DNA from: a virus
DNA: 64,000 bases
Virus record (IMG/VR): IMGVR_UViG_3300023276_000007
Location: 42,766 to 106,765 of that record
Direction: 5' to 3' (one strand)
The position numbers were made by a program, and so were the translations under genes. Positions 1 to 64,000 of this stretch are shown here, one piece after another. Below the pieces are notes generated by a model that worked only from the letters and a program-made list of their open reading frames with translations, was not told where the DNA came from and searched no databases. Within the stretch, counting starts at the first letter, position 1; the number at the start of each line of letters is the position of its first letter.

Positions 1-1
1 C

Positions 2-2950
2 GGTAACGCAGCAATCTATCTTCTCGATCAGACTGCTACTTACGATGACGCTTTCGGAGATCAATCACAAGGTGTAAGCGATCTAGACATCACAGTTACG
101 ATCGTAGCAGGCGGAGTTGCCACTAGTGGTAATGTCACTGCTAACGTCTCTAATGCTTCAGGAACGTACAACCGTACAGGTGTTCCAATAGTTGCAGATG
201 CTAACTACCCTGATGGTAGTATCTATATCGGTAGCAACATGGTTCTCGCCTTTGACGCTACAGGTGATACTTCTGGATCAGGCGGTGGACCTGACAGAGA
301 ATTCAAAGCTGGTGACAGTTATGAAGTATCTGGAGTCCTTACCCCAGTTAACGCTGTTAACAATCTTATTGTCGAGGGTTCTTACTCTGGTCAGCAAGAT
401 ACTACTTACAGACTAGAAGTTGTTCGTGGCGGACTTTTCGATAGAACAGTTGTTGCTCAGCCAGGTGTTAACTACTTCGGTAGAGGCCATAACGCTGTCT
501 ACGCTAATACAGTTATTACTTCTGCAGGTCAGCCTGCTGATACAGAAACCCTCACATTAAATGATGGGTTTAACAGTGTTGTCTTCGAGTTCGATAACAA
601 TGCTACTGTTTCTGGTACTAACGTTGCTGTAGTTATCGGTGGAACTGCCGCAGACACACTAACTAACTTACTAGCAGCTATCCAAGGAAGTTCTCTTGAT
701 GCTCAGGCAATCGAGACTGTCTCTGGTACTGAGATCACAGTTACGTCTAACAACCTAGCTAACGACCTCACTTCTGCAGGAACACCAACTAACTACTCTA
801 CAGTAGATACCGCACTATCAACTCCGACAGCCTCTACGGTTATCGCAGCAGTAGTCGACATCTCTCAGTGGACTGGTGGTGATCTTGATGACGAGTATCG
901 TCTAGTTGTTACTAAAGCAGGTGGTAACCTTGTTTCGACTGAGTTCGCTCTTGAGTCTAACGCTGGTGATAACCAGAACGGTATTTCCTTCCCAGCCTTC
1001 GCTACATCTGTAGACGTCGGTATCAAAGGACTTGCAATCACTCTTACTGATGGTGGCGCTGTTAACCCAGCCTTCGCTGTAGGTGAGACTTTCGTTCTAG
1101 ACTTGAGACTCTCAAGACCTAAGCTTAAGATTACAGACTCTGCAGGTATCGATCAGCAGACTAACGTTGTAGTTGCAGATGGTGACATCATTAACGTCGG
1201 ACTTAACGGCGTAACTGTTGAATTCCCTTCTAACACCAACTCTAACGGTGGAATCGACATTAACGGCGGACTAAGCTTAGGCGACGTCTGGACTATTGAA
1301 GCTACTGCAAAAGCAAACGGACCTCTTAAGACTCTTGTTCTTAGTGAGCCTGTTTCTGATAACGTCGCAGCTGCAATCGACTCAGCAGGAGTTCCGGTAC
1401 CAATACCTGACCTTTTCGCTATCGACCTGTTCTTGTTTAGCAACTCAGTCACTATCCCAAGTGAGCAGCGTGATCCTAACGTAGCCGCTGGTTTCTTTAA
1501 CTGGCAAGGTATTGCAGCAAGCTTGACATCTAACTCTGGAATAACACTCCAGGATAGCAGATGGGTAGACCCAAGTGACAGTTCTATGCCTTACCTTGAA
1601 TTATGGCAAGGTTCACTTTATGTAGAGTACAGAGCATTACTCAGAGAGTATACTAGCTCAATCTTCTCTATATCTAACATTGACGATGTGGTCAGTTCAC
1701 TCGGTCCAATTGTTCCAGACAACCCACTAGCTCTAGGTGTTTACAAAGCACTACAGAACAGTGCAGATGCTACCGTGTATTTCATGGGAGTTGAATCTGA
1801 TGATGTTGCTGGATACTCTAAGGTCCTAAGTAAAGCTACTCTTTCTGATAAGCTTTACAGTCTCGTACCTCTTACGTTCGACGATACAATCCACGGATTG
1901 GTTGATGCGCATGTTGACGAGATGTCCACAGAAAATCGTAAGAGATGGAGAATAGCATTCCTCGCAGCTGAGACCAGCTTCGAAAACGCAATCCTTTGGG
2001 GTGGTAACCATCCTACTAATGGAGTGTGGAACGCTACTATCACTGACGATACACGAGCTGTCGGTACTCAATACACAAGAGTTGAGTTCACAGAGTTCGC
2101 AAACCTACTAGGTACTGTTGCAGTTGGCGATGAAATTCGTTTCAACTTCGATATCGATGCTTGGGGTAACGAGACTCACACGTCAGCTGTCGTAGCAGAA
2201 TTGGAAAGTAATCAGGTTCTTTACCTCGATGCCGCCCAGCCAGCCGCGATCACAACTGCAGTGAAGATGGAAATTTACCATCCTCTAAGCACAAGTGAGC
2301 AGGCTTCTAAACTTGCAGAAACTTCCGCAGCTTACGCCGACAGAAGAATGTATGCAGTTTACCCAGACGTACTGTTTAACGAAGGCGTTGCAGAACCAGG
2401 ATACTTCGCAGCAGCGGGTGTAGCCGGGTTAGCAAGCTCAGTAGTTCCTCAGCAAGGGTTAACAAACACTGAAGTAGCAGGGTTCGATGACGTTCCAGCT
2501 ATCTACAGCATCTTTAGTGAAGATGACCTTAACACTATGGCCGAGGGTGGTACATTGATCGTAGCTCAAGAGCTACCAGGTGGTCCGGTATTTATCCGTC
2601 ACCAGATCTCTACCAACCAACGTAGCGGTGTTCTTGCTAAGACTGAATTGTCAATGGTTAAAAACTTTGACTCCATCAGTTACTACTTCGCTAACAAACT
2701 GTCCCCTTACATTGGTAAGTATAACGTAACTCCAGCACTTGTTGACCACCTCCGCACAGAGATTCTGTCTGGTATCAACTTCTTGAGTTCATTTACAGGT
2801 GTAGGTCTTCTTAGCCCGCAGGTCATTAAGGAAAACAGTGAGATAGTTCTCATTCAGCAGCACCCAACGCTCGCTGATACGATTATCGCCAATGTGAACC
2901 TGAACTTACCAGCGCCGCTTAACGTAATCGAACTACACTTAGTAGTATAA
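2..2950 (+). CDS. Contractile tail sheath protein, very large with inserted beta domains (5'-truncated)
   Basis: Frame is open from position 2, so the true start lies upstream of the window. The C-terminus (…FDSISYYFANKLSPYIGKYN…IANVNLNLPAPLNVIELHLVV) is typical of sheath domain I, and a tube-sized gene follows directly. Confidence 0.85.
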   Translation, partial: GNAAIYLLDQTATYDDAFGDQSQGVSDLDITVTIVAGGVATSGNVTANVSNASGTYNRTGVPIVADANYPDGSIYIGSNMVLAFDATGDTSGSGGGPDREFKAGDSYEVSGVLTPVNAVNNLIVEGSYSGQQDTTYRLEVVRGGLFDRTVVAQPGVNYFGRGHNAVYANTVITSAGQPADTETLTLNDGFNSVVFEFDNNATVSGTNVAVVIGGTAADTLTNLLAAIQGSSLDAQAIETVSGTEITVTSNNLANDLTSAGTPTNYSTVDTALSTPTASTVIAAVVDISQWTGGDLDDEYRLVVTKAGGNLVSTEFALESNAGDNQNGISFPAFATSVDVGIKGLAITLTDGGAVNPAFAVGETFVLDLRLSRPKLKITDSAGIDQQTNVVVADGDIINVGLNGVTVEFPSNTNSNGGIDINGGLSLGDVWTIEATAKANGPLKTLVLSEPVSDNVAAAIDSAGVPVPIPDLFAIDLFLFSNSVTIPSEQRDPNVAAGFFNWQGIAASLTSNSGITLQDSRWVDPSDSSMPYLELWQGSLYVEYRALLREYTSSIFSISNIDDVVSSLGPIVPDNPLALGVYKALQNSADATVYFMGVESDDVAGYSKVLSKATLSDKLYSLVPLTFDDTIHGLVDAHVDEMSTENRKRWRIAFLAAETSFENAILWGGNHPTNGVWNATITDDTRAVGTQYTRVEFTEFANLLGTVAVGDEIRFNFDIDAWGNETHTSAVVAELESNQVLYLDAAQPAAITTAVKMEIYHPLSTSEQASKLAETSAAYADRRMYAVYPDVLFNEGVAEPGYFAAAGVAGLASSVVPQQGLTNTEVAGFDDVPAIYSIFSEDDLNTMAEGGTLIVAQELPGGPVFIRHQISTNQRSGVLAKTELSMVKNFDSISYYFANKLSPYIGKYNVTPALVDHLRTEILSGINFLSSFTGVGLLSPQVIKENSEIVLIQQHPTLADTIIANVNLNLPAPLNVIELHLVV

Positions 2951-2965
2951 GGAGAGGTATTAACA

Positions 2966-3454
2966 ATGGCTGATATATTTGGTTATAACAGAGGGGCGAA
3001 AGCTAAGCAGGTGTTCTCTTCGGAGAATACTAGATTGGACTTCGCCACAGGCGGCGCGGGCTTAGCGGCCAACGCCGGTGGTTACCTTGTACAAAACTGG
3101 GCCGTTAACTACGGCCAGCAAGTACAAGAAGTATTTGAATTAGGTTCTAACGCGCTTTACTGGGTGAAGGGTCGACCGCAAGGTTCTGGCACTATCTCCC
3201 GAGTAATCGGACCAGCACCAGCTTCCACAGGTCGTCAAGGTTTATTCCCACAGGAAGCCTTTGATATTTGTGAAGGTGGCGCAATGTTTAACTTGAACGT
3301 CCGAGGCGGTTCTTGTGATAACAACGAGCTGGAAGGTGTTAACATATCCATGGATGGCTGTGTTATTACTACTATCGGGTTCTCTGCTAACGTTGCAGAC
3401 GCGCGTGTCATGGAAAATATAGGTTGGCGTTTCGCTCACCTAGAAGTGGCATAA
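2966..3454 (+). CDS. Tail tube protein
   Basis: 162 aa, directly after the sheath, strong SD (AAGGAGAGG). Tube-like pattern VQNWAVNYGQQVQEVFELGS…GSGTISRVIG. Followed by a terminator. Confidence 0.8.
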   Translation: MADIFGYNRGAKAKQVFSSENTRLDFATGGAGLAANAGGYLVQNWAVNYGQQVQEVFELGSNALYWVKGRPQGSGTISRVIGPAPASTGRQGLFPQEAFDICEGGAMFNLNVRGGSCDNNELEGVNISMDGCVITTIGFSANVADARVMENIGWRFAHLEVA

Positions 3455-3478
3455 GTTACCGAACTTAAGTTATTAACG

Positions 3479-3517
3479 ACCGGTAACCGCTCATGAGTGG
3501 TTACCGGTTTCTTTTTT
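3479..3517 (+). terminator. Rho-independent terminator after sheath-tube
   Basis: ACCGGTAACCGCTC-AT-GAGTGGTTACCGGT hairpin followed by TTCTTTTTT. Confidence 0.85.
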
Positions 3518-3531
3518 AAAGGATCAGCTAT

Positions 3532-5886
3532 ATGCCCAGTAAGCTTTACAATGACAATTTTAAAAATTCTACCGGTACTAAAGGCGGTCCTAAAGGATGT
3601 CGTGGTGAGTTCAAGCAAGGAATCATCACCAGAGCACTACAAGGTCAATTCTCTTATTCTGTAGAAACCGACAAAGGCGAGACTATCACATGTAAGTCTG
3701 CAGCTAGTATGGTTTCCAATATTGTAGGTGTGAAGGACTTAGCAACACTGTCGTCAGGAACTCCGGTAATATTATGGACTGACGCCCCTGGAGCACAGAA
3801 TGGTGTTATACTGTGTGCCCTACCTACCCATGCTAAGGGTAAACAAGAAATAACACCTAGACAGTTCTCAGCAGACCCCGAGTCTGGCACAGCTATGTGG
3901 AGTAGTCAGTACTACCAAGAGATGTTGAAAAATAGAGATTTCAAACAAAAGATATTCGCTAACAATGGAAGACCTTTTGATGTAAACCCAGGGGACTGGG
4001 GTAAGATAAACGATCACGGAGTCTTCCTAGGTATTATGGGAATGACTGCCACTATGCGAGGGTCGCAGCAATGTGCGATTGAAGTGCATACCCTCGACGA
4101 CCTATTAAGACTCAGAAGCGGCCAGTACCAGCATTTCTCTTCTTTCGGAGAGCAACACATCTATAATGATGGTGGTAATATATCTGTAGAGATATGCGGA
4201 TCTTCTAGGCAGCATGAAGTTTCTGGCAAGGACGACATCGGTGAAGAGGTTTTCGAAGAGTCGGACGATATTAGCAATGACTATAAAGATTTAAACATCA
4301 AACCCAAAGAGGCAGAGGCTACCCTAAAACGTCGTTTCCAGATGTTCTTCGGACACCTAGGATTGCTACAGATGTTTGTTGCCAACCCTGAAGAGGGTGA
4401 TGAGAAGTATTCAAGGAAAGCAAAGCATCAAGGACTTTTTCATCTTAACATCGCAGACAGCGGGCATCTAGGCGTTACCTCTGCAGCAGGTATGGCGTTT
4501 ACTCGTGACGATATCATCCCTATACCTAAGAAGCTTAAAGAACCTTGGGACCCGTCAGGCGACAAGACAGAAGACGGTGAGATCGGAGAAGAGAAGGAAC
4601 CTTATAAGATACCCCCAGCATTTAAGGGAGGTACTCATTTACTTGTAAGAGATATGACTGCATGGTCTAGAAAGAATAGTTACCAAAGATTTGACGAGCA
4701 AGAAAAGGATTGGTATGTACCCGAAGCAGATGACCTAGAAACTCCTAAGGATAAGTACGACACGTTATCCAATGGTAAGGAGTCTACAGAAGAGTTCCAG
4801 GATAAGAAAGAACTTAGAGCTGGTGTGTATATAAACCCAGACGGGTCTGTTACTATTATGGATGCAGCTGGAACACAGCTAGTCCTTGATGGTAAAGGCG
4901 GAATGCAGCTTGGTGGAGCAGGTGCTTTAACTTTAATGCCCGGAACTAACGTAAATATATTAGGCGGTGACGATGTTGTCATTAAAGCCAAGAATAGCGT
5001 AGACATCACAGCTACAGATAAGGATGTACGACTTAAGGCTGAGAAGAACCTACATAGTTTCTCTAATGGCGGAATACTACTAGAGTCAGCAGGAGAGCAG
5101 TCTGGCCATGGCTTTTCAGACGGAACTGACGGTGAGGCAGTTAATAGTTCTGGTATTGTCCTTAAGGCAGCAGAAAGCTCTATCTTTCTATGGGGGCAGG
5201 AAGTACTCTTGTCTGGTATTAGAGGTATTGGCATAGAAGCTGTGAAGGGTGCCGCTAAAGGTGTCCGTATTGTAGGTGACGTCGTGAGAGCTATTGGCGA
5301 CCGCATCCTAGCAGCTACTGGTGGAGCGTACTTACAGCTAACTGACACACAAGCAGCTCTAGCTGCATCTGGTAACGCTTTCTTAGGTGGTGAGTCTGGC
5401 GCAGCTATCGGTGACGGTGGCGAGTATTGGGTGCCACTAACTAAAGCAGGTGACGATGTTTCCACACCACAGCTAGTAGGAGCCAGTAGGCAAGAGAAGG
5501 CCTTCTCCTTTGATAGCAGGTCTTGGTTAAGTACTTTTGAAGAAGGACAACGTGATCCTATAAAGTTCACGTTCAGAAGCTCTGACGAGTATGCTACCAA
5601 TGACTTTGAACTATATCAACTTTCATGGCAGATACTTATAGATAAGAGCCCTATGGCACTGACAGATGCCGGCCTCACCTCTAGTGATTCCTGGCAAGAG
5701 ATTGAAGTTAATGGAACAATGCCATTTCCGGGTAAAGACAAAATTAACAGTAACGTATATATTGTCCTAACCAGCGGCGAAGAAAACGTCGATGAGAATG
5801 GAAAGATGAAGAACCGTGAGTCTATGACAAACGAACCACAGTTTCAGAAGACTTCCTTAAACGAATACAAAGTAACGAAAAGGTAG
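3532..5886 (+). CDS. Baseplate central spike, gp5/VgrG-like
   Basis: N-terminal OB-fold-like region and a beta-helix-like stretch (GVYINPDGSVTIMDAAGTQLVLDGKGGMQL…VVIKAKNSVDITATDKDVRLKAEKN); lies in the tail cluster. Confidence 0.6.
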   Translation: MPSKLYNDNFKNSTGTKGGPKGCRGEFKQGIITRALQGQFSYSVETDKGETITCKSAASMVSNIVGVKDLATLSSGTPVILWTDAPGAQNGVILCALPTHAKGKQEITPRQFSADPESGTAMWSSQYYQEMLKNRDFKQKIFANNGRPFDVNPGDWGKINDHGVFLGIMGMTATMRGSQQCAIEVHTLDDLLRLRSGQYQHFSSFGEQHIYNDGGNISVEICGSSRQHEVSGKDDIGEEVFEESDDISNDYKDLNIKPKEAEATLKRRFQMFFGHLGLLQMFVANPEEGDEKYSRKAKHQGLFHLNIADSGHLGVTSAAGMAFTRDDIIPIPKKLKEPWDPSGDKTEDGEIGEEKEPYKIPPAFKGGTHLLVRDMTAWSRKNSYQRFDEQEKDWYVPEADDLETPKDKYDTLSNGKESTEEFQDKKELRAGVYINPDGSVTIMDAAGTQLVLDGKGGMQLGGAGALTLMPGTNVNILGGDDVVIKAKNSVDITATDKDVRLKAEKNLHSFSNGGILLESAGEQSGHGFSDGTDGEAVNSSGIVLKAAESSIFLWGQEVLLSGIRGIGIEAVKGAAKGVRIVGDVVRAIGDRILAATGGAYLQLTDTQAALAASGNAFLGGESGAAIGDGGEYWVPLTKAGDDVSTPQLVGASRQEKAFSFDSRSWLSTFEEGQRDPIKFTFRSSDEYATNDFELYQLSWQILIDKSPMALTDAGLTSSDSWQEIEVNGTMPFPGKDKINSNVYIVLTSGEENVDENGKMKNRESMTNEPQFQKTSLNEYKVTKR

Positions 5887-5892
5887 ACCATT

Positions 5893-6639
5893 ATGTCAGA
5901 CAGTGTAAAAGATAAGATTAGCAAGAAGCTAGGTGACGGCGAAAGCCTCGGTAGTGGAGATTTTGCAGAATTCTCTCAGCCTAAGAAAAAAGGCGACGCA
6001 GAACTAAGTAGCTCAGTACCTGTAGTAGACAGTGCTAAAGACGACCCCATCATGGGCGCAGGATCAGATGAAGCTGCACCGACTAACGCCGCAAGGTTGA
6101 ACTTACATAAGTCTGGTGCCGATTTAGGTATTACTATAAACTATGACGAGGTAGAGATTACAGAAGACGATCGTGACGAGTTTCTAAACTGCCTTATAGA
6201 TAACAAACGATTCACCAGAGAGTTTACCATATTTGGTGGAAAAGTTACCGGCACCTTAAGAAGCAGAACCTCTGACGAAAGTAGAGCACTTATCTACGAA
6301 TCTCAAAGAAGAGTTACTATGGGAGAGATCCTATCCGACTCAGACTATGCAGCTGTTTTCAGAAGAGCTACTATGAGGTTTCAGATACAGCGGTTAAACG
6401 CTACAGAGTACCCAGAGGCTAAAGGGCCTTTCTTGGCACAAGCAACTTTTAAGTCGTTCATGTTGGATGACAAAGCAGCCGAAGCACCTAAGTGGTATGA
6501 AGAAGCAGAAACCGCTTGGCAAGGTATGCAAACAGGACTTGAAGCAGCTATCTTCGCAGAGATACTGAAATTTGAGTATAAATATTGGACAATGGTAGAG
6601 AATGCTAATAATCAGGATTTTTGGAATCCCGAAGGTTAA
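5893..6639 (+). CDS. Tail assembly chaperone (gpG-like)
   Basis: Upstream of the putative tape measure; ends just after the slippery site G GAT TTT. Confidence 0.6.
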   Translation: MSDSVKDKISKKLGDGESLGSGDFAEFSQPKKKGDAELSSSVPVVDSAKDDPIMGAGSDEAAPTNAARLNLHKSGADLGITINYDEVEITEDDRDEFLNCLIDNKRFTREFTIFGGKVTGTLRSRTSDESRALIYESQRRVTMGEILSDSDYAAVFRRATMRFQIQRLNATEYPEAKGPFLAQATFKSFMLDDKAAEAPKWYEEAETAWQGMQTGLEAAIFAEILKFEYKYWTMVENANNQDFWNPEG

Positions 6640-6654
6640 ACCTCGGCCTTCGGG
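6615..6654 (+). promoter_or_regulatory. Programmed -1 ribosomal frameshift signal
   Basis: Heptamer G GAT TTT (6615-6621), 6-nt spacer, then an 8-bp stem CCCGAAGG (6628-6635) / CCTTCGGG (6647-6654). The -1 frame is open from 6612 to 7025. Confidence 0.7.
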
Positions 6655-7025
6655 CTCGCCTTCGGGGAATACCTACTAGAGATTCCGAAAAACATAGACA
6701 CTCGGGAAAGTTCTACGCTACGGTATGTGAGGTTATCGAGAGCGACATCCTTCGTGAAGTACGAGGACAGAAGTACACGGGTTTGATGGCAGGAGCCACT
6801 CACCCGACTATAGATTATGATAAAGCTATGGGTGTAGCTATAGATGCCTACTATAGCTTGTTAGAAACGATTCCTTACTTAACAGGAGGAGCCACTAAAG
6901 AGGACATGAAGAAGATGGAAAGAGAAAGAGCCGTCAAGGACTACCACGAGAACGTGGCCTTCGATAAGAGAGACAACTCTACCGAACCTCCACCTGTTTA
7001 TGACCATAAGAAGGTTGGAGAATAA
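6621..7025 (+). CDS. Tail assembly chaperone frameshift extension (gpT-like part of a G-T fusion)
   Basis: In the -1 frame relative to 5893..6639, has only a TTG start inside the slippery site, and ends 2 nt before the tape measure. Confidence 0.6.
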   Translation: MESRRLNLGLRARLRGIPTRDSEKHRHSGKFYATVCEVIESDILREVRGQKYTGLMAGATHPTIDYDKAMGVAIDAYYSLLETIPYLTGGATKEDMKKMERERAVKDYHENVAFDKRDNSTEPPPVYDHKKVGE

Positions 7026-7027
7026 CT

Positions 7028-9421
7028 GTGGCGCAATCCCCATATAACACCCAGTATACCCCTAACGCCGTAAGCTCTAACTGGATGGTTAACACAGCCT
7101 ACCAGATGGGCACCAACATGATGGGTATGTCTCAGTCTCCTGGCTTTGTTATGGGGCAGCGCCCTTCCGATACTATGTTTGTAGTTAACGGAGGAAGCCA
7201 ACGCAATCAAAAGGCCCATGAAGACCTCGTGGGTCATATCAACATAATAAATTCGCTACGTAATACAGGAGGAGAGGCTGGAAACATCGCCAGTACTGCA
7301 AGTGGTTACGATAACATGGCTAACTCTTACTTAAGCCAATTTGATTTTGTAAAGCAGGCGACTGGGGGTAACCTCGACGAATTCTCTCGTAGGATGATTG
7401 GAGGAGCTACCAGCATTGCCGGTGGTGGTGACTTAACTAATGCACCTGGTGCTAATAGTTGGCAGAAGCAGATGGCATTCCACCAGCAGCATGTACAGCG
7501 GGCTAAAAGTTTTGGCAAGAGTATACTAGACTCAGCATACGTAGGTGGTGACGCTACAAAGGTTAACAAGAGCTTCACTAGAGGGTTTAAGATAGAAGAG
7601 GTCGCTGATGTAGTTAGCCAACTTGGTTACGAAGGCGGGGTAAGCTGGACAAACCGAGACGGCAGCAAAAGATCAGACGAGCAGAATAAAGACGTAGTAA
7701 GTCAGCGACTAGGTAAACTTGCGGCAGCTAGAAACGTCTTTGGAGAGGGTGACGTTAATTCCCTACAGCAGCAGACACAGCAACTACTCGGCTCCAGCCT
7801 AGGGTCTAACGATGATGCCTCCGGTAAAATACTACAGCAGATTTCTGCAGAGGCTAGAGTTCTTAATAAAGATGTTAAGAACATGGTCAAGTCTAGAGAG
7901 GTCATTAAGAACACTCTAGTATCGTTAAATAAAGCTAGAGACTCTCGCGGTGTCAACTTAACCTACGATGGTACAGGGTCTATTAGTGGTGATATGGAAG
8001 TCACTGCAAATGCTATTGGGTCGTTAGTAGATCATGCAACAGCAGGTCTTCCAGGAAAGACGCAAGCAGCTATGTCACGTAACATGACTAGAACGCTTAT
8101 TAAAGACGTCGACTCTGACGCAGGGCAGTTAGCTAAGCTAATGCAAGCCGGTATGATGTCCGGAGAAGTTAGTAAAGAGGACTATAACATATTCCAACAG
8201 GCCCAACGCTCCGGTAACACCCGAGGAGCTTCCGACATAGCCAGACGTACTATTAAGGACGTTGATAAGATAATGTCAGATAAAGTCCTTTTCGAGAATA
8301 CTATAGGGTGGATGAATGAAGGGGCGATTAAGAATCAGTTTGGAGGTAACGTTGCCGAATTCCAAAAAGCCAACGCAGGATACTCAACACAACGTGTTCG
8401 TAATATTGCGTTAGGAGGTTCCGCACAACAAGCCACTAGGATGCAGGAGATGGGCACCAAACGACGGCTCAATGATATGCGTAAAATTCGCAGAATTACT
8501 GGTGTCGAAGAAGATGAGTATACCGACGAGAATAAAATAGCTGACTATAAAAAAGATTTAGCTATAGGCGCTGGGAACCAAGCCGAGAATGAGAAGACTA
8601 TACAACGCCAGAAACATCAAAGAGGCGACCTAACAGATGACCAACTAAAAGAAAAGCTTGCCGAGATAGATAGTACTCTTGCAGACGACTTAGTCTCTAT
8701 CAAAGGGGTTTCCGGAGATAGCGTCTCAGACGTCAGAGGTGCTATTAGGTCCGGAAAGGTGGGTATATCTGAAGCACGGGCCGACAACATTTCCGATGTA
8801 GCAGACGCTGGGTTCACCAAGCGTCGGGCTAGGAAATACTTTAAAAAGGTTCAAAAGTCTGGCAAGCTAGGCGCCTATACTCAGCTAGACAGTCTTGTAG
8901 CCCGCAAAGCTATATCAAAGGACCAGATGGCCGAGATAATGGATATAGACGATAAAGAAGAACGTCAACAAAAGATCGAGGGTATTATAGGCGAACACTT
9001 CGGTGGAGACACTCGACAAGAGGATATATTTAGAAAACAGACATCGGCAGAAGCAGGCCGCATGACTAACATGTATCTAAGAGACGTAACCCTAAGTGGG
9101 GACCGTGGCTTTATAGATCATAAAACATACGCCAGCAGGAATAAACTTTCCAACGCAGTAGGTAAACAGGCGGGCAAGAGTAAAGACATATCAGACGCCG
9201 CTACTGACGATATGAAAGCAAGCGAGAGTCTTGCTGGAGATAAGAATAATGCAGAAAAGATTCTTAGTGGTATACAAGAACTAGCCGCCGCAGTAACTGA
9301 CGGCCAAAAAGCCAACCTCGACACCTACGGCGAAGGCGGTGTCCTGAAGGTTAAAATAATCAACCCTGAAGAAGTTAAGCCATCCGACCCACCTATGGTC
9401 GAAAGTGGCAGCGGCGGGTAA
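7028..9421 (+). CDS. Probable tape measure protein
   Basis: 797 aa, helical A/G/Q/K-rich composition, directly after the frameshifted chaperone pair. Confidence 0.55.
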   Translation: MAQSPYNTQYTPNAVSSNWMVNTAYQMGTNMMGMSQSPGFVMGQRPSDTMFVVNGGSQRNQKAHEDLVGHINIINSLRNTGGEAGNIASTASGYDNMANSYLSQFDFVKQATGGNLDEFSRRMIGGATSIAGGGDLTNAPGANSWQKQMAFHQQHVQRAKSFGKSILDSAYVGGDATKVNKSFTRGFKIEEVADVVSQLGYEGGVSWTNRDGSKRSDEQNKDVVSQRLGKLAAARNVFGEGDVNSLQQQTQQLLGSSLGSNDDASGKILQQISAEARVLNKDVKNMVKSREVIKNTLVSLNKARDSRGVNLTYDGTGSISGDMEVTANAIGSLVDHATAGLPGKTQAAMSRNMTRTLIKDVDSDAGQLAKLMQAGMMSGEVSKEDYNIFQQAQRSGNTRGASDIARRTIKDVDKIMSDKVLFENTIGWMNEGAIKNQFGGNVAEFQKANAGYSTQRVRNIALGGSAQQATRMQEMGTKRRLNDMRKIRRITGVEEDEYTDENKIADYKKDLAIGAGNQAENEKTIQRQKHQRGDLTDDQLKEKLAEIDSTLADDLVSIKGVSGDSVSDVRGAIRSGKVGISEARADNISDVADAGFTKRRARKYFKKVQKSGKLGAYTQLDSLVARKAISKDQMAEIMDIDDKEERQQKIEGIIGEHFGGDTRQEDIFRKQTSAEAGRMTNMYLRDVTLSGDRGFIDHKTYASRNKLSNAVGKQAGKSKDISDAATDDMKASESLAGDKNNAEKILSGIQELAAAVTDGQKANLDTYGEGGVLKVKIINPEEVKPSDPPMVESGSGG

Positions 9422-9431
9422 TGGAGGAATT

Positions 9432-9950
9432 ATGCCAGTAATATTTGGAACAGACGAGAGTAGCCCTAGAGGCTGCTTTATGGCTTTTACCTTTGACGGT
9501 GGTAACAGCAAAGGAGCATTGCTCACGTTACCAGGCGGTAACTTAATAACTAAGCAAGACCCTACTTGGCCGTTGATTGTAACATCAGTCAAAACAGAGT
9601 TTAAAGAGAACACTCAGTTCCTTAAATGTTTTAATGACCGTATCTACACATACACCTTCGGAGGTGACGTAGGTATTATGTCTGTGAACTTTATGGGATT
9701 CATCGAAGGTGGTGTAGAGGCTGGCGGCGGTGGAGGCGGCGCAGGAGCTGGCCAAGGACCTTGGGAGATTATGATAGATGGGTATAACGAAGCCCGAGTT
9801 TCTAAGTCATTAGACTTTGCAGTCTTAACAGTAGGTAAGAAGTCTATACAAGGTCTTGTGGGATCATTAACTTCCACCACACAGTCGCCAGAGTATGGAC
9901 TACAAGGTTTTGCGCTAACATTAGCATACCTGCCGGAGGCTAACCAATGA
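9432..9950 (+). CDS. Tube-like baseplate/tube initiator protein
   Basis: ATG 9432 with GGAGG SD. The pattern FKENTQFLKCFNDRIYTYTFGGDVG resembles tube-fold paralogues; follows the tape measure. Confidence 0.45.
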   Translation: MPVIFGTDESSPRGCFMAFTFDGGNSKGALLTLPGGNLITKQDPTWPLIVTSVKTEFKENTQFLKCFNDRIYTYTFGGDVGIMSVNFMGFIEGGVEAGGGGGGAGAGQGPWEIMIDGYNEARVSKSLDFAVLTVGKKSIQGLVGSLTSTTQSPEYGLQGFALTLAYLPEANQ

Positions 9951-10435
9951 TAAATCATGCAAGAACACTTTTATTAAATGCACAGATACCTAACAGCGAA
10001 ATATACATACCAGAAACCTATGGTGCGATAACCATACCGTTGTATCTACAGCGGTTCAGGCAGCAGGCGTTAGGTGATGGTGAAAACTTACAAACCCTAG
10101 AGCCTACTGTAGACTCTTGGCTAGGGTTACTACATCAGGCAGATAGAGAATCATATGTCTTGGCTATAGATAAAAGAATTACCTATAAGCCGTTAGGACG
10201 TAAGAATATAAATAACAATAAAGTAAACCTAGCCTCTAAAATAAAAGCAACAGTGTTAAGCGCTAGCCCTTTAGCCGGCTCGGGTAAGTCAGGACTGTTC
10301 AAGTTAGTCCCAGGCTACACGAAGCAGTTAGAAGACTTAAAAGAGATATGGGACTCCAGCACTCGTGATGAGGACAGAGCCTGTGTAGCTGTCATTGGTT
10401 ATATCTATCAGTTGGAAGGAATACGTAATGGCTGA
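9947..10435 (+). CDS. Hypothetical virion/baseplate protein
   Basis: ATGA-coupled ORF in the tail operon. Confidence 0.5.
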   Translation: MINHARTLLLNAQIPNSEIYIPETYGAITIPLYLQRFRQQALGDGENLQTLEPTVDSWLGLLHQADRESYVLAIDKRITYKPLGRKNINNNKVNLASKIKATVLSASPLAGSGKSGLFKLVPGYTKQLEDLKEIWDSSTRDEDRACVAVIGYIYQLEGIRNG

Positions 10436-12296
10436 TTTTGTTGTTGAGAACCTTCAAGAAATGTATGAACTATCCTTGTCCGCCTCAGGAGACACCTCCG
10501 AGGTTACAGACGAGGCGCTAACTTATATGCGTAACGAGGTTGGTCCATATACTAATATAGACGGCTGGTCAGTACCAGTAGTTCCTATAGCTACAGCCCG
10601 TAGCCTTTTTGCTAGTGGGTCGGCAGTACCAGGCGTGGCTGTCAACGGAAGTGCGGGAACCCCAAAGAATAGCTCGGATTCCCAGAGTGGGTCTGAGAAC
10701 AATGAAGCTAGCGATGATGTGTTCCAGTTCTTTAAAGAAAGTGCGGGAGACAACATAACGGTAACTATAGATGGAGACGACTACCCAGTAGCTGCTGTAG
10801 AGATGATTGCCACGCATAACGCCATACCATACTTTGTTTTAGTTATCGATGGCAAGCCTGTCAGCGGGTCTGACACAGGCAGCATAAGAAAACCCGACCT
10901 AGCAGAGATCCAAGAGGTGCGAGCATCTTTAAGTAAGTATATCTATGACTATGAGCAGCCAGTATCCTTTAAGTTACAAGAGGGTAACCTCAACGGTGTT
11001 ACCCAGACTATGGAAGTTAAGGAGTGGATAATCTCTGGAGTAGGTAGTACTCAGATGGGAGCTTCTGGTGGCTATGCTATCAGTATAACAGTTAGTCATC
11101 CACTTATCATGGCAGACGTCACCCATACGAACCTCTTCAATGCTAAGGACGTCAAAGAACCAGCTAAGATAGATGGCGGCTCTAACATTAAAGATAAAGT
11201 AGTTAAGACTCTAGAAAAATACCTAGAGACTGTAGGTAGTGACGTCTTGTCTGTAAAAGGCATAGAAAAGGCTGATTGGGAAAAGCTTAAAGGAAGAGTT
11301 AAAAGAGCGGTGTCTGCTCTAGACGATAAACTTGAATGGAATAATAAAGGCGGAGACGACCTGCCATTCTTTAAAGGGTCAGAGATAGACCTTACAGAAA
11401 AGCTTAGTAAGTACTTCGATACTGCCATCTGGCATGAGGTATTCAAGGCGACAGAGGGTAACCACAGTCCGTTAAACACTATAAAGGCTTTTACACAAGG
11501 ACTTTACGGAGTAGGTATGGATGGTGGGTTTAATGATAAGCCTGTAATGCTTTCTCCTGAGGTACCATGGGGATTAGCTACTGCGACTATTTATGATGAT
11601 GAGATAGCTCAGATATCCTTACCAGCGATAGACGACCTACCGCTTGCTGGTTTAGTAATACCATACCCATCTAAGAAGGATGGAGCTACTTGGGACGTAG
11701 AAGCTCCTGGCCCTGACGGAGAGAACGAAAAAAGAAAAGATTCATGCGCGTTCTATATTGACCCAGCACTAGAAGGCCAAGTAGGTGCAATACCTTATGA
11801 CTCCTTGCCAGGATGGTTACTATCTTACCCAGAGTTTGCAGTACAGGACTACGATAGATTTGACCCAGCAGACAGGAAGAATTATAGCATAGAGGCTCCT
11901 ATCAGTACTGGAGACACCGATGATATTGCTGAGGACTTTGAGAAGGCTGCAAAAGTATGGGCCTTGAATAGGTTTAGAGAATACTTCGGAGTAGGCAAGA
12001 CCTGCAACATAAGCACCAAGCTAAACATCGGAACTGAGTGGTCTAGCATCTATACTGGCGACAATGTAGAAGTTAAGAGTAGGCAGACAGGTAAAGCGTT
12101 ATTCTACTTTAATGTTAAGGCTATTAAGCATATTGTATCACCAAGTTCTAGTAAGGCCGGAACAGAATACTATGGTACACATGTAAGGCCACCAGAAGGA
12201 TACCCGTCTGCTAAGATCACAGCAGGAGATGTCTCAGGAGGTATTCCTAACCTTCTATATAATGCTATAGCTAAATTTAATGTATCTGGAGATTAA
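10428..12296 (+). CDS. Baseplate hub protein (gp27/gp44-like)
   Basis: ATG 10428 with AAGGA SD. The C-terminal …GDNVEVKS…FYFNVKAIKHIVS…GTEY barrel pattern is typical of hub proteins. Confidence 0.5.
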   Translation: MADFVVENLQEMYELSLSASGDTSEVTDEALTYMRNEVGPYTNIDGWSVPVVPIATARSLFASGSAVPGVAVNGSAGTPKNSSDSQSGSENNEASDDVFQFFKESAGDNITVTIDGDDYPVAAVEMIATHNAIPYFVLVIDGKPVSGSDTGSIRKPDLAEIQEVRASLSKYIYDYEQPVSFKLQEGNLNGVTQTMEVKEWIISGVGSTQMGASGGYAISITVSHPLIMADVTHTNLFNAKDVKEPAKIDGGSNIKDKVVKTLEKYLETVGSDVLSVKGIEKADWEKLKGRVKRAVSALDDKLEWNNKGGDDLPFFKGSEIDLTEKLSKYFDTAIWHEVFKATEGNHSPLNTIKAFTQGLYGVGMDGGFNDKPVMLSPEVPWGLATATIYDDEIAQISLPAIDDLPLAGLVIPYPSKKDGATWDVEAPGPDGENEKRKDSCAFYIDPALEGQVGAIPYDSLPGWLLSYPEFAVQDYDRFDPADRKNYSIEAPISTGDTDDIAEDFEKAAKVWALNRFREYFGVGKTCNISTKLNIGTEWSSIYTGDNVEVKSRQTGKALFYFNVKAIKHIVSPSSSKAGTEYYGTHVRPPEGYPSAKITAGDVSGGIPNLLYNAIAKFNVSGD

Positions 12297-12298
12297 TA

Positions 12299-13009
12299 AT
12301 GAGTGAAGTTGATAATGCGTATGCGACATGGCTAGAAGATCCAAACCCAAGGTCAATGGCTGCAATTATAAAGGCGTTGAGTCCAGCTGTTAACTCTGAG
12401 ATCCAACAGTTCAGCGGACCTAAACAATTACTAAGACAACGTGCTAAACTACTTACAATCAAAGCAGTTAAGAACTATGACCCCACGTCTAAGGCAAAAC
12501 TTAAGTCTTGGGTCGTCACTAACATGCAGCCTCTTAAGCGATATAACCGCGAACTAGGTAACGCTGTCCACGTACCCGAGCAAGCACAGCAGCAGGCAGC
12601 CCTTCTTAACAGAAGAGTTGAGGAGATCAAAGCGGAAACAGGCGAAGAGCCTAATGACGGTCAACTGGCCGACGAGATAGGAATATCTACCGATCGAGTT
12701 AAAAACCTTAGAGCTATGTCTAAAGCCGTTGTTTATGAAGGCACGGTCAAAACAGATGCAGAGACAAACGTTTCAGACCTTGCAGTAGATAGCGGCAGGG
12801 ACGGACGTATAGACGCAGCCGTCGATACTGTGTACAATTCCTTAGACTCAAGAGACCAGATGATCTACGACCTAAAGACCGGTATAAACGCCGCTCCTGC
12901 GTTGGATAACCAAGGCGTAGCCAAGAGGTTAGGAGTGAGTCCTGGGCTGGTAAGTCAGCGTAGTGCTGATATAAGTAATAGGATACTGGAGGCAAGAGAT
13001 CGTGTCTGA
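12299..13009 (+). CDS. RNA polymerase sigma factor, sigma-70 family (FliA/SigF-like group 3)
   Basis: Region 2 (KAVKNYDPTSKAKLKSW), region 3 (GEEPNDGQLADEIGISTDRV) and region 4 HTH (SLDSRDQMIY…VAKRLGVSPGLVSQR). Confidence 0.85.
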   Translation: MSEVDNAYATWLEDPNPRSMAAIIKALSPAVNSEIQQFSGPKQLLRQRAKLLTIKAVKNYDPTSKAKLKSWVVTNMQPLKRYNRELGNAVHVPEQAQQQAALLNRRVEEIKAETGEEPNDGQLADEIGISTDRVKNLRAMSKAVVYEGTVKTDAETNVSDLAVDSGRDGRIDAAVDTVYNSLDSRDQMIYDLKTGINAAPALDNQGVAKRLGVSPGLVSQRSADISNRILEARDRV

Positions 13010-13418
13010 GATTAAGGATGTAGTAAAGTGGTTAAAGAAAGTCCATGAAGACAATGCCGACGCAGCTATGAATAAGTCTGTTAAGCGTTGGTCTACTAGT
13101 GACTACGATAGCTATTCTGCGTTACTTAACGAAGTGGCCGACTCTGATGACCTTAGTGAGAAACTTGCAAAGAGCATTACAGAAGCCATCGATGGTAGCG
13201 GCGGCAGAGACTTCGCCAAGAATAATGCACAAGAACTGTCTCTCCAAGTTGTTAATGCTATCAAAGGATCTTTACGACGTAAGTTTGTACACGATACAGA
13301 AGATAAAGAGTTTGCCAGCATAAATTTTCAAAGGTATGCTGTAAACGAGCGTAAGGAAGCTGTAGTTATTTTAGAAAGATTAGAAGCATGGGCTGAGCAG
13401 GCTCTCGGAGGTGGCTAA
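13002..13418 (+). CDS. Hypothetical protein
   Basis: Overlap-coupled ORF between the sigma factor and the gp25-like gene. Confidence 0.5.
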   Translation: MSEIKDVVKWLKKVHEDNADAAMNKSVKRWSTSDYDSYSALLNEVADSDDLSEKLAKSITEAIDGSGGRDFAKNNAQELSLQVVNAIKGSLRRKFVHDTEDKEFASINFQRYAVNERKEAVVILERLEAWAEQALGGG

Positions 13419-13906
13419 TGCCCGTTGCTATTACGACAGACTATAGTGGAAGAACCGTAGATCTAGAATCTTTACAGACCGCAGACGGAACTGTAGGGGT
13501 TAGGGAGCTAAGTCTTTCTGTTAGAGACAATAACCTTTCTAGGAGAATCACTGGTATCCAGAAACTTGCACAGCGGTATGCTACCTTATTCCTCACACAA
13601 AAAGGTTCTGTAGGCTTCTCAGCAGGGCAGGGTTCTGACTTTATAGAACCAGCGACGACAGGGCAGATAGCCAATGGCGCGAACTTAACACATTTTTTTA
13701 ACATAGCTAACTTTCAAACAACGAGGCAGATGCGGCTAGACGACGTTGATCCAGCTTTTGGTGACACGCCTCCAGATGATGAGCGTATACAAACTGCAAC
13801 CCTCATTGACTTTGAAGTCGATAAATTCCAAGGACGAATTTACCTTAAGGTTAGATTAACAAGTTTGGCTGGAGACGATTATGTATACGTTCTCCCTGCT
13901 ATTTAA
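13418..13906 (+). CDS. Baseplate wedge/sheath initiator, gp25/GPW-like
   Basis: ITGIQKLAQR…FLTQKGS…DERIQ…IYLKVRL pattern; directly precedes the J-like gene. Confidence 0.7.
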   Translation: MPVAITTDYSGRTVDLESLQTADGTVGVRELSLSVRDNNLSRRITGIQKLAQRYATLFLTQKGSVGFSAGQGSDFIEPATTGQIANGANLTHFFNIANFQTTRQMRLDDVDPAFGDTPPDDERIQTATLIDFEVDKFQGRIYLKVRLTSLAGDDYVYVLPAI

Positions 13907-13917
13907 GGAGGCCTGAT

Positions 13918-15582
13918 ATGGCAATAGATAGAAATTTAAGCGACGTCAATCAAGATGACTTCGATGCTGCAGAAGCTAAACTCATCGCAGCTATAAGGGA
14001 ATATAACCCCTCAGTAGACTTAAGAGTAGGTACTGCCCTGCGTGATTTATTAGTGAGACAATCGTCTCTACTTAACGCTTATAATGAGAAACTTAACGAA
14101 GACCTGCGTAACAGTCAGTCTTTACTAGCGGTTAGTGAGAACCCAGACTTAGCAGATGATGATGTAATTGCTGGAATACTTTCTAACATCAATGTAGTCC
14201 GACGAGATGGATCACCTGCGTCTGGGTTGGTAATTGTTACAGTACCTAACGAAGAGCGGTTTATTGTTCCAGAGGGATACACCTTTACTACTTCAGGCGG
14301 GGTTGCGTATGCTACTACTCAAGCCTACAGAGCTAGACCCTCTGCAGTATTTACTGCCGGACTAGACGAGTTATTAATAACAGCACACACTACTGACGCA
14401 CTGTTGGGGAGCTTCTATGTTATAATACCTGTAGTCGCCACCACCACAGGTTCTAACACTAATATAAGTTCTGGCATAGCCATGACAGTGACAGAAGCTC
14501 TCGTAGTAGGGCTTACCAGTCAAGAGTCATATAACAACTTCACAGGCGGAGCTGATCAAGAGTCTATTGATGAACTCTTGGCCCGAGTACCGACAGCCCT
14601 AGGGCAGAAGTCCATGGAGTCGCAACAGTCGATAGGCTCAGTTCTTCAAGGACAATTCCCGTCTGTCAGGGAGGTATCTGCAGTAGGCTTTGGTTTCGAA
14701 GCCCAACTTAGAGACAAACATAATATCTTCGGATCTGCTATGGGTGGCAAGGTTGATATCTATGTAAGACCATCTACAGCTCCAGAGACTCTCACAATAC
14801 TAGCTACGGCTACTAAAGTTTCAGATGGTGTTTATAGCGTAACACTTACACCAGATGTTGCAGCAGGTATACAATTTATAAGATCTGTAACGTCACCAGA
14901 TGTTATTACCCCGGCAACCCCTTTAACAGACCAGCTACCTGTAATCGGTTCTTACCCATTTACATTCAGCAGAGGTTCTGCCGGTATGGATAGCAGCTAC
15001 CACGACTTTGACGTTAATAACCTTTCTGTAGAAACGGCATATAGCGCCTATCAGACTGTGACTCTAGTCGTTACCGATATACCAGCCATAGTCGAAGACG
15101 GTCAGTCAGTATGGCCAGATACCTTGACTCTTAAGGTCGAAGCATACGTTGCTAAGCTTATTAGAGAGATACAGTCCTATGTAGACAGTGAAGTAGTTAG
15201 AAACTTGAAAGCCGATCATGTAGTACGTTCTTTCGTACCAGTGATGGTATCGTTAACAGCTACACTCAATGAATCCCCAGGAGAGACTCTGGACACGACT
15301 GCGATAAGACAGGCGGTTGTGGACTACATTAATTCTAAAACATTTGGAGAGATTGTCACACCATCACAGATTGATAGTGTGTTACACACCTTTCCTATCG
15401 TTACCGTTAAAAGCCTAGAGCTGTCCGCCGTGACTGTAGACGCTGCTAATAACATCATACCTATTGCAGGGCCTACTCTAGATATTAGTGATGTATCGGT
15501 TCCGGAATATTTGTTAAACGGTACGACTGCTATGTTCAGCGCGGACATACGGGATATATTCATTACCACAACGGAGTCTTAA
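13918..15582 (+). CDS. Baseplate J-like wedge protein
   Basis: GTALRDLL, RRDGSPASGLV and FTGGADQESIDELLAR motifs typical of Baseplate_J. Confidence 0.85.
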   Translation: MAIDRNLSDVNQDDFDAAEAKLIAAIREYNPSVDLRVGTALRDLLVRQSSLLNAYNEKLNEDLRNSQSLLAVSENPDLADDDVIAGILSNINVVRRDGSPASGLVIVTVPNEERFIVPEGYTFTTSGGVAYATTQAYRARPSAVFTAGLDELLITAHTTDALLGSFYVIIPVVATTTGSNTNISSGIAMTVTEALVVGLTSQESYNNFTGGADQESIDELLARVPTALGQKSMESQQSIGSVLQGQFPSVREVSAVGFGFEAQLRDKHNIFGSAMGGKVDIYVRPSTAPETLTILATATKVSDGVYSVTLTPDVAAGIQFIRSVTSPDVITPATPLTDQLPVIGSYPFTFSRGSAGMDSSYHDFDVNNLSVETAYSAYQTVTLVVTDIPAIVEDGQSVWPDTLTLKVEAYVAKLIREIQSYVDSEVVRNLKADHVVRSFVPVMVSLTATLNESPGETLDTTAIRQAVVDYINSKTFGEIVTPSQIDSVLHTFPIVTVKSLELSAVTVDAANNIIPIAGPTLDISDVSVPEYLLNGTTAMFSADIRDIFITTTES

Positions 15583-15585
15583 TAA

Positions 15586-17226
15586 ATGAAATCAGTTCCT
15601 TCAGATAATGCACAGCCTTATGGCACGACGCTGTTCAATCTCTTAGGAGATTACTGGACACGTTTGTATGCTGATTCAGAACTGTTAGCTAAGTTTAGCA
15701 ATGGTAATGGATTAGCAGCTGCTCAAACCTACCTTGATTTCGTAGAGACAGTGCTATGCCTAGACAGGCAAAACATGCCAGCGTACCATAGGGAGATGTT
15801 TATACCTATCGTCATCAAGGCTTCCGAAGTTAACACAGGCGTTGCGCTTAAGATAGGTCAGCAGCCAGTAGTAGGTATCGGACCACAACTAGACGGAGAT
15901 TATACTGGCGGTGACATATTTAAGGTGGGTGGTAACGCAGCCCTTAAGGACACACTATCTTATGTCATCAACACAAATGTTCCTTTCGACAAGGGTATCG
16001 ACTCTATAAGCAATAAATTATTTAGCGCAGAAGCTACACTTGTTTCAGGTAAAGACTTCTATGTAGAAGGTAGCGTTTTATTCATTGATAAGACTAAAGA
16101 CCCGTTCAAGTCTGATAGGTATATGGTGAGAGAGGTTAGTGGTGCTAACGGCACTAAAGACTACGAGATTCTTCTGTGGGGCTCTAATGCCTTGGTAGAT
16201 GATGACTTTACCCACACTCATTATGGCTACCCTCTTGGTAGGTATGATAAGGACCCAGAAATATACCGTAAGCAAATAAACGCTCTGTGGGATTTACAAT
16301 TTGTAGGCTTTGACATCCAAGTGGTTAAGAGAGCCTTAGCCACCTTGATTAACGTACCAAGTATTAACGAAGACGGTGAAGTTGTTGAAACTATCGTCGG
16401 AGGTCAGGATGGTGAGAGTTACGTCGTTACAGACAAGCATTCCTACTTAGTAGAGCTTCCAGACACGATCATGCCACATATAATACCAGGAGCAGTTCTT
16501 CTTAAAGGTGACTACCTTACGGACGCACTCAAGGTTTATTGGAACCTGGATACAACTAAGTTCGTCTACCCACCAAATGACAAGATCACGTTATCAAGCT
16601 TTGTAGCAGATGTACCATCACTGCACCTACCTAAAGGCGTAGCCGGTAACTACTCTGCAGACTCCGGTATCATCGTGGATTGGGCAGACAGCCCTATAAC
16701 CTATGAAGGTCTTGATGAAAATGGTAATTGGAAGATAAGGTTTGACCTCCAAGCTAACTTTGGTAAGTCAGACATCTTCTGGCAGGAGATATGGGATAGA
16801 GCAGAGGCTAACAGCACAGACCTAGCCGAAGTATTTGCAGAGTTCATAACAGGACCTGCTGGTAATGTAGGTAGCGTTGTTGGCTCTATTAATCCATTAA
16901 AGTATTACATGGATAACTTCCTAAAAGCCAATGCCTCAATTGTTACTATAAACTTCAATTCCCTACCAAGTAGTATAACTTCTTTACGAGCATTAACGAG
17001 GTTGAAGAGTATAGTACCTGCTCATACATTACTATTACTGATTGGAAGACTGGCTATTACTGAGCTACCTTATGACTTAAGCGATAGTAGTCAGGATGTT
17101 ATAAATTATTATGATGCTTTTATTGTAGAGGATGAAGGTAACATACACGGTGCTGTTAGTAGTGACACGAACCTGACGTACAGAGACGCTAACTTAAAAA
17201 CTAAATGGATAAGACGATGCAGCTAA
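15586..17226 (+). CDS. Baseplate wedge protein (gpI/gp7-like)
   Basis: Follows the J-like gene; contains YRKQINALW and the C-terminal LKSIVPAHT motif of gpI-type wedge proteins. Confidence 0.65.
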   Translation: MKSVPSDNAQPYGTTLFNLLGDYWTRLYADSELLAKFSNGNGLAAAQTYLDFVETVLCLDRQNMPAYHREMFIPIVIKASEVNTGVALKIGQQPVVGIGPQLDGDYTGGDIFKVGGNAALKDTLSYVINTNVPFDKGIDSISNKLFSAEATLVSGKDFYVEGSVLFIDKTKDPFKSDRYMVREVSGANGTKDYEILLWGSNALVDDDFTHTHYGYPLGRYDKDPEIYRKQINALWDLQFVGFDIQVVKRALATLINVPSINEDGEVVETIVGGQDGESYVVTDKHSYLVELPDTIMPHIIPGAVLLKGDYLTDALKVYWNLDTTKFVYPPNDKITLSSFVADVPSLHLPKGVAGNYSADSGIIVDWADSPITYEGLDENGNWKIRFDLQANFGKSDIFWQEIWDRAEANSTDLAEVFAEFITGPAGNVGSVVGSINPLKYYMDNFLKANASIVTINFNSLPSSITSLRALTRLKSIVPAHTLLLLIGRLAITELPYDLSDSSQDVINYYDAFIVEDEGNIHGAVSSDTNLTYRDANLKTKWIRRCS

Positions 17227-17825
17227 AGGAATCATACTTAGGAACTCAGGGGCGTATAAAAGCTTCATGGGTTAAGAATAAGGTCGTAGACAAAGACCCG
17301 GCCTACAATGGTAAAAACATTTTCACATTTAATGGAGCAGACGTATTAGCTAAGCTAATCGGCGGAGATACTACCTTTGTTCCAAATCAGCTAGGCTTCA
17401 TCTACGGACCACAAGCCGGCGCGATGGCAAACCCTTCAGCCACTAGACAGCATACCTGGGATAGCATTGCTTCCGACGTTGCTGCCTTAGGTGGTAATAT
17501 GATCCTAAGCCCTATAAGTAGCTGCCCCTCTTTCCGGGTCGACGGCGATGCTACTCGTTACAATCATAACGTAGTGACTCTCAACGCTATCAGTGACCCT
17601 ACAGCTAACCTTGTGTTCTCCGGAGGCTCTTATGCAACACAGCCACCACAGAACCCCGATGATAGATTTTTTCAGGTAGTCCTTATCTCAGCCGTTAAGA
17701 AGCTTGGTTCAACTACCCCAACATACGTTCCGCTGGCCAGAGCACAGCTTGATGCAGGAACCAGTGGCTTACTGGTGCAGCAGCAGTCAGACTTGGCAGT
17801 ATTTTGGGACTTAATATTTAGATAA
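17217..17825 (+). CDS. Baseplate/fibre attachment protein
   Basis: KNIFTFNGADVLAKLIGG…LAR…VFWDLIF pattern of tail-collar-type proteins; position after the wedge. Start is 17205 or 17217. Confidence 0.45.
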   Translation: MQLKESYLGTQGRIKASWVKNKVVDKDPAYNGKNIFTFNGADVLAKLIGGDTTFVPNQLGFIYGPQAGAMANPSATRQHTWDSIASDVAALGGNMILSPISSCPSFRVDGDATRYNHNVVTLNAISDPTANLVFSGGSYATQPPQNPDDRFFQVVLISAVKKLGSTTPTYVPLARAQLDAGTSGLLVQQQSDLAVFWDLIFR

Positions 17826-17837
17826 TGGAGTAACGAC

Positions 17838-20519
17838 ATGCCTACATTTCCAGCCGTAGATGGTTATAAAAATGAAGAAGACGTCGAAGAGGATATCCTC
17901 AATCGACCTATATTAGCCCTTAAAGAGCGCACAGAGTTCCTTAGACAACAACTAGAGAACTTAGCAGGGCAGCAGGCCTTTGAGTCTGTAAGAATAACAG
18001 ACGTAGACTTAAACACTGAAGTACCTCCCGTAGTGTACGATTTTGTATTTGTAGAGCAGGGTAACACCTTCTCTAAGGCGATTGCCGCTTCGTCACAAAA
18101 TTTCTTAACACCTTATCAGATGGCAGAAGATTCTGCATTTGCTGTAGGTATCCTGACCAGCATCTCTGGTGCAGGTAAAGGAACAGTTGCCTTATATGGT
18201 AAACTAGACCTGCCTTCTAATGTTGATGTTAACACACTTCTTGAAAGCGGCGAAAGCTTCCGACCAGGACCATATTACCTCTCGACTAGCGAAGAAGGTA
18301 AACTTACTGCTACACCGAAAGGCCCGGCAGTCTATGTTGGCTTTATTATAGATGATACCGCAGACACCTCTATATCTGCGACTATCATGTTAGCACCTCA
18401 GTATAAAGATTTATGGCAGGCCCACTCACATTTTAAATTTGTCTTATCCGACAATGTGGCTGGCCGTCATGTACGAACAGGTGTTGACGTTGATGATGCA
18501 CATGGTATCGCACCATTCCAGACAGATACTCCTAATGACTTAGGTTGTTTCATTCTAGGTGGTTATACCGCCGATGAGTCTGGTGTAGCTCCTGTGTACA
18601 CTTTGGTTCTAGAAGGTACTGACTTTGATGACATGGTTCTCAAGTGGTCTACCGATGACGGGTCTGATGACGGACTAGCAGGCCAGGCTGATCCTAAGTA
18701 CGGTGCAAACACTGGGGTAAGAATTACTTCACTGTATAGACCCGTTAGCTTTGGTAGCTTTGGTTTCCAGTTTGTGCTACATGCAGACTTAGATCCATTA
18801 AGTATGCCAGCAGTGCCGTCACAGCCGTGGGTTCCACCTTTGACAGCTACCGCAGCAGAACGTACATGGACACTTACATTACCAGATGACGCCAAAGGTT
18901 GGCTTCCTCGTATGCACTATTCCGAAGGTGTCAGCACTACTGGTGATCTTCCATTTGCTATCTTCGGGTACAATTACGATAACACCGCCAACGAGACAGC
19001 TCCTACATTCTCTTTAGAAGTGACTGTAGCAGGTGATGTCGATACAGGTGGCCCTTTTCCTGATGTCGAGGTATTCGATAGTGCAGGTACTTCACTAGCT
19101 ACACTCTCTGCAGTGTCAGGCAACAGCTTTATCCCAATAGCGGATGGCTTGTTCCTATATATCCCGCTATTTACCTCCGCTGGTGCCGCAGCAACGTCTG
19201 CGTTAGCTCTAGCCGAGACTTGGGACTTTTCTTTGGAAGATAGAGTGCCTCAAAGCTTATTTGAGTACGCTATCGACATGGATAAGTCTTTAACGGCCTA
19301 TTACCCACCATCGCCAGTTAGTTCTGTAGTTATGGAGCTTAATGGCCTAACTATGAGCCAACGTGGTGAATTTGAGGCTGGAAAAGGCCTATATACCCCA
19401 GATGTTGCTACTTTATACTGGTTTGCCGATACTTTCGGCGGAACGCCTTGGAATAGGGATATACAGTTTGAAGTTACCCCTGACGCCCGCTTTGACGCCG
19501 ATGTTGCTATTTATATGACCAAAATGGCTCTAAATGCTGCTGGTATCGTTAATTCTATAAAAGTAGAAGAAGGTGCGCCCCTAACTATCGTTGACTGCCA
19601 CACAGGACTACCTGCGTCTACAGGCGACCTTTTAATCAAGGCTGCGTTCAACTTCTCTATCTTAGAAGGTAACTTAGGCGGATTTAAGACTGTTAAAGGT
19701 GTAGATGCGGAAGGTAACTTCCTAACTGGCCCTGTAGTTGAGAAACTAGTAGCAGGTCCTAATATCCTTATAGAAGGAGATACTTCTGCCCCTGGGCAAG
19801 GTATTGTTAGAGTTTCCGCTATCATAGAAGGTTCTAACCGAGGGCAGTTCCACGACGTAAGCCTGTTGAACGCTAAGTACGAAAGACTTAGAGACAGGTT
19901 ATTCACATTCTTAAAGCTACTCGCATGGGACAGTCAGTCTGTTAACAATGTAGAGACAGGCTTTACGATGCAGTTCCGGGTTCCCGACTATTTGACCAGT
20001 AACTATAAAGTAAGCATGTACCTCACAACGTTTGGCCTAGCCGATGTTGCAGCAGGCGGTGTTAATAACGGTAGAAAGTACGCCGGCCTTAACATCAGCT
20101 ATAACGTAGTTCCTGACCTTACCAACGTTAATGGTAATGGAGTCTTTGCCTTTGTAGGTAGAAACCTTGTAGATGCAGGAGCTTCCGGAATACTTACAGG
20201 AGAAGTCGATGCCGACATCGTCTTAGGTGCCGACGGCTCAGACTACACAGCATATGACCCACTTCTCGTTACAAGCGATCCATCTATCTCTCCGATACCA
20301 GGGCAGGTAGTTCTTCCTGGAGGTCTCTCACAGATTCCTTTCCCAGGCGGAGACATAGCACATGTTACTGCTGGAGACATTGTCACAATCAAAGTGTCAA
20401 GAACTTCTCCTGTGACAAACATCGGCTCAAGCCCTGTAGCGGGAACTGATTATGAGTATACTGATGAGATCGGTTTCCTTAATCTTGACTGGAAATTAAC
20501 TGACGTAGGCACTGTCTAA
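17838..20519 (+). CDS. Tail fibre/baseplate appendage protein
   Basis: N-terminal fibre-anchoring motif ILNRPILALKERTEFL; acidic and beta-rich. Confidence 0.55.
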   Translation: MPTFPAVDGYKNEEDVEEDILNRPILALKERTEFLRQQLENLAGQQAFESVRITDVDLNTEVPPVVYDFVFVEQGNTFSKAIAASSQNFLTPYQMAEDSAFAVGILTSISGAGKGTVALYGKLDLPSNVDVNTLLESGESFRPGPYYLSTSEEGKLTATPKGPAVYVGFIIDDTADTSISATIMLAPQYKDLWQAHSHFKFVLSDNVAGRHVRTGVDVDDAHGIAPFQTDTPNDLGCFILGGYTADESGVAPVYTLVLEGTDFDDMVLKWSTDDGSDDGLAGQADPKYGANTGVRITSLYRPVSFGSFGFQFVLHADLDPLSMPAVPSQPWVPPLTATAAERTWTLTLPDDAKGWLPRMHYSEGVSTTGDLPFAIFGYNYDNTANETAPTFSLEVTVAGDVDTGGPFPDVEVFDSAGTSLATLSAVSGNSFIPIADGLFLYIPLFTSAGAAATSALALAETWDFSLEDRVPQSLFEYAIDMDKSLTAYYPPSPVSSVVMELNGLTMSQRGEFEAGKGLYTPDVATLYWFADTFGGTPWNRDIQFEVTPDARFDADVAIYMTKMALNAAGIVNSIKVEEGAPLTIVDCHTGLPASTGDLLIKAAFNFSILEGNLGGFKTVKGVDAEGNFLTGPVVEKLVAGPNILIEGDTSAPGQGIVRVSAIIEGSNRGQFHDVSLLNAKYERLRDRLFTFLKLLAWDSQSVNNVETGFTMQFRVPDYLTSNYKVSMYLTTFGLADVAAGGVNNGRKYAGLNISYNVVPDLTNVNGNGVFAFVGRNLVDAGASGILTGEVDADIVLGADGSDYTAYDPLLVTSDPSISPIPGQVVLPGGLSQIPFPGGDIAHVTAGDIVTIKVSRTSPVTNIGSSPVAGTDYEYTDEIGFLNLDWKLTDVGTV

Positions 20520-21415
20520 TGAGTAACGTACTTGAATGGCTAAATGAGAACTCCTTAAGAGCTTACCCTTTTAAGGAAGATACCTCGCGCTCCGATGGTA
20601 CGCATGTTATCCCTAACGACCTTATAGTTGATATGGCCTTCGTCGTACCCGTTGCTACCACAGACACGTTCTACCTTAAAACTTTAATGATATCAGGAAC
20701 ACAGATTACAGGTGTTCTTGCTAATCAAAACGAGAATAACGTAGGAACGTTCTCAGTACCTGTAACTTCTCATAAAGAGAATGACGGCTACGAGATAGTA
20801 GGCGCTGGTACATACACGGATGCCAGAGGTAGAGTTGTTGTAGGAGACCTTACGGATCTTGCTATAAAACTTCCAGAAGGTGTTTATAACTATGAAGTAG
20901 AAGCTACAGCCTTTGAGCTTTCTGCTATCCGACCTGACCTTCGTAAGCTTAGGGGTATAAAGATAGAAAAGGCCGATGGGTCTGTATCCGACTTATTAAC
21001 CGGTATAGTGACTCTGGTGTCAGGAACAAACGTAACTTTAGAAAACCCTTCAGCAGGTCTTGTAAGAATCAATGCTATTGGTAACGAAGACTATATAGAA
21101 GACTGTGGAGATTGCCTTAACGGATTCTCTATACCTGACCCGATAAGAACTATTAACGGAGTGGGTGGAGACGAAACTGGCAATCTAAATTTAATCTCTA
21201 CGGAGCAGTGTTTAGTAATAACCCCAGACGCATCAAACTTTGCAGTTAATCTTGCAGATACTTGTGCGCAGCCTTGTTGTGGCTGTACGGAGTTGGAATT
21301 CTTAACGACGTCATTGTCTACATTGAGAGATAGCCTCTCTAGACTTGATAACCTGTCCCAAGAGTTACAAGGTAGACAAACGGAGTTTTTCCAGAACGTA
21401 CTAAGCTCACTATGA
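20519..21415 (+). CDS. Cys-rich fibre paralogue 1
   Basis: N-motif EWLNENSLRAYPFKED, IRTINGVGGDETGN, CAQPCCGC, C-terminal coiled coil. Confidence 0.6.
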   Translation: MSNVLEWLNENSLRAYPFKEDTSRSDGTHVIPNDLIVDMAFVVPVATTDTFYLKTLMISGTQITGVLANQNENNVGTFSVPVTSHKENDGYEIVGAGTYTDARGRVVVGDLTDLAIKLPEGVYNYEVEATAFELSAIRPDLRKLRGIKIEKADGSVSDLLTGIVTLVSGTNVTLENPSAGLVRINAIGNEDYIEDCGDCLNGFSIPDPIRTINGVGGDETGNLNLISTEQCLVITPDASNFAVNLADTCAQPCCGCTELEFLTTSLSTLRDSLSRLDNLSQELQGRQTEFFQNVLSSL

Positions 21416-22755
21416 TAAACGAAGAGTATTTAACAGGCAACGGGTTGATAGCCTACCCATTTAAAGAAACCTCCCGAGGTTTGACAGGAGATGAGAAATC
21501 GTCTACTGACTCTTGGGCTGCTGGTGAGATCCCTCGTGATGCCATCGTAGACTTCTTTATGTTTGTTAACAGCGATCCAGAATACCTAAGTCTCACGTAC
21601 ATAGCAAGATCTGGTACAGAGATGACGCTAAGATTCACGGACACCAGCTCTGTCGATGTATTCGAGGCTTCCTTTGATCTCTCGTCATTAGTGGAGTACC
21701 AAGCCTTAGTTCTTTTCCAAGACTTGATTGACCCAGATTTGCTGGATATTACAGGGGCTATGACAGTAGGTCCGGGATTACTAACGTTCCCAGACCTTAT
21801 GACTATCTCATTCGATGTTGGTGACGTTATTCTTTTAGAATCAACTACACCTATTAAGACCAACCCGATAACCCAACTTAACGTAGATGCTATAACCGAC
21901 GTCAATGATGACGGTATTATCACTATAAAGGAAGGTTACAATATTGAGATCAATGCTGCAACTGGTGATGATGAAGATACTACAGAGCTGACAATAATTG
22001 CAGGCCCCGGTCTGGGAGAAGGTAAGGTGCCTCCGGAAGCTCAAGTCTCTCCTACGTACCTGACTTCCTTAAACGATGTAGTCAAAGCAAACGCTGATGG
22101 CGCGGTCAATATAGCACAGGCTGATGACTGCCATAGGTTTATAGCTATGCCCAACTCTAATTCTATTGCTATACATAATGATTGCGACCCGTGCTGCGAT
22201 TGTGCAGACTATGCCGGGCCAGTAACTGTCATGGACGGCCAGTGGGAAGAACTGGAGGCACTTAGGATTAGACTCTACGCTGCTATCGATTTATATAATA
22301 CCCACGTACTGCTATGGAATGATGAGCTACTACCTAACATAAGGAAAGTCTACGTTAGTGGTGTGGCTGTTAAGAGTTTCATTGCTGACCGCAATAAGCA
22401 CACAATCAGTGTGAGCGTAATCAATCAAGGCCCGAGTGTTGCTGGTAGGTTCATAATAACGCTACCCGATAATACAGAAGAGGTTCTTAAAGCCGTACTT
22501 GAGAGTGAAAAAGAGTCTCCAAGGAAGTGCGCAGACAGAGAAGAAGATGCGCCAGACCCTATAATTACAGGGCCGCACATTAATGAAGCAGAGGTTAGGG
22601 CTTTCTTTAAACCACTGTGTTACTGTACGACAGCACAGGTTCTTATCGTTCTTAGGATGCCTGTAGAAACCGACCCATCTGAGAACGTCACGATTAGCTT
22701 TGTTGCTGATGAGGGTGACGAAGTATTAGCTACGAAGGTGCTACAATGGAAATGA
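21412..22755 (+). CDS. Cys-rich fibre paralogue 2
   Basis: N-motif EEYLTGNGLIAYPFKE, LTSLND…ADGAVN, CDPCCDC, then a helix and an Ig-like C-terminus. Confidence 0.6.
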   Translation: MINEEYLTGNGLIAYPFKETSRGLTGDEKSSTDSWAAGEIPRDAIVDFFMFVNSDPEYLSLTYIARSGTEMTLRFTDTSSVDVFEASFDLSSLVEYQALVLFQDLIDPDLLDITGAMTVGPGLLTFPDLMTISFDVGDVILLESTTPIKTNPITQLNVDAITDVNDDGIITIKEGYNIEINAATGDDEDTTELTIIAGPGLGEGKVPPEAQVSPTYLTSLNDVVKANADGAVNIAQADDCHRFIAMPNSNSIAIHNDCDPCCDCADYAGPVTVMDGQWEELEALRIRLYAAIDLYNTHVLLWNDELLPNIRKVYVSGVAVKSFIADRNKHTISVSVINQGPSVAGRFIITLPDNTEEVLKAVLESEKESPRKCADREEDAPDPIITGPHINEAEVRAFFKPLCYCTTAQVLIVLRMPVETDPSENVTISFVADEGDEVLATKVLQWK

Positions 22756-23423
22756 ACACAGAATGGTATAATACTAATGAACACAGGAAGTACCCTGTCG
22801 CTAGTCACGTTTCTACAAAGGACAATGATGGAGACATACTCCCAACATCTCTTATTGCAGACTTGGCTGTGGTTTACAATGACACCGTACCAGCAGGAGA
22901 CGGCCCGTACTTATCCAGTTTAGTTATTGGGCCAGCACTAGTTACTGTGTCTATATCTTTAGATGGAGCGGTGCTAGTGTCTGAGAGTTTCACTAAGCCA
23001 GTCGCTATAAGAAAAGGCCTTCCTCTTAAGGCTAACTCTATAAGTGCCTCTGGTTACATAGTTTTCGGTATCGATATAAATGACACCACAGGTAGCTTCA
23101 GGTTTAGTAGTGCAGCACAGTCTGGACTAGATCCTAAAGCCGCTAGAAAGTTTTCTGCGTTACCCATCACTTCCCTATCTGTAGCGGGGGATTCAGAAGA
23201 ACCTCTTACCGATATTATATCGCTAATACCTAAGGGTCCGATAGACATAACGCATGAAGGTAATAATGTAGTTAGTATATCTTTAAAGCCTGCAGCTAGG
23301 CGAGAGTTCTTAGGTCCATGTGATAATGCCATAAGCCCGGACGGCTGTGGTCCTGCACCTTTGAGAAGAATTAACGGAGTCGGTCCAGACAGTAATGGTA
23401 ATATTTTTATCGAGGTGGAGTAA
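22752..23423 (+). CDS. Fibre paralogue 3
   Basis: N-motif EWYNTNEHRKYPV, LRRINGVGPDSNGN; ATGA coupling. Confidence 0.6.
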   Translation: MNTEWYNTNEHRKYPVASHVSTKDNDGDILPTSLIADLAVVYNDTVPAGDGPYLSSLVIGPALVTVSISLDGAVLVSESFTKPVAIRKGLPLKANSISASGYIVFGIDINDTTGSFRFSSAAQSGLDPKAARKFSALPITSLSVAGDSEEPLTDIISLIPKGPIDITHEGNNVVSISLKPAARREFLGPCDNAISPDGCGPAPLRRINGVGPDSNGNIFIEVE

Positions 23424-24403
23424 TGCCAGCAGAATCAATGTACCAAGAGTGGCAGTCTTCCAACAAAGATAGAGCACACCCATTCTCCGAGAGTGTTACT
23501 ACAATCTCTACAAATGGGATAGAGTTCCCTAATAGAGTATTTACGGATGGTTTCTTCTACCCAATAAACCTTGTAGGCAGCCTATACATCTCAGAGGTCA
23601 ACTATACGGCCAACACTATAACGGTGGCAGACAGCGAGGACGGTTCTGTTAAAGGTATATCCTCTTCCATCTTCGGCTCCGGTAAGCATGAGTTCTATGA
23701 CGAGATAGGCAGATACATAGGTTGCCTTATTGAAGGACCTGCCGCAGCAAACCTAGACGCCGATTATGCCTTTACTGCCGATACTGGATTGCTTGCAGTG
23801 GCAGTAGTTTATGCCCAAAATCAACAAGGTGTACGAGGATTAAAGCTTGAAGACGGCACAGTTCTTACTGGAGAGGTTACCCTTGTAGGTACTGATGGTG
23901 TTGTCTTGACTACCAATAACGATGGTACGATAAAAGTGGATATCGTAGGAACACCTGGTGATCCTAACCTTTTATCCCCTATAATAAAAAACATTGTTGT
24001 ATATGGCAACTGCGTACTACTTGCAACGCAGAACGATAACGTTGCCGACATAATATCTATATATGACCGACCACAGGACATCTGTACAGCTAAGGCAAAC
24101 ATAATTACTCCAGATGGCCTATTTCCTATAGAAGACAGCGATCCTTGTGTAGAGCCGCCAGAGCCTCCAGTATGGGAGCCATGCCCTCCTGCATTAGATC
24201 CTGGGTCACCTATACCGCCATGCGACCATGGAGGTTATTTCTTTTTCAATGCACTATCGCCTGTTATAGATATAAAGGCGTTAGAATACCCAGGTCCAGT
24301 AGTTTCTATAACTGGTGTCGCCTCTTCAGAAAACTTTGAAGAATTAGCTAACCTACTGCCGCCTAGAAGCTTAGGTGCACTTAGATTCAGTATGAAAGGG
24401 TGA
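23423..24403 (+). CDS. Fibre paralogue 4
   Basis: N-motif EWQSSNKDRAHPFSE; Pro/Cys-rich linker. Confidence 0.6.
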   Translation: MPAESMYQEWQSSNKDRAHPFSESVTTISTNGIEFPNRVFTDGFFYPINLVGSLYISEVNYTANTITVADSEDGSVKGISSSIFGSGKHEFYDEIGRYIGCLIEGPAAANLDADYAFTADTGLLAVAVVYAQNQQGVRGLKLEDGTVLTGEVTLVGTDGVVLTTNNDGTIKVDIVGTPGDPNLLSPIIKNIVVYGNCVLLATQNDNVADIISIYDRPQDICTAKANIITPDGLFPIEDSDPCVEPPEPPVWEPCPPALDPGSPIPPCDHGGYFFFNALSPVIDIKALEYPGPVVSITGVASSENFEELANLLPPRSLGALRFSMKG

Positions 24404-24407
24404 TGAT

Positions 24408-25298
24408 ATGATACTTAACTGGGAAAACCTTAATAGATTTAGAAGCTACCCGTTTAAAGAGGATGCTTCTCGTAAAGACACGACAGACGCCCTAACATTG
24501 CCTAACGACTTTTTAGTTGCGTTCACTGCATCCTTCTATGGGAGTGCGGGTGCTACTATTATTCTTAGGACGCTAGACGTTGCTGTTGGTGGCGCAAGTT
24601 TGACTGCAACGTTCTTAGTTAACGGGGTGACTCCTGCTGCAGTAACTATACCTTCTGGCGCTGCATACCCATTCAACACAGAATATGTGGTTCAGTCGGG
24701 AAGCTTCTCTACTATAAGAGTAACCCCTATCTTCGGGCCGGGTGTTGATATCATTTTAGCCAACGCCACATACCATGGGAACATATACACGTTTAACGCC
24801 GAGATAGAGCCATCTCTGGTAGCTAGCCCATACAACCATGCGCTAACTAAGCTGATAGCTAAAAACATAGATATAAATGATAATGAGATAATACTGCCGG
24901 ATGTAGGAGAGGGAGCCATAACTTTCATAAATGGTTACAACTCAAAGATTAGCTCCGACGGTACAGACTCTCTGACGTTCAACGCCGCTAAAGGTGCTGG
25001 AGCCGGAGAACCTTGTGATCCTATATATGACCTAGTAGACTGTAGTTGTGGTATATACTTTATAAATGGAAAGCACCCGGACTGGCTAGGTAACTTCTTA
25101 TTTGAAGCGGGTAAATATATGACTGTAATAAACGACCCAAGTAACTTTAAAGTTAAAATTAAAACATCGATCCGTAATGGTACGCCTAAGTGTCAAGATC
25201 CTAATGATGACCCAGGAAGGCTGCCTCCAGAAGAACCGCCGTGCGAACCAGAACCACTACCGGCAGAACTTCCTGTAGAACTTTGCGACAATGAATAG
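24408..25298 (+). CDS. Fibre paralogue 5
   Basis: N-motif NWENLNRFRSYPFKED, CSCGIYFINGKHPDWLGN. Confidence 0.6.
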   Translation: MILNWENLNRFRSYPFKEDASRKDTTDALTLPNDFLVAFTASFYGSAGATIILRTLDVAVGGASLTATFLVNGVTPAAVTIPSGAAYPFNTEYVVQSGSFSTIRVTPIFGPGVDIILANATYHGNIYTFNAEIEPSLVASPYNHALTKLIAKNIDINDNEIILPDVGEGAITFINGYNSKISSDGTDSLTFNAAKGAGAGEPCDPIYDLVDCSCGIYFINGKHPDWLGNFLFEAGKYMTVINDPSNFKVKIKTSIRNGTPKCQDPNDDPGRLPPEEPPCEPEPLPAELPVELCDNE

Positions 25299-25308
25299 GA
25301 GCTGAACA

Positions 25309-27702
25309 ATGGCACAAGGACTTATAACATATAATACAAAGGTCGACAATGACGGAGCTACCGACGAAGGGTTGGTACTACCTCAAGACCTTAATGATAT
25401 TAAAAACATAGTTAATCAAAACTCGGCAGATGCTGAGTCTAGGTTACAGACCATAGAGTTGGGTACTGTCCAAGGTCCTGGGTCTGCTACGGTAAGTGCT
25501 ATTGCACTATATGATAACGTGTCTGGAAAGATTCTTAAGAACAGCGTTGTCCTAGTCGATGCCTCTGGTAACATCACTGGTATAAATGAGTTAACTCTTA
25601 ATGGTTTTCTTGCTATGCAAGAAGGTGCCTCCCCATCTACACCAGCGTCAGGCTACGGGGTTCTTTACACAAAGTCCTCTGACTCAGGACTTTATTATAA
25701 AAATGACGGCGGCACAGAATTTAATGTCCTCGACACAGGCCCAATCGGAAATGTTGTCGGCCCAGGGTCTTCTACAGATACCGCCTTAGCAAGATTCGAT
25801 TTAGCTACCGGAGAATTACTACAAGACAGTGTGGCGCTACTAAGTGATACTGGAAGACTTACAGGCATAAGCTCTCTAAGCATGTCTGCAGATTTATGTA
25901 TGGATGCGATGAATCCACCAGCCACACCACCAGCAGGTATAGGTTGCCTGTTCGTTAATCTTGCAGATGATAAACTTTACTACGGAAATAACTCTAGCGT
26001 TTTTGACCTAACAGAGGTAGGTGGAGACGCCTCCGGACCAGCATCTTCTACGGATAATGCGTTGGCAAGATTCGATTTAGCTACCGGCAAACTGTTACAA
26101 GACAGTGCGGCTATACTGGACGACGCTGGAAACCTAAGTGGCATCAACGACTTAACTATCTTAAATAACTTTCTAATAGCAGAAGGGGCTGCAGCGCCAA
26201 CACCTGCCTCTGGGTTCATAGCACTGTACGCTAAGTCCGGTGATTCTAAACTTTATTACAAAAATGATGCAGGAACAGAATTTGGGCTAGGCGGAGACGT
26301 TTCAGGCCCAGGTAGTTCCACAGTCAACGCGCTAACAAGATTCTCCACCACTTCAGGTAAGGACATCAAAAGCGGCTCGGCAACTTTAACAGACGCAGGC
26401 GTCTTGGCAGGTATCATAGGAATAGGGCCTGGTGCAGGCAATGACTTAGACGTAACGCTAGGTGATGACGCTGGTGTTAATAAGCTATCTATTAAGAATG
26501 CTTCTAACGCTGAGGTGGCTAGTTTAAATTCTCTAGGAGCCCTCAGCTTGTCTGTCGGGTTGCTGGCAGACTCTGTATCGATGCCAAAGATAGCTTCACC
26601 AACTTACGGCACATTAGAGGATGCAAGTAACCTACTTTCTGGTGTCGGTCTAATAGCCGGTGCTGATTCAATAACAGATGCAGGCGCTGGTGCCGTAGAC
26701 GTGGCTCAACTTGAGTTCCGTATTCGAGCGGCAGATACCGACGTAGGACAAGTACTCTACGGAACAACAGCAGCTGTTGCAGCCTTGGCGTTGACAGACA
26801 ACTCCTTAAACTATTTATATGTAGAATATAACGCAGGCACGCCTCAGGTAGTTGCGACCATTACTAAAAGATCTGACTATAATACCAACGTATACTTAGG
26901 TACGGTATATCGGATAGGTGCGGTGGTACATATTACTAATGGTTTAGCAGTAACTCTAGGGAACCATGCAAGCGTCCTTTTGCGACGTGTTCAAGAAACC
27001 GCCTCAGTTGCGAGAGTTACTGGTATAATTATCTCTGAAACCGGAACAAGAAACTATGCGTTAACTGCAGGTGTAGTATGGCAAGGTCTTGATCGAATAC
27101 TAGTAAATGCCGTCGATACTTCCGGAGGAGATACCTTTGCAGCATTCTATCAAGACGGTGTAGGTGGCTGGACAGAGATTCTGACACAGACTCAGATTAA
27201 TAACACCCAGTTCGATGACGGCACAGGCGTGTTACAATCTTTAACAAATAAGCGTTACGGGGTTCACTGGGAATTTAAAGGGTTAGATGGCCACAACTAT
27301 GTAGTCTTCGGGCGGGGTGACTACAAGTTAAATGAAGCCCAAGCTGCGACTGTTCCGTCAAACTTACCGCCGCACTTTGAGGACCACGCTTTCGTTGTTG
27401 GTAAGATTATTATCAAAAAAGATGACGCAGCGTTCACAGAGGTAGCTACTCCGTTTGTAGATCAGTTTACAGCAAGCGCTCCTGCGAACCACAGTGAACT
27501 TGGGGGGTTAGGGGATGACGACCATACTCAGTACGTATTAACAGACGGAACTAGAGATACTGCGAAGATGTCACTAACTGACGGTATAACCGCTCCAGGG
27601 GTCGTTGTTGGTCTAGCGCAGATATACGTCGACACCGCCGACGGCGACCTTAAAGTAATATTCGGTGATGGTACCGTTAAAACGATAGTAACAGATTCTT
27701 AA
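25309..27702 (+). CDS. Tail fibre-like protein with internal repeats
   Basis: Four GxVxGPxSSTxxAxAxFDxxTGKxLQDS repeats, three of them followed by TPxxGxxxLYxK..D.KLYYKN-type segments; HSELGGLGDDDHTQY motif. Confidence 0.65.
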   Translation: MAQGLITYNTKVDNDGATDEGLVLPQDLNDIKNIVNQNSADAESRLQTIELGTVQGPGSATVSAIALYDNVSGKILKNSVVLVDASGNITGINELTLNGFLAMQEGASPSTPASGYGVLYTKSSDSGLYYKNDGGTEFNVLDTGPIGNVVGPGSSTDTALARFDLATGELLQDSVALLSDTGRLTGISSLSMSADLCMDAMNPPATPPAGIGCLFVNLADDKLYYGNNSSVFDLTEVGGDASGPASSTDNALARFDLATGKLLQDSAAILDDAGNLSGINDLTILNNFLIAEGAAAPTPASGFIALYAKSGDSKLYYKNDAGTEFGLGGDVSGPGSSTVNALTRFSTTSGKDIKSGSATLTDAGVLAGIIGIGPGAGNDLDVTLGDDAGVNKLSIKNASNAEVASLNSLGALSLSVGLLADSVSMPKIASPTYGTLEDASNLLSGVGLIAGADSITDAGAGAVDVAQLEFRIRAADTDVGQVLYGTTAAVAALALTDNSLNYLYVEYNAGTPQVVATITKRSDYNTNVYLGTVYRIGAVVHITNGLAVTLGNHASVLLRRVQETASVARVTGIIISETGTRNYALTAGVVWQGLDRILVNAVDTSGGDTFAAFYQDGVGGWTEILTQTQINNTQFDDGTGVLQSLTNKRYGVHWEFKGLDGHNYVVFGRGDYKLNEAQAATVPSNLPPHFEDHAFVVGKIIIKKDDAAFTEVATPFVDQFTASAPANHSELGGLGDDDHTQYVLTDGTRDTAKMSLTDGITAPGVVVGLAQIYVDTADGDLKVIFGDGTVKTIVTDS

Positions 27703-27712
27703 GGAGCCAACG

Positions 27713-28252
27713 ATGGGAAAACCGATGTATCAGCTTGATGAAGACATTAGAAGGGTAGACCACAATAAGTGGCCAAAGCGCTTGGTGTGCGGAAATTACC
27801 TATCTTTAAAAAAGATGACCTTCCAAACTAGAGTAGTTGGATATAGGGCGGAGATTATTAGAGAGTCTGATGGTCAATGCCTAGCTAAACTATATAAGAA
27901 TGGAAAGATTACAGTTTTCCCTGGATACTACTGGGACGGGCCTAGTGGGCCTACTGTGGACACCGTGGCTTTTGTTATTGCTTCACTACCTCACGACATA
28001 TTTTATCAAATGCTGCGAGAAGACTTACTTATAGACGTAAGTAACTATGTAGCATTCCCAGAACCTTATTATGAAGAGTTTGAAAAAGTTAGAAGGTGGG
28101 CAGATGATACTATGCGTGAAGTTAACATAAAGAATGGTATGACTAAGTTTAGGGCGTATTATACATATAAATTTGTACGCTGGTATGGCGAAGAAAGTGC
28201 CTTATCACGGTATGTTAAAGACTACAATGAATATTGGATGAATCACGGTTAA
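27713..28252 (+). CDS. DUF1353-like protein
   Basis: PGYYWDGPS…ASLPHDIFYQ…WAD…YKFVRWYG motif set. Confidence 0.65.
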   Translation: MGKPMYQLDEDIRRVDHNKWPKRLVCGNYLSLKKMTFQTRVVGYRAEIIRESDGQCLAKLYKNGKITVFPGYYWDGPSGPTVDTVAFVIASLPHDIFYQMLREDLLIDVSNYVAFPEPYYEEFEKVRRWADDTMREVNIKNGMTKFRAYYTYKFVRWYGEESALSRYVKDYNEYWMNHG

Positions 28253-28262
28253 CGGATAAATT

Positions 28263-30425
28263 ATGGCACGACAACCTTTTGAGTATGGCCCCGATTGTGA
28301 TGGCCCTGATGTAGATATTAACATAATACCTACATCTTTCCCATTGTGTGATGAAGTCGTCTTTGAAGATCCTGACTTACTACCCACCTGCACCGACTTT
28401 GAGACTGTAGATTTTATAGTTCCCCCAGTCTGCCCATGTTTCCCTGAACGTATGGGTCTTACTGATAACTCGAATGCAAGTATTGCTTGTGGCGGGCCTC
28501 TACCTTCAATAACCTTTGATGCAGCTATCGTTAACGTAGCACCGGACGACTGCTGTGCTCCAGAGTTTAAGCTTGATATACAGTTAGATATACAAGTACC
28601 TTGTGTAGGTGCTGTCGGAGGCTGTGCCGCTATAGTTGGTCAAGTTGACATCAAAATTGATGAAGGTCCGCTTGGATGGTTCTTTGATTGGGAAAAATGT
28701 ATCGATGACCAAGGTAACATTATAAACGACCCCTGCTGTATTCGGCTAGTGGGTGAGATGTTTATACCTTGTATAGACGGTATAACATTTAAAGTTGAAC
28801 ATAATATCCAAGAGACCGGTGCAGTAGATATCCCTACCATCGAGGAGTTTACTATAGAAGCGTCTGATGACGTTCCATGTGAATACGATGTAGTATTCGA
28901 CATGCTAGTTCCTTTACCAGAGGACCCTACAATACCTATAAGCCCTACAGACCCAAATATACCACCCGGCCAGAACTGCTGTAATGGTGTAGGTTATTGT
29001 CCCGACGAAGGTACGTTTAGCGACCTAGGAAAAATGAAAACAGAGACTATTTCGGTCGTCACCAATATTACCTGTGATCTGGAAGGTAATTTAACTGTGG
29101 AGAGGACAGAACTTGAGTATGTTTGCGGGCTCCTTAAAGATTTCAGGATAGCTGGGAACGACGCGATTCCCTGCGCTGGGGCTCAGTCGTACAATGAGGA
29201 TTGCTGTCCAAGCACTACGACGACAGATCCGGACTACCCACCACCAACTACAGAGCCAGGTGAGGGCCCCTATGGCCCGTATATCCCGCCAGAAACCTGT
29301 CAGTGTCGGTGTGACAAATATTACGTGTGTGACAAAGAGACAGGGAAGACAATCCCAGACCTCTATGTTGAGGTTTACGACCTGTCCGGCGATGGTAGCT
29401 GTGCTTACCGTATTGTAGATGGTGACAGTGTAGACGAGAATAACAACGCGGTAATTATGCACGAAGGCCTAGGATGTCCAGACCCTGACGAAAATATATC
29501 TAACGGTTCTACTACGTGGGTTCTAGCGTGTGAACCCTGTAGTGATTGGCCGGATAACAGTACCACGACAACTACTACTACCACGACAACTACTACTACA
29601 CCGCCTATCATCATCGATGAGAAGTACTATTGCGTACAGATCGGTACCGGTGCTCCGAAGCAATGCGTTATCGGTGCAGCACTAGTTCCAGGATCACCAA
29701 TCTCAGCAGGACCTTTCGATAGTGCGTCTGAATGTGCAGCAAACTGTAATACAAACAGCTACGAGTATGAAGAGTGCCCTGCCTCGACAACAACCACAAC
29801 CACGACGACGACAACCACAACCACGACAACCACGACAACCGCGACAACCGCACCTCCTATGGCGGCGGCTTGTGGTACTGACAATGGTCACCCAACTATG
29901 CTAGTCACTATGACTTGGACAGGTGGCCCAGCTACTCGTGATTACATGGGATGTAATGACTGGGAGTCAGGCCAGCAGCGCGTCTTAAATGCCGATACCT
30001 ATGACCGGTACCAGAACACCATGGGTGGTTGCCTAGGTGAAGAAGGTGAATATTGGAGAAAGGGTGCAGACAGTGACGCATTTAACATGTCAGGTTTCGT
30101 AGATTTCTTCGGAGGATTTTTCTGGCAACTTAAGAATGAATATAACGGCGTTGGAGAATTGAACCATGGTACAGCAGCTATTGATGGTTACGTTTATGAT
30201 AGCCTCTCTGCGTTCTCACCAGGGCCAGGCGCGTTTTACCCTTTCGGTAACTCATTCCTAGACGGCCCTTTTGGTGGAAATACCGCCTTCCCTCCGCCGT
30301 CCACAGGCATGAGCGGGTGTTTAACCGGGGCATACCTCGGAGATCTTAAATCTGCACAGCTCAGCGGTAGCGTGACGTTCGCTAACGGTGTTACGGTGAC
30401 GTGGGAACAAGGAACAGGATGGTAA
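28263..30425 (+). CDS. Cys/Pro-rich fibre protein with two poly-Thr tracts and a C-terminal tip domain
   Basis: Dozens of Cys; Thr13 (29562-29600) and Thr18 (29787-29840); tip domain at 29859-30422. Confidence 0.7.
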   Translation: MARQPFEYGPDCDGPDVDINIIPTSFPLCDEVVFEDPDLLPTCTDFETVDFIVPPVCPCFPERMGLTDNSNASIACGGPLPSITFDAAIVNVAPDDCCAPEFKLDIQLDIQVPCVGAVGGCAAIVGQVDIKIDEGPLGWFFDWEKCIDDQGNIINDPCCIRLVGEMFIPCIDGITFKVEHNIQETGAVDIPTIEEFTIEASDDVPCEYDVVFDMLVPLPEDPTIPISPTDPNIPPGQNCCNGVGYCPDEGTFSDLGKMKTETISVVTNITCDLEGNLTVERTELEYVCGLLKDFRIAGNDAIPCAGAQSYNEDCCPSTTTTDPDYPPPTTEPGEGPYGPYIPPETCQCRCDKYYVCDKETGKTIPDLYVEVYDLSGDGSCAYRIVDGDSVDENNNAVIMHEGLGCPDPDENISNGSTTWVLACEPCSDWPDNSTTTTTTTTTTTTTPPIIIDEKYYCVQIGTGAPKQCVIGAALVPGSPISAGPFDSASECAANCNTNSYEYEECPASTTTTTTTTTTTTTTTTTTATTAPPMAAACGTDNGHPTMLVTMTWTGGPATRDYMGCNDWESGQQRVLNADTYDRYQNTMGGCLGEEGEYWRKGADSDAFNMSGFVDFFGGFFWQLKNEYNGVGELNHGTAAIDGYVYDSLSAFSPGPGAFYPFGNSFLDGPFGGNTAFPPPSTGMSGCLTGAYLGDLKSAQLSGSVTFANGVTVTWEQGTGW
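29562..29840 (+). repeat. Poly-Thr codon tracts (ACN)n
   Basis: ACCACGACAACTACTACT x2 at 29562-29597 and a mixed ACA/ACC/ACG run at 29787-29840. Confidence 0.9.
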
Positions 30426-30429
30426 ACTT

Positions 30430-31446
30430 ATGAGTAGCTTATTTTTTAAAGACGACCACGGTCAATTTATCAAACACGGCAACAAATGCTACACGAAGGT
30501 AGGTGCCTCTCAGGTTATGCCCGACGTTACAACAGCCCCGGATGGTGGGTCTTCTTTTGTTGATTGCGATGATTGCAACTCTGGTACTACGACCACTACT
30601 ACGACCACTACTACGACAGCCTTATCCGGGTTATCATTTGGGCAAACCAACACTCCTGCAGAAGGCGACCCAGAAAGTACAGTAGTTGGCGACTTAACAC
30701 CTACCGGCGGTACAGGCCCGTTCACGTATGCAATGAAAGCAGGGGCAGGTGATGGTGACAACGGTAGTTATAAGATTGTAGGATCACAGTTACAGTTAAG
30801 CGCGGCACCTAGTATCTCGGAACCGACCGACAGTATACGAGTAGAAGTTACCGATAGCCTAATGGCCACCTTTGACGACACCTTCTCAGTTGATGTATAC
30901 CCAACAACAGGATCTATGACCGTTGAACTAGCAGAAGGTTCACCGCTATACGACGACGCCTCTCCTGGTGAGGACGTAGGTGAAGTATCTGCAGGAACTA
31001 ACTTAGGCGACATAAACGCTGCCAATGGTAATCCATCCACACGACTAGTTTACGTATCAGGACCGGAAGTCTCCTTCTTAGGTAAGGACTGGAGTCCTAA
31101 CGATTACGGCGAGCTCTATACAGACGCAGTTCCGTATTCAGTGCCAGACCAGCACGAGTGGGGTAGTGATACACCTGCCAACCCTGGTTTGTATATGCAC
31201 GACTATCACGAAATGCCTTATGTAGGTGATTATGTGTCTCGGGTATCTTTCCGTATAGATGCAAGTAACCAATTAGACATTACTAACCAGACAACAGGTG
31301 GTACTATTGATAATAGCGTCGGCGTGACCTCTGGTAACGATCCAAACTTATTAGTACCAGATGGAACCATCGACACAGCCGCTTTTCAGGAAGTGACTTT
31401 TGCTAACGGACAAACCTGGAAGTGGCAACAGGAATCTGGATGGTAA
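30430..31446 (+). CDS. Poly-Thr + cadherin-like + half-cadherin + tip-domain protein
   Basis: Thr11 (30586-30618), cadherin-like VGDL…FTY…GAGDGDN…SIRVEVTD, orphan N-terminal cadherin strands at 30901-30993, tip ends VTFANGQTWKW. Confidence 0.7.
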   Translation: MSSLFFKDDHGQFIKHGNKCYTKVGASQVMPDVTTAPDGGSSFVDCDDCNSGTTTTTTTTTTTALSGLSFGQTNTPAEGDPESTVVGDLTPTGGTGPFTYAMKAGAGDGDNGSYKIVGSQLQLSAAPSISEPTDSIRVEVTDSLMATFDDTFSVDVYPTTGSMTVELAEGSPLYDDASPGEDVGEVSAGTNLGDINAANGNPSTRLVYVSGPEVSFLGKDWSPNDYGELYTDAVPYSVPDQHEWGSDTPANPGLYMHDYHEMPYVGDYVSRVSFRIDASNQLDITNQTTGGTIDNSVGVTSGNDPNLLVPDGTIDTAAFQEVTFANGQTWKWQQESGW

Positions 31447-31488
31447 GTATGTATAACTTAAAAACAATAAAACTATAGAGGAATTAAC

Positions 31489-32076
31489 ATGGCCATTACA
31501 TATACAATAGAAGCAGACCCTACCGCAGGCGGAAACGATGCGAATAACGCAGACTTTGACATAGAGAATCCAGACGTACTGGAGCTGTCCTCTAATGCAC
31601 CTTTAGCAGGCGGTAGTTATAAAGTTACAGTAAAAGCTGTTGATGGCGTATCTGGTGAGTTTGGCTATGGCTTCTTTACGGTAGTAATCAACCCTAGAAT
31701 CACAGCCCTAACACTGAATCAGACTAACGTACCTATCGTTGGCGATTCTGCAGGTACTCTTGTTGGTGACCTTCAAGTTACTGGCGGTACTGCTCCGTTC
31801 ACGTTTGCTTTAGTAGCAGGTGCAGGAGATGGAGATAACGGTAACTATCAAGTAAACGTTGCTGATATTGAAGTAAAGGCTGCGGCTGTCTTGACAGACC
31901 CAACTGACGCAATAAGAGTAGAAGTTACTGATGCGGCGGGTGACACGTTTGAGCAAGCACTCACAGTCAACGTACAACCAGTAACAGGAACTCTGACAGT
32001 TATATTGACTCTAGGATCTCCACTATTCGACGACGACAGTCCTACAACAGACGTCGGTACAGTAAGCGCGTCTTAA
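31489..32076 (+). CDS. Circularly split cadherin-like protein (candidate polymer subunit)
   Basis: Begins with the C-terminal portion of a cadherin domain, contains one full domain, and ends with the N-terminal strands of a domain; AT-rich leader and GAGGA SD. Confidence 0.7.
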   Translation: MAITYTIEADPTAGGNDANNADFDIENPDVLELSSNAPLAGGSYKVTVKAVDGVSGEFGYGFFTVVINPRITALTLNQTNVPIVGDSAGTLVGDLQVTGGTAPFTFALVAGAGDGDNGNYQVNVADIEVKAAAVLTDPTDAIRVEVTDAAGDTFEQALTVNVQPVTGTLTVILTLGSPLFDDDSPTTDVGTVSAS

Positions 32077-32101
32077 CCTAGCGCAGACAAAGGAAGCGTA
32101 A

Positions 32102-33946
32102 ATGGCTATAACATATACAATAGCAGCAGATCCAACGGCGTCGGGAAACGACGCCAATAACTTGGACTTTGAAATAGAGAACCCAGACGTACTGGAGTTA
32201 TCTGCTAACGCCCCTTTGACTGCCGCCACCTATAAGGTAACGGTAAAAGCCGTTGATGGTGTATCTGGTGAATTTGGCTACGGCTTCTTTGACGTAGTAA
32301 TCAACGCGGCTGTCACAGCGCTATCCCTTAATCAAACAAACACCCCTCAGGCGGGTGACCCAGTAGACACTTTAGTAGGTGACCTCCAAGTTACAGGGGG
32401 AACTGCTCCTTACACGTTTGCTTTAGTAGCAGGTGCTGGTGATGGTGACAACACACATTACCAAGTTGATGGTTCTAATATAGAGTTAAGTGCCTCTGGC
32501 GGCACAACAGCCGGAACTGATGCAATAAGAGTAGAAGTTACCGACGATAAAGGCTATACGTTTGAACAATCTTTAACTGTTAATATAGCCGTTGCTCCGA
32601 CCACGACCACTACGGCCGCCGCTACTACGGCACCTCCAGGACCACTAGCCTGTGGAACCCCTAATAGCGACCCTACTATGATCGTTACTATGTCCTGGAC
32701 GGATGTTGATGTAACCAAGAGTTACCTAGGGTGTACCTGGACTAATGGGGAAACTAAAGAATTATATACCACCTTCTATCAGGCAGTGGTTGGATCGCTG
32801 GAAACGTGGCGTAGAGATGCAGGACCAGACCCACAACTGTTTCATTTACACGGTAATGAATATTATCCGGGGACAGCCCCCTCCCTCTACGAAACCATAT
32901 TGGGAGGAGCTAGTATCGGCGTAGTATATCATACTAATTATAGACTTCAGATCTTTAAGGATTCAACTTTTACAGGATCCTCTGGCAATGTAGGAGTAAG
33001 TGCGTCCTCCCCGACAGCGGGTGCTCTAGTTACGGGTGCCCCTATAGCCCCAAGTCATAAAAGTGGTTCGGTCACTTTCACGAATGGCATCACCGTAAGT
33101 TGGGGGGAAGGTAACTTATGGCCACCACCGATTACGGATATAACCCTTAACCAGACTAATACACCGACAGAGGGTGACCCAGTAGCTACTTTGATTGGTG
33201 ACTTAACACCGACAGGTGGTACTGCATCATTTACGTATGCACTGGTAGCTGGTACCGGAGACACTGATAACTCTCATTACCAAATAACCGGCGCTAACCT
33301 AGAGTTAAGTGCCTCTGGTGGCTCAACATCCTTAACAGACTCAGTACGTATAGAAGTGACTGATGCGACTGGACGTAAATTCGAGAAGGCCTTTACTGTG
33401 ACAGTCGACCCCGTACCTATGGCAAGCCCTTGTTTACCAGACCTCGGACATCCGTCTATGCTAGTAACACTGTCCTGGACAGGAGGACCAGCCACTAGGA
33501 CATTCTTAGGGTGTACTGATTGGGCACCAGGACAACAGCGCGTAGTGAACGCAACTGGCTATAACTTAACTTACACGCCGACCACCGCAGTATCTGGCGT
33601 TAATTCTGCTGGATGGAATGCTGCCGGCGGTGGCGACGGCGACCTTATTAGATTCGGAGGGACTACCCTTCTAAGCTCATTCTCTAGTAGACAAGCTGGT
33701 AGCGTACGGTTTAACGGTATAGAGGGTGTCATCGGTGCCCCTGCCGACCCAACCTTCTCAATCTTTCGAGTTGACTTTAAATCCTTTACTGGCTACAACG
33801 GGAGCTTCAACAACTTAGTTACGGCAGGGTTCAGTCCTACTAAAACTAATGTCGGCGTAGGGGTACCTCTAGACGCCAGTAGAAAGAGCGGCTCAGTTAC
33901 CGATGTAAACGGTATTACGTATAGCTGGCAACCTAACGGCTGGTAG
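32102..33946 (+). CDS. Cadherin-like protein with Thr-rich linker and two tip domains
   Basis: First ~160 aa are paralogous to 31489..32076; two full cadherin-like domains; tip domains at ~32642-33121 and 33419-33943. Confidence 0.7.
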   Translation: MAITYTIAADPTASGNDANNLDFEIENPDVLELSANAPLTAATYKVTVKAVDGVSGEFGYGFFDVVINAAVTALSLNQTNTPQAGDPVDTLVGDLQVTGGTAPYTFALVAGAGDGDNTHYQVDGSNIELSASGGTTAGTDAIRVEVTDDKGYTFEQSLTVNIAVAPTTTTTAAATTAPPGPLACGTPNSDPTMIVTMSWTDVDVTKSYLGCTWTNGETKELYTTFYQAVVGSLETWRRDAGPDPQLFHLHGNEYYPGTAPSLYETILGGASIGVVYHTNYRLQIFKDSTFTGSSGNVGVSASSPTAGALVTGAPIAPSHKSGSVTFTNGITVSWGEGNLWPPPITDITLNQTNTPTEGDPVATLIGDLTPTGGTASFTYALVAGTGDTDNSHYQITGANLELSASGGSTSLTDSVRIEVTDATGRKFEKAFTVTVDPVPMASPCLPDLGHPSMLVTLSWTGGPATRTFLGCTDWAPGQQRVVNATGYNLTYTPTTAVSGVNSAGWNAAGGGDGDLIRFGGTTLLSSFSSRQAGSVRFNGIEGVIGAPADPTFSIFRVDFKSFTGYNGSFNNLVTAGFSPTKTNVGVGVPLDASRKSGSVTDVNGITYSWQPNGW

Positions 33947-33948
33947 TT

Positions 33949-34446
33949 ATGGATAATCACGGAGTGACGATACATCTCTACGGGTACCCATGCTCCGGTA
34001 AAACTACGATAGGTGGTTCGTTAGCTAAAGCATTAGGTAGAACTATAATCCTAGATGGCGACTATGTAAGAAAACATATAAGCAAAGACTTAGGATTTTC
34101 TAAGAAGGACCGTATAGAGAACGCCCGCAGAATAGGTAGCTATACCTCCCTATTAAACGACCAAGGGTTTAATGCGGTAGTATGTACAGTAGCTCCTCAT
34201 AAGAAGTGTCGAAGACTAATACGCGACCACGTCAAGTACTACACCTCTGTGTTTATAGACACACCTTTAAAGGATTGTATAATGCGTGACACTAAAGGTA
34301 TGTACAAGAAGGCTGTGTCCGGAGAGATACAAAATTTTACAGGAGTACATTCTTTTATAGATAGAGGTACACCCGACATCGTAGTAACACCTGGGCCAGT
34401 ACATCTTCAAGTCCAGTACATAATTTCACAATTGGCTGGAAATTAA
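33949..34446 (+). CDS. cysC: Adenylyl-sulfate (APS) kinase
   Basis: P-loop GYPCSGKTT, LDGDYVR, LGFSKKDRIENARRI, RDTKGMYKKA..GEIQNFTG. Confidence 0.93.
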   Translation: MDNHGVTIHLYGYPCSGKTTIGGSLAKALGRTIILDGDYVRKHISKDLGFSKKDRIENARRIGSYTSLLNDQGFNAVVCTVAPHKKCRRLIRDHVKYYTSVFIDTPLKDCIMRDTKGMYKKAVSGEIQNFTGVHSFIDRGTPDIVVTPGPVHLQVQYIISQLAGN

Positions 34447-34500
34447 GTACTAACTGTTTATACTAACTACACTAATACGAAAACAAAAAAGGTACTAACT

Positions 34501-35625
34501 ATGTTGAATATCGTAAGCGGTTGTCCTCGCTCTGGGACTAGTCTATTAATGAACGTCATGCTCTCCATCTTTGGTGAAAAAAACATTATGGGTGGTGGCA
34601 AGCCCAACCTTGACTTTGACTACGACGCTGAGCTTGCTAAGCTAAGCAACAGAGAACAGGCTATGGTTTGGTCTCAAGAGAGAGCCTTAGCTGCAAAAGG
34701 CCAGACGAGAGAAAAGAGGTTGGAGATACAAGCGAAAACTATGGATCTTAACCCCAACGGGTTCTTCGAGTGTCAGTACAGCGTTCAAGGTATTTCCTAT
34801 AACTACCCAGACCGCGAGCAACTTAAAAAGTATGTTAGCGACGGCGGGGATAAACTATGCATGAAAATAGTCTCCAGTGGTCTGCGGGTTAGTGACCCAA
34901 GGTTTATTGGGAAGGTAGTCTACCTTATAAGACATCCTAGGTCTGTAGCTAAAAGCCAAGAAAGGCTACGTACGCAGCTTGATATGCTTTTTGAATCAAA
35001 CCCTGGTTATGAGGATATGAAGCAAAAGATGGTTATACATTCCCCGCGTATGTATATCAACTCTACAAGAGCAGCTTCCGAGTTTTTCCTAGAGAATCCA
35101 GACATACCTGTTCATCCATTACACTACGACGAGCTCATTGCTACTCCTGAGAAAGTTATTAAAGACTTAGCGGGATTCTTGGGTAAGAACAAAAAAACCG
35201 TATGGTCTAAGGCTAAAGGTATCGTAGATCCTAAGTTAAAGAGAAGTTACCCTGAAGATATCGAAAGTGACCTATGGGAAGACGCAGAAGAGGTTTACCG
35301 ACTTTTTGATAAGCAAGACTACCAAGGCGTTGTCGACTACCTCAAGCCTATGCACAGAAACACTAATCAAGCAAACTCTAATTGGGTATGTGCACGTAAC
35401 GGTATTCTGACTAACAAGGCACAGTGTACAAACTGCATCAATAATGAAACCGTAAGAACCAACTTTAAAAAAGCAGCTAACGAGAAGAAGATTGATTGGC
35501 GTAATGAGCCTTGCCTCTTTGAGTGCGGTATGAACCTCTCCTTAGAAGACGATAAGGTACTTACCTTAGAAGAAAGCACCAAGAATAACTTCTGGAGAGC
35601 AGGTGCTGAAAGGCTGGTTAAATGA
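34501..35625 (+). CDS. PAPS-dependent sulfotransferase with Cys-rich C-terminal extension
   Basis: 5'-PSB IVSGCPRSGTSLLM, NPNGFFE, 3'-PB LIRHPRSVAKSQ, HYDELIATPEKVIKDLAGFLG. Confidence 0.88.
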   Translation: MLNIVSGCPRSGTSLLMNVMLSIFGEKNIMGGGKPNLDFDYDAELAKLSNREQAMVWSQERALAAKGQTREKRLEIQAKTMDLNPNGFFECQYSVQGISYNYPDREQLKKYVSDGGDKLCMKIVSSGLRVSDPRFIGKVVYLIRHPRSVAKSQERLRTQLDMLFESNPGYEDMKQKMVIHSPRMYINSTRAASEFFLENPDIPVHPLHYDELIATPEKVIKDLAGFLGKNKKTVWSKAKGIVDPKLKRSYPEDIESDLWEDAEEVYRLFDKQDYQGVVDYLKPMHRNTNQANSNWVCARNGILTNKAQCTNCINNETVRTNFKKAANEKKIDWRNEPCLFECGMNLSLEDDKVLTLEESTKNNFWRAGAERLVK

Positions 35626-36560
35626 ACAAACTAACCTGTATTCTAACCTTCTTAAATGAAGGTATAGAAGTCTTTAGGACGGTTAAAAGCATACGGGACA
35701 GTGTAGGGGATACTGTAGATATCTTATTGGTAGACGACTCCAGTACAGATGGGGTGCCCTATAAAGTTGTTGCCAACAAATTTAACTGTGACTATGTGAA
35801 GTCGGATACTCGACAAGGAGTGGCTGGCGCGAGAGATCTTGGAGTGTCTTTAGCTAAGACGCCATACTGTATACTCTTCGATGCCCACATGAGGTTCGAC
35901 AAAAGAAGTAATTGGGCAGAACGAGTTGTAGAAGAAATAGAAAATAACGACAGGCGTATTTACTGCACAACTTGTGTATCCTTGTGGTATCCGTTTATAG
36001 AGCAGTCCCAAAGTGTTACCCACCAAAGAAGCACAGGAGCTTACCTAGCGACATCTTTCAAGGATAGCCACACTAGCCTTGCGGCTAAGTGGATACCGCT
36101 CAAACTAACAGGCGTAGAACCAGTTCCTTTAGTTCTTGGGGCGACCTATGCCTTCTCTGTAGAGTACTACCGTGAGTTGCGAGGTTTAGCCGGCTTGAAG
36201 TATTATGGCAGTGACGAACCTTGGATATCCCTAAAGTCTTGGGCGATAGGTGATGGCTGCGCAGTTATAACAGATGTTAACATAGGCCACCTATTCCGAT
36301 CCAAGCACCCGTATCCAGCGTATGGACTAGACGCCCTCTATAATAAACTTTTTATGGCGGCTGTAGTTTTTCCTAAGAAGACTAAGTGGTTAGAGGACCT
36401 AATGAGGTTGGGCGGCCCAAAGGTAAGTAAGATGTTTAAAGAAAATGAAACTCAGTTTAGGGAAACAAGGTCTTGGTTTGCAGAAGTGGAGAAGCCCGGC
36501 TGGCGGGAGACATTCTCTCAATTGAATGGAGAATTTACTGAACAGGTAATTACGTTATGA
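35622..36560 (+). CDS. GT-A glycosyltransferase (GT2/GT27-like) resembling polypeptide GalNAc-transferases
   Basis: TFLNEG, RTVKSI, LLVDDSS, GVAGAR, DxH motif FDAH, YGSDEPWISLKSW, IGHLFRSKHPY. Confidence 0.85.
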   Translation: MNKLTCILTFLNEGIEVFRTVKSIRDSVGDTVDILLVDDSSTDGVPYKVVANKFNCDYVKSDTRQGVAGARDLGVSLAKTPYCILFDAHMRFDKRSNWAERVVEEIENNDRRIYCTTCVSLWYPFIEQSQSVTHQRSTGAYLATSFKDSHTSLAAKWIPLKLTGVEPVPLVLGATYAFSVEYYRELRGLAGLKYYGSDEPWISLKSWAIGDGCAVITDVNIGHLFRSKHPYPAYGLDALYNKLFMAAVVFPKKTKWLEDLMRLGGPKVSKMFKENETQFRETRSWFAEVEKPGWRETFSQLNGEFTEQVITL

Positions 36561-37252
36561 ATGAAGTCTACTTAGTAAGCAAACATACTTCCTACCGAAA
36601 TATGGGGCTAATGGAGCAAGAAACGTTACAGAGTGGTTTTGTAGCTGCCTTAGACGGTTATCTTGATGGACCTTTCTTAGAGTCTGGTGTAGTGCCTATG
36701 ATGCAGCTATACACACCCGAAAATGGGATACCTACGGAAGTTGTAGGAACTAACGTGGTCAGCCTTAGCTACTCTGGAAAGGTGCGGAACGCTTTAGATA
36801 AAATATTTAATTACTTCCCAGCAGACCAGGCCGTTGTGGTTAGAGTATTAGGCGCCGACCTTCTTGAAGAACTGACAGCAGATCCAGAGTTCTATGAGAT
36901 TATAGAGGAGTGGGTTAGCAGGGATCGGGGCGTTAGTGTCGTCTACGACGGAGCAGTTGCTTCCCCAAACCACTTGATACCTATCTATACATTTAAAGAT
37001 AAGAAACCTATCCGAAATGATGGTGGTGCGTATGCCTGCGACCTCGACTATCGATGTAAAGACTATAGCCGTAAGGATGAAAGCCATGTTTCCAGAGAAG
37101 TATATTTGAAGAGGTGGAATACTTGTATAGGCTGCCCTGCTATGAAGCAGAGCGGAAAGACCATGCAGTGCTCGCTATGCACCTGCGCAATGAAAATCAA
37201 AGCTAAATGGAAAAGTGCCACCTGCAGTGACAAGGCAAACCGTAAGTGGTAA
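36557..37252 (+). CDS. Hypothetical protein with C-terminal Cys-rich (DUF6171-like) domain
   Basis: RWNTCIGC…CSLCTC.MKIK…ATC…KW; ATGA-coupled to the glycosyltransferase. Confidence 0.55.
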   Translation: MNEVYLVSKHTSYRNMGLMEQETLQSGFVAALDGYLDGPFLESGVVPMMQLYTPENGIPTEVVGTNVVSLSYSGKVRNALDKIFNYFPADQAVVVRVLGADLLEELTADPEFYEIIEEWVSRDRGVSVVYDGAVASPNHLIPIYTFKDKKPIRNDGGAYACDLDYRCKDYSRKDESHVSREVYLKRWNTCIGCPAMKQSGKTMQCSLCTCAMKIKAKWKSATCSDKANRKW

Positions 37253-37265
37253 CACCTTATTCAGG

Positions 37266-37294
37266 TGGACGTTTCGGTGTTTAGCATATATAAT
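37266..37294 (+). promoter_or_regulatory. Sigma-70-type promoter
   Basis: TGGACG-17 nt-TATAAT, intergenic, upstream of a GAGGA SD and ATG 37321. Confidence 0.6.
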
Positions 37295-37320
37295 TAAGAA
37301 AGCTTATGAGGAATTTATAA

Positions 37321-37722
37321 ATGCCCGCATCGATAACGTTAAAAAGAACAGTAAGGAAGTCCGACCCAGCACTTTACATGGGCTATGCTATGATAGTAGA
37401 GGTCACCAACGCCATCGATGTAGCGGAGGAGATATTCGTCATACAGCGTAAGGTAGCTCCTTCGGTTTCCGCAGAAGATGATGAGAAGACTGACCGATTT
37501 ATGAAAGTAGGATCTCCTGTTGACCTACAAGACTACCCACCAGCCCCTACAGAGTTTACCGAAGATATACCCTATTACCGTGTAGCATCCGTTGAACTGT
37601 GGTTCCGGACTGAAGAGGAACGAGATGACACTTGGACCCTTATACAAGAAGATGTTACCGGCCTATTAAACTTTTTAAACAACCACTTAGACGATACGTT
37701 TACAGAGGAGGTTACTCTTTAA
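37321..37722 (+). CDS. Hypothetical virion protein
   Basis: Good SD; acidic ORF. Confidence 0.55.
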   Translation: MPASITLKRTVRKSDPALYMGYAMIVEVTNAIDVAEEIFVIQRKVAPSVSAEDDEKTDRFMKVGSPVDLQDYPPAPTEFTEDIPYYRVASVELWFRTEEERDDTWTLIQEDVTGLLNFLNNHLDDTFTEEVTL

Positions 37723-37997
37723 TGGTAGTGGTTATAAGTATAGGTTTAGTAGGAAACGCCCTACGGAGTAGTAAATTTAAGAGTGCATTCCCTGAGTTCA
37801 ATGGGATCGTAACACAACCTAAGACAGGGTGTCCTGGTTGTGGTTCTCGCAGTAAACAATTAGTGGCCCCTACTCAGGTATCTGTTTTCTTGCGTATCAT
37901 GGAGTCCCTACCTACAAGTAAGCTTGCATCTTTTAAAAAGTATTTTAACGCTGGGTCTTTACAATACCGGCTAAACAATGAAGTGAGAACATTATGA
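37722..37997 (+). CDS. Small hypothetical protein with GCPGCG motif
   Basis: TAATG coupling at 37722 with GGAGG SD. Confidence 0.5.
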   Translation: MVVVISIGLVGNALRSSKFKSAFPEFNGIVTQPKTGCPGCGSRSKQLVAPTQVSVFLRIMESLPTSKLASFKKYFNAGSLQYRLNNEVRTL

Positions 37998-40222
37998 GCA
38001 AAGATAGATCTAACGCTTTCAGCCCTGATCAGGGCTACAGTCCTATAGGTGATGACGTTAAGTATGCGCACATGGTGCCAGTGCTTGACGAAAACGGGTT
38101 ACTAGACTCTAGCCTCTTTAACGTCGACACAGGTTCTCCTTCTGGCGGTGTATTAATTGACCAAGGGTTTTACTACATCGACGTAATCAACGGTAACGAC
38201 ACTACAGGCGACGGAACTATAAGCCTACCTTACCAGACCATCAATAAGGCAATCGCCGACGATGTTGCTAAGGCTGGGGCAAATACTACGCTGGTACTCA
38301 GCCTGCTAGGTTCTACTGGAACCAACTACGCAGCAGCAGCTACTGCAGAAGCTAGACATGAAAAGGTTGTTATACAGAGTACATTAGGCGTTCCTGCAAA
38401 TGTTGACAGTTTTACTTTTAATAATACACCTGTTGGTGGTAACGTGGAGCTTCTAGTTACGCAAGGCGTTAAAGTTGCCGCGGCTACAAGTAGCGACGGT
38501 GCTGTCGACTTCACAGTAGACTGTAGAGATGGTGGCTATGTCACTACAGCCAGCACTGCGCTAACAGGAACCTTCTATTCTTATGGGAACCTAAACCCAG
38601 CAATGTCGCCAGGTTTCACTTTTGTACCTTTTATAGACGCCACCTTCGTCAGCTACACTCCTGGCGACGCAGGCGACTGGTCAAGTGTACCATCACTAGC
38701 TTCTGCTGCTTTAGATATATTAGCTAACGACTTGGCAAATAAACTTAATGTTGCCGTAGGTGCGGTGGCAGCCGGAGAGCTTGCCGTATTTGATGACGCT
38801 ACCGGAGAGAACATATCTTCTGCAAGCATCTTAGCATCTGCACTCTACACAACCCTAGCAGATGCTGGTGGTGGTTTATCACTCATTAACGCAGATGCTG
38901 CCCCTTCTTTAACTTTTAATACTTTTGGCGACAATGCACACCCTGCGTTAACTATGTCTAATATCTCAGACGTACTTACTGTGAGCTTTCTTCCAGGTAA
39001 CTTAGACCACGACGAGCTTAACGGCATAGGCGATGATGACCATACTCAGTATGTACATAATACTGTAGACAGGACTATCTCGGCCAGTCACACGTTTAAC
39101 CCTACAGTAGCAGGTACTCCTTTTATTCTTGGAGCAAATGCCCTTGACCAATTGGTAACAGGACTTAACGCAGAGAAGCTAAGTGGTAACGTTGCGTCGG
39201 ACAATGTTTGGAATGCAGGATTCTTCGACGGTATAGTCGCAGACGCCGCAGGTATCACTGACACACAGTATATGGCGTATGACCTAGCACAGAATAAGTT
39301 TTTACCAGCGTCGCCGTTAATCCCTACAGTAGCTCAGTTCAACGCTGATAAGATTGTAGGTAAAACTGTTGATGACGCCAACATAGCCGACGGAAGAGTG
39401 TTGGCGTATAACTTATCAACTACGAACCTTGAATATGTAGACGTGTTGAATCCGGCAGTAGCTCAGTTCAACGCTAACCGCATACAGGATATCACTGTAG
39501 ACCTTACTGGTATGTCGGATCAGGATGTTCTTCTTTATAATCTTGGCACAAATACTTTTATCGCATCAAGCTCTCTTAATCCGTCGGTGGCTCAGTTCAA
39601 CGCAAGTCAGATACAGAGTAAGGTTGTCAACGATGCAGCAATCGCAGATACTAACGTATTGGCCTATGACCTAGGTGGTGACGAGATCATTTATAGAGCT
39701 ATCCCTCTAGAGACTACAGAATCTTTCAATGCCAACCAGATCATGAGTAAGACTGTTAATAATACAGCCATCGCTGACAAGTACGCTCTTCTGTATGACC
39801 TAGGTGGTGACGAGATAATTTATGCACCAGTTCCGTTTGCAGAGTCTGGTGTTAGAGCTATTGAGTACAGGTTCCTTGCAGATGACGTAGATCTTAAGTC
39901 TCTGTCAGACACTACCATATTTACAGTACCTGCAGGGCAGAGAGTTGTTATCGACGAAGTGCAGGTTCTTATAAAAGATGCTTCAGGAGTAACAATACCA
40001 CCTGAAGTATCTGCAGGTATTACAGGTGATACTACCAAGTACGTAGCAGCCGTAGTGTTAGGTGCCCCGTCAATAACCGCTGGTAACAGAGAGGACCTTA
40101 CACTAGCAAGTTTGACACAAGTGTCGGCAGGAGAAGATATTACTTTCTCAGTAACCACAGTAGGCACAGCGACAGGCTCTTATACAGCTACTATACTAAT
40201 CAGAGGAACAATATTAATTTAG
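37994..40222 (+). CDS. Fibre-like virion protein with ~41-aa repeats
   Basis: N-terminal YYIDVINGNDTTGDGTISLPYQTINKAI (DUF1565-type), HDELNGIGDDDHTQY, repeated (AQ/ES)FNAxxIxxKxVxxxxIADxxxLxYxL units. Confidence 0.6.
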   Translation: MSKDRSNAFSPDQGYSPIGDDVKYAHMVPVLDENGLLDSSLFNVDTGSPSGGVLIDQGFYYIDVINGNDTTGDGTISLPYQTINKAIADDVAKAGANTTLVLSLLGSTGTNYAAAATAEARHEKVVIQSTLGVPANVDSFTFNNTPVGGNVELLVTQGVKVAAATSSDGAVDFTVDCRDGGYVTTASTALTGTFYSYGNLNPAMSPGFTFVPFIDATFVSYTPGDAGDWSSVPSLASAALDILANDLANKLNVAVGAVAAGELAVFDDATGENISSASILASALYTTLADAGGGLSLINADAAPSLTFNTFGDNAHPALTMSNISDVLTVSFLPGNLDHDELNGIGDDDHTQYVHNTVDRTISASHTFNPTVAGTPFILGANALDQLVTGLNAEKLSGNVASDNVWNAGFFDGIVADAAGITDTQYMAYDLAQNKFLPASPLIPTVAQFNADKIVGKTVDDANIADGRVLAYNLSTTNLEYVDVLNPAVAQFNANRIQDITVDLTGMSDQDVLLYNLGTNTFIASSSLNPSVAQFNASQIQSKVVNDAAIADTNVLAYDLGGDEIIYRAIPLETTESFNANQIMSKTVNNTAIADKYALLYDLGGDEIIYAPVPFAESGVRAIEYRFLADDVDLKSLSDTTIFTVPAGQRVVIDEVQVLIKDASGVTIPPEVSAGITGDTTKYVAAVVLGAPSITAGNREDLTLASLTQVSAGEDITFSVTTVGTATGSYTATILIRGTILI

Positions 40223-40282
40223 TAAGTTTGAAAGTATAATAATTTATTTTATGTTATAGTTAAGTTAACCGGAGAATTGTAA

Positions 40283-40744
40283 ATGCCAGGACCAGTAGGA
40301 ATACCACCCAAGAGTGGGCCGATTCATAAAAGGATACATAGTTTGTATCAAGGCGATTATTTCTGCATGGACACTGACGCCTGCTTCCCTAATGGCGAGG
40401 TAGCTACCCCGGAAAACTCACGACTATTATTTACCGTCGTTGACGACAGATACTGCCAGGACGATGTTAATACTTTCTATACCGCAGAGTGGAACGATAA
40501 CATAACACAAATAGAAGACTCTGTTGGAGGTGTGAAAGTCTGTATACCTCAATCTGTTACTTGTCGGTTCCGTAGAGGTACCTTTAAGTACAGTCTAACA
40601 CTTTCAGATAAGCTGGGTCAGAATAGAAGAACCCTTGAAGACGGCAACCTTATCGTTGAGTACGCAGCAGACGCGCCACTACCTGACGCTAAATACAGGG
40701 AAGGTTTAAATACCCAGAATCACACCCTCGGAGAATTAAAATGA
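40283..40744 (+). CDS. BppU-N-like/Ig-like virion protein
   Basis: YQGD…F…VKVCIP…T…GTFKYSL…TLEDGNLIV pattern. Confidence 0.45.
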   Translation: MPGPVGIPPKSGPIHKRIHSLYQGDYFCMDTDACFPNGEVATPENSRLLFTVVDDRYCQDDVNTFYTAEWNDNITQIEDSVGGVKVCIPQSVTCRFRRGTFKYSLTLSDKLGQNRRTLEDGNLIVEYAADAPLPDAKYREGLNTQNHTLGELK

Positions 40745-41178
40745 ATGAACGAGATATAATAGCGATGCTGGGTCAGGTTAAAACCCCTACACCAACGCCG
40801 CGTAAGAAGAAAAAGAAACCTTTACTAGCCAACCCCTTTCCAGACTTTGGTAAATCAATAGTCACACAAGGTAAGGGCGACCCAACCACCTCAGGTCTTT
40901 TACGAGGGGCAGGTACTGGTGCTCTTGGTGCTGTGCTTGGTGCTCTTGGTGCTAAAACTATGGATGCCAGTAATAAGGACACAGCATTGGCTGCCCTACT
41001 TGCAGGCTTACTTACCGGTACTGCTGGGTATAGCTCTGGTAAACGTGAGCAAGAGAGTGACAACACTAGACTGTTGGCACTCAGGCGTTTAGGCATCGAA
41101 ACACCTGGCGAGCAGGAATTCTCTGAAGAGTATCCTTTACTCTCCACTAGAGTAACTACTAAAGGAGTTAGAATATAA
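40741..41178 (+). CDS. Glycine-zipper protein
   Basis: GAGTGALGAVLGALG and ALLAGLLTGTAG hydrophobic GxxxG helices. Confidence 0.55.
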   Translation: MNERDIIAMLGQVKTPTPTPRKKKKKPLLANPFPDFGKSIVTQGKGDPTTSGLLRGAGTGALGAVLGALGAKTMDASNKDTALAALLAGLLTGTAGYSSGKREQESDNTRLLALRRLGIETPGEQEFSEEYPLLSTRVTTKGVRI

Positions 41179-41789
41179 TGAAATCTGACTTACTTAAAAA
41201 ACTTTTAAGCGATGACATTAGGGCGATAGCTGGTCGAGGTGCCCTTGGTGCCGGAGCAGGTGCCTACCTAGGTCACGAAGTCACACCACAGCTATTTGGC
41301 TATGAAGATGACGAAGCAGCTAAGAATATGAGTACACTACTTGATGCAGCTCTTTATGGAACACTTGGAGGCCTCGGCCCTAAAGGTGTTGGTAAACTTA
41401 TGAAGAAAAGCCCAGTAGGGTTCGCCGGCTCAGTAGCTGGTGGTGAGCTGTTACCCGTAGGTATGCACGGGGCGCAAGAAGGTATCAAAGCCATGGGTGC
41501 CGGGACTCGTGCAATGGACGAATTTAACCCACCAACTGCTTCTGAGCAGATGGCTTCTATACTAGGCTCACCAGAGTCTAGAGGTGCTATGGGTGGCGCA
41601 GCGGTCGCCGGTATAGGTTCCCTACTATCAGGTTTACTCAGATCTAAGTCTGAGAAAGAAAGGCAGGAAGATAAGTCTCGTGGCGGAATGGTCACAAACG
41701 ACTTCCTGAAGTATTTACTACCAGCAATGGTCGCTGGTGGTGTATTAGGTAATGTAGCCAAAGGCGATCAGCCGCCGAAGCAAGTCTAA
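41178..41789 (+). CDS. Glycine-zipper protein
   Basis: GALGAGAGAYLG, GAMGGAAVAGIGSLLSG, AMVAGGVLG. Confidence 0.55.
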   Translation: MKSDLLKKLLSDDIRAIAGRGALGAGAGAYLGHEVTPQLFGYEDDEAAKNMSTLLDAALYGTLGGLGPKGVGKLMKKSPVGFAGSVAGGELLPVGMHGAQEGIKAMGAGTRAMDEFNPPTASEQMASILGSPESRGAMGGAAVAGIGSLLSGLLRSKSEKERQEDKSRGGMVTNDFLKYLLPAMVAGGVLGNVAKGDQPPKQV

Positions 41790-41800
41790 GGAGAAAACAA

Positions 41801-42847
41801 ATGGACGTCATCAACGACAATTCAAAACGGGGCTGGATCAAAGTGGCAAATTCCCACCAGGTACCAGCTTATGTAAGTGATCACACACCTCTAACTAAGG
41901 AAGCAGCAGCATCTGTATCTGACGAGTTATTCGCAGACGACGCTAAGAGACTGTTCCCTATAAACTCAAAAGCCGACGTATGGCTGTCAGCAGCTTACTT
42001 TAAAGAAGCTTCTGCCACTTATGGTTCCGCTATGGGTGATTATGTTAAAGATCGTATCGAGAAAGCAGCTTCTGTGTACGGAATATCTGCCGACGTAGAA
42101 GAAGCCTTCAACGCAGCACAAGTTAAAACTGCATCTGCTACAGATGATCCGACCAACTACTGTTTGGTAGACGGAGCAGGTACACGTAGCTACCCTGTAT
42201 TTGACAAAGAAGGCGCAGCTAAAGCTATGCGTTACTTTGAAGAGCATAGACTCGGGTACCCTCTTGATACTCGTATTAAGCTTGCAAGAAACATTCTTAA
42301 GAAAGCTTGTGACTATTCACTGGACCCTTCTGAAATCCTTATGAAAGAAGCAGGCTTTGCTGTTCCTAATAGAGCTCAGCTCATGGAAGAGATCCTGGAA
42401 AGAGCCAAGACGAGTAGTGACCCAGAGATTTCTGTTAAGTTTGCAGAGATCAATGAAGTTATCGCTAATTCTTCTAATGAAGAGTTCATAGGCAGCCTTG
42501 ACAAGATAGCCGAGGTTATTGACGCTCTTGACGGGTTCAATGGTATGCGCAACCAGTATGATGTTAAACTATTGTCTCCGCAAGAAATAATTTATTCTAT
42601 GTCAGTCAAAGAAGCCAGTGCTATTCTAGAGAGCTCTCTTGTGCTTAATAGGCATACGTTTAAGCTTGATAAGATGGCGGAACTTAACCCCGACACATTC
42701 AACGTTTTGGGTGATAACTTTTCTGATGAACTTTCTACAGATGGCAAGCTGGACATTAAAAAGATGGCAGCTATACTACCAACGCTCCCAACTCCCGACA
42801 AGCGTTTGCTTGAAGAGGAAATTGAAGCGAGCTTTGGAGTTATCTAA
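41801..42847 (+). CDS. KxA-rich putative internal head protein with two DUF6582-like domains
   Basis: Two (F/Y)P(I/V)…A..YF…(R/N)I.K.A..Y units; 13 of 26 Lys are followed by Ala at +2. Confidence 0.55.
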   Translation: MDVINDNSKRGWIKVANSHQVPAYVSDHTPLTKEAAASVSDELFADDAKRLFPINSKADVWLSAAYFKEASATYGSAMGDYVKDRIEKAASVYGISADVEEAFNAAQVKTASATDDPTNYCLVDGAGTRSYPVFDKEGAAKAMRYFEEHRLGYPLDTRIKLARNILKKACDYSLDPSEILMKEAGFAVPNRAQLMEEILERAKTSSDPEISVKFAEINEVIANSSNEEFIGSLDKIAEVIDALDGFNGMRNQYDVKLLSPQEIIYSMSVKEASAILESSLVLNRHTFKLDKMAELNPDTFNVLGDNFSDELSTDGKLDIKKMAAILPTLPTPDKRLLEEEIEASFGVI

Positions 42848-43503
42848 TGTCAACTCACCGAGAAAGATTCTTGGTAAAAGAAGCCTTAGAGTCGCCAGAA
42901 ACCCTGGCGGCTGTTCTTTACTTTATTGTTAAAGACACCTTTGGTGACGATGCCTTCTTCTGGGACCCTACCACATTATTCCTCGAACTTAAAGACGAGT
43001 TTGGAGCTACACCAGCTTCAGAAGTAATGGATAGGCTATCTGCCGTGCAGGTATTAGTCACAGGAGACGTATTCTTTGAAGACCCTAGTGCATTTATTAA
43101 CATGGTTAATACTTTCGCCGATGGAAGCCCTTCCTTCTCGGTATTCAACCCAGCAGAGGTTGAGGAAATAGCATGGACTGCAGTAGAGGTTGCTATCATT
43201 AGAGACTTACTACCATTCAGCTATAACATTAAGCAATACGTAAAGAAGATGTTGCACATAGACGGCTACGGCGACGACTACCCAGAATTGTTTGATGAAA
43301 TCCTAGGAGCGGCTCCTGATAGAGCTGACGTGATTGACGAGGCTCAAGAGATAGTGCACGAAGATCAAAGAGGCATTATAGAAGACTTTGTTAACGATAA
43401 CCTAAAGATTCTTTTACACCAAGCTAATAAGCTACCTAAAGTATCTGAGGATCTATGGGCTTCGATGCGTAGCCAAGAGCAGGAGGGAGTAACACTAGTA
43501 TGA
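42847..43503 (+). CDS. Hypothetical acidic protein
   Basis: TAATG-coupled 218-aa ORF. Confidence 0.55.
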   Translation: MSTHRERFLVKEALESPETLAAVLYFIVKDTFGDDAFFWDPTTLFLELKDEFGATPASEVMDRLSAVQVLVTGDVFFEDPSAFINMVNTFADGSPSFSVFNPAEVEEIAWTAVEVAIIRDLLPFSYNIKQYVKKMLHIDGYGDDYPELFDEILGAAPDRADVIDEAQEIVHEDQRGIIEDFVNDNLKILLHQANKLPKVSEDLWASMRSQEQEGVTLV

Positions 43504-44528
43504 AGCTCTCAAAGTTAAAAGGTATGTTAGGGTTAGGCGCTGCAGCAGCTGGCGGTGGCGCTATCTATGGCGGTAGTGAGTATAAACCTGGCGACGACGT
43601 AAAAGTACATGGCAACTGGGACGACATAATAACAGAAGACACCCCGAAGCTTACCAACTGGGGTATGTGGCAAAATAAGCGACGATTAAATAAGATACAT
43701 GAAAGACTTGCGTCAGGTGACCCTAAGGATGTAGACGTATTAGTCGATACCGGCCTACACAGGGTTAAAGCCCCTAAGGAAGATATAAACCTTAAAGCTT
43801 TGAAATACTTAAATTTTACACCCTCTCTTATAGCAGTGCCAGAACGTGGTCAAGACAAGATGATGACCTTTAGGCAGTATGGTACTAACCTGCATATGCA
43901 CCAACACCCTAAGAATAGGTTCTTCCATAAAGATAGATGGCCTTCTTTAATGATGGCGTGGAACCAGACAGAAGGAAGACCCCGAGAACAAAGGTTAGCG
44001 GCGATAAAGGATTCCATGAAGCATATAACCTTGGAAGGTATTCCAGGGTTTGCGAAATACTTTAAGAATGTAGCAGATGACGCACCTACCTTTGAGGAGC
44101 TAGTTAAGAACAGTGCCGACAGTACAGCATGGCTAAACTTTACTCCGAGAGAAGGTAACTCCATGGTGCCAATGCGCTTCGAAAAGCAAGCCGGAGGGTA
44201 CAGTCCTTTAGTTGCTGAGGTTGTAGAGACTGACCATAATGCTATACTAGGTTTAAGTAATATAGATTTTATCCCCGAAGATTACGGGATGCTTTTTAAG
44301 CAAGCCAATGGGTTTTGGATGCCTGAAGTTAAATTTGATCTTGACGTTATCTATATGGATAAGGTCGGACAGATTCAGGAAGTTCAAAGAATGGTAAAAG
44401 TAGACGGCGGTATACCACCTGTGTATCGACCAGAAAAGACGGCAGCAGTAGCTTTGGAGACCCGACCAGGCTGGTGTGAGCGGAATAATATTAAGGTAGG
44501 CGATAAGCTTGCCGTAAATGGAGACTAA
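43500..44528 (+). CDS. Protein with C-terminal DUF192 domain
   Basis: AEVVET…GLS…GMLF…FWM…FDLDVIYMD…ALE…GW…NIKVGD; N-terminal Gly/Ala-rich helix. Confidence 0.7.
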   Translation: MKLSKLKGMLGLGAAAAGGGAIYGGSEYKPGDDVKVHGNWDDIITEDTPKLTNWGMWQNKRRLNKIHERLASGDPKDVDVLVDTGLHRVKAPKEDINLKALKYLNFTPSLIAVPERGQDKMMTFRQYGTNLHMHQHPKNRFFHKDRWPSLMMAWNQTEGRPREQRLAAIKDSMKHITLEGIPGFAKYFKNVADDAPTFEELVKNSADSTAWLNFTPREGNSMVPMRFEKQAGGYSPLVAEVVETDHNAILGLSNIDFIPEDYGMLFKQANGFWMPEVKFDLDVIYMDKVGQIQEVQRMVKVDGGIPPVYRPEKTAAVALETRPGWCERNNIKVGDKLAVNGD

Positions 44529-44530
44529 CT

Positions 44531-44920
44531 ATGTCCTATGTAATAACAGGTGTTAAAAGAAAGGCTGACTATAAAGGTACCGGATCAAACAGCGGTAACC
44601 GTCGGCAACAATTAAAGTCAAGAGCCGCGAGTGTGGACGAAATTGACAATTATGGTAACGGAGCAGTAGCAGTGTCTACTTATGCACCAGTTACTAAGAG
44701 TTTAGTAGACGAGGCAGGCGGTGGCGTTATATATGTTGGACAAGCAGCTCCTGGAAGTTTATTGGCAGACCCCGTGTGGCGTATTAAGAAGCTTACTACT
44801 GTAGGTACTGTGACAACCACTGAGTGGGCTGTCGTAGTTGCTGGAGACGCAGATGCTGGTGATCAGCTAGCTGGGTTCCATCACATTTGGGATGGCAGAG
44901 CAGGGCTAACCTACCTATAA
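44531..44920 (+). CDS. Hypothetical virion protein
   Basis: YVGQAAPGS…VWRIKK…WA…F..IWDGR..LTY motif, common in phage structural regions. Confidence 0.5.
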   Translation: MSYVITGVKRKADYKGTGSNSGNRRQQLKSRAASVDEIDNYGNGAVAVSTYAPVTKSLVDEAGGGVIYVGQAAPGSLLADPVWRIKKLTTVGTVTTTEWAVVVAGDADAGDQLAGFHHIWDGRAGLTYL

Positions 44921-44932
44921 AAGGAGGCTATC

Positions 44933-45208
44933 ATGCCCGTAATATTTGATAGAGCTCAGTGTCGCCCGAGATTCATCTCAGATAATGCACTTGCTAATGG
45001 GGGTTATTACTTCGACGTAATAAACTCCCAAGATGGCTTTATACCACAAGATGCCATTTCTAAGACTTTATACCTAGACCCGCTAACCGGACTACTAACG
45101 TATAAAACAGCAGGCGCAGTAGGACCGGCACCTCAAGATTTCCTTTTTGCAGACGGTACTCCGTTCCTCTTTGCAGATGGAAGCCAATTCGAATTTTCAG
45201 GAATTTAA
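44933..45208 (+). CDS. Small hypothetical virion protein
   Basis: AGGAGG SD; C-terminal FLFADG x2. Confidence 0.55.
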   Translation: MPVIFDRAQCRPRFISDNALANGGYYFDVINSQDGFIPQDAISKTLYLDPLTGLLTYKTAGAVGPAPQDFLFADGTPFLFADGSQFEFSGI

Positions 45209-45232
45209 CATTTATAATACAGGATTTTTATT

Positions 45233-46402
45233 ATGGGAACACTAGAAGGAAGAGGCGCTTACCCAGCCCTATTGACGTTAGACGACATTATCTACGTTGA
45301 TAAGTTTGGTGGCGCAGTCACAGAAGACGGTTACATAACCCTTACACAACTACAAGCACTTTTAGATGCAACTCTGAAATCAGACACATCCTTAACAGGT
45401 AACGGTTACTTTAAAAACGATAGTTCGTTTGCAACCCCTGACGCATCGAAAGTACCGTCAGAACTTGCCGTAAAGGTTTATGTTGATGCAAACATAGCGG
45501 GAGTACCTGCCAAAGAGAACGCTCACGTAGCCACAGATACCTACTTAGACAATGTAGGTGTAGGCACTTGGACAAAAGCAGGAACTAAGGCTACAAAGAC
45601 TTTAACAGCCGGAAGCGTAGGTATACTCACTATAGATGGAATTGCTACAGTGTTAGGTGACAGAATTTACATCAAAAACGAAGATGGCTCGTCAACGAAC
45701 TTAACTGACGTTGACCAAGGTATGTATGATGTTACTACAGAAGGTACAGCCGGTGTAGCTGCTATTTTAACTAGGTCGGAGGACTTTAACGGAGATCCCG
45801 CCTCAGAAGTTAAAAATGGCGTATACGCTTATGTGACGTTAGGTACGCTTAATAGTAATTCAGGCTGGAGAGTATTAGCCGTAGGAACCGTCGATGTCGA
45901 TGTCGATCCTATGGTGATCACACAATTCCAGGGACTTCCTGGAAACCATGCCGCTTCTCATACTAACGGTACTGATGATATTCAAGATGCTACACTTGCT
46001 CAGAAAGGCTTAATGACAATAGCTCAAGCAACTAAGCTAGACACAGTTGAGCAGCGAGCCAATCACACAGGCACACAGCTAATGTCTACAGTTAGTGATG
46101 CAGGAGCTTTGGCTACACTAGATCAAGTAGATACTCCTGAGATAGTAGATCTAGCAGTAACAACCGCAAAGCTAGCGGATCTATCAGTAACCACACCAAA
46201 GATAGTTGATGATGCAGTCACTCCTGAAAAGAACTCTCAGTTCTCTGCTAACGGCGAGGAAGGGTCAACTCAGGCAATGGTCCCGTTTACAGCAGCTCCG
46301 ATTGTCCCTGTAGAGGGTACCTTTTGGTTCAGCGTGATCGGTGGGCTAACGTATATAAACTACCATATAAGTGGTGTAACAAAATCAGTGGAACTTAGCT
46401 AA
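45233..46402 (+). CDS. Fibre/decoration-like virion protein
   Basis: AVKVYVD, IDG…GDRIYIKN, RANHTGTQ and AVTTAKLAD-type repeats. Confidence 0.55.
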   Translation: MGTLEGRGAYPALLTLDDIIYVDKFGGAVTEDGYITLTQLQALLDATLKSDTSLTGNGYFKNDSSFATPDASKVPSELAVKVYVDANIAGVPAKENAHVATDTYLDNVGVGTWTKAGTKATKTLTAGSVGILTIDGIATVLGDRIYIKNEDGSSTNLTDVDQGMYDVTTEGTAGVAAILTRSEDFNGDPASEVKNGVYAYVTLGTLNSNSGWRVLAVGTVDVDVDPMVITQFQGLPGNHAASHTNGTDDIQDATLAQKGLMTIAQATKLDTVEQRANHTGTQLMSTVSDAGALATLDQVDTPEIVDLAVTTAKLADLSVTTPKIVDDAVTPEKNSQFSANGEEGSTQAMVPFTAAPIVPVEGTFWFSVIGGLTYINYHISGVTKSVELS

Positions 46403-47886
46403 TGCCTAACCTGCTAACAGTACCTCCTGGCTACCAACGTACGGTAGACCAGCTCTGGACGCCTCAGGCTATCCAGACAACATGGTGGCTTGATGCTGCA
46501 GATCCTAATACGATTATAGACTCAGGAGGAGCAGTCAGCCAATGGAATGATAAAAGCATCAAGCAAATTGATCTAACTCAAGGTACGGCATCAAAGCAGC
46601 CGACTACAGATGCTCGAACATTAGGCGGGTTAAATGTACTTGAGTTTGACGGTACAGACGTTTTCCAAACCAATCAATCAAAGCATGGGACAAGTTACTT
46701 AGTCGCCATAATGCTAGATTACGACTCGGGTAGTTCGGTTCTATCGGAGAGTAGTAGTGGTGGTAGTCAATCATTTACTATCGGTGACGCTGGAGTAACA
46801 TTGCAAGCAGACTCTAATATAGTATATAGTGGAGGATCTCTTAGCGGCCCTACACTATTGGTACTGAAAATCGACAGAGTGTTGAATGTAGCAACTATAT
46901 ATAGAAATGGAATTAGTGAAGGAACGTCCGCCCTTACTGCAGATGTCGGAGGTGGGGTAGCGGTTAGGATAGGGTCTAACTTTGTCGGTGGTATATCTTA
47001 TGATGGAGGATTGGGCGAGGTAGTATATTCTGATAATATAACAGATACAACGAGACAGCTACTAGAAGGGTACTTAGCTTGGAAATGGGGAACAACCCTT
47101 CCAGTAGGACATCCTTATGAATTTGCAAGACCTACAATGAATCCTATATGGACTCCGCATCACGTAGAGAAGTTAGGATGGTATGACCCTTCGGATATAT
47201 CTACTATTACAGATACAGCAGGTGCGGTGTCTCAGATAGACGATAAATCAGGTACTGAACATTTAGTTCAAGCGGTAGGTTCAAAGCAACCAACTACAGG
47301 TACTCGTACTATAAACGGTTTAAATGTATTAGACCACGATGGTGATGACTTCCTGGAGAAATTGTCTTTCACGCTACCTTCGAGTGGTGACGTTGCATTC
47401 TTTATGGTATGTGAAATAGATTCTGTAGATAATACTTTCGATTCCATATTCTCAGTGAATGGGACAACAGATTTCCAACTTGAAGCTCGTAGCCCTTCTC
47501 AGTTTTTAGGAGCACTGAAATCGACAGGACTAGGCGGTGGTATTATAAACTTTGTAGATGGTCCGTATGATGGCGCTGGCACAATTATAATGTGTGCGAT
47601 ATTCGATAAGACTAATAGTTTACGGTATGTGTTTTCTAATGGAGCAGAGCAAGGAAGTGACGTATATACTACTAAACTATCACCCACTACAATACTAAGC
47701 GCATTTACAAACCGTGCGGCTGACGCAAGTCCTAACGGTGCGATGGGCGAGTTTATTATCACTTCTAATGTTAGTGCTTATTCAAGACAAAAGATCGAAG
47801 GCTACTTAGCTTGGAAGTGGGGATCAGTAGAGTCCTTGCCAGTAGATCATCCCTATAAAACTGATGGGTCGCTTTTTGGCTATTAA
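46402..47886 (+). CDS. LamG/concanavalin-like protein, 2 modules
   Basis: Modules bounded by W.DA.D..TI…VSQ..DKS and EGYLAWKWG…LP..HPY. Confidence 0.7.
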   Translation: MPNLLTVPPGYQRTVDQLWTPQAIQTTWWLDAADPNTIIDSGGAVSQWNDKSIKQIDLTQGTASKQPTTDARTLGGLNVLEFDGTDVFQTNQSKHGTSYLVAIMLDYDSGSSVLSESSSGGSQSFTIGDAGVTLQADSNIVYSGGSLSGPTLLVLKIDRVLNVATIYRNGISEGTSALTADVGGGVAVRIGSNFVGGISYDGGLGEVVYSDNITDTTRQLLEGYLAWKWGTTLPVGHPYEFARPTMNPIWTPHHVEKLGWYDPSDISTITDTAGAVSQIDDKSGTEHLVQAVGSKQPTTGTRTINGLNVLDHDGDDFLEKLSFTLPSSGDVAFFMVCEIDSVDNTFDSIFSVNGTTDFQLEARSPSQFLGALKSTGLGGGIINFVDGPYDGAGTIIMCAIFDKTNSLRYVFSNGAEQGSDVYTTKLSPTTILSAFTNRAADASPNGAMGEFIITSNVSAYSRQKIEGYLAWKWGSVESLPVDHPYKTDGSLFGY

Positions 47887-47903
47887 CGATAACGGAGTAA
47901 CAA

Positions 47904-50093
47904 ATGAATAAAATGACAGTAAGTCCGTTTTGGACTCCTGAGTATATAGATACAGAGTTATGGCTTGATGCATCTGATACAGATACTATCACAGAAGCTG
48001 CCGGAGCTGTTAGTCAATGGAATGATAAAAGCGGAAATGATTGTCATGCAGTTCAAGCTTCTAGCATAAGTCAACCAATAACCAACTCACGCACATTAAA
48101 CGGTTTAAACGTCCTCGACTTTGATGGTAGCAATGATGATATGTCTATGGTAGCGGGGCCACAGCCTGATTCCGCACAGACAATCATGATAGCAGTAGTA
48201 GACTTGGATTCGCCATTGAAAGCAGAAGGACAACGATTGCTTAACTTCCAAGTAGGCGCGAGTTCACGGTGGTCGTTACGTCTTGAAGATGAGCTTCTTG
48301 CTCAGTATACCAACGCAGCTTCTTTTACTGGCCCCGAAATAGCCATAACATCAGGAGCAAGACTAATATCTGGCTATCGAGATGGTACGACAGTTGGGGT
48401 GAGTGTTAATGGCGGTGTGCCTGTTACAGATACAAGTGGAGGAAATGCTACAGTAGATACATGGAAGGTGGGTTCGTATGATTCAGCGAATGATTTCCTA
48501 GATGGAGGATTTGCCGAAGTTGTTGTTTTGAAATCATACACCTTAGAGACTCTCCAAAAACTAGAAGGTTACCTCGCTTGGAAGTGGGGAATACAAACTT
48601 CTTTACCACTAGATCACCCTTATCGTTTTAACGGAACACTATTTGGGTATGCTCTTACATATTGGACTCCTGCCGATATAACTACAGAAGCTTGGTATGA
48701 TGCAGTTGATTCAAGCACCATCACAGAATCAGGCGGAGAAGTTAGTCAGTGGGATGATAAAAGTGGTAATGGGAATCACATGGAACAAGGAACGGGATCT
48801 AAGCAACCTTTAACCAACTCGACAAACATAAACGGACTGAATACCATATCCTTCGACAAGACATCCTCTCAGTTAATGGAAACATCAAGCAACCCTTTCG
48901 GTGGAAGCGTTGTTGATGCTCATGTGTTTCAAGTTTTCAAAACAGCTTCTACCTTAGTAACTGGTACAAACTTTAGTTTAACAGGTAGTAGCAACGGTGG
49001 TAACAAATGGCAGGCTCTTGTTTGGGATGATACTAATTGTTACTTTGATACCGGTGGAATTAGTCCACCAAACCGACTCCAAACCAATAGTTGGGCTACA
49101 ACCAGTGAAGAAATTATGGGGTCTTTTTACGGTTCAGATACCGAAGAGGTGCAGGAAATCTGGAAGAATGGTACTCTCTCTGCGAGTGATGCCACAGGCC
49201 ACACAGTTAGTACAGTAGGTAACATGCAGATAGCTGTTCAAGGTACGATTAATCATCAAACATTTGAACTTGCTGAAATGGTTGTTGTCAATGGGACCAT
49301 GACTACTTCAGATAGGCAGAAGATGGAAGGATACCTCGCTTGGAAGTGGGGACTAGTTACCAAACTTCCTTCAGACCACCCTTACCGATTTGATGGAACA
49401 CTATTCGGATATGAGAAGTTTTGGTCACCGGAAGAGATAGTCACAGAAGCTTGGTACGACGCTTCTGATGCAAGCACCATTACAGAAGCAGGTGGATCTG
49501 TTAGTCAGATTGATGACAAGAGTGGAAATAATGTGCATGCTGTCCAAGCAGTTGGTGGAGATCAACCGTTGATAGTTGCGGGTGCTATGAATGGATTAGA
49601 TGCCCTTCATTTTGTAGGGAGAAATAATCACATGGATGGTAATAGCCTTATCGATTTTGACTGGGTTATAACTGTTATCCATTATCTCGCTACCCCTGCT
49701 TTTAGTCAAGCGTTAGGTAGCCAAACTCTCCCTAGGGTGGGATACACCATCCAGTACAGAGGAGATATCAACATTGATAGATGGAACTCTAGCCTGTACA
49801 CAAATGGTAACCCACTAAGCACTGTCGGAGCTACCCCGATAACCGTCGGTCCGACTATAGTTGGACGAGACTTACAAGGCTTGTCTAACTTCGCCCTACA
49901 ACTAGGTGGAGATCGTGGACTTCCCAATCGAGGCTGGGATGGATACATAGGTGAGGTTATCTACGGTAATCAGACTCTCGATACAGCCACAAGACAACTA
50001 CTAGAAGGTTACCTTGCATGGAAGTGGGGAACACAAACTTCCCTACCAGTAGGTCATCCTTACAAAACTGATGGAAGTCTCTTCGGTTATTAA
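47904..50093 (+). CDS. LamG/concanavalin-like protein, 3 modules
   Basis: Same module three times; ends HPYKTDGSLFGY, identical to the upstream gene. Confidence 0.7.
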   Translation: MNKMTVSPFWTPEYIDTELWLDASDTDTITEAAGAVSQWNDKSGNDCHAVQASSISQPITNSRTLNGLNVLDFDGSNDDMSMVAGPQPDSAQTIMIAVVDLDSPLKAEGQRLLNFQVGASSRWSLRLEDELLAQYTNAASFTGPEIAITSGARLISGYRDGTTVGVSVNGGVPVTDTSGGNATVDTWKVGSYDSANDFLDGGFAEVVVLKSYTLETLQKLEGYLAWKWGIQTSLPLDHPYRFNGTLFGYALTYWTPADITTEAWYDAVDSSTITESGGEVSQWDDKSGNGNHMEQGTGSKQPLTNSTNINGLNTISFDKTSSQLMETSSNPFGGSVVDAHVFQVFKTASTLVTGTNFSLTGSSNGGNKWQALVWDDTNCYFDTGGISPPNRLQTNSWATTSEEIMGSFYGSDTEEVQEIWKNGTLSASDATGHTVSTVGNMQIAVQGTINHQTFELAEMVVVNGTMTTSDRQKMEGYLAWKWGLVTKLPSDHPYRFDGTLFGYEKFWSPEEIVTEAWYDASDASTITEAGGSVSQIDDKSGNNVHAVQAVGGDQPLIVAGAMNGLDALHFVGRNNHMDGNSLIDFDWVITVIHYLATPAFSQALGSQTLPRVGYTIQYRGDINIDRWNSSLYTNGNPLSTVGATPITVGPTIVGRDLQGLSNFALQLGGDRGLPNRGWDGYIGEVIYGNQTLDTATRQLLEGYLAWKWGTQTSLPVGHPYKTDGSLFGY

Positions 50094-50119
50094 TTAAAAC
50101 TAAAACTAGGAATAATAAA

Positions 50120-50434
50120 ATGGAATACTACATATTCGCAACAGAAGCAGGCGCAGTCGCTTGTTTGAACTATATTAACTCAACACCTTGGTTCCCATTA
50201 GCGGGACAGGTGAAAGGGCAGCCTGCGCCAGAAGCTAACCAGAAGACTACTAAATGGGCAGATGCTCCACAGGAAATGGTTTCGGGAGAATGGGCAGTAC
50301 CTAGAATTCCCGAATCAAGGTTAAACTACCTAGAGGTCCCACAAGCAGACAGAGATAACTTCATAGCTGCGTTCGGTCAAGATATCCGCCAGCTGACTTC
50401 AGCAGATTTTCCCGTCATAGAGGAGGAGCTATAG
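50120..50434 (+). CDS. Small acidic protein, possible fibre assembly chaperone
   Basis: Follows the fibre genes; good SD. Confidence 0.45.
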   Translation: MEYYIFATEAGAVACLNYINSTPWFPLAGQVKGQPAPEANQKTTKWADAPQEMVSGEWAVPRIPESRLNYLEVPQADRDNFIAAFGQDIRQLTSADFPVIEEEL

Positions 50435-50505
50435 GGTTGGACTAACCAGCAGAAACCTGTATGTTATGACCTGACCTGCGAAATAAAATTAAATGGTGAT
50501 TAATA

Positions 50506-51078
50506 ATGGACTATAGCGACGTAATAACAGCGGCAGTAACCACAGTATCCACTCTGGTATTGACGTACTTTGGCTACGTTAGGAAACGCCTTGTAACTAT
50601 AGACAAGGTGTCTAAATCTGTGCATGGGGACGAGGACTCATCTGGATTAGTAAAGACGGTTAGTAAGATAACTGACGCCCTCAACGGGGTCGGTGCTGAA
50701 GACGGTGTATTAAAAGAGTTAAGAGAAGTAATCGAAGAGCTAGAAAAAATAGACAAAAAGGTCCACAACCATGATGAGTACCTAAATGGTAATGGCGTCT
50801 ATGACGGGGCGATGAAGAGGTTGAAGGAGCTAGAAGATCATTTGGAAGAATGCCTAGCCCGAGCCGCCACAGTTACTGCATTTGGAAAAACCTTAGACTC
50901 AATACAAAGACAATTAGATGACCTTAAAAGAACCTCTACGAAAGATACCCAAGAGCTAATTAAAGAGGCGCTAAAGCCTCTGTGGGCTGTTATGGAAAAG
51001 AAGATCGGTAAAGATCTTGCAGACATACAGTTCAAACACATGATGAGCGAAATAGAGAAGATAGGCCGCGAGAGATAA
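50506..51078 (+). CDS. Membrane-anchored coiled-coil protein (holin-like?)
   Basis: N-terminal TM (VITAAVTTVSTLVLTYFGYV) followed by RKR and heptads; located at the end of the structural region. Confidence 0.45.
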   Translation: MDYSDVITAAVTTVSTLVLTYFGYVRKRLVTIDKVSKSVHGDEDSSGLVKTVSKITDALNGVGAEDGVLKELREVIEELEKIDKKVHNHDEYLNGNGVYDGAMKRLKELEDHLEECLARAATVTAFGKTLDSIQRQLDDLKRTSTKDTQELIKEALKPLWAVMEKKIGKDLADIQFKHMMSEIEKIGRER

Positions 51079-51105
51079 ATGCACACATTAACTAAGGATA
51101 GCACT

Positions 51106-51483
51106 ATGTCTAAAAAAACCATTAATACTAAAAGTAGCACCCAGACTGTAGCAGTCTTTGACGATGACGAAAGCATCTGCAAAACTATACAAGCTCTGGT
51201 CGAAAAGCAAGGGATGGTGTGTGTTTCAGCCACGTCTATCCCTGGTGCTGCATTCGAGATAGGGAGAAATAAGCCCGACATTATAGTAACCGACTTCGAG
51301 TTTCAGCATAGCTTCAACATAGCCTTATTGGCCGAACATCTAGAAGCAAGCGCAGACCGGGTTATTATCCTTACAGGTGGTAATCCTAAAGAAATTCTCC
51401 GCAAGTATCCAGCACTTTCATTTGCAAAATTTATAAAAAAGGGTAGTCCTTTACGTAACGTAATTAAAGAAATTACGGCATAA
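51106..51483 (+). CDS. Stand-alone response regulator receiver (CheY-like)
   Basis: VAVFDDD, PDIIVTD, VIILTG, FIKK; AAGGA SD before ATG 51106. Confidence 0.8.
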   Translation: MSKKTINTKSSTQTVAVFDDDESICKTIQALVEKQGMVCVSATSIPGAAFEIGRNKPDIIVTDFEFQHSFNIALLAEHLEASADRVIILTGGNPKEILRKYPALSFAKFIKKGSPLRNVIKEITA

Positions 51484-51501
51484 TACGAAAAGGACATACG
51501 A

Positions 51502-51705
51502 ATGAAAACATACACAATTACAGAACAGCAGATCCAGACGCTAGCCGCCTATATGGGCGAGATACCTTATAAGACAGTCAAAGAGGCTATGGCGATTATA
51601 CACGTAGTAGCCTCTCGCCAAGAGATAAAAGAGATAAAAGACACACCAGCCCCAGAAGACGCCAAGAAAAAGGCTGTTCCAGACGCAAAAGAATCGGCTA
51701 AATAA
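51502..51705 (+). CDS. Small hypothetical protein
   Basis: AAGGA SD; 67 aa. Confidence 0.55.
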   Translation: MKTYTITEQQIQTLAAYMGEIPYKTVKEAMAIIHVVASRQEIKEIKDTPAPEDAKKKAVPDAKESAK

Positions 51706-51717
51706 CGACCTTAAATA

Positions 51718-51726
51718 TGTTATAAT
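51718..51726 (+). promoter_or_regulatory. Extended -10 promoter
   Basis: TGTTATAAT in the intergenic boundary region. Confidence 0.5.
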
Positions 51727-51774
51727 AACTATACACCAGTTAGATATCTCGTAGCGTCTAACTTAAAGTGTTTC

Positions 51775-51851
51775 AAAGCCTCCTTTGTTATTCTCATTAC
51801 ACTAAGTACTTTATACTAACGTAATGAACATAACAAAGGAGGCTTTTTTTT
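51775..51851 (+). terminator. Long hairpin/terminator that also sequesters an SD
   Basis: 17-bp perfect inverted repeat AAAGCCTCCTTTGTTAT / ATAACAAAGGAGGCTTT, inner TCATTAC/GTAATGA pairing, T8 tail. Confidence 0.75.
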
Positions 51852-52058
51852 ATGGCTACAATAAATAAATCCGCTGAGTACTATAGGTACACAGCCAAAT
51901 TAGCAAGAGGTCAAGATATTGAATCAAGCCAAGGTACCTGTAAACGGTACCAAACAAATAATATTCTCTCAGCAAAGCGAGATGACCGCCTAACGCACGG
52001 TCGACCAGGAAAATGGTTACCGTATTTGCCGGGGTCGTATTCTTCGGATCTGTCATAG
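51852..52058 (+). CDS. Small hypothetical protein
   Basis: AAAGGAGG SD 9 nt upstream, located inside the hairpin. Confidence 0.35.
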   Translation: MATINKSAEYYRYTAKLARGQDIESSQGTCKRYQTNNILSAKRDDRLTHGRPGKWLPYLPGSYSSDLS

Positions 52059-52222
52059 CTGCAGGCTCGTCAGAGATTAGTTATAGGAAAACTGTTAAAA
52101 GAAGGGACGATAAAGTTTCGGAATGGAAGCAGGCTTCTAAAGAACTACTCAGACAGCAGCAGCGCGTAGCACAGACCAAGGTAGAATACGAGCGAATCAA
52201 GAGAATCTCTTCCCTTGATTAA
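52013..52222 (+). CDS. Small membrane-anchored protein
   Basis: Hydrophobic N-terminus then a basic coiled coil. Confidence 0.45.
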   Translation: MVTVFAGVVFFGSVIAAGSSEISYRKTVKRRDDKVSEWKQASKELLRQQQRVAQTKVEYERIKRISSLD

Positions 52223-52262
52223 TTTATAAATACGAAACAAACAAAAACGAAAGGAGCGGCGT

Positions 52263-52718
52263 ATGATCGCAGAAGCTCTTCTATTAGGCTCTATAGCCGG
52301 AATGGTTTATGCAGACCGTCGTAAAAGAAAACGACATCTTGTAGCCAGGCATAATATAGTCATGCAAGAACAGATCGATGCGGATATAGAGGCCAGTAAG
52401 ACTCTAATGGAGCAGGCCAATATCCAAGAAGCCTTGATATTAAAACATCGGGTAACGAAACAAGGAGTGGCATTGTATCAAGCCACCCGACTAGATTATG
52501 AGCTGTCAGATAAGTCTGAGACGCTTTTAACTATGATAATGAAGCGAGTTCCAGATTCGGTACTTGCTTTTAAAAGTCTTAATAGTAGGATGCCTACTAT
52601 TGATGACCACGAGGTGGTTACAGTGGACGACCTCGTATTTGTCGAGGCGTTAAGCAAATGCTTAGGGGGAAATAATAAGCAGCGTCCAAAAGGTCGCCCT
52701 TCCCTCGCACTAGCCTAG
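52263..52718 (+). CDS. Membrane-anchored hypothetical protein
   Basis: AAGGAG SD; N-terminal hydrophobic segment then RRKRKR. Confidence 0.55.
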   Translation: MIAEALLLGSIAGMVYADRRKRKRHLVARHNIVMQEQIDADIEASKTLMEQANIQEALILKHRVTKQGVALYQATRLDYELSDKSETLLTMIMKRVPDSVLAFKSLNSRMPTIDDHEVVTVDDLVFVEALSKCLGGNNKQRPKGRPSLALA

Positions 52719-52734
52719 CAACCCCCACGCAGAT

Positions 52735-52788
52735 GAAGCGATAACTTTCTTGTACATATATACAAGAGAGTTATCGCTTCTCTTTTTT
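52735..52788 (+). terminator. Rho-independent terminator with long stem
   Basis: GAAGCGATAACTTTCTTGTA-CATATA-TACAAGAGAGTTATCGCTTC (20 bp, one G-U) followed by TCTTTTTT. Confidence 0.85.
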
Positions 52789-52840
52789 ACCTTAATAAAT
52801 AAATAAAATAACTTAAATTTAGCTATTGGAGAAAATAGAC

Positions 52841-53737
52841 ATGCTAACAAACAATATGATTAACGTAGACCCATTCTGCGACGTAGACATGAACTCACTA
52901 GAAGCAGTAGGCCTACCTGATAAATTCGTAGTACGCCTTCGGGACACAGACAGCGGTGATATGGTTCCTATTAATACTAAAGGAGCAATCCACGGACCAG
53001 GTTACCGTTTAGTTCCGAACTCTCGCGTTAACCAGATTACACAGGATGTATTAACCCGTACAGGTATGGACTGGGAAGCTCTTCCTAAGTATGGACAGTC
53101 TAAAGTGTCAGACCAGGAATGGGATGGTAAGAAATTCGCACAGCGCTTTTTCATACCAGAAGTCAACATCGACGTTGAAGAAGGTGAAGGCACTAAGCTC
53201 ATGCTTGGTGTAGAAGCGGTTAATAGCTATGATGGTTCATATGGCGTTGCTTTACAATTCTTTATGATGAGCATGGCCTGTAGCAACCAGTTCCGACCAA
53301 GCAACTTCTTGGGCGGGTTCAACTTCAGACACCATGAATCAGAGGACACTTCTTTGGAAGCCGACCTTAAGGACGCCTCAGAGTTGCTCATGCAGCAGGC
53401 TGAGAAGTTCGGAACCATCGGTGCTAAGGTTGACAGACTTCTCAACACTACCCTTGAGCAGGCCTACAAACAGAAGGATCGTATGAGCGGTTTTCTTTCC
53501 ATGAGAGATTCTCTAGGTAAGAGCTGGCGCCCAAGCTACGATTCACATGTTCTTGATGAGTTGGCGCATAAGGGTGTCACTAGCCGTATGGACAGATCTC
53601 AAACTTCTCACACGAGAAACCTTTGGGGAACTCTTAATGCATATACAGCAGTTGCTACCCACCACATCGGTGGATTCAACGGTGTATCGGTTAACAGAGA
53701 TGTTACCGACAAGTTCATGGCTACTGTAAGTGCTTAA
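52841..53737 (+). CDS. DUF932/DUF945-like protein
   Basis: YRLVPN, NSYDGS…ACSN…FRH, LWGTLNAYT motifs; GGAG SD before ATG 52841. Confidence 0.75.
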   Translation: MLTNNMINVDPFCDVDMNSLEAVGLPDKFVVRLRDTDSGDMVPINTKGAIHGPGYRLVPNSRVNQITQDVLTRTGMDWEALPKYGQSKVSDQEWDGKKFAQRFFIPEVNIDVEEGEGTKLMLGVEAVNSYDGSYGVALQFFMMSMACSNQFRPSNFLGGFNFRHHESEDTSLEADLKDASELLMQQAEKFGTIGAKVDRLLNTTLEQAYKQKDRMSGFLSMRDSLGKSWRPSYDSHVLDELAHKGVTSRMDRSQTSHTRNLWGTLNAYTAVATHHIGGFNGVSVNRDVTDKFMATVSA

Positions 53738-53975
53738 GGCTACTATAACCCTCACACTATCAAACGAACACGGCGAGGTTAAACAAGACGTGTACGAGTG
53801 TGAGGGAGCTACCGTCGAGGAGATGGAGAAGCGCTTGGTTACCCAGGTCTTTGTAGATGGTGCTGGTAAGTTGGTGGATTCCATTTATGAAATGACCATA
53901 CCAGCTCCTAAGCCTAAAAAGACTAGGGCCAAGAAGAAACCTGCAGCTAAACAGCAGCTTACTAAGCTTGACTAG
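53730..53975 (+). CDS. Hypothetical protein
   Basis: Overlap-coupled ORF. Confidence 0.45.
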   Translation: MLKATITLTLSNEHGEVKQDVYECEGATVEEMEKRLVTQVFVDGAGKLVDSIYEMTIPAPKPKKTRAKKKPAAKQQLTKLD

Positions 53976-54020
53976 TAACAGGCCGGCCTTAGTGCCGGCT
54001 TCAACCCTAAAGGACACAAC

Positions 54021-54371
54021 ATGAGTAAGAACTGGCTGGTAGCAACGGATGTTGAAGAAGGTCAAAAGGTAACCTGCAAAGGCTTAATCTATAAGTGTCG
54101 CAATAACTATTTCATGAATAGCAAGGGCGAACTCGTAGACACAGTCCGTATGGTTCCTTTGAAAAGAAAGTCCTGCCCTGGCTGTGAAAAGTGTGGTGGG
54201 ACAGAGGAGTTTTTATCCGAAAGCATGGCCAATGAAGAATACCCAGTTACGTCTGGGCTAGAGGCTGACAAGGAGTACAAACTAATAGCATATAAAACTT
54301 ACCAAGGTGGTGGGTTCGACCCTGCTGAGTACGACGAATGGGCTCTCCAATTCGTACCAGCGGAATCTTAA
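54021..54371 (+). CDS. Hypothetical protein with CPGCEKC motif
   Basis: AAGGA SD; KRKSCPGCEKC. Confidence 0.6.
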   Translation: MSKNWLVATDVEEGQKVTCKGLIYKCRNNYFMNSKGELVDTVRMVPLKRKSCPGCEKCGGTEEFLSESMANEEYPVTSGLEADKEYKLIAYKTYQGGGFDPAEYDEWALQFVPAES

Positions 54372-54399
54372 AATAAACATAAAATAAAAAGGACATATC

Positions 54400-56439
54400 A
54401 TGTCAACAGTAATAGATGCCGGACTCGACTTCGGAATAATTAAGAAGGCTGTCGATGCACAGTTTAAAAAGATGTCACAAGGTAATCCGGAATTATTTAC
54501 GGTCACCTATGATAAGCAAGCTGTATGGGAAACATATCTACAGGCGTTCCCTGAAGGATCTAACCCTATATTTAAAGAACGCACAGAACATGATTGTGTC
54601 TGCTGCAAAAGCTTCATTCGACGAGTAGGCGGTGTTGTTAAGATTAATGAAGACGGAAGTCTTGATAGTATCTGGGATGTTAACCTAGAAGGACCTTATG
54701 GTGTCGTAGCAAAAGCTATGTCTAACTATGTAAAGTCCCGACCTATTGAAAACGTCTTCCGTAACTGGGAGCGTACAGCTGGTCAGGACAAGAGTGTGGT
54801 ACTAGATGAGACAACAAGCCAGACTGTCACGTGGAGACACTTCTATTGTACGACAGAGGACTACTTCCTTAAGGCAGATAAGACTCCAACATACTTAGGC
54901 GATAAGAGGTCTAACTTCGACGTTCTTAAAAGAAGCCTTGCAGAGCTAACTCTAGAGTCTGCTGAAATTGTTCTTGAACTAATCGAGCAGAACTCTCTGT
55001 ATCGTGGTGAAGAGCATAAGCGCACTGTTGATACCTTCATAAGGTTAAAGAACGAGTATGACGCAGTTGTCGGTGACAAGGATCGGTATGTTTGGTTGAA
55101 GTCTGTTGCTATGGGTGGTGCCAGTAAGATTCGTAACCAAGTTATTGGATCTTTGTTAATTGACCTATCCGAAGGTGCAGACCTGACAAGTGCTGTTAAG
55201 AGTTTCGAGGCAAAGGTAGCTCCGTCAAACTATAAGCGCCCAACAGCCTTGATTACTAAAGGTATGATCGACAAAGCACAGAAGACTGTAGTAGAGCTTG
55301 GATATGAGTCCGCACTACAACGTCGCTATGCTGTAACAGATGATATTACGATCAATAACGTCATCTATGCAGATAGATCTGTGAAGCCTGCCATGAAAGG
55401 TGTTTTCGAGGAACTGGCCGATACTATACAGGATAAGCCAAAGAGCCTCGAAAAGGTGGAGGAGATTAGCATTGAAGATTTTATCAACAATGTAGTCCCT
55501 AAAGCTACTGGCATCGAAATGCTTGTAGAGAATCGTCACTCAGGCAACTTAATGAGCTTAGTTGCTCCAGAAGATGCTGAAGCTAAACATATGTTCAAAT
55601 GGGATAATAACTTCTCATGGGGATATAACGGCGAAGTGGCAGACTCTATGAAGGAACATGTTAAGGCTGCTGGTGGTAACGTCACTGGTGACCTGCGCTG
55701 TTCTTTGATGTGGTATTCTAGGAATGACTTGGATCTACATTTGATAGAGCCTTGTGGTAACTTAATAAGCTTCTCTTCTATGGTATCTCGATGTGGTAAA
55801 GGTCGTCTCGATGTGGACAACACAAGTGGTGGTACTTTACAAAAGCCTGCAGTAGAAAACATCACATGGCAGAAGAGTAAGGATATTAAAGAAGGGCGTT
55901 ATAAAGTCCTAGTCCATAATTACAGTGGATCTAATACCAACGAGGCCGGGTTCGACTTTGAACTTGAATTCAAAGGTACGATCTATCCGATGTCTTATAA
56001 ACAGGCAGTCGGTGGTAAGAAGAAAGTTACCTGTGTTGAGTTTGACTATACCCATGCTGACGGTGTAAAGATCGTTAAGTCCTTGGATGTAGAGAGCGCC
56101 AGTAAAGAGGTGTGGGGAATTACTACCGAGTCATTTAACAAGGTGACTATGGTAATGCACTCTCCTAACCACTGGGATGGTAATAAGACTGGTAACAAAC
56201 ACTGGTTCTTTATTATGGAAAACTGTAACTCGGGCTCAAGCGCTCGTGGTTTCTTCAACGAGTTCTTGAAGGAAGAGTTGCATGAACACCGTAAAGTGTT
56301 CGAAGTTCTCGGTAGTAAGCTCAAAGTAAAAGAATCCGACAACCAGTTAAGTGGTATTGGGTTCTCCTCTACAGTAAGTAACCATGCCTACTTCAGAGTG
56401 AGCGGCGCTATGAAGAGAACTATAAAAGTTCGCTTCTAG
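54400..56439 (+). CDS. Conserved phage protein with N-terminal HDCxCC motif and C-terminal YfaP/DUF2135-like domain
   Basis: ERTEHDCVCCKSFIR; DLRCSLMW…DLDLH…LDVD…VENITW. Confidence 0.7.
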   Translation: MSTVIDAGLDFGIIKKAVDAQFKKMSQGNPELFTVTYDKQAVWETYLQAFPEGSNPIFKERTEHDCVCCKSFIRRVGGVVKINEDGSLDSIWDVNLEGPYGVVAKAMSNYVKSRPIENVFRNWERTAGQDKSVVLDETTSQTVTWRHFYCTTEDYFLKADKTPTYLGDKRSNFDVLKRSLAELTLESAEIVLELIEQNSLYRGEEHKRTVDTFIRLKNEYDAVVGDKDRYVWLKSVAMGGASKIRNQVIGSLLIDLSEGADLTSAVKSFEAKVAPSNYKRPTALITKGMIDKAQKTVVELGYESALQRRYAVTDDITINNVIYADRSVKPAMKGVFEELADTIQDKPKSLEKVEEISIEDFINNVVPKATGIEMLVENRHSGNLMSLVAPEDAEAKHMFKWDNNFSWGYNGEVADSMKEHVKAAGGNVTGDLRCSLMWYSRNDLDLHLIEPCGNLISFSSMVSRCGKGRLDVDNTSGGTLQKPAVENITWQKSKDIKEGRYKVLVHNYSGSNTNEAGFDFELEFKGTIYPMSYKQAVGGKKKVTCVEFDYTHADGVKIVKSLDVESASKEVWGITTESFNKVTMVMHSPNHWDGNKTGNKHWFFIMENCNSGSSARGFFNEFLKEELHEHRKVFEVLGSKLKVKESDNQLSGIGFSSTVSNHAYFRVSGAMKRTIKVRF

Positions 56440-56858
56440 TGCAATACGCTACACGTAGCGGTAGGGAGCCTAGAGAGCAGATCGACATGGCCGACGTGCC
56501 TACTGGTTATCTAAGCAAGCTTAGTGAAGTACGGCGTTTGCTAGATAAAATAGCCAGGAAGTTCCCAGAGCTCCCTGTGGTAGGTTTGGAGATTGTAAGT
56601 CAGACCGTAGCTCCATGCCCAAGAACTCTTGGGTTCTCTGCCTTGGGTGGTGGTAAGATAATGATTACCGACCTGTGTTTTGAGGCCGGTGAACTCACCA
56701 GCACCGTGCTACACGAAGTATGCCATGCACTCTTCTCTGTTAAGCACGTAGAGCACTGTATCCTAATGTGCCCAACTATAGGTGCACCTCAAGAAGAAGG
56801 TGCGCTATGGGCCGTGTTCGAAAAATATGCATTAAACTACATTAACAATAATAAATAA
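56439..56858 (+). CDS. Zinc metallopeptidase-like (zincin) protein
   Basis: HEVCHALFSVKH followed by a CILM Met-turn-like motif. Confidence 0.55.
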   Translation: MQYATRSGREPREQIDMADVPTGYLSKLSEVRRLLDKIARKFPELPVVGLEIVSQTVAPCPRTLGFSALGGGKIMITDLCFEAGELTSTVLHEVCHALFSVKHVEHCILMCPTIGAPQEEGALWAVFEKYALNYINNNK

Positions 56859-56868
56859 AGGAAGTACC

Positions 56869-57255
56869 ATGAGTAAATTATACAAAAGAGCAGCAAGAAT
56901 AAAGTTACGGTTCGAGTCAGCACGCGGGCTAGTCACCACAGAGGACTTGTTTAACTTACCTCTTGAGGAGCTGGACATCATTGCTAGAACTTATAGCAAG
57001 AAGACTAAAGAGTCTAAAGAAGAAAGCTTCATTAAGCCAGTCAAGACGGACGCTACTTCTGTCTTCAAGCTTAGCCTTGATATCGTTAAAGATGTCATTG
57101 CAGACAAGCTAGCTGCTAGAGATGCTGCACAGAAAGCTGCCGCAACTAAGATTAAGAAAGCTAAGATACTTGGTATCATGGCTGATAAGGAAAATGATGA
57201 GCTCAAAGGTAAGGACCTTGACGAGCTTAAAGAAATGCTCGACGAGCTTAGCTAA
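56869..57255 (+). CDS. Conserved phage coiled-coil protein
   Basis: KLRFESARGLVTTEDLFNLPL motif, which I recall usually accompanies the 54400-type gene. Confidence 0.6.
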   Translation: MSKLYKRAARIKLRFESARGLVTTEDLFNLPLEELDIIARTYSKKTKESKEESFIKPVKTDATSVFKLSLDIVKDVIADKLAARDAAQKAAATKIKKAKILGIMADKENDELKGKDLDELKEMLDELS

Positions 57256-57261
57256 GTTATT

Positions 57262-57291
57262 GGTGGGAGGCTTAGGCTTCCCGCCTTTTTT
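57262..57291 (+). terminator. Rho-independent terminator
   Basis: GGTGGGAGG-CTTAGG-CTTCCCGCC (two G-U pairs) followed by T6. Confidence 0.85.
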
Positions 57292-57315
57292 ACAATTATA
57301 ATAAAGGAGATGACC

Positions 57316-57456
57316 GTGAGTAAGAATAAAGAAGTATTATGCCCAGAGTGTTTTAAAGGGAACGTAATCCCGGAGCCTAAAGGCGATGCGGGGTGCTGCG
57401 ATAAATGCGCAACACCGTTTACGTATAAAGCACCTACTACAGTGAGGTACAGCTAA
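57316..57456 (+). CDS. 46-aa zinc-ribbon microprotein (absent from the ORF track)
   Basis: AAGGAG SD, GTG start, MSKNKEVLCPECFKG…GCCDKCATPF…; TAATG coupling to the next gene. Confidence 0.7.
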   Translation: MSKNKEVLCPECFKGNVIPEPKGDAGCCDKCATPFTYKAPTTVRYS

Positions 57457-58043
57457 TGGCTAACTGGTACGCAAATTACTTCGAAGTGAAAGACGTTAAA
57501 GCATTTAAGGAGGCTGTCGACGACTTCCCGGAGGTGGAACTAATTACCCAGGGTGAGAACCTGTTTGGGTTACTATCTACAAACGATGGTGGGGACTTTT
57601 GCTCTGTGGTGTACACAGGCGAGGATTGTGAAGAAGAGGACTTTGATGTTTTAGCTGAAATCGCCCCACACCTGAAAGATGGGCATGTGGCCATAGCGAT
57701 GACTATAGGTAACGAAAAGATGCGTTACCTCACCGGATACGCAGAGGGTATTAATAATAAAGCCCAACGAGTCAGCCTAAACCTTGACCACGTTTACGAG
57801 ATGGCTAAGGAGCTTGGTGAGCATGTTACGGAGTGTAAGTTACTAATGTCTAAAGAAACCATAATGACGATCGACAAGGAATTGTTAAACAAGCAACGTC
57901 TAACAATCTTCGGTATGATGGTCGAGAAGAAGTTATCTAGGGAACGTATTGATGTCCTACAAGGGGTCATCAACATGCTGGATGAGATCCAAGACCATAC
58001 AGAGTATGCACAAGGTAATTGTGTGAAGGTAAAGTTAGTATGA
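57456..58043 (+). CDS. Hypothetical protein, probably two genes fused by a 1-nt insertion near 57840
   Basis: AAG T TAC TAA TG junction; internal ATG at 57846. Confidence 0.5.
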   Translation: MANWYANYFEVKDVKAFKEAVDDFPEVELITQGENLFGLLSTNDGGDFCSVVYTGEDCEEEDFDVLAEIAPHLKDGHVAIAMTIGNEKMRYLTGYAEGINNKAQRVSLNLDHVYEMAKELGEHVTECKLLMSKETIMTIDKELLNKQRLTIFGMMVEKKLSRERIDVLQGVINMLDEIQDHTEYAQGNCVKVKLV

Positions 58044-58249
58044 GTAAGGTTCGTTCGCTGGTTAGCAGCGAACCTCATACTATCCTAAAAGGTCGTGACT
58101 ACGAAGTACTTGTGCCTCGTAAACAGGCGCCGCATGAACCAATTGCCTGGTACACTCTATTAAATGAGGTTAGAGTACCTATAAGGGTTCCGGCACGACT
58201 TGTGGAAGAATTACCCCCGGAGCTCAAGGAGGAAAATGAATGTTCGTGA
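58040..58249 (+). CDS. Hypothetical protein
   Basis: ATGA coupling at 58040. Confidence 0.45.
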   Translation: MSKVRSLVSSEPHTILKGRDYEVLVPRKQAPHEPIAWYTLLNEVRVPIRVPARLVEELPPELKEENECS

Positions 58250-58412
58250 CTTAATAATAGAGCTATGTCACCCAGACTACACCACAGACCGCAATAAGAA
58301 GCCTCTTGGTTTAGTTATGCGAGACAGTAAGGGGAAGGAGTTTAGACTTACGTCTGTCTGGACTTGTGAACAAACTAACGAATTAATACTTGAGATAAAA
58401 GAAGATGATTAA
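58236..58412 (+). CDS. Hypothetical protein
   Basis: AGGAGG SD; MNVRDLIIEL start typical of small phage proteins. Confidence 0.5.
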   Translation: MNVRDLIIELCHPDYTTDRNKKPLGLVMRDSKGKEFRLTSVWTCEQTNELILEIKEDD

Positions 58413-58605
58413 AAAGTGCGGTCCCAAATGTCTCCTCTGCGGCTGCGGTCGTGGAGAAGGCCCTTGTACCTTTAAAGAGGCCAAGTTAAATGCCCTCCGA
58501 AAACGAGGACTGCTAACAGAGTCTAAAGAAAATAAAAATAAAATTAACAATAAATCGAAGCGTAAAGCAATAAAGGCTAAACGCAAGAAAGGTAGGAAGA
58601 AGTAA
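58405..58605 (+). CDS. Small basic Cys-containing protein
   Basis: CGPKCLLCGC…C and a K/R-rich tail. Confidence 0.45.
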   Translation: MIKKCGPKCLLCGCGRGEGPCTFKEAKLNALRKRGLLTESKENKNKINNKSKRKAIKAKRKKGRKK

Positions 58606-58910
58606 TGCATGAAGAAATTATTTGGGCCGACGACAGCTGTTATGATTTTAAATATCCTGTAACGTACATTGTAGCAGCCGCCATGATAGTTGAAGGCGTG
58701 CTGTATGCAGGTATGCGTCATTCGCATTGTATACAAGCGGCCTATAAACGCACAGGCAAGCCTGTACTCAGCGAGAGTCCAGACGGGTTCATAGATAATC
58801 ATATGAATTTTCTAGACCGCAGGGAATCTCTAAAACTTGCAGAGAAGACCGGACAGCTACAAAGACGTACTGGACCAGGTGATGAATTATATAGCGAAGA
58901 TTTATGGTAA
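58605..58910 (+). CDS. Conserved phage hypothetical protein
   Basis: IVAAA…GMRH…GFID…FLDR.E…GQ…LYSEDLW motif. Confidence 0.65.
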   Translation: MHEEIIWADDSCYDFKYPVTYIVAAAMIVEGVLYAGMRHSHCIQAAYKRTGKPVLSESPDGFIDNHMNFLDRRESLKLAEKTGQLQRRTGPGDELYSEDLW

Positions 58911-59155
58911 GGATGCAACAAGTGAACAACGAAAACAAGAAGCAGCTTTCTACACGGATATATTCCGCTTGTATTAAGTCTGTCTTAACCAAAGTAGGTC
59001 TGTGTTTATTACTGTGCCTACTTTCCCCCCTAATAGCTGCTTTCGTATTGGTAATATTTACCATGATGGCAGCTTTCTTATTCTTAGTAGGATTGATGTG
59101 TGCTGCTGTCGTCTTAGTGATGCTACCAGGCGCTCCTTTCTTCATTATGGATTAA
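58904..59155 (+). CDS. Small membrane protein
   Basis: ~50-aa uninterrupted hydrophobic stretch. Confidence 0.5.
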   Translation: MVRMQQVNNENKKQLSTRIYSACIKSVLTKVGLCLLLCLLSPLIAAFVLVIFTMMAAFLFLVGLMCAAVVLVMLPGAPFFIMD

Positions 59156-59170
59156 CCCAAGGATATAAAT

Positions 59171-60286
59171 ATGAAAATAGCACATCTAGGTGATGGCCAC
59201 CTAGGTAAGCGTCAGTATGGCTTGAAAGCACGAGAAGAAGACTCTCGTAAAGCTGTGACCGCTTGCTTTAATAAGGCCATCGCTAATAAATGCGATGTCA
59301 TTATAATACCTGGCGATATGTTTGACGTCTCCACTCAAAAGAGTGCGGCAGACTTACTACATCTCGCAAGGCTAGTGGACGAGGCTAAGAAAGCTCGCAT
59401 CCGCGTAATAGGTATCGACGGTAACCACGATAACGTAGATGTATCATGGCTGGCGGTATGTGGGGTAGAACTATTCCACGAACACGAAGTTATCACCATA
59501 GATGGTATATCCTTCTACGGCATAAATAATTGCAGGCCTAACCAATTCAAGGAAAGGCTTACAGCAGCAGTCGACTCGTTCATAACACAAGGGCAGGCTG
59601 TCGACGTCTTAATCATACATCAGGCATTAGCTGAGATGTGTGGTTTCGCAGGAGTAGACCTTACTGCCGAGTGGATATCTGAACAAGTTGCTATGATGGG
59701 TACTCGGTATGTTGCCATGGGTGATATACATGATTACTCTGAAGGTGTCTTCAATGAAGTACTATTCTGCTACCCAGGCTCTTGCGAGATGACCGCCCTA
59801 GGCGAACGTCGCGAGAAGTATTGGGTAGAGGCTGACATTGAAGAAGGCATTGCACTTCCCAAGTTAACCAAAAGAGAAATCCCCGTAAGAAAGATAAAAG
59901 AGTATATCCTAGGCACACAAGATGACATCACACAGATGATCAAAGAAGTGTCCAAGGAATATAAGAACCATCTAGTTATCGCTAGGGTGTCTACGGATAT
60001 CCTTGACGGTATGAAGATAGTTCATAACCTTTCTCACGATCTAAACGTTATGATGAGGATCATGCCGTTTAAGGATGACGATACAGAAGGTCAAGATAAA
60101 CTCGCCAACGCTATGCAGGTTCCTGTGTGGGAACGATCTGAAACAACGTCCGGAGTAGTGGAGGCTATAGAGAAATACTATACACCAGAGTCCGACGAGC
60201 ATCAGATGATAACGTCAATGCTGAGTAATCCTCAGTCAACAACCCTAATATGTCAAGGATTTCTAGATGATAGTAACAAGGCTTGA
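59171..60286 (+). CDS. sbcD: SbcD/Mre11 nuclease
   Basis: HLGDGHLG, GDMFD, GNHD, HQ, GDIH and YPGS metallophosphoesterase motifs. Confidence 0.92.
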   Translation: MKIAHLGDGHLGKRQYGLKAREEDSRKAVTACFNKAIANKCDVIIIPGDMFDVSTQKSAADLLHLARLVDEAKKARIRVIGIDGNHDNVDVSWLAVCGVELFHEHEVITIDGISFYGINNCRPNQFKERLTAAVDSFITQGQAVDVLIIHQALAEMCGFAGVDLTAEWISEQVAMMGTRYVAMGDIHDYSEGVFNEVLFCYPGSCEMTALGERREKYWVEADIEEGIALPKLTKREIPVRKIKEYILGTQDDITQMIKEVSKEYKNHLVIARVSTDILDGMKIVHNLSHDLNVMMRIMPFKDDDTEGQDKLANAMQVPVWERSETTSGVVEAIEKYYTPESDEHQMITSMLSNPQSTTLICQGFLDDSNKA

Positions 60287-62495
60287 AGCGAAGAATTATC
60301 GCCAACACCCTACTATTGATGCTGACTTCGATGGGCAGCTTGTAGGGTTAATAGGTGAAAATGGTACTGGTAAGTCTAACTTCTTGAAAGCTATACGTTA
60401 TGGCTTTATAGGAACAGACTCCGGAGAAACTAAACATCCTGTAACCAAAAGACTACCGTATATACGGTGGGGTGAGGAAAGTGGCTTCGTTAAGATTCAC
60501 TTTACCCATAAAGGTAAACCAGGAGAAATATGTAGGACCTTTACTCATAAGAAGACCGATGCCTCGTTTAGCTACGACGGTATGGAGTGTGAGGGAACTA
60601 CTAACGTTAATAACGCGGTCTCAGAACAGCTGGGTATGGAGAAAGAAGTAGCCAGACAGGCTGTATTCGTAGGACAGGATGAGCTAGACTCTATTCTGTT
60701 CACTGACCCAAGAGTACGTAAACTTGCGTGGCAGAAGCTATGTGGTATAGGTCAGGTGAATAACATTCACACTAAAATGGGTGATGTGTTAAAAAGCCTA
60801 CCTCCTGTACAAGATTACGACGGACAGATACGAGATGCAGAGTTTCAGCTAACAGATCTTGAAGAAGAGCTTAAGACTAAGACTGCTACTCTCGAAGAAG
60901 CTAAGAAGGAACTTCCTAAGGAGAACAACTTAGAAAAGCAAGCTGAAGACCTACGAAAGATGCAGGTGCTGCAAAGAGATTCGCTATCCCTTAAGGCAGA
61001 TGTTGATAACCGTGAACGTACACTTGCTCTAGAAGAAGTTAACTTAGTAGAGCTTGAGAAGAAAGCCTATGACTCCGATACTGCCACAAAGCAGTTAGAG
61101 GAGTTTCGGGAAACTAAACAAAAGCTTGAAGCAGCTAAGAAAGCCGTCGATACTGTCGAAGCTATTAAAAATAGCATCACAAACTCACAGGATTCAGTAA
61201 CTAAGACAACCGCAGCCCTGCAAGGGGTTAGAAGTGAGCAGGAACTTAACGCAGAACTTGTTAAGGTTAAATCTTTACAAGAAGAAGCCTCTAAGCTCGC
61301 TGGTACTGGACGTATGTATACAAAGCTATCCGAAGCTCTAACAAGCGAGGAAGCGGCGGATATGGACTCCTGTAGTCTTTGTGGTCAAGGTATCGCAGAC
61401 CCTGAGATGGTTAAAAGACATGTAGCTGAACAAAGTACGGCAATACATAGTCAGATAGCCGAGAAGTCTGTTGCTGCCGACGATAGTGTAATTCAAAATG
61501 AGTTAACCCATCGACGGAACCTTGAAAGAGAGTTAGCGCTAAGTACAGAACGCCTTAACGGGTTTAACAACCAACTTAAGGAATGGGAGTCTAGCGACAC
61601 TAACTACGACTATGCAATCTATATGGATACCATCGCTAAGATGTCATTCATAGAGTCGGAGCTTGATCAAGCCAAGCGCCACGTAGCAAACGTTATTAAA
61701 CTAAGGGAGTCGGTAAGACTTAACAAAGAATCAAGACAGGTATCATCAGATAAGCTGGCTAAGTTGATTTCAGAAGCTCAAGAGCTTATGCGATCTGCAG
61801 GCATTACGCCTATGTCCTTAGACCAGCAACTCGCTGAGGTACTTGCTGAACAACAAAGAGTACGTGGTATAGAAGTTAAGGTAGCAACCCTCACAGGTGA
61901 AGTTACCCAGCTTACTAATAATATAGCTACTCTAAAAGGTACAATCGAAAGTATTGAAACGAAACGTGAGTCACAGAGTGATGTGCTTGCTAAACGTGAG
62001 GTGCTTGAGAATGTACGGGACTGGTTCCATTATAATAAAGGACCCAGTATAATAATAAATAATCTACTCGATGAGATTACTGTGGCTGTTAATGACTTCC
62101 TATCGAAGTTTGACAGTCTCTTCAGTGTAGTTCCAAACTATAGTAGTATGTCATTTAATTACTACTATCATGATCCGGAAATACCTATTGACGACCCCTA
62201 TCCCCACTGTGCAGAGATGTCTGGTGGAGAGAAGGTCGTATTGGCCGTAGCCTTTCGGCTGGCCACGTATGCAATGTTTGCACAACGTGTAGGGCTCTTA
62301 GTCCTAGACGAACCGAGCGTGTACCTTGATTCCAAGAACGTAGGGAAACTAGGTACACTGCTTTATAGTATTAAGTCATTAGCGAAGAATCTAGGGTTAC
62401 AGGTATTTATATCTACCCATGAGGAAAGCTTAATGAATCACTTCGATAAAATCGTTAATTTTGGAACAAAAAACAAGGAACAAGAAAATGGGTAG
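60267..62495 (+). CDS. sbcC: SbcC/Rad50 ATPase
   Basis: Walker A GENGTGKS, Q-loop, CSLC zinc hook within the coiled coil, signature MSGGE, Walker B LVLDEP, H-loop STH. Confidence 0.93.
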   Translation: MIVTRLEAKNYRQHPTIDADFDGQLVGLIGENGTGKSNFLKAIRYGFIGTDSGETKHPVTKRLPYIRWGEESGFVKIHFTHKGKPGEICRTFTHKKTDASFSYDGMECEGTTNVNNAVSEQLGMEKEVARQAVFVGQDELDSILFTDPRVRKLAWQKLCGIGQVNNIHTKMGDVLKSLPPVQDYDGQIRDAEFQLTDLEEELKTKTATLEEAKKELPKENNLEKQAEDLRKMQVLQRDSLSLKADVDNRERTLALEEVNLVELEKKAYDSDTATKQLEEFRETKQKLEAAKKAVDTVEAIKNSITNSQDSVTKTTAALQGVRSEQELNAELVKVKSLQEEASKLAGTGRMYTKLSEALTSEEAADMDSCSLCGQGIADPEMVKRHVAEQSTAIHSQIAEKSVAADDSVIQNELTHRRNLERELALSTERLNGFNNQLKEWESSDTNYDYAIYMDTIAKMSFIESELDQAKRHVANVIKLRESVRLNKESRQVSSDKLAKLISEAQELMRSAGITPMSLDQQLAEVLAEQQRVRGIEVKVATLTGEVTQLTNNIATLKGTIESIETKRESQSDVLAKREVLENVRDWFHYNKGPSIIINNLLDEITVAVNDFLSKFDSLFSVVPNYSSMSFNYYYHDPEIPIDDPYPHCAEMSGGEKVVLAVAFRLATYAMFAQRVGLLVLDEPSVYLDSKNVGKLGTLLYSIKSLAKNLGLQVFISTHEESLMNHFDKIVNFGTKNKEQENG

Positions 62496-62811
62496 AAAAG
62501 CCAAAGAAGTATTACCAAAAGGTATGTTCGCAATCAACATCATGGGTAAGAAAGGTTACGATAGCGTAACAGGTACGAAGTCCAACATAAAGGACCGTAT
62601 TCGTGCAGAAGTCGGTGGTGGAAGCTACGTCAACAACGACGGAGAAGAAATTAGCGCATCGGGCGGTAAGTGGGTCCGTGTAACTAAGGGCGGCAAGCAA
62701 ACCGCTATTTACCAGGACGTTAAAGAGCTGGATGATGCTGCGTTTAAGCAGATCTTCAAAGGCGACGATGTTCTATTGATGGCAACCATCAAAGGTGGGG
62801 CATCAGCCTAA
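62488..62811 (+). CDS. Hypothetical basic protein
   Basis: ATG 62488 with AAGGA SD. Confidence 0.55.
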   Translation: MGRKAKEVLPKGMFAINIMGKKGYDSVTGTKSNIKDRIRAEVGGGSYVNNDGEEISASGGKWVRVTKGGKQTAIYQDVKELDDAAFKQIFKGDDVLLMATIKGGASA

Positions 62812-62840
62812 CCGAAGCACTCGACCGCGCTCAAAAGTAC

Positions 62841-63269
62841 TTGATCTTAGATCCGACCGTAGAGCGCGGTTGTTTTATTACGAATGAGTTTGAACTCATT
62901 CCATTTGATAATGTTAGCAAGCGACCAGTATCCCTGATAGAAGCATCTCCAGAAGACTGGATGAAGCTTGCTGATCTTATTATGGAAGATAATCTTTATG
63001 GGTGGGTACATAGCCATCCACACTCCTTGGCGATCCCGTCACGGACAGATATAGACTTCCACCAATTTCCCTGCAACATGATAATTTATTCAGTGCCCCG
63101 AAACCACTTTACGGAGTGGACTGTGGGCGATCTGGATAAGCTTGATGCTGGGCACTATATAAACTCAAAAGAAGAATATAAGGAGAAAATAATCCATGGA
63201 GAACTCAAGAATGAGCGTATGGGTGCTTACCTACCACGCCGTTGTGAACTGCCCGGAATGCGAAAGTAG
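62841..63269 (+). CDS. JAB/MPN+ (Mov34) metallo-isopeptidase
   Basis: N-terminal E (VERG) and HSHP…PS..D motif; start uncertain (TTG). Confidence 0.8.
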   Translation: MILDPTVERGCFITNEFELIPFDNVSKRPVSLIEASPEDWMKLADLIMEDNLYGWVHSHPHSLAIPSRTDIDFHQFPCNMIIYSVPRNHFTEWTVGDLDKLDAGHYINSKEEYKEKIIHGELKNERMGAYLPRRCELPGMRK

Positions 63270-63639
63270 TCAAACCTACCCAGTCGCAGAACCGGTCCAC
63301 ACTGAAATAAACATGCCTTGGGACAGAAAATTCCAAAGAACGTACAATAGAGTTCAGGACACTCGTCGATACACTATTAGCATACAGTGTAAGGACTGTG
63401 AAGAGGACGTTACTAGGTTCACACGCTACGAGCCAATAGAAACTAAGGTTAAACTTAACCTAGAATCTATAGAGAAAGGCATTATGGACCTAGCCAAAAA
63501 GGCGGTAACTAATGTTACAAAAAGATCGTCAAATGGTACAGGCCGCGCCTCGGTAGATAAACGGGCATTAGCCTCAGACTCTCCCGGCCCGCAACGGATC
63601 GAGATAGCCGCTAGAGTTATCGAGGTCGATCATGCATAA
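63196..63639 (+). CDS. Zinc-ribbon protein, paralogue A
   Basis: CPEC…CKDC followed by KLNLESIEK…KRSS. Confidence 0.6.
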   Translation: MENSRMSVWVLTYHAVVNCPECESSQTYPVAEPVHTEINMPWDRKFQRTYNRVQDTRRYTISIQCKDCEEDVTRFTRYEPIETKVKLNLESIEKGIMDLAKKAVTNVTKRSSNGTGRASVDKRALASDSPGPQRIEIAARVIEVDHA

Positions 63640-64000
63640 CACGGTATTCGAGCTATGGCGAGAACGGACGGGTTGTCGGGTTACTTGTCCAGAGTGCAAA
63701 AAGACGGAGACTCGCGTCAATTGGTGGCAGTTCAGAAAGTTCTGGCGCAAGAATGACCTCTTTGAGTGTAAAGACTGTGAAGGTGTCTTTGGGACCCAAG
63801 AGTATTTGGTAACCCCTGTAAAGGTTATAGTCAATCTAGAAGGTCTAGAGAAGACTGTGAACTACCTAGTAAGCGCTGCCCTGAATAACGCCAGCAAACG
63901 ATCTACTTCTTTAGTAGGTACCGCGAAGGTTGTGAAGCCTAGCCGCGACGAAGTACCTCAAGAAGAACAATCACTAGAATTAAACGTAAGAATAAAATAA
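63632..64000 (+). CDS. Zinc-ribbon protein, paralogue B
   Basis: CPEC…CKDC followed by IVNLEGLEK…KRST. Confidence 0.6.
   Translation: MHNTVFELWRERTGCRVTCPECKKTETRVNWWQFRKFWRKNDLFECKDCEGVFGTQEYLVTPVKVIVNLEGLEKTVNYLVSAALNNASKRSTSLVGTAKVVKPSRDEVPQEEQSLELNVRIK

Follow-up and report, generated by a model that had tools for sequence, protein, structure and literature searches.

The window analysed here, a 64,000-nucleotide stretch of a 106,765-bp viral contig from a large uncultured phage, carries four putative tail-fibre genes directly followed on the same (+) strand by four enzyme-side genes, which encode an APS kinase, a sulfotransferase (ST), a GT-A glycosyltransferase (GT) and a Cys-domain ORF (Table 1). 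The APS kinase gene starts 2 nt past fibre gene 4, and the subsequent spacings are 54, -4 and -4 nt, with the Cys-domain ORF overlapping the GT stop codon. Upstream, a gap of 10 nt separates the tail-assembly-chaperone-like gene from fibre gene 1. The cassette enzymes contain no membrane segments, and their genes form a close-packed, partly overlapping series with the fibre genes. The first-pass annotation had described a cassette of cysC, sulfotransferase, glycosyltransferase and Cys-domain genes beginning 2 nt past the last fibre gene, and both the ORFs and their spacing agree with that description. For one neighbouring structural protein, the nearest named phages infect cyanobacteria and other aquatic bacteria.

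Table 1. Genes and threonine tracts of the fibre and enzyme region (window coordinates).
Feature	Position	Strand	Description
Tail-assembly-chaperone-like gene (context)	27713..28252	+	phrog_1158 tail assembly chaperone, E 3e-13
Fibre gene 1, 720 aa	28263..30425	+	Cys-rich N-terminal part, Thr13, Thr18, C-terminal distal domain
Thr13 tract, fibre gene 1 aa 434-446, then Pro-Pro	29562..29600	+	mixed ACC/ACG/ACA/ACT codons
Thr18 tract, fibre gene 1 aa 509-526, then ATTAPP	29787..29840	+	linker before distal domain
Fibre gene 2, 338 aa	30430..31446	+	Thr11, Ig/cadherin-like module, DD-like C-terminus
Thr11 tract, fibre gene 2 aa 53-63	30586-30618	+	
Fibre gene 3, 195 aa	31489..32076	+	Ig/cadherin-like modules; without Thr tract
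Fibre gene 4, 614 aa	32102..33946	+	modules, PTTTTTAAATTAPP, DD copy 1, modules, DD copy 2
PTTTTTAAATTAPP tract, fibre gene 4 aa 166-179	32597-32638	+	
APS kinase, CysC-type, 165 aa	33949..34446	+	PF01583 APS_kinase, E 6e-38
PAPS-type sulfotransferase, 374 aa, C-terminal Cys4 domain aa ~290-374	34501..35625	+	Pfam Sulfotransfer_3 / Sulfotransfer_1
GT27-like GT-A glycosyltransferase, 312 aa	35622..36560	+	Pfam Glycos_transf_2, E 1e-15
Cys-domain ORF (c45), 231 aa	36557..37252	+	rare N-terminal domain + DUF6171-like Cys-rich C-terminal domain

Threonine tracts in the putative fibre genes

The label 'fibre' derives from position and architecture, because the genes lie downstream of a gp6-like baseplate wedge gene, with the tail-assembly-chaperone-like gene immediately preceding them, and because homologous domains close the tail modules of other phages. 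Fibre gene 1 has a mini-domain of ~60 aa between its Thr13 and Thr18-ATTAPP tracts and finishes with a distal domain (DD; aa ~536-720, ending ...VTVTWEQGTGW) that is common to viral loci L034-36, L039, L046, L049 and L054. Fibre gene 3 gave weak Big_13, FlgD_ig and SprB matches, and the start of fibre gene 4 is 75% identical to it.

A scan of the ORFs of at least 100 aa, about 120 in the contig, located runs of at least five Thr only in fibre genes 1, 2 and 4. All of the tracts listed in the first-pass annotation (Thr13, Thr18, Thr11 and PTTTTTAAATTAPP) were recovered in these three genes, with Pro-Pro following Thr13 and ATTAPP following Thr18. Since the tracts are written in mixed ACN codons, they are under selection at the protein level and do not stem from one slipped triplet. 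As a chance control, we defined an S/T tract as a window with at least 10 Ser or Thr in 12 residues. None of 227 ORFs from unrelated viral loci contained such a window, and in a complete 341-kb phage 4 of 372 ORFs did, one of them just before that phage's ST.

Enzymes encoded behind the fibre genes

The APS kinase scored 130.6 bits against PF01583, for which the curated cut-off is 21.1, and its alignment with the best PDB match (5cb6, E 1e-27) has identical P-loop, LDGD-VR and DLGFS-DR-N-RR motifs. Judged by its sequence, this product is a true APS kinase that converts APS to PAPS. No ATP sulfurylase was detected in the contig, which is 57% complete, so that APS would have to be supplied by the host; PAPS reductase was not found in the contig either. 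In the window and in three other loci (L038, L046 and L049), cysC adjoins the ST gene, which suggests that the ST uses locally made PAPS.

Pfam matches of the ST to Sulfotransfer_3 and Sulfotransfer_1 (E 9e-8 and 2e-6; families PF00685/PF13469) score 33 and 27.8 bits, above the cut-offs of 27 and 22. An alignment with 38 relatives revealed conservation of the GCPRSGTS and RHPRxVAKSQE motifs and of C297, C309, C312 and C338. The predicted structure (pLDDT 84.6) adopts a sulfotransferase fold, with Z scores of 13.3-11.6 to CurM, OLS and tyrosylprotein sulfotransferases (TPST); residues 1-271 gave 13.3 to 4gbm and 12.3 to 5wrj. In alignment and model alike, the product thus displays the fold, the 5'-phosphosulfate loop and the 3'-phosphate motif that define a PAPS-dependent sulfotransferase. 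The modelled fold does not resolve the substrate class: TPST (Z 12.3-11.6) is tied with CurM, Stf9, StaL and 3-OST, all of these scores falling within about 2 Z units, and no TPST acceptor motif was identified.

The first-pass annotation had proposed that the GT resembles polypeptide GalNAc-transferases (ppGalNAc-Ts) and had suggested a profile comparison of GT27 with GT2. When the GT profile was compared with the PDB, the best 16 matches were all GT27 ppGalNAc-Ts (E 1e-25 to 3e-12), spanning the whole catalytic domain, whereas the next family matched the first 88 residues only. The proposed identities of all three enzymes are thus upheld by Pfam, PDB profile and fold matches. D39, R71, D87-x-H89, E199, H223 and R226 are invariant in the GT and 16 relatives. 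In the alignment, D87-A-H89, H223 and R226 correspond to the GT27 ligands, a GHxFR motif is present, and the residues that bind metal and UDP are conserved. The region of the Gal/GalNAc-T motif (WGGENxExSxRxW) aligns as YGSDEPWISLKSW, in which E199, S203, K205 and W207 do not vary; the W-G-G-E-N stretch, however, is not conserved. No Pfam match to a lectin domain was obtained, and no 19-mer exceeded 1.24 on the Kyte-Doolittle scale, as looked for in a membrane anchor. By these comparisons, the GT is a GT27-like enzyme predicted to have neither lectin domain nor anchor. The Cys-domain ORF matched no Pfam family; its only match was to phrog_13558, in the Cys-rich C-terminal part.

Recurrence of the enzyme families at other loci

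Relatives of the GT immediately adjoin poly-Thr/Ser ORFs at three of about nine distinct loci (L030, L032 and L010), compared with a background of ~0.9% of ORFs (binomial p ~4e-4). They lie near such ORFs at L013 and L031, and no S/T tract was detected within 10 kb of the relatives at L007-L009, L012 and L014. L030 combines poly-Thr fibres with a GT and a following Cys-ORF, and has no cysC or ST. Among cellular genomes, the GT domain was found in 80 loci, almost all from Bacteroidales, together with a CefB-like radical SAM (rSAM) maturase, a PCAT exporter and GG-leader precursor peptides, of which 23 of 45 carry Thr/Pro/Ser-rich tracts, mostly in a C-terminal tail. The presence of the domain in RiPP clusters with Thr/Pro-tailed peptides points to peptide acceptors. 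Because its relatives adjoin both poly-Thr/Ser proteins in phage-like contigs and these RiPP precursors, a peptide-Thr acceptor is likely for the phage GT as well. The 106.8-kb contig contains neither an rSAM gene nor a GG-leader small ORF, which leaves the fibres as the only Thr-rich acceptor candidates.

In 16 of 21 viral contigs (families c3/c4), the ST homologue comes immediately after the final distal fibre or RBP-like gene, and in most of the remaining contigs it lies next to S/T-tract ORFs, in tape-measure-type and baseplate-wedge-type tail modules alike. Counted over all families, 20 of the 21 contigs have the ST behind distal fibre genes. An S/T-tract ORF is the immediate neighbour at 4 of about 17 distinct loci (p ~2e-4), and the fibres at about 11 of the 17 lack long S/T runs. 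Only six of the 21 contigs encode an APS kinase alongside the ST, and only one has a strong match to the window's GT family; near-complete ST genomes carry other GTs elsewhere.

These counts, and the occurrence of the GT at L030 without sulfation genes, argue against the enzymes forming one obligatory unit. Co-occurrence of the trio with poly-Thr genes, which the first-pass annotation had put forward as a check, holds for the GT and ST families taken singly, each of which recurs beside poly-Thr/Ser or distal fibre genes, but not for the trio as a fixed set. The opposite pattern, which that annotation had named as evidence against its proposal, was a trio commonly found away from Thr-rich neighbours; this did not appear in its strong form, although the ST often lies by fibres without long S/T runs. 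What survives of its central idea, modification of the fibres by the phage itself, is the link at independent loci between the enzymes and S/T-tract fibre proteins, but not the order of glycan followed by sulfate. Given that the trio is not fixed, an O-glycan made first and then sulfated becomes one option among several. Given the single GT match among the ST contigs and the scarcity of S/T runs in most ST-associated fibres, the sulfate acceptor need not be the glycan added by the GT.

Discussion

Our findings tip modestly in favour of a phage that modifies its own distal tail-fibre proteins with these enzymes. Starting from the observed enzyme families, motifs, gene order and recurrence, we infer the chemical steps and their benefit as follows. 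The four genes behind the fibres, which probably share a transcript with the fibre genes, would encode a kit that works in the cytoplasm before assembly. The GT27-like GT, possibly together with the co-conserved Cys-ORF, would transfer a sugar from a nucleotide sugar to hydroxyls of the poly-Thr linkers, which appear to sit between fibre modules and distal, presumably receptor-binding, domains. The APS kinase would convert host-made APS to PAPS, with which the ST would sulfate the fibres, either on the new O-glycan or directly on protein hydroxyls. The likely outcome would be stiff, extended, protease-resistant and negatively charged linkers, or an altered binding surface. Counting against this reading, the place of the enzymes beside fibre genes could come down to the variable accessory region that ends tail modules. 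The more specific version, in which a minimal lectin-less ppGalNAc-T relative, a fibre-dedicated ST and the phage's own APS kinase furnish the poly-Thr linkers with a sulfated O-glycan of the mucin type, is conceivable, but we regard it as doubtful.

The two transferases could instead work independently, the GT on poly-Thr linkers and the ST on Ser, Thr or Tyr of the distal domain or on S/T tracts, with no glycan needed. This would suit an ST that mostly follows distal fibre genes without the window's GT family, a GT module that lacks sulfation genes at L030, and the complete genome G004, in which the ST lies next to a poly-Ser gene and neither a GT2-type gene nor an APS kinase is present. TPSTs are among the best fold matches, but so, at equal rank, are polyketide, glycopeptide and heparan sulfotransferases; the additional GTs of near-complete ST genomes keep a glycan acceptor available, and to our knowledge no dedicated bacterial or phage enzyme for direct Ser/Thr O-sulfation has been described. 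We consider such independence unlikely. Remodelling of the host surface, in which a receptor glycan or envelope component is glycosylated and/or sulfated against superinfection or against the sticking of progeny to debris, is less probable again. Under this explanation the enzymes would adjoin receptor-binding genes through co-evolution with receptor specificity, as might be expected of an ST that tracks the distal fibre gene in many types of tail module, and phage GT2-type enzymes commonly bear host-takeover or moron annotations (phrog_3692). However, the enzymes have no membrane segments and no flippase or polymerase partners, the cellular relatives of the GT belong to peptide clusters and not to polysaccharide loci, and the recurrent poly-Thr/Ser neighbours would be left without a reason.

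A role in metabolism, with the APS kinase boosting host sulfur assimilation and the ST and GT tailoring a metabolite or secreted peptide, seems very unlikely to us. In its favour, the kinase is of the usual assimilatory kind, the natural-product enzymes CurM, OLS, StaL and Teg12 are among the best ST fold matches, and RiPP clusters harbour the GT's relatives. Yet genes for a precursor peptide, an rSAM enzyme, an exporter or biosynthesis are absent from the contig, as are PAPS reductase and ATP sulfurylase, and a fixed place behind fibre genes across unrelated phages would be unexpected for general metabolism. Hypermodification of phage DNA bases by a P-loop kinase and transferases is scarcely credible: the kinase does match the 5-hmdU DNA kinase weakly (PF18748, E 0.085), but it matches APS kinase with all motifs and a far lower E value, the GT is GT27-like and not of the DNA glucosyltransferase type, and the genes sit in a tail module.

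Phage particles are usually regarded as unmodified protein. We traced one established exception, virion glycosylation in mycobacteriophages Che8 and Rita (Freeman et al., 2023, Cell Host Microbe 31:1216, as cited in PMC11256854), which alters antibody recognition. Like that system, modification of the fibres in our phage would employ phage-encoded cytoplasmic GTs and the virus's own structural proteins as acceptors. The mycobacteriophage acceptors are capsid proteins (PMC11256854). The tail tube is reportedly glycosylated as well. In those phages the GT genes are located close to the right end of the genome, and sulfation is not known to be involved; in the window, by contrast, the candidate acceptors are poly-Thr fibre linkers, the GT is GT27-like, and PAPS supply and a sulfotransferase are attached.

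With eukaryotic GT27 enzymes of the CAZy classification (e.g. PDB 2d7i, 6e4r, 2ffu and 8uhv, the last a Toxoplasma polypeptide GalNAc-transferase; PMC11074326), the phage GT shares the GT-A domain, motif order, DxH and distal His metal ligands, GHxFR, Arg/Glu of the Gal/GalNAc-T motif region and predicted Thr/Pro-rich acceptors. It differs in its low identity (~25%), in YG(S/C)DE in place of WGGEN, in the absence of a ricin-type lectin domain or type II anchor, and in being predicted to be cytoplasmic instead of Golgi-lumenal. Its closest cellular relatives, at 30-42% identity, are the GTs of Bacteroidales RiPP clusters with neighbouring Thr/Pro-tailed peptides; clusters of rSAM, LanC-like and GT genes have been listed bioinformatically and are uncharacterised (PMC10352776). 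Those GTs carry a second, fused GT2 domain and in many cases a LanC-like domain too, whereas the phage GT is single-domain and stand-alone, and their partners (radical SAM maturase, GG-leader precursors and PCAT exporter) are absent from the phage contig. The ST resembles the CurM/OLS ST domains, TPST1/2, Stf9, StaL/Teg12 and heparan 3-OST in fold (Z 13.3-10.5, residues 1-271) and in 5'-PSB and 3'-PB type motifs, no named subfamily being clearly closest. It departs from all of them in its extra C-terminal Cys4 domain and, as a family, in its fixed place behind distal tail-fibre genes.

Comparison with other phages points to decoration of the phage's own fibres by these enzymes, which would be a kind of virion modification so far undescribed, and our literature search found no paper describing such a phage fibre glycosylation/sulfation system. 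If the version with a sulfated mucin-type glycan were true, it would be the first case of a sulfated phage virion and a prokaryotic-virus counterpart of mucin biosynthesis. With the ST family present in many large phages that have not been cultured, and a GT27-like enzyme tied to poly-Thr tracts, receptor-binding fibres bearing charged coats of glycan or sulfate would be widespread. Such coats would matter for host range, for resistance to proteases and the environment, for adhesion to mucus or to matrices of polysaccharide, and for the way in which phage fibres are best produced in structural studies or for therapy. As a simple and soluble enzyme, the GT would be a useful model for mucin-type O-glycosylation. 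Its clade would represent a family of bacterial peptide-Thr O-glycosyltransferases that has so far gone unrecognised in RiPP pathways, and thereby a lead to the function of the uncharacterised Bacteroidales RiPP-cluster glycosyltransferase.

Genomic Setting of the Enzyme Cassette

A single IMG/VR virus record of 106,765 bp, with a CheckV completeness of 57%, ends in the 64-kb window, and all long ORFs lie on the + strand. Four ORFs at 28263-33946, regarded as putative fibre genes from their position and architecture, precede a cassette encoding an APS kinase (CysC), a sulfotransferase (ST), a GT27-like glycosyltransferase (GT) and a Cys-domain ORF (c45). Downstream from the last fibre gene, the successive gene spacings are 2, 54, -4, and -4 nt. 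None of the four cassette proteins has a membrane segment. Since promoter and terminator scans yielded signals no higher than background, operon boundaries could not be called. Neither a megablast search with the whole cassette nor tblastn searches with GT and ST detected any match among 50,697 named-phage records.

Coordinates of features in the window and in related loci (L numbers, fetched loci of relatives; G003 and G004, larger viral contigs or genomes)
Feature	Position	Strand	Remark
gp6-like baseplate wedge gene	13918-15582	+	
Tail-assembly-chaperone-like gene	27713-28252	+	directly upstream of the fibre/enzyme region
APS kinase	33949-34446	+	PF01583 and PDB 5cb6 matches; signature motifs all aligned
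PAPS-type sulfotransferase (ST)	34501-35625	+	both Pfam families above cut-offs
GT27-like glycosyltransferase (GT)	35622-36560	+	GT2 by Pfam; GT27-like by PDB profile matches
Cys-ORF c45	36557-37252	+	overlaps GT stop codon
Virion structural protein	47904-50093	+	neighbour of the cassette region
G003 six tandem paralogues	55,982-62,076 (L135:10982-17076)		no Pfam match
G004 poly-Ser gene and ST locus	L137:1-1817 with L154 end		
c40 ORFs	L038:2771-3448; L039:15585-16082; L048:10998-11522		
Bacteroidales-type RiPP cluster examples	L060:1616-8691; L077:7260-16542; L001:9245-13286		

Threonine Tracts of the Fibre Proteins

The four fibre ORFs are modular, with repeated Ig/cadherin-like modules. 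One copy of a distal domain (DD) of about 185 aa is present in each of 28263-30425 and 30430-31446, and two copies are present in 32102-33946; every copy terminates in a ...(V/I)T(V/Y)xWxxGxGW motif. Thr18-ATTAPP and PTTTTTAAATTAPP stand immediately before DD copies, a mini-domain of about 60 aa is flanked by Thr13-PP on one side and Thr18 on the other, and Thr11 lies ahead of the first Ig-like module in the second fibre gene. The Thr runs serve as linkers in these proteins. Runs of at least five Thr occur in the contig only in the fibre genes, where the tracts are encoded by all four ACN codons. A sequence search of PDB with the fibre proteins returned zero matches. Because the DD AlphaFold model was poor (pLDDT 59, with residues 93-176 below 50) and a full structural search against 48,161 chains gave no match at Z >=5, we assigned the domain no fold.

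The 195-aa product of 31489-32076 shares 75% identity with the N-terminal 162 residues of the protein encoded immediately downstream (32102-33946), and Ig/cadherin-like modules are shared among three genes of the set, which looks like the outcome of recent duplication and shuffling. The N-terminal 430 residues of the first fibre protein (28263-29560) contain most of its 40 cysteines; relatives of this region were undetectable in Pfam, PHROGs, and PDB.

Identity of the Cassette Enzymes

The first-pass annotation had likened the glycosyltransferase to polypeptide GalNAc-transferases, and a comparison of GT27 with GT2 bore this out. In a single-sequence search of PDB, ppGalNAc-Ts filled the best 15 matches; with a 16-member profile, the best 16 matches were GT27 enzymes (E 1e-25 to 3e-12) covering profile positions 5-284, the 16th being the Toxoplasma enzyme 8uhv (PMC11074326). 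TagF, the next family, aligned to the first 88 positions only. Invariant residues of the GT are D39, R71, D87-x-H89, E199, H223, and R226; both a lectin domain and a membrane anchor are absent.

For the ST, 286 relatives were retrieved at E <= 0.001, and GCPRSGTS, RHPRxVAKSQE, and a C-terminal Cys4 module were kept in 38 aligned relatives. Its AlphaFold model (pLDDT 84.6) has a sulfotransferase fold across residues 1-271, with Z scores of 13.3 to the CurM ST, 13.0 to the olefin synthase ST, 12.3-11.6 to TPST1/2, and about 11 to Stf9, StaL/Teg12, and heparan 3-OST. No substrate class could be read from this comparison of the predicted fold. Residues ~290-374 form a conserved module with invariant C297, C309, C312, and C338 and an EPCxFEC motif, over which none of the fold matches extends; it is probably a zinc-binding domain.

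The last ~70 residues of c45 belong to a widespread DUF6171-like Cys domain. A profile search with c45 found about six full-length representative clusters, its own included, and a word-index search found no close relatives. Kinship between its tail and the Cys4 tail of the ST was rejected (hhalign probability 0.7%). Structural leads to STAS/sulfate-permease domains were likewise discarded (model pLDDT 0.49, TM 0.3-0.35).

Both Transferase Families Neighbor Ser/Thr Tracts and Distal Fibre Genes

Single-protein scans of viral contigs detected no relatives, and alignment-based searches were required; one metagenome scan yielded just four loci. On L030, an 11-kb metagenome contig lacking cysC and ST, the order is a poly-Thr ORF, a second poly-Thr ORF (Thr18), a GT with 52% identity to that of the window, and a c45 homologue. 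The GT of L032 lies amid ORFs rich in Ser/Thr runs, and the gene immediately upstream of GT in L010 has a 56-residue S/T tract. L013 and L031 are weaker cases, and tracts are absent from L007-9, L012, and L014.

ST neighbourhoods were compared by clustering the ORFs of 21 viral contigs carrying this family. ST lies directly 3′ of the last DD-type fibre gene (cluster c3) in L034, L035, L036, L039, L046, L049, L054, and the window; in L037, L040, L042, L045, L047, L050, L051, and L053 it immediately follows a gene of another fibre-like family (c4). Because the genes upstream of the ST-linked fibres are of tape-measure type in L034 and L046 and of baseplate-wedge type in L047, the linkage spans tail architectures. 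Long poly-Ser/Thr ORFs adjoin ST in L037, L039, L041, L043/44, and L052. In G004, a complete 341-kb genome, S/T tracts are found in just 4 of 372 ORFs, one of which ends 19 nt before ST.

An S/T-tract ORF is immediately adjacent in 3 of ~9 GT loci (binomial p ~4e-4) and in 4 of ~17 distinct ST loci (p ~2e-4) against a background rate of ~0.9% of ORFs, p values that are rough because the loci are partly dependent. In unrelated viral loci serving as a control, 0 of 227 ORFs reached 10 Ser/Thr in 12 residues.

Each transferase family is linked to distal fibre genes and S/T tracts, but GT and ST are not linked to each other: a strong GT-family match was present on one of the 21 ST contigs (G003), where GT, cysC, and ST are dispersed, and GT2-type genes of any kind on five. 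Among the nearest homologues, the sole hint of GT and ST occurring together is that both have longest contigs of 65,577 and 14,143 bp. APS kinase occurs anywhere on the contig in 6/21 and is the immediate neighbour of ST in L038, L046, and L049 as well as in the window. The window combines two modules, one of poly-Thr fibres, GT, and c45, as in L030, and one of fibre, (cysC), and ST, as in L046 and L049.

GT Relatives in Bacteroidales RiPP Clusters

In cells, the GT family is found almost only in Bacteroidales (80 loci), where its domain is frequently joined in one polypeptide with another GT2 domain and a LanC-like one. The conserved cluster encodes a CefB-like radical SAM/SPASM maturase (NF038107, E 4e-47), a PCAT exporter, HlyD, and precursors of ~100 aa with a ...LRGGF double-glycine leader and a Cys-repeat core. 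Among 45 GG-leader precursor peptides from 39 loci, 23 bear Thr/Pro/Ser-rich tracts, mostly C-terminal, e.g., TPPITTTTTTTTPSP or TTPTTPTTPT. Six IMG/VR "viral" contigs (L001-6) carry the same type of cluster, and rSAM, LanC, and glycosyltransferase clusters of Bacteroidales have been listed as uncharacterised RiPP loci (PMC10352776). A ~970-aa protein of no known kind is also encoded in these clusters (L055-L134, L001-L006). Given the S/T-tract neighbours in phage-like loci and the Thr/Pro-tailed RiPP precursors, a peptide-Thr acceptor is the simplest interpretation across the GT clade as a whole.

Proposed Modification of the Phage's Own Fibres

Because GT and ST both show this association with distal fibre genes and with S/T tracts, we consider modification of its own fibres by the phage the best explanation, with somewhat better than even confidence. 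Both an rSAM gene and a GG-leader peptide are absent from the phage contig, for which reason a RiPP reading of the window was rejected, and the fibres are its only Thr-rich candidate acceptors. If the phage does modify its fibres, the GT would with moderate likelihood glycosylate their Thr linkers, and the ST would likely sulfate the fibres. The first-pass annotation had envisaged O-glycosylation followed by sulfation of poly-Thr stalks, with the glycan as sulfate acceptor; protein hydroxyls could also serve.

The main rival to self-modification, in which the cassette remodels the host receptor, is improbable given the soluble enzymes, the location of GT relatives in peptide clusters, and the S/T-tract neighbours of the enzymes. 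A role in general sulfur metabolism is unlikely; the 57% complete contig yielded no ATP sulfurylase or CysD/PAPS reductase. DNA modification is also unlikely and was rejected on the identity of the kinase, an APS kinase by PF01583 (E 6e-38) and PDB 5cb6 (E 1e-27).

Mycobacteriophages are an established case of virions glycosylated by GTs that the phage itself encodes (Freeman et al., 2023, as cited in PMC11256854). Our literature search found no paper on fibre-linked phage sulfotransferases, a GT27-like phage enzyme, or virion sulfation, nor a description of a viral AMG sulfotransferase and cysC system.

Additional Observations

The poly-Ser gene of G004 seemingly spans the record ends (340,107-341,434 and 3-1817) and stops just before ST; besides it, only two of the 372 ORFs have S/T tracts. 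In G003, a 202-kb viral contig, six tandem paralogous ORFs of ~313-343 aa lie directly 3′ of the APS kinase gene, and the GT27-like gene is located 3 kb beyond them, beside a weak "phage cement protein" match. Three viral contigs unrelated to one another carry, 3′ of ST or cysC, a family of small Cys-containing, mostly helical ORFs (c40) that is missing from the window.

At 45233-50093, the window has three paralogous genes in a row for virion structural proteins (phrog_10356/phrog_11772). The nearest named relatives of the last product are ~28-38% identical and come from Synechococcus, Pseudanabaena, Rheinheimera, and Erythrobacter phages. In ON014754.1, the stretch matching this gene sits under a feature labelled "botulinum neurotoxin type A", which is probably an annotation error, since other phage records label the same family "virion structural protein" or "hypothetical protein".

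What the first reader, a model, noticed from the sequence alone, without database searches (positions are those of the whole stretch)
30430..33946. Cadherin domains split across gene boundaries: possible strand-complementation polymer (initiator - subunit - tip)
Seen: an intact domain here reads [ITALTLNQTNVPIVGDSAGTLVGDLQVTGG]+[TAPFTFALVAGAGDGDNGNYQV…IRVEVTD…LTVNV]. Gene 31489 starts with only the second part (MAITYTIEADPTAGGNDANNADFDI…VTVKAVD…FTVVIN) and ends with only the first part (TGTLTVILTLGSPLFDDDSPTTDVGTVSAS*). Gene 30430 carries an orphan first part (30901-30993), and gene 32102 has an orphan second part but no donor end. The 31489/32102 spacer is 25 nt (out of frame) with its own SD, so this is not readthrough. 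Inference: each C-terminal pair of strands completes the next subunit's half-domain, giving 30430-(31489)n-32102, a pilus-like fibre of variable length. This is analogous to donor-strand exchange in chaperone-usher and type V pili but built from a cadherin fold.
Basis: partly seen in the sequence, partly recalled or inferred. Interest (0 to 1): 0.85.

Follow-up and report, generated by a model that had tools for sequence, protein, structure and literature searches.

The report
Split cadherin joints linking phage fibre proteins
Three neighbouring fibre genes of a large uncultured phage are cut inside a cadherin-type domain, so that one protein carries the first two strands and the next carries the rest; the proteins probably snap together in gene order, but no binding has been tested.

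Summary
Genes 31489 and 32102 both start at the third strand of a cadherin-type domain. Gene 31489 ends, and gene 30430 carries internally, a ~31-residue two-strand piece that sits where the missing strands belong.

The cut is old and maintained:
- The same short and long proteins recur in three further phage lineages at 39-62% identity.
- In one of these (locus L086) a 177-aa protein ends in the hairpin, and the next gene begins with the half-domain. The stop, Shine-Dalgarno, TAA and ATG junction is laid out the same way.
- The half-domain is the best conserved segment (dN/dS 0.09).
- No fused form turned up in 1.84 billion representative proteins.
- Donors and acceptors are equal in number in both records with context: 2 and 2 here, 1 and 1 in L086.

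Best reading (0.6): hairpin-completion joints tie a base (30430), an adaptor (31489) and a tip (32102) into one fibre. The solved precedent is Tuc2009, where the BppU hairpin completes an Ig-like domain of BppA. Self-polymerisation of 31489 is possible but unsupported (about 0.2).

The complex predictor was closed, so binding is inferred only. This scan had already noted split-Ig fibre joints in many other phage genomes.

The parts
30430..31446 (+). Gene 30430, proposed base protein (338 aa): N-terminal Cys module, poly-Thr, full cadherin-type domain, internal hairpin, divergent tip domain X'
   Evidence: ORF. Domain HMM 10-96 maps to residues 74-157. AF2 cadherin domain pLDDT 75-89.
30430..30585 (+). 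N-terminal module (residues 1-52, ends ...F.DCDDC), probable attachment module
   Evidence: The only copy in the 106.8-kb record. The same module starts three L086 proteins, at 8896, 9821 and 12686.
30619..30903 (+). Complete cadherin-type domain of 30430 (residues 64-158)
30904..30996 (+). Internal orphan hairpin (residues 159-189), donor 1
   Evidence: Collinear without gaps with the hairpin of 31489, 61% identity. AF2 pLDDT 27-36, not packed on anything confidently. Conserved P..G[TS]...G..L[FYW]D motif.
31489..32076 (+). Gene 31489, proposed adaptor (195 aa): half-domain, full domain, C-terminal hairpin
31489..31692 (+). N-terminal half-domain (residues 1-68, strands C to G), acceptor 1
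   Evidence: HMM positions 42-87. AF2 pLDDT 45-64 while the full domain in the same alignment reaches about 90. 85% identical to the 32102 copy, dN/dS 0.09.
31693..31977 (+). Complete cadherin-type domain of 31489 (residues 69-163)
   Evidence: HMM 2-96, i-E 5.5e-21. pLDDT 80-91. Foldseek top hits are all cadherins.
31978..32073 (+). C-terminal hairpin (residues 164-195), donor 2
   Evidence: Conserved in P0002, P0004 and P0005, which carry a Cys pair there.
32077..32101 (+). 25-nt spacer with AAAGGAA Shine-Dalgarno and an in-frame TAA directly before the ATG of 32102
   Evidence: The same layout (stop, 29 nt, AAAGGAA, TAA, ATG GC) is seen at L086 10352-10386.
32102..33946 (+). Gene 32102, proposed tip protein (614 aa): half-domain, cadherin domain, tip domain X, cadherin domain, tip domain X; no hairpin
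32102..32305 (+). N-terminal half-domain of 32102 (residues 1-68), acceptor 2
   Evidence: HMM positions 44-85. DNA repeat D2, 75% identity to 31489-31788.

Best explanation
The three genes encode parts of one fibre, held together by two non-covalent joints. In each joint a two-strand beta-hairpin from one protein supplies strands A and B that are missing from the N-terminal cadherin-type half-domain of another protein.

The hairpins lie in 30430 (internal) and 31489 (C-terminal). The half-domains start 31489 and 32102. The most likely wiring follows gene order:
- 30430 is the base, carrying an N-terminal attachment module.
- 31489 is a two-domain adaptor with both a socket and a plug.
- 32102 is the tip, carrying the unnamed X domains.

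Shown here: the out-of-phase cut, its conservation, selection on both pieces, and equal numbers of donors and acceptors. Inferred: that the pieces bind, and in which order.
For: 1. The half-domain maps to strands C-G in 9 of 9 family proteins and aligns in register with bacterial tandem cadherin arrays.
2. The hairpin occupies the A-B position, adds alignment score over shuffles, and has invariant P, G, G, L and D positions across four lineages.
3. Donor and acceptor tile the domain model without overlap: the hairpin ends near HMM position 28-34 and the half-domain starts near 34.
4. The split is kept in relatives. Short 200-221 aa proteins with the same architecture appear to share contigs with long half-domain proteins; this co-occurrence rests only on matching contig lengths.
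5. In L086 a 177-aa protein (module, domain, hairpin, stop) lies 29 nt upstream of P0068 (half-domain, domain, X-like). Neither protein has a partner element in cis.
6. Selection: half-domain dN/dS 0.09 at dS about 1. The half-domain is 60-79% identical to relatives in the other lineages, against 46-53% for the complete domain. The hairpin is 39-61% identical.
7. Donors equal acceptors: 2 and 2 in this record, 1 and 1 in L086.
8. AF2 with one alignment gives the complete domain pLDDT about 90 and the half-domain 45-64.
9. No fused form exists among close relatives.
10. A solved precedent exists: the C-terminal hairpin of Tuc2009 BppU completes a beta-sheet of BppA domain 2, and the composite resembles a titin Ig domain (PMC4742702, read).
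Against: - No binding or complex prediction could be run.
- The hairpin alone is not significantly similar to strands A-B.
- The hairpin of 30430 is internal and is followed by another domain, an unusual position for a donor. Its AF2 model is uninformative because the X' domain is also at low confidence.
- Both records are incomplete (57% and 35%), so other donors or acceptors may exist.
- Gene adjacency in two of the lineages is inferred only from equal contig lengths.
- The alignments used for folding were shallow (7-8 rows).
Confidence: 0.6

Rival explanations
1. Self-polymerising shaft. 31489 adds head to tail to itself, its hairpin filling the half-domain of the next copy. This gives 30430-(31489)n-32102 of variable length, like a pilus rod.
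For: 31489 carries both elements. Its half-domain is 85% identical to that of 32102 and identical in the predicted E strand. Only residue 64 differs in strand G, so its own hairpin probably cannot tell the two apart.
Against: L086 has a base and a tip but no protein carrying both elements. Donor and acceptor counts match exactly in both records, as expected for a defined chain. No sign of separate or higher expression: no promoter-like or terminator-like site stands out around 31489. Nothing was tested.
Confidence: 0.2
2. 31489 closes on itself, in cis or as a reciprocal dimer. Only 30430 and 32102 pair directly, so 31489 is not part of the chain.
For: In the AF2 monomer the hairpin of 31489 forms two strands at pLDDT 56-67. 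The hairpin of 30430, which has no half-domain in its chain, stays at 27-36. Foldseek superpositions on extended two-domain cadherins have rmsd of 10-11 A, which is compatible with a bent model.
Against: Model coordinates could not be inspected. Monomer predictors are known to self-complement donor-strand subunits (my own knowledge). The two linkers are only 2-4 residues long, which makes a U-turn tight (inference). The adaptor is conserved in three lineages next to a tip gene.
Confidence: 0.1
3. Relic of out-of-phase recombination or duplication within a cadherin repeat array. On this view the partial pieces are linkers or disordered ends with no pairing function.
For: [Half-domain + domain] and [domain + hairpin] are duplicated blocks. 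Repeat arrays recombine easily. Neither partial piece folds confidently in AF2.
Against: The half-domain is the most conserved segment (dN/dS 0.09). The breakpoint and the junction layout are kept across lineages at about 50% identity. The partial pieces always come in matching numbers.
Confidence: 0.08
4. Translational recoding (a +1 shift or a bypass) fuses 31489 to 32102 into one protein. Alternatively, the split is an assembly error.
For: The two pieces would make one domain if joined. The phage encodes a protein matching the PHROG baseplate-wedge family, a T4-type tail part, and T4 gene 60 is the known case of bypassing (my own knowledge).
Against: Two stops must be passed: TAA at 32074 and the in-frame TAA at 32099 directly before the ATG. 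There is no matching take-off and landing codon pair (read). The Shine-Dalgarno and M1-A2 are invariant in all family members. Independent assemblies give the same 195-aa protein, and L086 has the same junction.
Confidence: 0.02

Closest known systems
Lactococcus phage Tuc2009 baseplate tripod, BppU-BppA joint (crystal structure, mBio 2016, PMC4742702)
   Same: A short C-terminal beta-hairpin (about 25 residues) of one phage adhesion-device protein completes a beta-sheet of an incomplete Ig-like sandwich in a second protein. The result is a composite domain. It joins an accessory carbohydrate-binding protein to the device.
   Different: - No sequence relation: no PDB chain matches 31489 at E <= 1.
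- In Tuc2009 the incomplete domain is C-terminal and titin-like. Here it is N-terminal and cadherin-type, and the cut is a clean fission of a repeat at the B-C loop.
- Here there are two joints in series, and one protein carries both plug and socket.
- Here nothing has been solved.
Donor-strand complementation and exchange in chaperone-usher pili (Fim, Pap, Caf1) and strand exchange in type V pili; named from established knowledge
   Same: Subunits with an incomplete Ig-like fold are completed by a neighbour's strand. This gives a base/adaptor/tip order, and a subunit with both donor and acceptor could polymerise.
   Different: - In pili one strand (an N-terminal extension) replaces the missing C-terminal strand G. 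Here a two-strand hairpin supplies the N-terminal strands A and B.
- No chaperone, usher or protease is evident.
- Assembly would be cytoplasmic, in a phage-infected cell.
- The fold is cadherin-type.
Bacterial tandem cadherin-repeat adhesins (for example P0009, P0025 and loci L006-L085)
   Same: The repeat family is homologous (28-40% identity). 31489 aligns collinearly with an internal stretch of two repeats.
   Different: The bacterial proteins are single ORFs of 600-6000 aa with in-phase domains. The phage proteins are excerpts cut out of phase and encoded as separate genes.

Membership tests
Cadherin-type repeat (cadherin superfamily beta-sandwich) | Sequence homology to cadherin repeats | tested here: met
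   Pfam gives no hit on the phage proteins directly. Relatives P0009 and P0010 carry PF00028. A profile of the phage proteins plus bacterial relatives hits cadherins and protocadherins down to E 5e-52.
Cadherin-type repeat (cadherin superfamily beta-sandwich) | Seven-strand Greek-key sandwich fold | tested here: met
   The central domain of the AF2 model has pLDDT 80-91. All top Foldseek PDB matches are cadherins, probability 1.00.
Cadherin-type repeat (cadherin superfamily beta-sandwich) | Calcium-binding inter-domain linker motifs (DxNDN and the like) | not tested
   The linkers read ..VVINPR.., ..VNVQPV.., and by eye lack DxNDN. No formal test was made.
Hairpin-completion joint of the Tuc2009 BppU-BppA kind | One protein ends in a short beta-hairpin extension | tested here: met
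   31489 residues 164-195: AF2 strands at 171-175 and 190-194. The L086 177-aa protein and P0002, P0004 and P0005 end in the same element. In 30430 it is internal.
Hairpin-completion joint of the Tuc2009 BppU-BppA kind | The partner has an Ig-like sandwich lacking those strands | tested here: met
   The half-domain maps to HMM positions about 36-91 of 97 in 9 of 9 proteins. It has low pLDDT beside a confident full domain.
Hairpin-completion joint of the Tuc2009 BppU-BppA kind | Physical complex with a composite domain | not testable with these tools
Hairpin-completion joint of the Tuc2009 BppU-BppA kind | Sequence homology to BppU or BppA | tested here: not met
   No PDB chain matches at E <= 1. 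The resemblance is in mechanism, not ancestry.
Chaperone-usher donor-strand pili | Subunit lacks C-terminal strand G and is completed by a single N-terminal donor strand | tested here: not met
   Here strands A and B are missing, and the donor is a C-terminal or internal two-strand hairpin.
Chaperone-usher donor-strand pili | Dedicated periplasmic chaperone and outer-membrane usher | not tested
   The neighbours that were scanned are APS kinase, sulfotransferase, GT2 and unknowns. The full window was not scanned for these families.

The most novel reading that the evidence does not exclude
31489 is a true polymerising subunit. Its hairpin fills the half-domain of another 31489, so the phage builds a pilus-like cadherin rod of variable length without chaperone or usher. 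The rod is started by 30430 and capped by the receptor-binding tip 32102. If the conserved SYEYEEC strand of 28263 also completes the N-terminal module of 30430, the whole locus would be one self-assembling branched fibre.
Probability: 0.2. Interest if true: 0.8.

Novelty: new variant of a known kind. Interest (0 to 1): 0.6.

Why it matters
If the joints are real, they show how phages can build long, modular adhesion fibres from small genes. The tip (32102-like) can be exchanged or duplicated without touching the base, because every tip carries the same conserved socket. An adaptor with both plug and socket can lengthen the fibre.

The case would extend the single solved example (Tuc2009 BppU-BppA) in three ways:
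- to a different fold;
- to serial joints;
- to uncultured phages whose proteins tested here (31489 and the baseplate wedge) have no match in the 50,697-record phage collection.

A naturally split cadherin domain would also be a compact, genetically encoded protein-protein connector that could be tested directly. The locus sits beside sulfation and glycosylation genes in both lineages, so the fibre is probably a modified, mucin-like adhesin.

Tried and rejected
No pair or homo-oligomer was predicted.
I repeated the search with the clean alignment A8 and rely only on that.

Searches that found nothing:
- tblastn against the 50,697 records of the phage collection found nothing for 31489 or the baseplate wedge.
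- Viral and metagenome pattern scans with 31489, A1, P0005, P0002 and P0163 found no relatives.
- The homologue search for 30430 returned only its own cluster.

Tests that were negative or inconclusive:
- The hairpin alone against the domain HMM, and against its own A-B strands by BLASTP, was not significant.
- The half-domain against this phage's own full domain by BLASTP gave E 0.4. The homology shows only through bacterial repeats.
- The AF2 model of 30430 was inconclusive for the hairpin, because the following domain is also at low confidence.
- No promoter or terminator signal separates the genes.

Considered and rejected:
- A shifted reading of the domain phase, with 31489 as two whole domains. 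Linkers and poly-Thr tracts flank domains in the standard phase in 30430 and 32102, and solved cadherins start at strand A.

Literature searches for donor-strand or split-domain joints in phage fibres gave nothing beyond Tuc2009.
Full report
WHAT IS THERE

The window is bases 42766-106765 of a 106.8-kb IMG/VR virus record judged 57% complete. One protein matches the PHROG baseplate-wedge family. Neither 31489 nor the wedge protein has a relative in the 50,697-record phage collection.

Four consecutive + strand genes form a fibre-like module.

| Gene | Length | Order of parts |
|---|---|---|
| 28263 | 720 aa | Cys-rich region, poly-Thr, tip domain X |
| 30430 | 338 aa | N-terminal Cys module, poly-Thr, cadherin-type domain, ~31-residue hairpin, divergent X' |
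| 31489 | 195 aa | half-domain, full domain, hairpin |
| 32102 | 614 aa | half-domain, full domain, X, full domain, X |

Directly downstream lie an APS kinase, a sulfotransferase and a GT2 glycosyltransferase.

CHECK OF THE OBSERVATION

- After the TAA of 31489 come 25 nt containing AAAGGAA.
- An in-frame TAA stands immediately before the ATG of 32102, which is in a different frame.
- The frame of 31489 is open for only six codons upstream, without a start codon.
- Both proteins therefore truly begin at M-A-I-T-Y-T.

I built a 97-position HMM from 1687 repeats of distant bacterial tandem cadherin proteins.
- Full domains of the phage proteins map to positions 2-96.
- The N-terminal ~60 residues of 31489, 32102 and seven relatives all map to about 36-91, that is strands C to G.
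- BLASTP against one such bacterial protein aligns 31489 from residue 2-4 in register with the last two thirds of a repeat and then the next whole repeat (36% identity, E 4e-18).
- In the exhaustive HMMER search, many best stretches run from residue 12-14 to 193-195 of 31489 inside giant tandem arrays.
- 31489 is therefore a two-repeat excerpt cut out of phase.

The hairpin is the weaker half of the observation.
- Alone it scores about 1 bit against the HMM, no better than shuffles. It gives no BLASTP alignment to the phage's own A-B strands.
- Appended to the preceding domain it raises alignment scores to 146 bacterial proteins by 2.76 bits on average, against 0.70 +/- 0.82 for 20 shuffles.
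- 67% of alignments run through it, against 7% for shuffles.
- AF2 gives it two strands separated by a 14-residue loop, as for A and B of the full domain.
- In two lineages it ends in T-T-T-P-A-P, which mirrors the T-G-G-T-A-P B-C loop of full domains.

Hairpin and half-domain tile the domain model without overlap.

The name 'cadherin' rests on three results:
- Foldseek's top PDB hits are all cadherins.
- A profile hits cadherins and protocadherins down to E 5e-52.
- Relatives carry PF00028.

Pfam itself does not call the phage proteins.

IS THE SPLIT MAINTAINED?

Yes. Evidence from relatives:
- Short proteins of 200-221 aa with the same three parts occur at 47-62% identity (P0002, P0004, P0005, P0160, P0162).
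- Long proteins starting with the same half-domain also occur (P0003, P0161, P0163, P0008, P0068).

One relative could be read, locus L086 from a 90.8-kb IMG/VR record.
- A 177-aa protein consists of the same N-terminal Cys module as 30430, a full domain and the hairpin, then a stop.
- 29 nt later P0068 begins with the half-domain.
- The junction has the same layout as here: stop, AAAGGAA, TAA, ATG GC.
- That record holds exactly one hairpin and one half-domain. This record holds two and two.

Selection:

| Comparison | Segment | Result |
|---|---|---|
| 31489 vs 32102 | half-domain | 85% identical, dN/dS 0.09 at dS about 1 |
| 31489 vs 32102 | full domain | 67% identical, dN/dS 0.17 |
| 31489 vs relatives in other lineages | half-domain | 60-79% identical |
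| 31489 vs relatives in other lineages | full domain | 46-53% identical |
| All between-lineage pairs | hairpin | 39-61% identical |
| 30430 vs 31489 | [domain + hairpin] | collinear over 125 residues without a gap; hairpin 61% identical |

Five hairpins from four lineages share invariant P, G, G, L and D positions.

No fused form appears among close relatives in the word-index search for longer proteins or among 1.84 billion representatives. Bacterial genomes hold only contiguous arrays at 28-40% identity.

STRUCTURE PREDICTION

- 31489, with a 7-row alignment: full domain at pLDDT 80-91, half-domain at 45-64, hairpin at 56-67, pTM 0.56.
- 30430, with 8 rows: cadherin domain at 75-89, hairpin at 27-36. 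The X' domain is equally low, so nothing can be said about packing.

The half-domain is thus not predicted as a confident unit, although its alignment is as deep as that of the full domain. I could not inspect coordinates.

HOW IT MOST LIKELY WORKS

In the cadherin fold, strand B pairs with A and E, and the second half of strand A (A') pairs with G (established knowledge). A chain starting at strand C lacks one edge of each sheet and part of the core. The hairpin is placed, sized and conserved to supply those strands.

In L086 neither partner has the other element in its own chain. The same holds here for 30430 and 32102. If the pieces function, at least one joint must therefore form between chains.

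The simplest wiring follows gene order: base 30430, adaptor 31489, tip 32102. L086 shows the two-part form without an adaptor.

A solved precedent exists. In the Tuc2009 tripod, the 25-residue C-terminal hairpin of BppU completes a beta-sheet of BppA domain 2, and the composite resembles a titin Ig domain (PMC4742702).

POLYMER OR DEFINED CHAIN?

31489 has both elements, and the two half-domains are nearly identical in the strands that should touch the hairpin. Self-association therefore cannot be excluded.

Against a polymer being the point of the system:
- L086 has no such subunit.
- Donor and acceptor counts are equal in both records.
- No expression signal sets 31489 apart.

Given that joints form at all, I rate the defined chain about twice as likely as a polymer.

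COMPARISON AND NOVELTY

This is not a member of the chaperone-usher or type V pilus systems: different strands, a two-strand donor, and no assembly machinery seen. It is not homologous to BppU or BppA.

It works like the BppU-BppA joint, with four differences:
- a cadherin-type fold;
- an N-terminal acceptor;
- a clean fission at the B-C loop;
- two joints in series.

Literature searches found no description of such chained joints in phage fibres.

This scan has, however, already noted split-Ig or split-FN3 fibre joints in many other phage genomes. Those notes gave me the Tuc2009 lead, which I then checked in the paper itself.

VERDICT

- It is a new variant of a known kind.
- Binding is untested.

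Noticed in passing
window 30430-30585; L086 8896-9060, 9821-9985, 12686-12850: An N-terminal ~50-residue module (..D.D.G..I.H...CY ... F.DC[DE][DE]C) starts 30430 and three different L086 fibre proteins of 307, 177 and 1145 aa. It is probably a shared attachment module for several fibres. It occurs only once in the 106.8-kb record.
   Followed up: partly
window ~29740-29765 (28263, ..NSYEYEEC..); L086 within 2217-8894 (..LSYEYEEC..): The short SYEYEEC strand lies just before the last Thr-rich linker and tip domain of the upstream giant protein. It is conserved in both lineages, directly before the genes that start with the Cys module. Untested.
   Followed up: no
window 29865-30425, 30997-31446, 32650-33115, 33430-33946: Four copies of an unnamed ~150-aa tip domain (starts ..P[ST]M.VT.., ends ..SGSVTF.NG.T..W..G.GW) with no Pfam or PHROG match. 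AF2 gives it pLDDT around 30. It is also present in P0161, P0163, P0008 and the L086 proteins.
   Followed up: partly
window 33949-36560; L086 11440-12570 and 16136-17026: APS kinase (PF01583, E 6e-38), sulfotransferase and a GT2 glycosyltransferase follow the fibre genes. By eye, two L086 ORFs look like homologues of the window's sulfotransferase (same N-terminal motif as window 34501) and are interleaved with its fibre genes, so the link between the fibres and sulfation appears conserved.
   Followed up: partly
L086 2217-8894: A 2225-aa protein with several hundred residues of near-perfect (Thr-Ser)n repeat, ending in the same tip domain as 28263.
   Followed up: no
P0002, P0004, P0005, P0160, P0162 (C-terminal 40 residues): In two lineages the hairpin carries a Cys on each strand (..VAC..GSP....DYC..), absent here. 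This probably forms a disulfide staple across the donor hairpin, and implies an oxidising environment for the mature fibre.
   Followed up: no
window 13918-15582: The protein matching the PHROG baseplate-wedge family (phrog_6, E 6e-25) has no tblastn match at 1e-5 in the 50,697-record phage collection.
   Followed up: partly

Follow-up and report, generated by a model that had tools for sequence, protein, structure and literature searches.

Does a bacteriophage encode a relative of the enzymes that initiate mucin-type O-glycosylation and, if so, what would that enzyme modify? Mucin-type O-glycosylation initiated by GT27 enzymes is regarded as a eukaryotic (metazoan and apicomplexan) invention. 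The question was raised by one open reading frame in a stretch of 64,000 nucleotides (hereafter the window) from a 106.8-kb contig of a large uncultured phage, whose product was said in the original prediction to carry the full motif series of the GALNT catalytic domain. We refer to this protein as the GT:

35622..36560, + strand: GT-A glycosyltransferase, GT27-like (polypeptide GalNAc-transferase-like, ppGalNAc-T-like), 312 aa, ATG start, predicted to be soluble (sequence, profile and fold searches)

Examination of the translation located all eight of the quoted motifs in the order proposed, namely TFLNE (aa 9-13), RTVKSI (19-24), LLVDDSS (35-41), GVAGAR (66-71), FDAH (86-89), GATYAF... (173-183), YGSDEPWISLKSW (195-207) and IGHLFRSKHPY (221-231). 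The only Pfam match of the GT was PF00535 at aa 6-119 (58.6 bits for a cut-off of 23.3), which is not discriminating because genuine GT27 enzymes match this family as well; PF02709 was not detected. The GT was also claimed to lack the ricin lectin domain and the transmembrane anchor, and this was borne out. The Pfam search did not find PF00652 (ricin-type lectin) and the C-terminal end of the model consists of catalytic-domain helices, while sequence and model have no N-terminal hydrophobic segment, strand 1 of the fold beginning at residue 4.

When the GT was compared with all PDB sequences by phmmer, the best 15 matches were all ppGalNAc-Ts (E 1.7e-10 to 9e-6), with alignments spanning aa 4-240, which comprise the GT1 motif and the Gal/GalNAc-T motif. 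A profile built from 65 family members matched GT27 at E 2.6e-28, and by these sequence comparisons the resemblance to GALNT enzymes is far beyond chance. Structure led to the same family: the AlphaFold model of the GT (pLDDT 93.5) retrieved with Foldseek, among the matches listed, nothing but GT27 structures through rank 48, and VIA-align scored it at Z 27.8 with GalNAc-T1 (288 residues aligned, rmsd 2.8) and at Z 27.7 with TgGalNAc-T3, versus Z 18.7 for the best non-GT27 fold. GT27 is thus the closest solved family by sequence, family profile and fold. The clustering with polysaccharide- or DNA-modifying GT2s that would have spoken against the original prediction was not observed, GT27 folds being ahead by 9 Z units; in addition, the genes that accompany the family in genomes encode Thr-rich proteins or peptides and are not polysaccharide or DNA-modification genes.

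The alignment with human GalNAc-T2 pairs T143, D176, R201, D224 and H226 of that enzyme with T9, D39, R64, D87 and H89 of the GT, and G308, H359, F361, R362 and Y367 with G173, H223, F225, R226 and Y231. The predicted Mn2+ ligands of the GT are accordingly D87, H89 and H223 (D224, H226 and H359 in GalNAc-T2), and D39, D87, H89, G173 and H223 are invariant across the 65 family members. F225 is conserved, and W157, which is nearly invariant in the alignments, possibly corresponds to GalNAc-T2 W282. The UDP-contacting residues are kept and the sugar-contacting motif is altered. The WGGEN(x)E segment aligns without a gap and reads YGSDEPW in the GT, with a family consensus of YGxDExY, so that W331 is replaced by Y, G333 by S, E334 by D and N335 by an invariant E199. 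The WGGE motif is therefore changed as had been noticed, and a GalNAc donor is not implied. The N335/E199 position is also the site of the catalytic base in inverting GT7 enzymes, and since E199 is invariant the linkage formed by the GT may not be alpha. Judged on its sequence, with no lectin domain, no membrane anchor and YGSDE in place of WGGEN, the GT is not a strict member of GT27.

To consider what the enzyme could act on we turned to its gene neighborhood. Upstream of the GT lie the following four genes:

28263..30425, + strand: Cys-rich modular protein of 720 aa with Thr tracts; candidate glycosylation substrate, from its sequence
30430..31446, + strand: candidate substrate of 338 aa, composed of a Cys module of some 50 aa at the N-terminus, a run of eleven Thr (T11, nt 30586-30618), an Ig-like module and a distal domain
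31489..32076, + strand: protein of 195 aa without a Thr tract, paralogous to the N-terminal part of the 614-aa protein (75% identity across 162 aa)
32102..33946, + strand: candidate substrate of 614 aa, internally duplicated, whose Thr tract reads T5-AAA-TT-APPGP (nt 32600-32614 onward)

Runs of at least five Thr occur in only 3 of the 113 ORFs of the contig, and all three are within the five genes that precede the GT cassette. The 720-aa protein has tracts of four (T4, nt 29214-29225), thirteen (T13, nt 29562-29600) and eighteen Thr (T18, nt 29787-29840), the last followed by ATTAPP. These three Thr-tract proteins are paralogous, and the C-terminal module of the 720-aa protein is also present in the 614-aa protein. 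All four ACN codons are used to encode the tracts, which suggests that selection acts on the protein. The poly-Thr proteins matched none of the Pfam or PHROG families and showed no homology to proven virion proteins; their sole match was between the Ig-like module and a cyanophage hypothetical protein. The 195-aa paralog gave a weak FlgD Ig-like match. From their place between baseplate and tail-fibre-like genes, the poly-Thr proteins may have a structural, fibre-like role.

Related enzymes were then sought in other phages. Neither blastn nor tblastn gave a match to the cassette or the GT among INPHARED phages, and a single-sequence scan of IMG/VR with the GT gave no match; the viral relatives were recovered by an alignment-based IMG/VR scan. 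The closest relative among those retrieved, on locus L122, has a GT with 52% identity and the same gene order as the window, with poly-Thr proteins followed by the GT and then by a homolog of the gene downstream of our GT. The N-terminal module of the 338-aa protein is homologous to that of the L122 poly-Thr protein (35% over 49 aa, E 1e-5). Four further phage records, of 98, 204, 93 and 50 kb, had their (ACN)x7 matches confined to the region 1-3.7 kb upstream of the homologous GT gene, and a Thr-dense ORF was found at most 8 kb from the GT in 21 of 40 viral loci. This pairing does not hold throughout: of the phage records with a GT homolog, three that are complete or large contain no T6 tract, and two further ones have a single T6 tract 9-14 kb from the homolog. 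Considering this context, we regard the O-glycosylation, in the cytoplasm, of Thr-rich stalks in the phage's fibre-like proteins as the most likely role of the GT, and as a probable one. The acceptor is proposed from the Thr tracts that neighbor the GT or its homologs in the window, L122, the four further phage records and the peptide loci of bacteria.

The same neighborhood could be read otherwise. Like phage GT2s of the GtrB type, the GT could act with the neighboring sulfotransferase and adenylyl-sulfate (APS) kinase on a host envelope glycan (LPS, capsule or S-layer glycan) in superinfection exclusion or receptor masking, the poly-Thr genes being near by coincidence in a tail-fibre region. 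Accessory ('moron') genes are indeed frequent near fibre genes, some GT relatives lack any Thr tract, PF00535 is a generic GT2 family, the JGI names of relatives point to cell wall biosynthesis, and there are weak NCBIfam matches, far under the cut-offs, to EPS and teichuronic-acid glycosyltransferases. We nevertheless consider an envelope target improbable: polysaccharide GT2 folds score at least 9 Z units under GT27, the GT has no transmembrane segment or lipid-carrier partner, no flippase, polymerase or Wzx/Wzy-like gene was found near it within the window, and the association with poly-Thr is found again in unrelated phages and, in bacteria, with peptides in place of fibres. Some phages are also known to glycosylate 5hmC or 5hmU with GT-A or GT-B enzymes, and a role of the GT on modified bases (hydroxymethyl pyrimidines) might be hidden by the state of the contig, which is 57% complete and could have its base-modification pathway in the missing part. 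Such a role would leave the Thr-tract association without explanation and is hardly credible, given that the GT gene is within the late structural block and that the 54 further contig ORFs scanned contained no hydroxymethylase or TET-like family.

The alignments place the GT in a large, hitherto uncharacterised family of phages and Bacteroidota. The Bacteroidota relatives share 35-43% identity with the GT over aa 1-255. A LanC-like domain, which matches NisC at E 3.6e-10, is fused to the GT in 29 of the 65 family members, and the longer members have no lectin domains. At about 33 of 80 Bacteroidota loci the GT is some 3 kb from GG-leader peptides with cores ending in Thr or Thr/Pro-rich sequence; those of Bacteroidales are Cys-rich, and the peptides match no NCBIfam family. 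Loci with such enzymes have appeared as 'LanC + GlyS' areas in a paper on RiPP mining in Bacteroidales (PMC10352776). The LanC-fused Bacteroidales relatives probably act on small secreted or RiPP-like peptides, and the Cys-rich, Thr-rich GG-leader precursors beside the bacterial homologs might suggest that the phage GT does so too, rather than modifying virion proteins. However, the phage members are stand-alone enzymes of about 310 aa without LanC and their Thr tracts are in proteins of 200-840 aa. Moreover, a scan of 40 IMG/VR loci other than the window and L122 did not find the GG-leader pattern in 32. Six of the others (L002-L007) have GG-leader ORFs with Thr/Pro-rich cores and a GT essentially identical to that of Prevotellamassilia timonensis, and are probably bacterial or prophage DNA; the remaining two match the pattern with no Thr/Pro-rich core. 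A peptide target is therefore very unlikely for the phage enzyme.

With the Thr-rich stalks as the proposed acceptors, we then considered the genes that adjoin the GT and one further gene of the same contig:

33949..34446, + strand: APS kinase, PAPS-producing (PF01583, E 6.4e-38)
34501..35625, + strand: PAPS-dependent sulfotransferase (ST), 374 aa, whose Cys-rich C-terminal extension is conserved (PF13469, PF00685)
36557..37252, + strand: ORF231, orphan protein of 231 aa with a DUF6171-like Cys motif at the C-terminus
L126:1380-2063, same contig, outside the window: GT31 / Galactosyl_T ORF, core-1-synthase-like, with a DDD-type motif (PF01762)

The stop codon of the 614-aa protein is 2 nt ahead of the APS kinase start, the stop of the ST overlaps the start codon of the GT, and the stop of the GT overlaps the start of ORF231. 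As promoter and terminator scans gave no excess over shuffles, the operon limits were drawn from gene spacing alone. The APS kinase scored slightly below the TIGR00455 cut-off (129.5 bits for 138.7, E 1.1e-37). The ST has a 5'-phosphosulfate-binding (PSB) loop and a 3'-phosphate-binding motif on a P-loop-like fold. Its residues G7-S14 of the PSB loop, R144 and S152 are conserved in 44 homologs, and all 23 rows of the fold search at Z of at least 8 (Z 13.0-8.0) obtained with its AF2 model (pLDDT 86) are PAPS sulfotransferases or the homologous retinol dehydratase. ORF231 matched no PDB, Pfam or NCBIfam family, and for it the Atlas offered the DUF6171-like C-terminus alone, with scores below 0.9; its single homolog, at 7976-8665 of L122, has 24% identity and the same place downstream of the GT.

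The coupling of the APS kinase and ST to the GT, a trait specific to this clade, together with a GT31-like ORF elsewhere on the contig, tentatively suggests a sulfated mucin-like glycan. The GT31-like ORF matched PF01762 with 41 bits (cut-off 23, E 2.4e-10), and its best PDB match was Drosophila C1GalT1 (7q4i, E 7e-6), with both the DDDTY and the SGGAGY segment inside the alignment. The five other GT-bearing phage records searched gave no GT31, and the pairing of GT27-like and GT31-like enzymes is hence no general rule. It is also possible, if somewhat doubtful, that the GT glycosylates the Thr tracts and that the APS kinase and ST form a separate function, either auxiliary sulfur metabolism or sulfation of tyrosines, a small molecule or a host target. 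The fold search does not separate acceptor classes, as the ST is nearly equidistant from TPST, Stf-type, olefin-synthase and heparan sulfotransferases (Z 13.0 to 10.4), leaving TPST, carbohydrate and small-molecule sulfotransferases nearly tied. L122 has the GT and ORF231 and no ST, and an ST match was present in one of the five other GT-bearing phage records, 55 kb from the GT. Against such a separation stand the overlap of the ST stop with the GT start and the relatives with about 60-63% GT identity, in which the contigs given for the ST and GT clusters are equal in length (65577, 14143, 8937 and 3203 bp), so that the two appear to be co-located, in one case on a contig of only 3.2 kb.

In the mechanism that we propose, the GT would be an Mn2+- and UDP-sugar-dependent cytoplasmic protein O-glycosyltransferase, and its family would be the sister group, in prokaryotes and viruses, of the polypeptide GalNAc-transferases of eukaryotes. 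Late in infection it would add HexNAc or hexose to the hydroxyls of the Thr runs, which would form the stalks of the three paralogous fibre/adhesin-like proteins encoded just upstream, and glycosylation would make stiff, mucin-like rods that resist proteases out of the flexible Thr linkers. The ST of this phage clade, using PAPS made by the APS kinase of the phage, probably adds sulfate to that glycan or to the proteins themselves. A bolder version, which we think unlikely, is that the phage builds a sulfomucin mimic on its fibres, with the GT starting on the poly-Thr stalks, the GT31-like enzyme extending and the ST and APS kinase sulfating, and that the family is the prokaryotic sister or the source of the eukaryotic mucin-type enzymes.

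In all, a phage-encoded GT with GT27 catalytic architecture adjoins pure Thr runs in fibre-like proteins of the same phage. Its relatives, in phages and in peptide-modification loci of gut Bacteroidota, number in the hundreds. If the proposed role is correct, the GT would provide a minimal, lectin-free, bacterially expressible GalNAc-T relative for mechanistic work and glyco-engineering, and phages could make mucin-like, possibly sulfated glycoprotein stalks, which matters for how stable and protease-resistant virions are, how they adhere to mucus or cell surfaces and how the immune system recognises them. It would also suggest that Bacteroidales have glycosylated Cys-rich/Thr-rich peptides of a class not yet described, and would bear on the evolutionary origin of GT27.

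Our literature searches found no publication on polypeptide-GalNAc-T-like phage or bacterial enzymes paired with poly-Thr proteins, and the known systems each share a part of this arrangement. A mycobacteriophage-encoded glycosyltransferase reportedly acts in the host cytoplasm on structural proteins of the phage itself, its substrates being, as reported, the C-termini of capsid and tail-tube proteins. We know of no GT27-like enzyme or sulfation module in that system, which moreover belongs to a different host phylum, whereas the candidate substrates here are internal poly-Thr stalks. SunS (glycocin S/O-glycosyltransferases, GT2; 7msp) resembles the GT as a GT-A enzyme that glycosylates ribosomal peptides, but its fold is far more distant (Z 12.6 versus 27.8 for GalNAc-T1), its metal motif is different, and its acceptor is a Cys or Ser in a helical hairpin peptide. 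The Bacteroidota GT(-LanC-like) enzymes belong to the same protein family and have the same invariant residues and adjacent Thr-rich sequences. In contrast to the phage GT, they are often 540-820 aa long with LanC-like and second GT domains, and their partners are leader peptides of 86-126 aa instead of large fibre-like proteins. The eukaryotic GT27 reference structures (mouse GalNAc-T1 8v9q, human GalNAc-T2 4d0t/2ffu, T10 2d7i, Drosophila PGANT9 6e4q and Toxoplasma GalNAc-T3 8uhv) share only 18-21% identity with the GT. Besides the YGSDE segment, the GT differs from them in having Leu at the position of H145 and a catalytic loop about 3 residues shorter between the HPY motif and the conserved Asn. 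Unlike these enzymes it has no ricin-type lectin domain, stem or membrane anchor, and because the last two are lacking it is expected to be cytoplasmic and not Golgi-lumenal. Common to both are the two GT-A halves, the DxH and distal His triad, the GHxFR..HPY loop and the residues equivalent to R201, G308 and F361, and the acceptors proposed for the GT, Thr and Thr/Pro-rich tracts, would be the classic mucin-type acceptor of the eukaryotic enzymes.

The glycosyltransferase under study (GT) belongs to a cassette in which its start is overlapped by the ST stop codon and its own stop by the start of ORF231:

33949-34446: APS kinase (E 6e-38)
34501-35625: PAPS-type sulfotransferase (ST)
35622-36560, + strand: GT, 312 aa
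36557-37252, + strand: ORF231, 231 aa

The polypeptide GalNAc-transferase (GALNT) motifs quoted in the original prediction were all found in the GT translation, in the order proposed. Pfam recognizes only a generic GT2 domain (aa 6-119, E 1e-15). A phmmer search of all PDB chains returned polypeptide GalNAc-transferases for all of its top 15 matches (E 1.7e-10 to 9e-6), with alignments spanning aa 4-240, which extend past the nucleotide-binding half to include the Gal/GalNAc-T motif. The match to GT27, the CAZy family of these enzymes, rose to E 2.6e-28 with a profile built from 65 family members, and non-GT27 glycosyltransferases covered no more than the initial ~90-125 positions of its GT domain. 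The AlphaFold2 model calculated from the 65-member alignment was confident (mean pLDDT 93.5, pTM 0.92), and when it was compared with the PDB using Foldseek, GT27 structures filled the listed rows through rank 48 without exception (best E 4e-18, highest TM 0.76). Exhaustive VIA-align comparison gave Z 27.8 for mouse GalNAc-T1 (rmsd 2.8 over 288 residues) and 27.7 for Toxoplasma GalNAc-T3; the next fold was chondroitin polymerase K4CP (Z 18.7), and the glycocin enzyme SunS reached only 12.6, against 27.8 for GalNAc-T1. The best BFVD match was a Caudovirales GT-A protein without a name. GT is homologous to GT27 catalytic domains, and its predicted activity is like theirs in mode of action.

Residue equivalences were derived from the phmmer alignments with PDB chains, with GalNAc-T2 residues numbered as in entry 4d0t. 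T143, D176, R201, D224, H226, G308, H359, F361, R362 and Y367 of GalNAc-T2 correspond to T9, D39, R64, D87, H89, G173, H223, F225, R226 and Y231 of GT, respectively, and D39, D87, H89, G173, E199 and H223 are invariant in 65 of 65 family members. GT departs from GT27 at H145, replaced by Leu, and in the loop following HPY, which is ~3 residues shorter. The WGGE motif is altered as had been predicted, with YGSDE where GT27 has WGGEN, and the lectin domain and membrane anchor noted earlier as missing are indeed both absent from the 312-aa protein. Lacking these three GT27 features, GT was rejected as a GT27 enzyme proper and therefore filed in a GT27-like family, an undescribed one that is both prokaryotic and viral. 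E199 pairs with N335 of GalNAc-T2, the position of the catalytic base in inverting GT7 galactosyltransferases, and the stereochemistry and donor of GT27 should therefore not be assumed for GT.

At E <=1e-3 an exhaustive HMMER search retrieved 1762 cluster representatives, and 285 reached E <=1e-30; many are 540-820 aa long. In 29 of the 65 top members the GT domain is followed on its C-terminal side by a LanC-like domain. Cellular members are overwhelmingly from Bacteroidota (Prevotella, Bacteroides, Parabacteroides, Dysgonomonas, Flavobacterium), and relatives are also encoded at 40 IMG/VR loci. A maximum-likelihood phylogeny grouped the query with its metagenomic relatives of 51-65% identity (support 100). 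Their clade is joined, with weak support (81), to a purely viral one comprising 16 stand-alone enzymes of ~310-410 aa; both nest in a well-supported group (97) that also holds mostly stand-alone ~310-aa Bacteroidota enzymes.

The source IMG/VR virus contig (106.8 kb, 57% complete according to CheckV), of which the window takes up bases 42766-106765, carries nearly every gene of the window on the + strand. PHROG matches include tail sheath, baseplate wedge and virion structural proteins as well as an SbcCD-like nuclease. Parts of a multisubunit RNA polymerase (Rpb1 and Rpb2 domains) are encoded outside the window, and the protein at 54400-56439 (phrog_1735, E 3e-263) shares 52% identity with proteins of Klebsiella phages whose genomes measure ~145 kb. 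On these grounds the source is a myovirus, large and uncultured. Acb1-like, Prok-JAB, papain-like peptidase and response-regulator receiver domains are also encoded (G000:C1:1-42765, the contig part outside the window). A 742-aa tail-fibre-like protein (37994-40222, + strand), with weak PHROG tail-protein matches, contains ~5 tandem repeats of ~37 aa each with the pattern ...AQFNA..I....V.D..IAD..VLAY.L....

Thr-rich polypeptide segments are the classic GT27 acceptor. Runs of at least 5 Thr occur in 3 of the 113 ORFs of the query contig, and all three lie directly 5' of the cassette:

28263-30425: candidate substrate, tracts of 13 and 18 Thr
30430-31446: candidate substrate, tract of 11 Thr
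32102-33946, + strand: candidate substrate, 614 aa, 5 Thr then AAATTAPPGP

These paralogs have in common a C-terminal domain as well as Ig-like modules and, at the N-terminus, Cys modules. All four ACN codons occur in the Thr tracts, which rules out DNA slippage artefacts and indicates selection at the protein level. A neighbouring 195-aa ORF (31489-32076, + strand) shares 75% identity with the N-terminal 162 aa of the 614-aa protein, the similarity stopping just short of the Thr tract, and by sequence looks like a recent partial duplication of its gene.

The same arrangement recurs elsewhere. In L122, a metagenome contig with a 52%-identical GT, two proteins with long pure-Thr tracts precede GT, and an ORF231 homolog comes after it. 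Whole-record scans for (ACN)x7 in four other phage records with a GT homolog (98, 204 and 93 kb, complete or nearly so, and 50 kb, about half complete) placed every match 1-3.7 kb upstream of that homolog and none elsewhere; a rough estimate of the chance of such adjacency in four independent lineages is ~2e-4 or less. Of 40 viral loci, 21 have a Thr-dense ORF within 8 kb. There are exceptions to the rule: three GT-bearing records contain no tract of 6 Thr, and two more have a single one, 9-14 kb away. In one Thr-tract-free phage (L018:12540-16267) the second and third ORFs downstream of GT contain poly-Ser runs, and Ser may be the acceptor for some members of the family. In near-identical phages (L010-L014, IMG/VR 3300045988 contigs) a 215-231-aa protein encoded directly upstream of a 766-aa GT varies in Thr/Ser-tract length, a VNTR-like stalk-length variation of the kind known from mucin genes. 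Were GT to modify a host-envelope glycan, which we consider unlikely, the repeated adjacency to Thr tracts would be left unexplained, and the same applies to glycosylation of DNA, a reading to which we give hardly any credence.

Small ORFs (65-126 aa) were found at ~33 of 80 Bacteroidota loci (L059, L094, L076, L113, L053, L092, L098, L103 and ~25 others), as a rule at a distance of ~2.9-3.5 kb downstream from the GT start. In their products a typical double-glycine leader is combined with Cys-rich NxxC/CxC repeats, and a segment rich in Thr or in Thr and Pro lies ahead of the hydrophobic tail; in Bacteroidales, small leader peptides adjoin GT27-like-LanC-like fusion enzymes. No curated family matched the double-glycine-leader peptides, which may represent a class of glycosylated peptides not yet described. 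A Bacteroidales RiPP-mining paper (PMC10352776) reports LanC plus 'GlyS' areas, and a term search of it turned up no such Thr-rich peptide cores. Phage fibre-like proteins and Bacteroidota peptides are two independent genomic settings, and thus link the GT family to Thr-rich segments. That the phage GT itself targets a peptide instead of a virion protein is very improbable; the repeated Thr-tract adjacency would again go unaccounted for.

We favour protein O-glycosylation as the probable function of GT. Fold, motifs, gene order and the recurring arrangement are direct observations; acceptor, donor, linkage, location in the virion and target of sulfation are inferred. The soluble enzyme would act inside the host cytoplasm, coordinating Mn2+ through D87, H89 and H223 and drawing on a UDP-sugar of the host as donor, and would glycosylate the Thr stalks of these fibre/adhesin-like paralogs, all three of them, during their synthesis. 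Dense O-glycosylation makes mucin domains stiff, extended and protected from proteases, and by analogy could stiffen, extend and shield these putative virion stalks. ST would add negative charge, but coupled sulfation of this glycan is a more tentative proposal. At Z >=8 the ST model (pLDDT 86) matched nothing but PAPS sulfotransferases and retinol dehydratase, a homologue of theirs, with scores (olefin-synthase ST 13.0, Stf9 12.1, TPST 11.5, heparan 3-OST 10.4) that do not separate acceptor classes. GT and ST clusters of the relatives come from contigs of the same sizes (65577, 14143, 8937 and 3203 bp), which implies co-location even on the 3.2-kb contig. L122 has no ST, and among five other GT-bearing phage records one has an ST, distant from GT; the predicted sulfation is therefore a clade-specific addition. 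The 286 metagenomic relatives of ST are nearly all nameless or 'hypothetical protein'. Its ~100-aa C-terminal extension (aa 275-374), in which C297, C309, C312 and C338 are invariant and C342 nearly so among 44 homologs, is probably a metal-binding domain, judging from these residues. ORF231, an orphan protein translationally coupled to GT and conserved at the equivalent place in L122 (24% identity), ends in a DUF6171-like Cys motif (CxxCP...CxxCxC...C). Outside the window, a GT31 Galactosyl_T protein (L126:1380-2063 = G000:C1:1380-2063, + strand, 228 aa) matches PF01762 at 41 bits (cut-off 23, E 2.4e-10), its best solved relative being Drosophila core-1 synthase C1GalT1 (7q4i, E 7e-6). No GT31 was found in the five other GT-bearing phage records; this protein may supply a second step in the glycan pathway.

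Freeman et al. 2023 (cited in PMC12801897) reportedly described virion glycosylation encoded by mycobacteriophages; phage-encoded virion glycosylation as such is already known. No description of a GT27-like enzyme with a poly-Thr acceptor and a sulfation module was found in the literature, and what is new here is the GT27-like catalyst, the proposed poly-Thr acceptor and the sulfation module. Together, the GT27-like and GT31-like enzymes, the PAPS supply and the sulfotransferase resemble, in resemblance only, the enzyme set for a sulfated mucin-type glycan.
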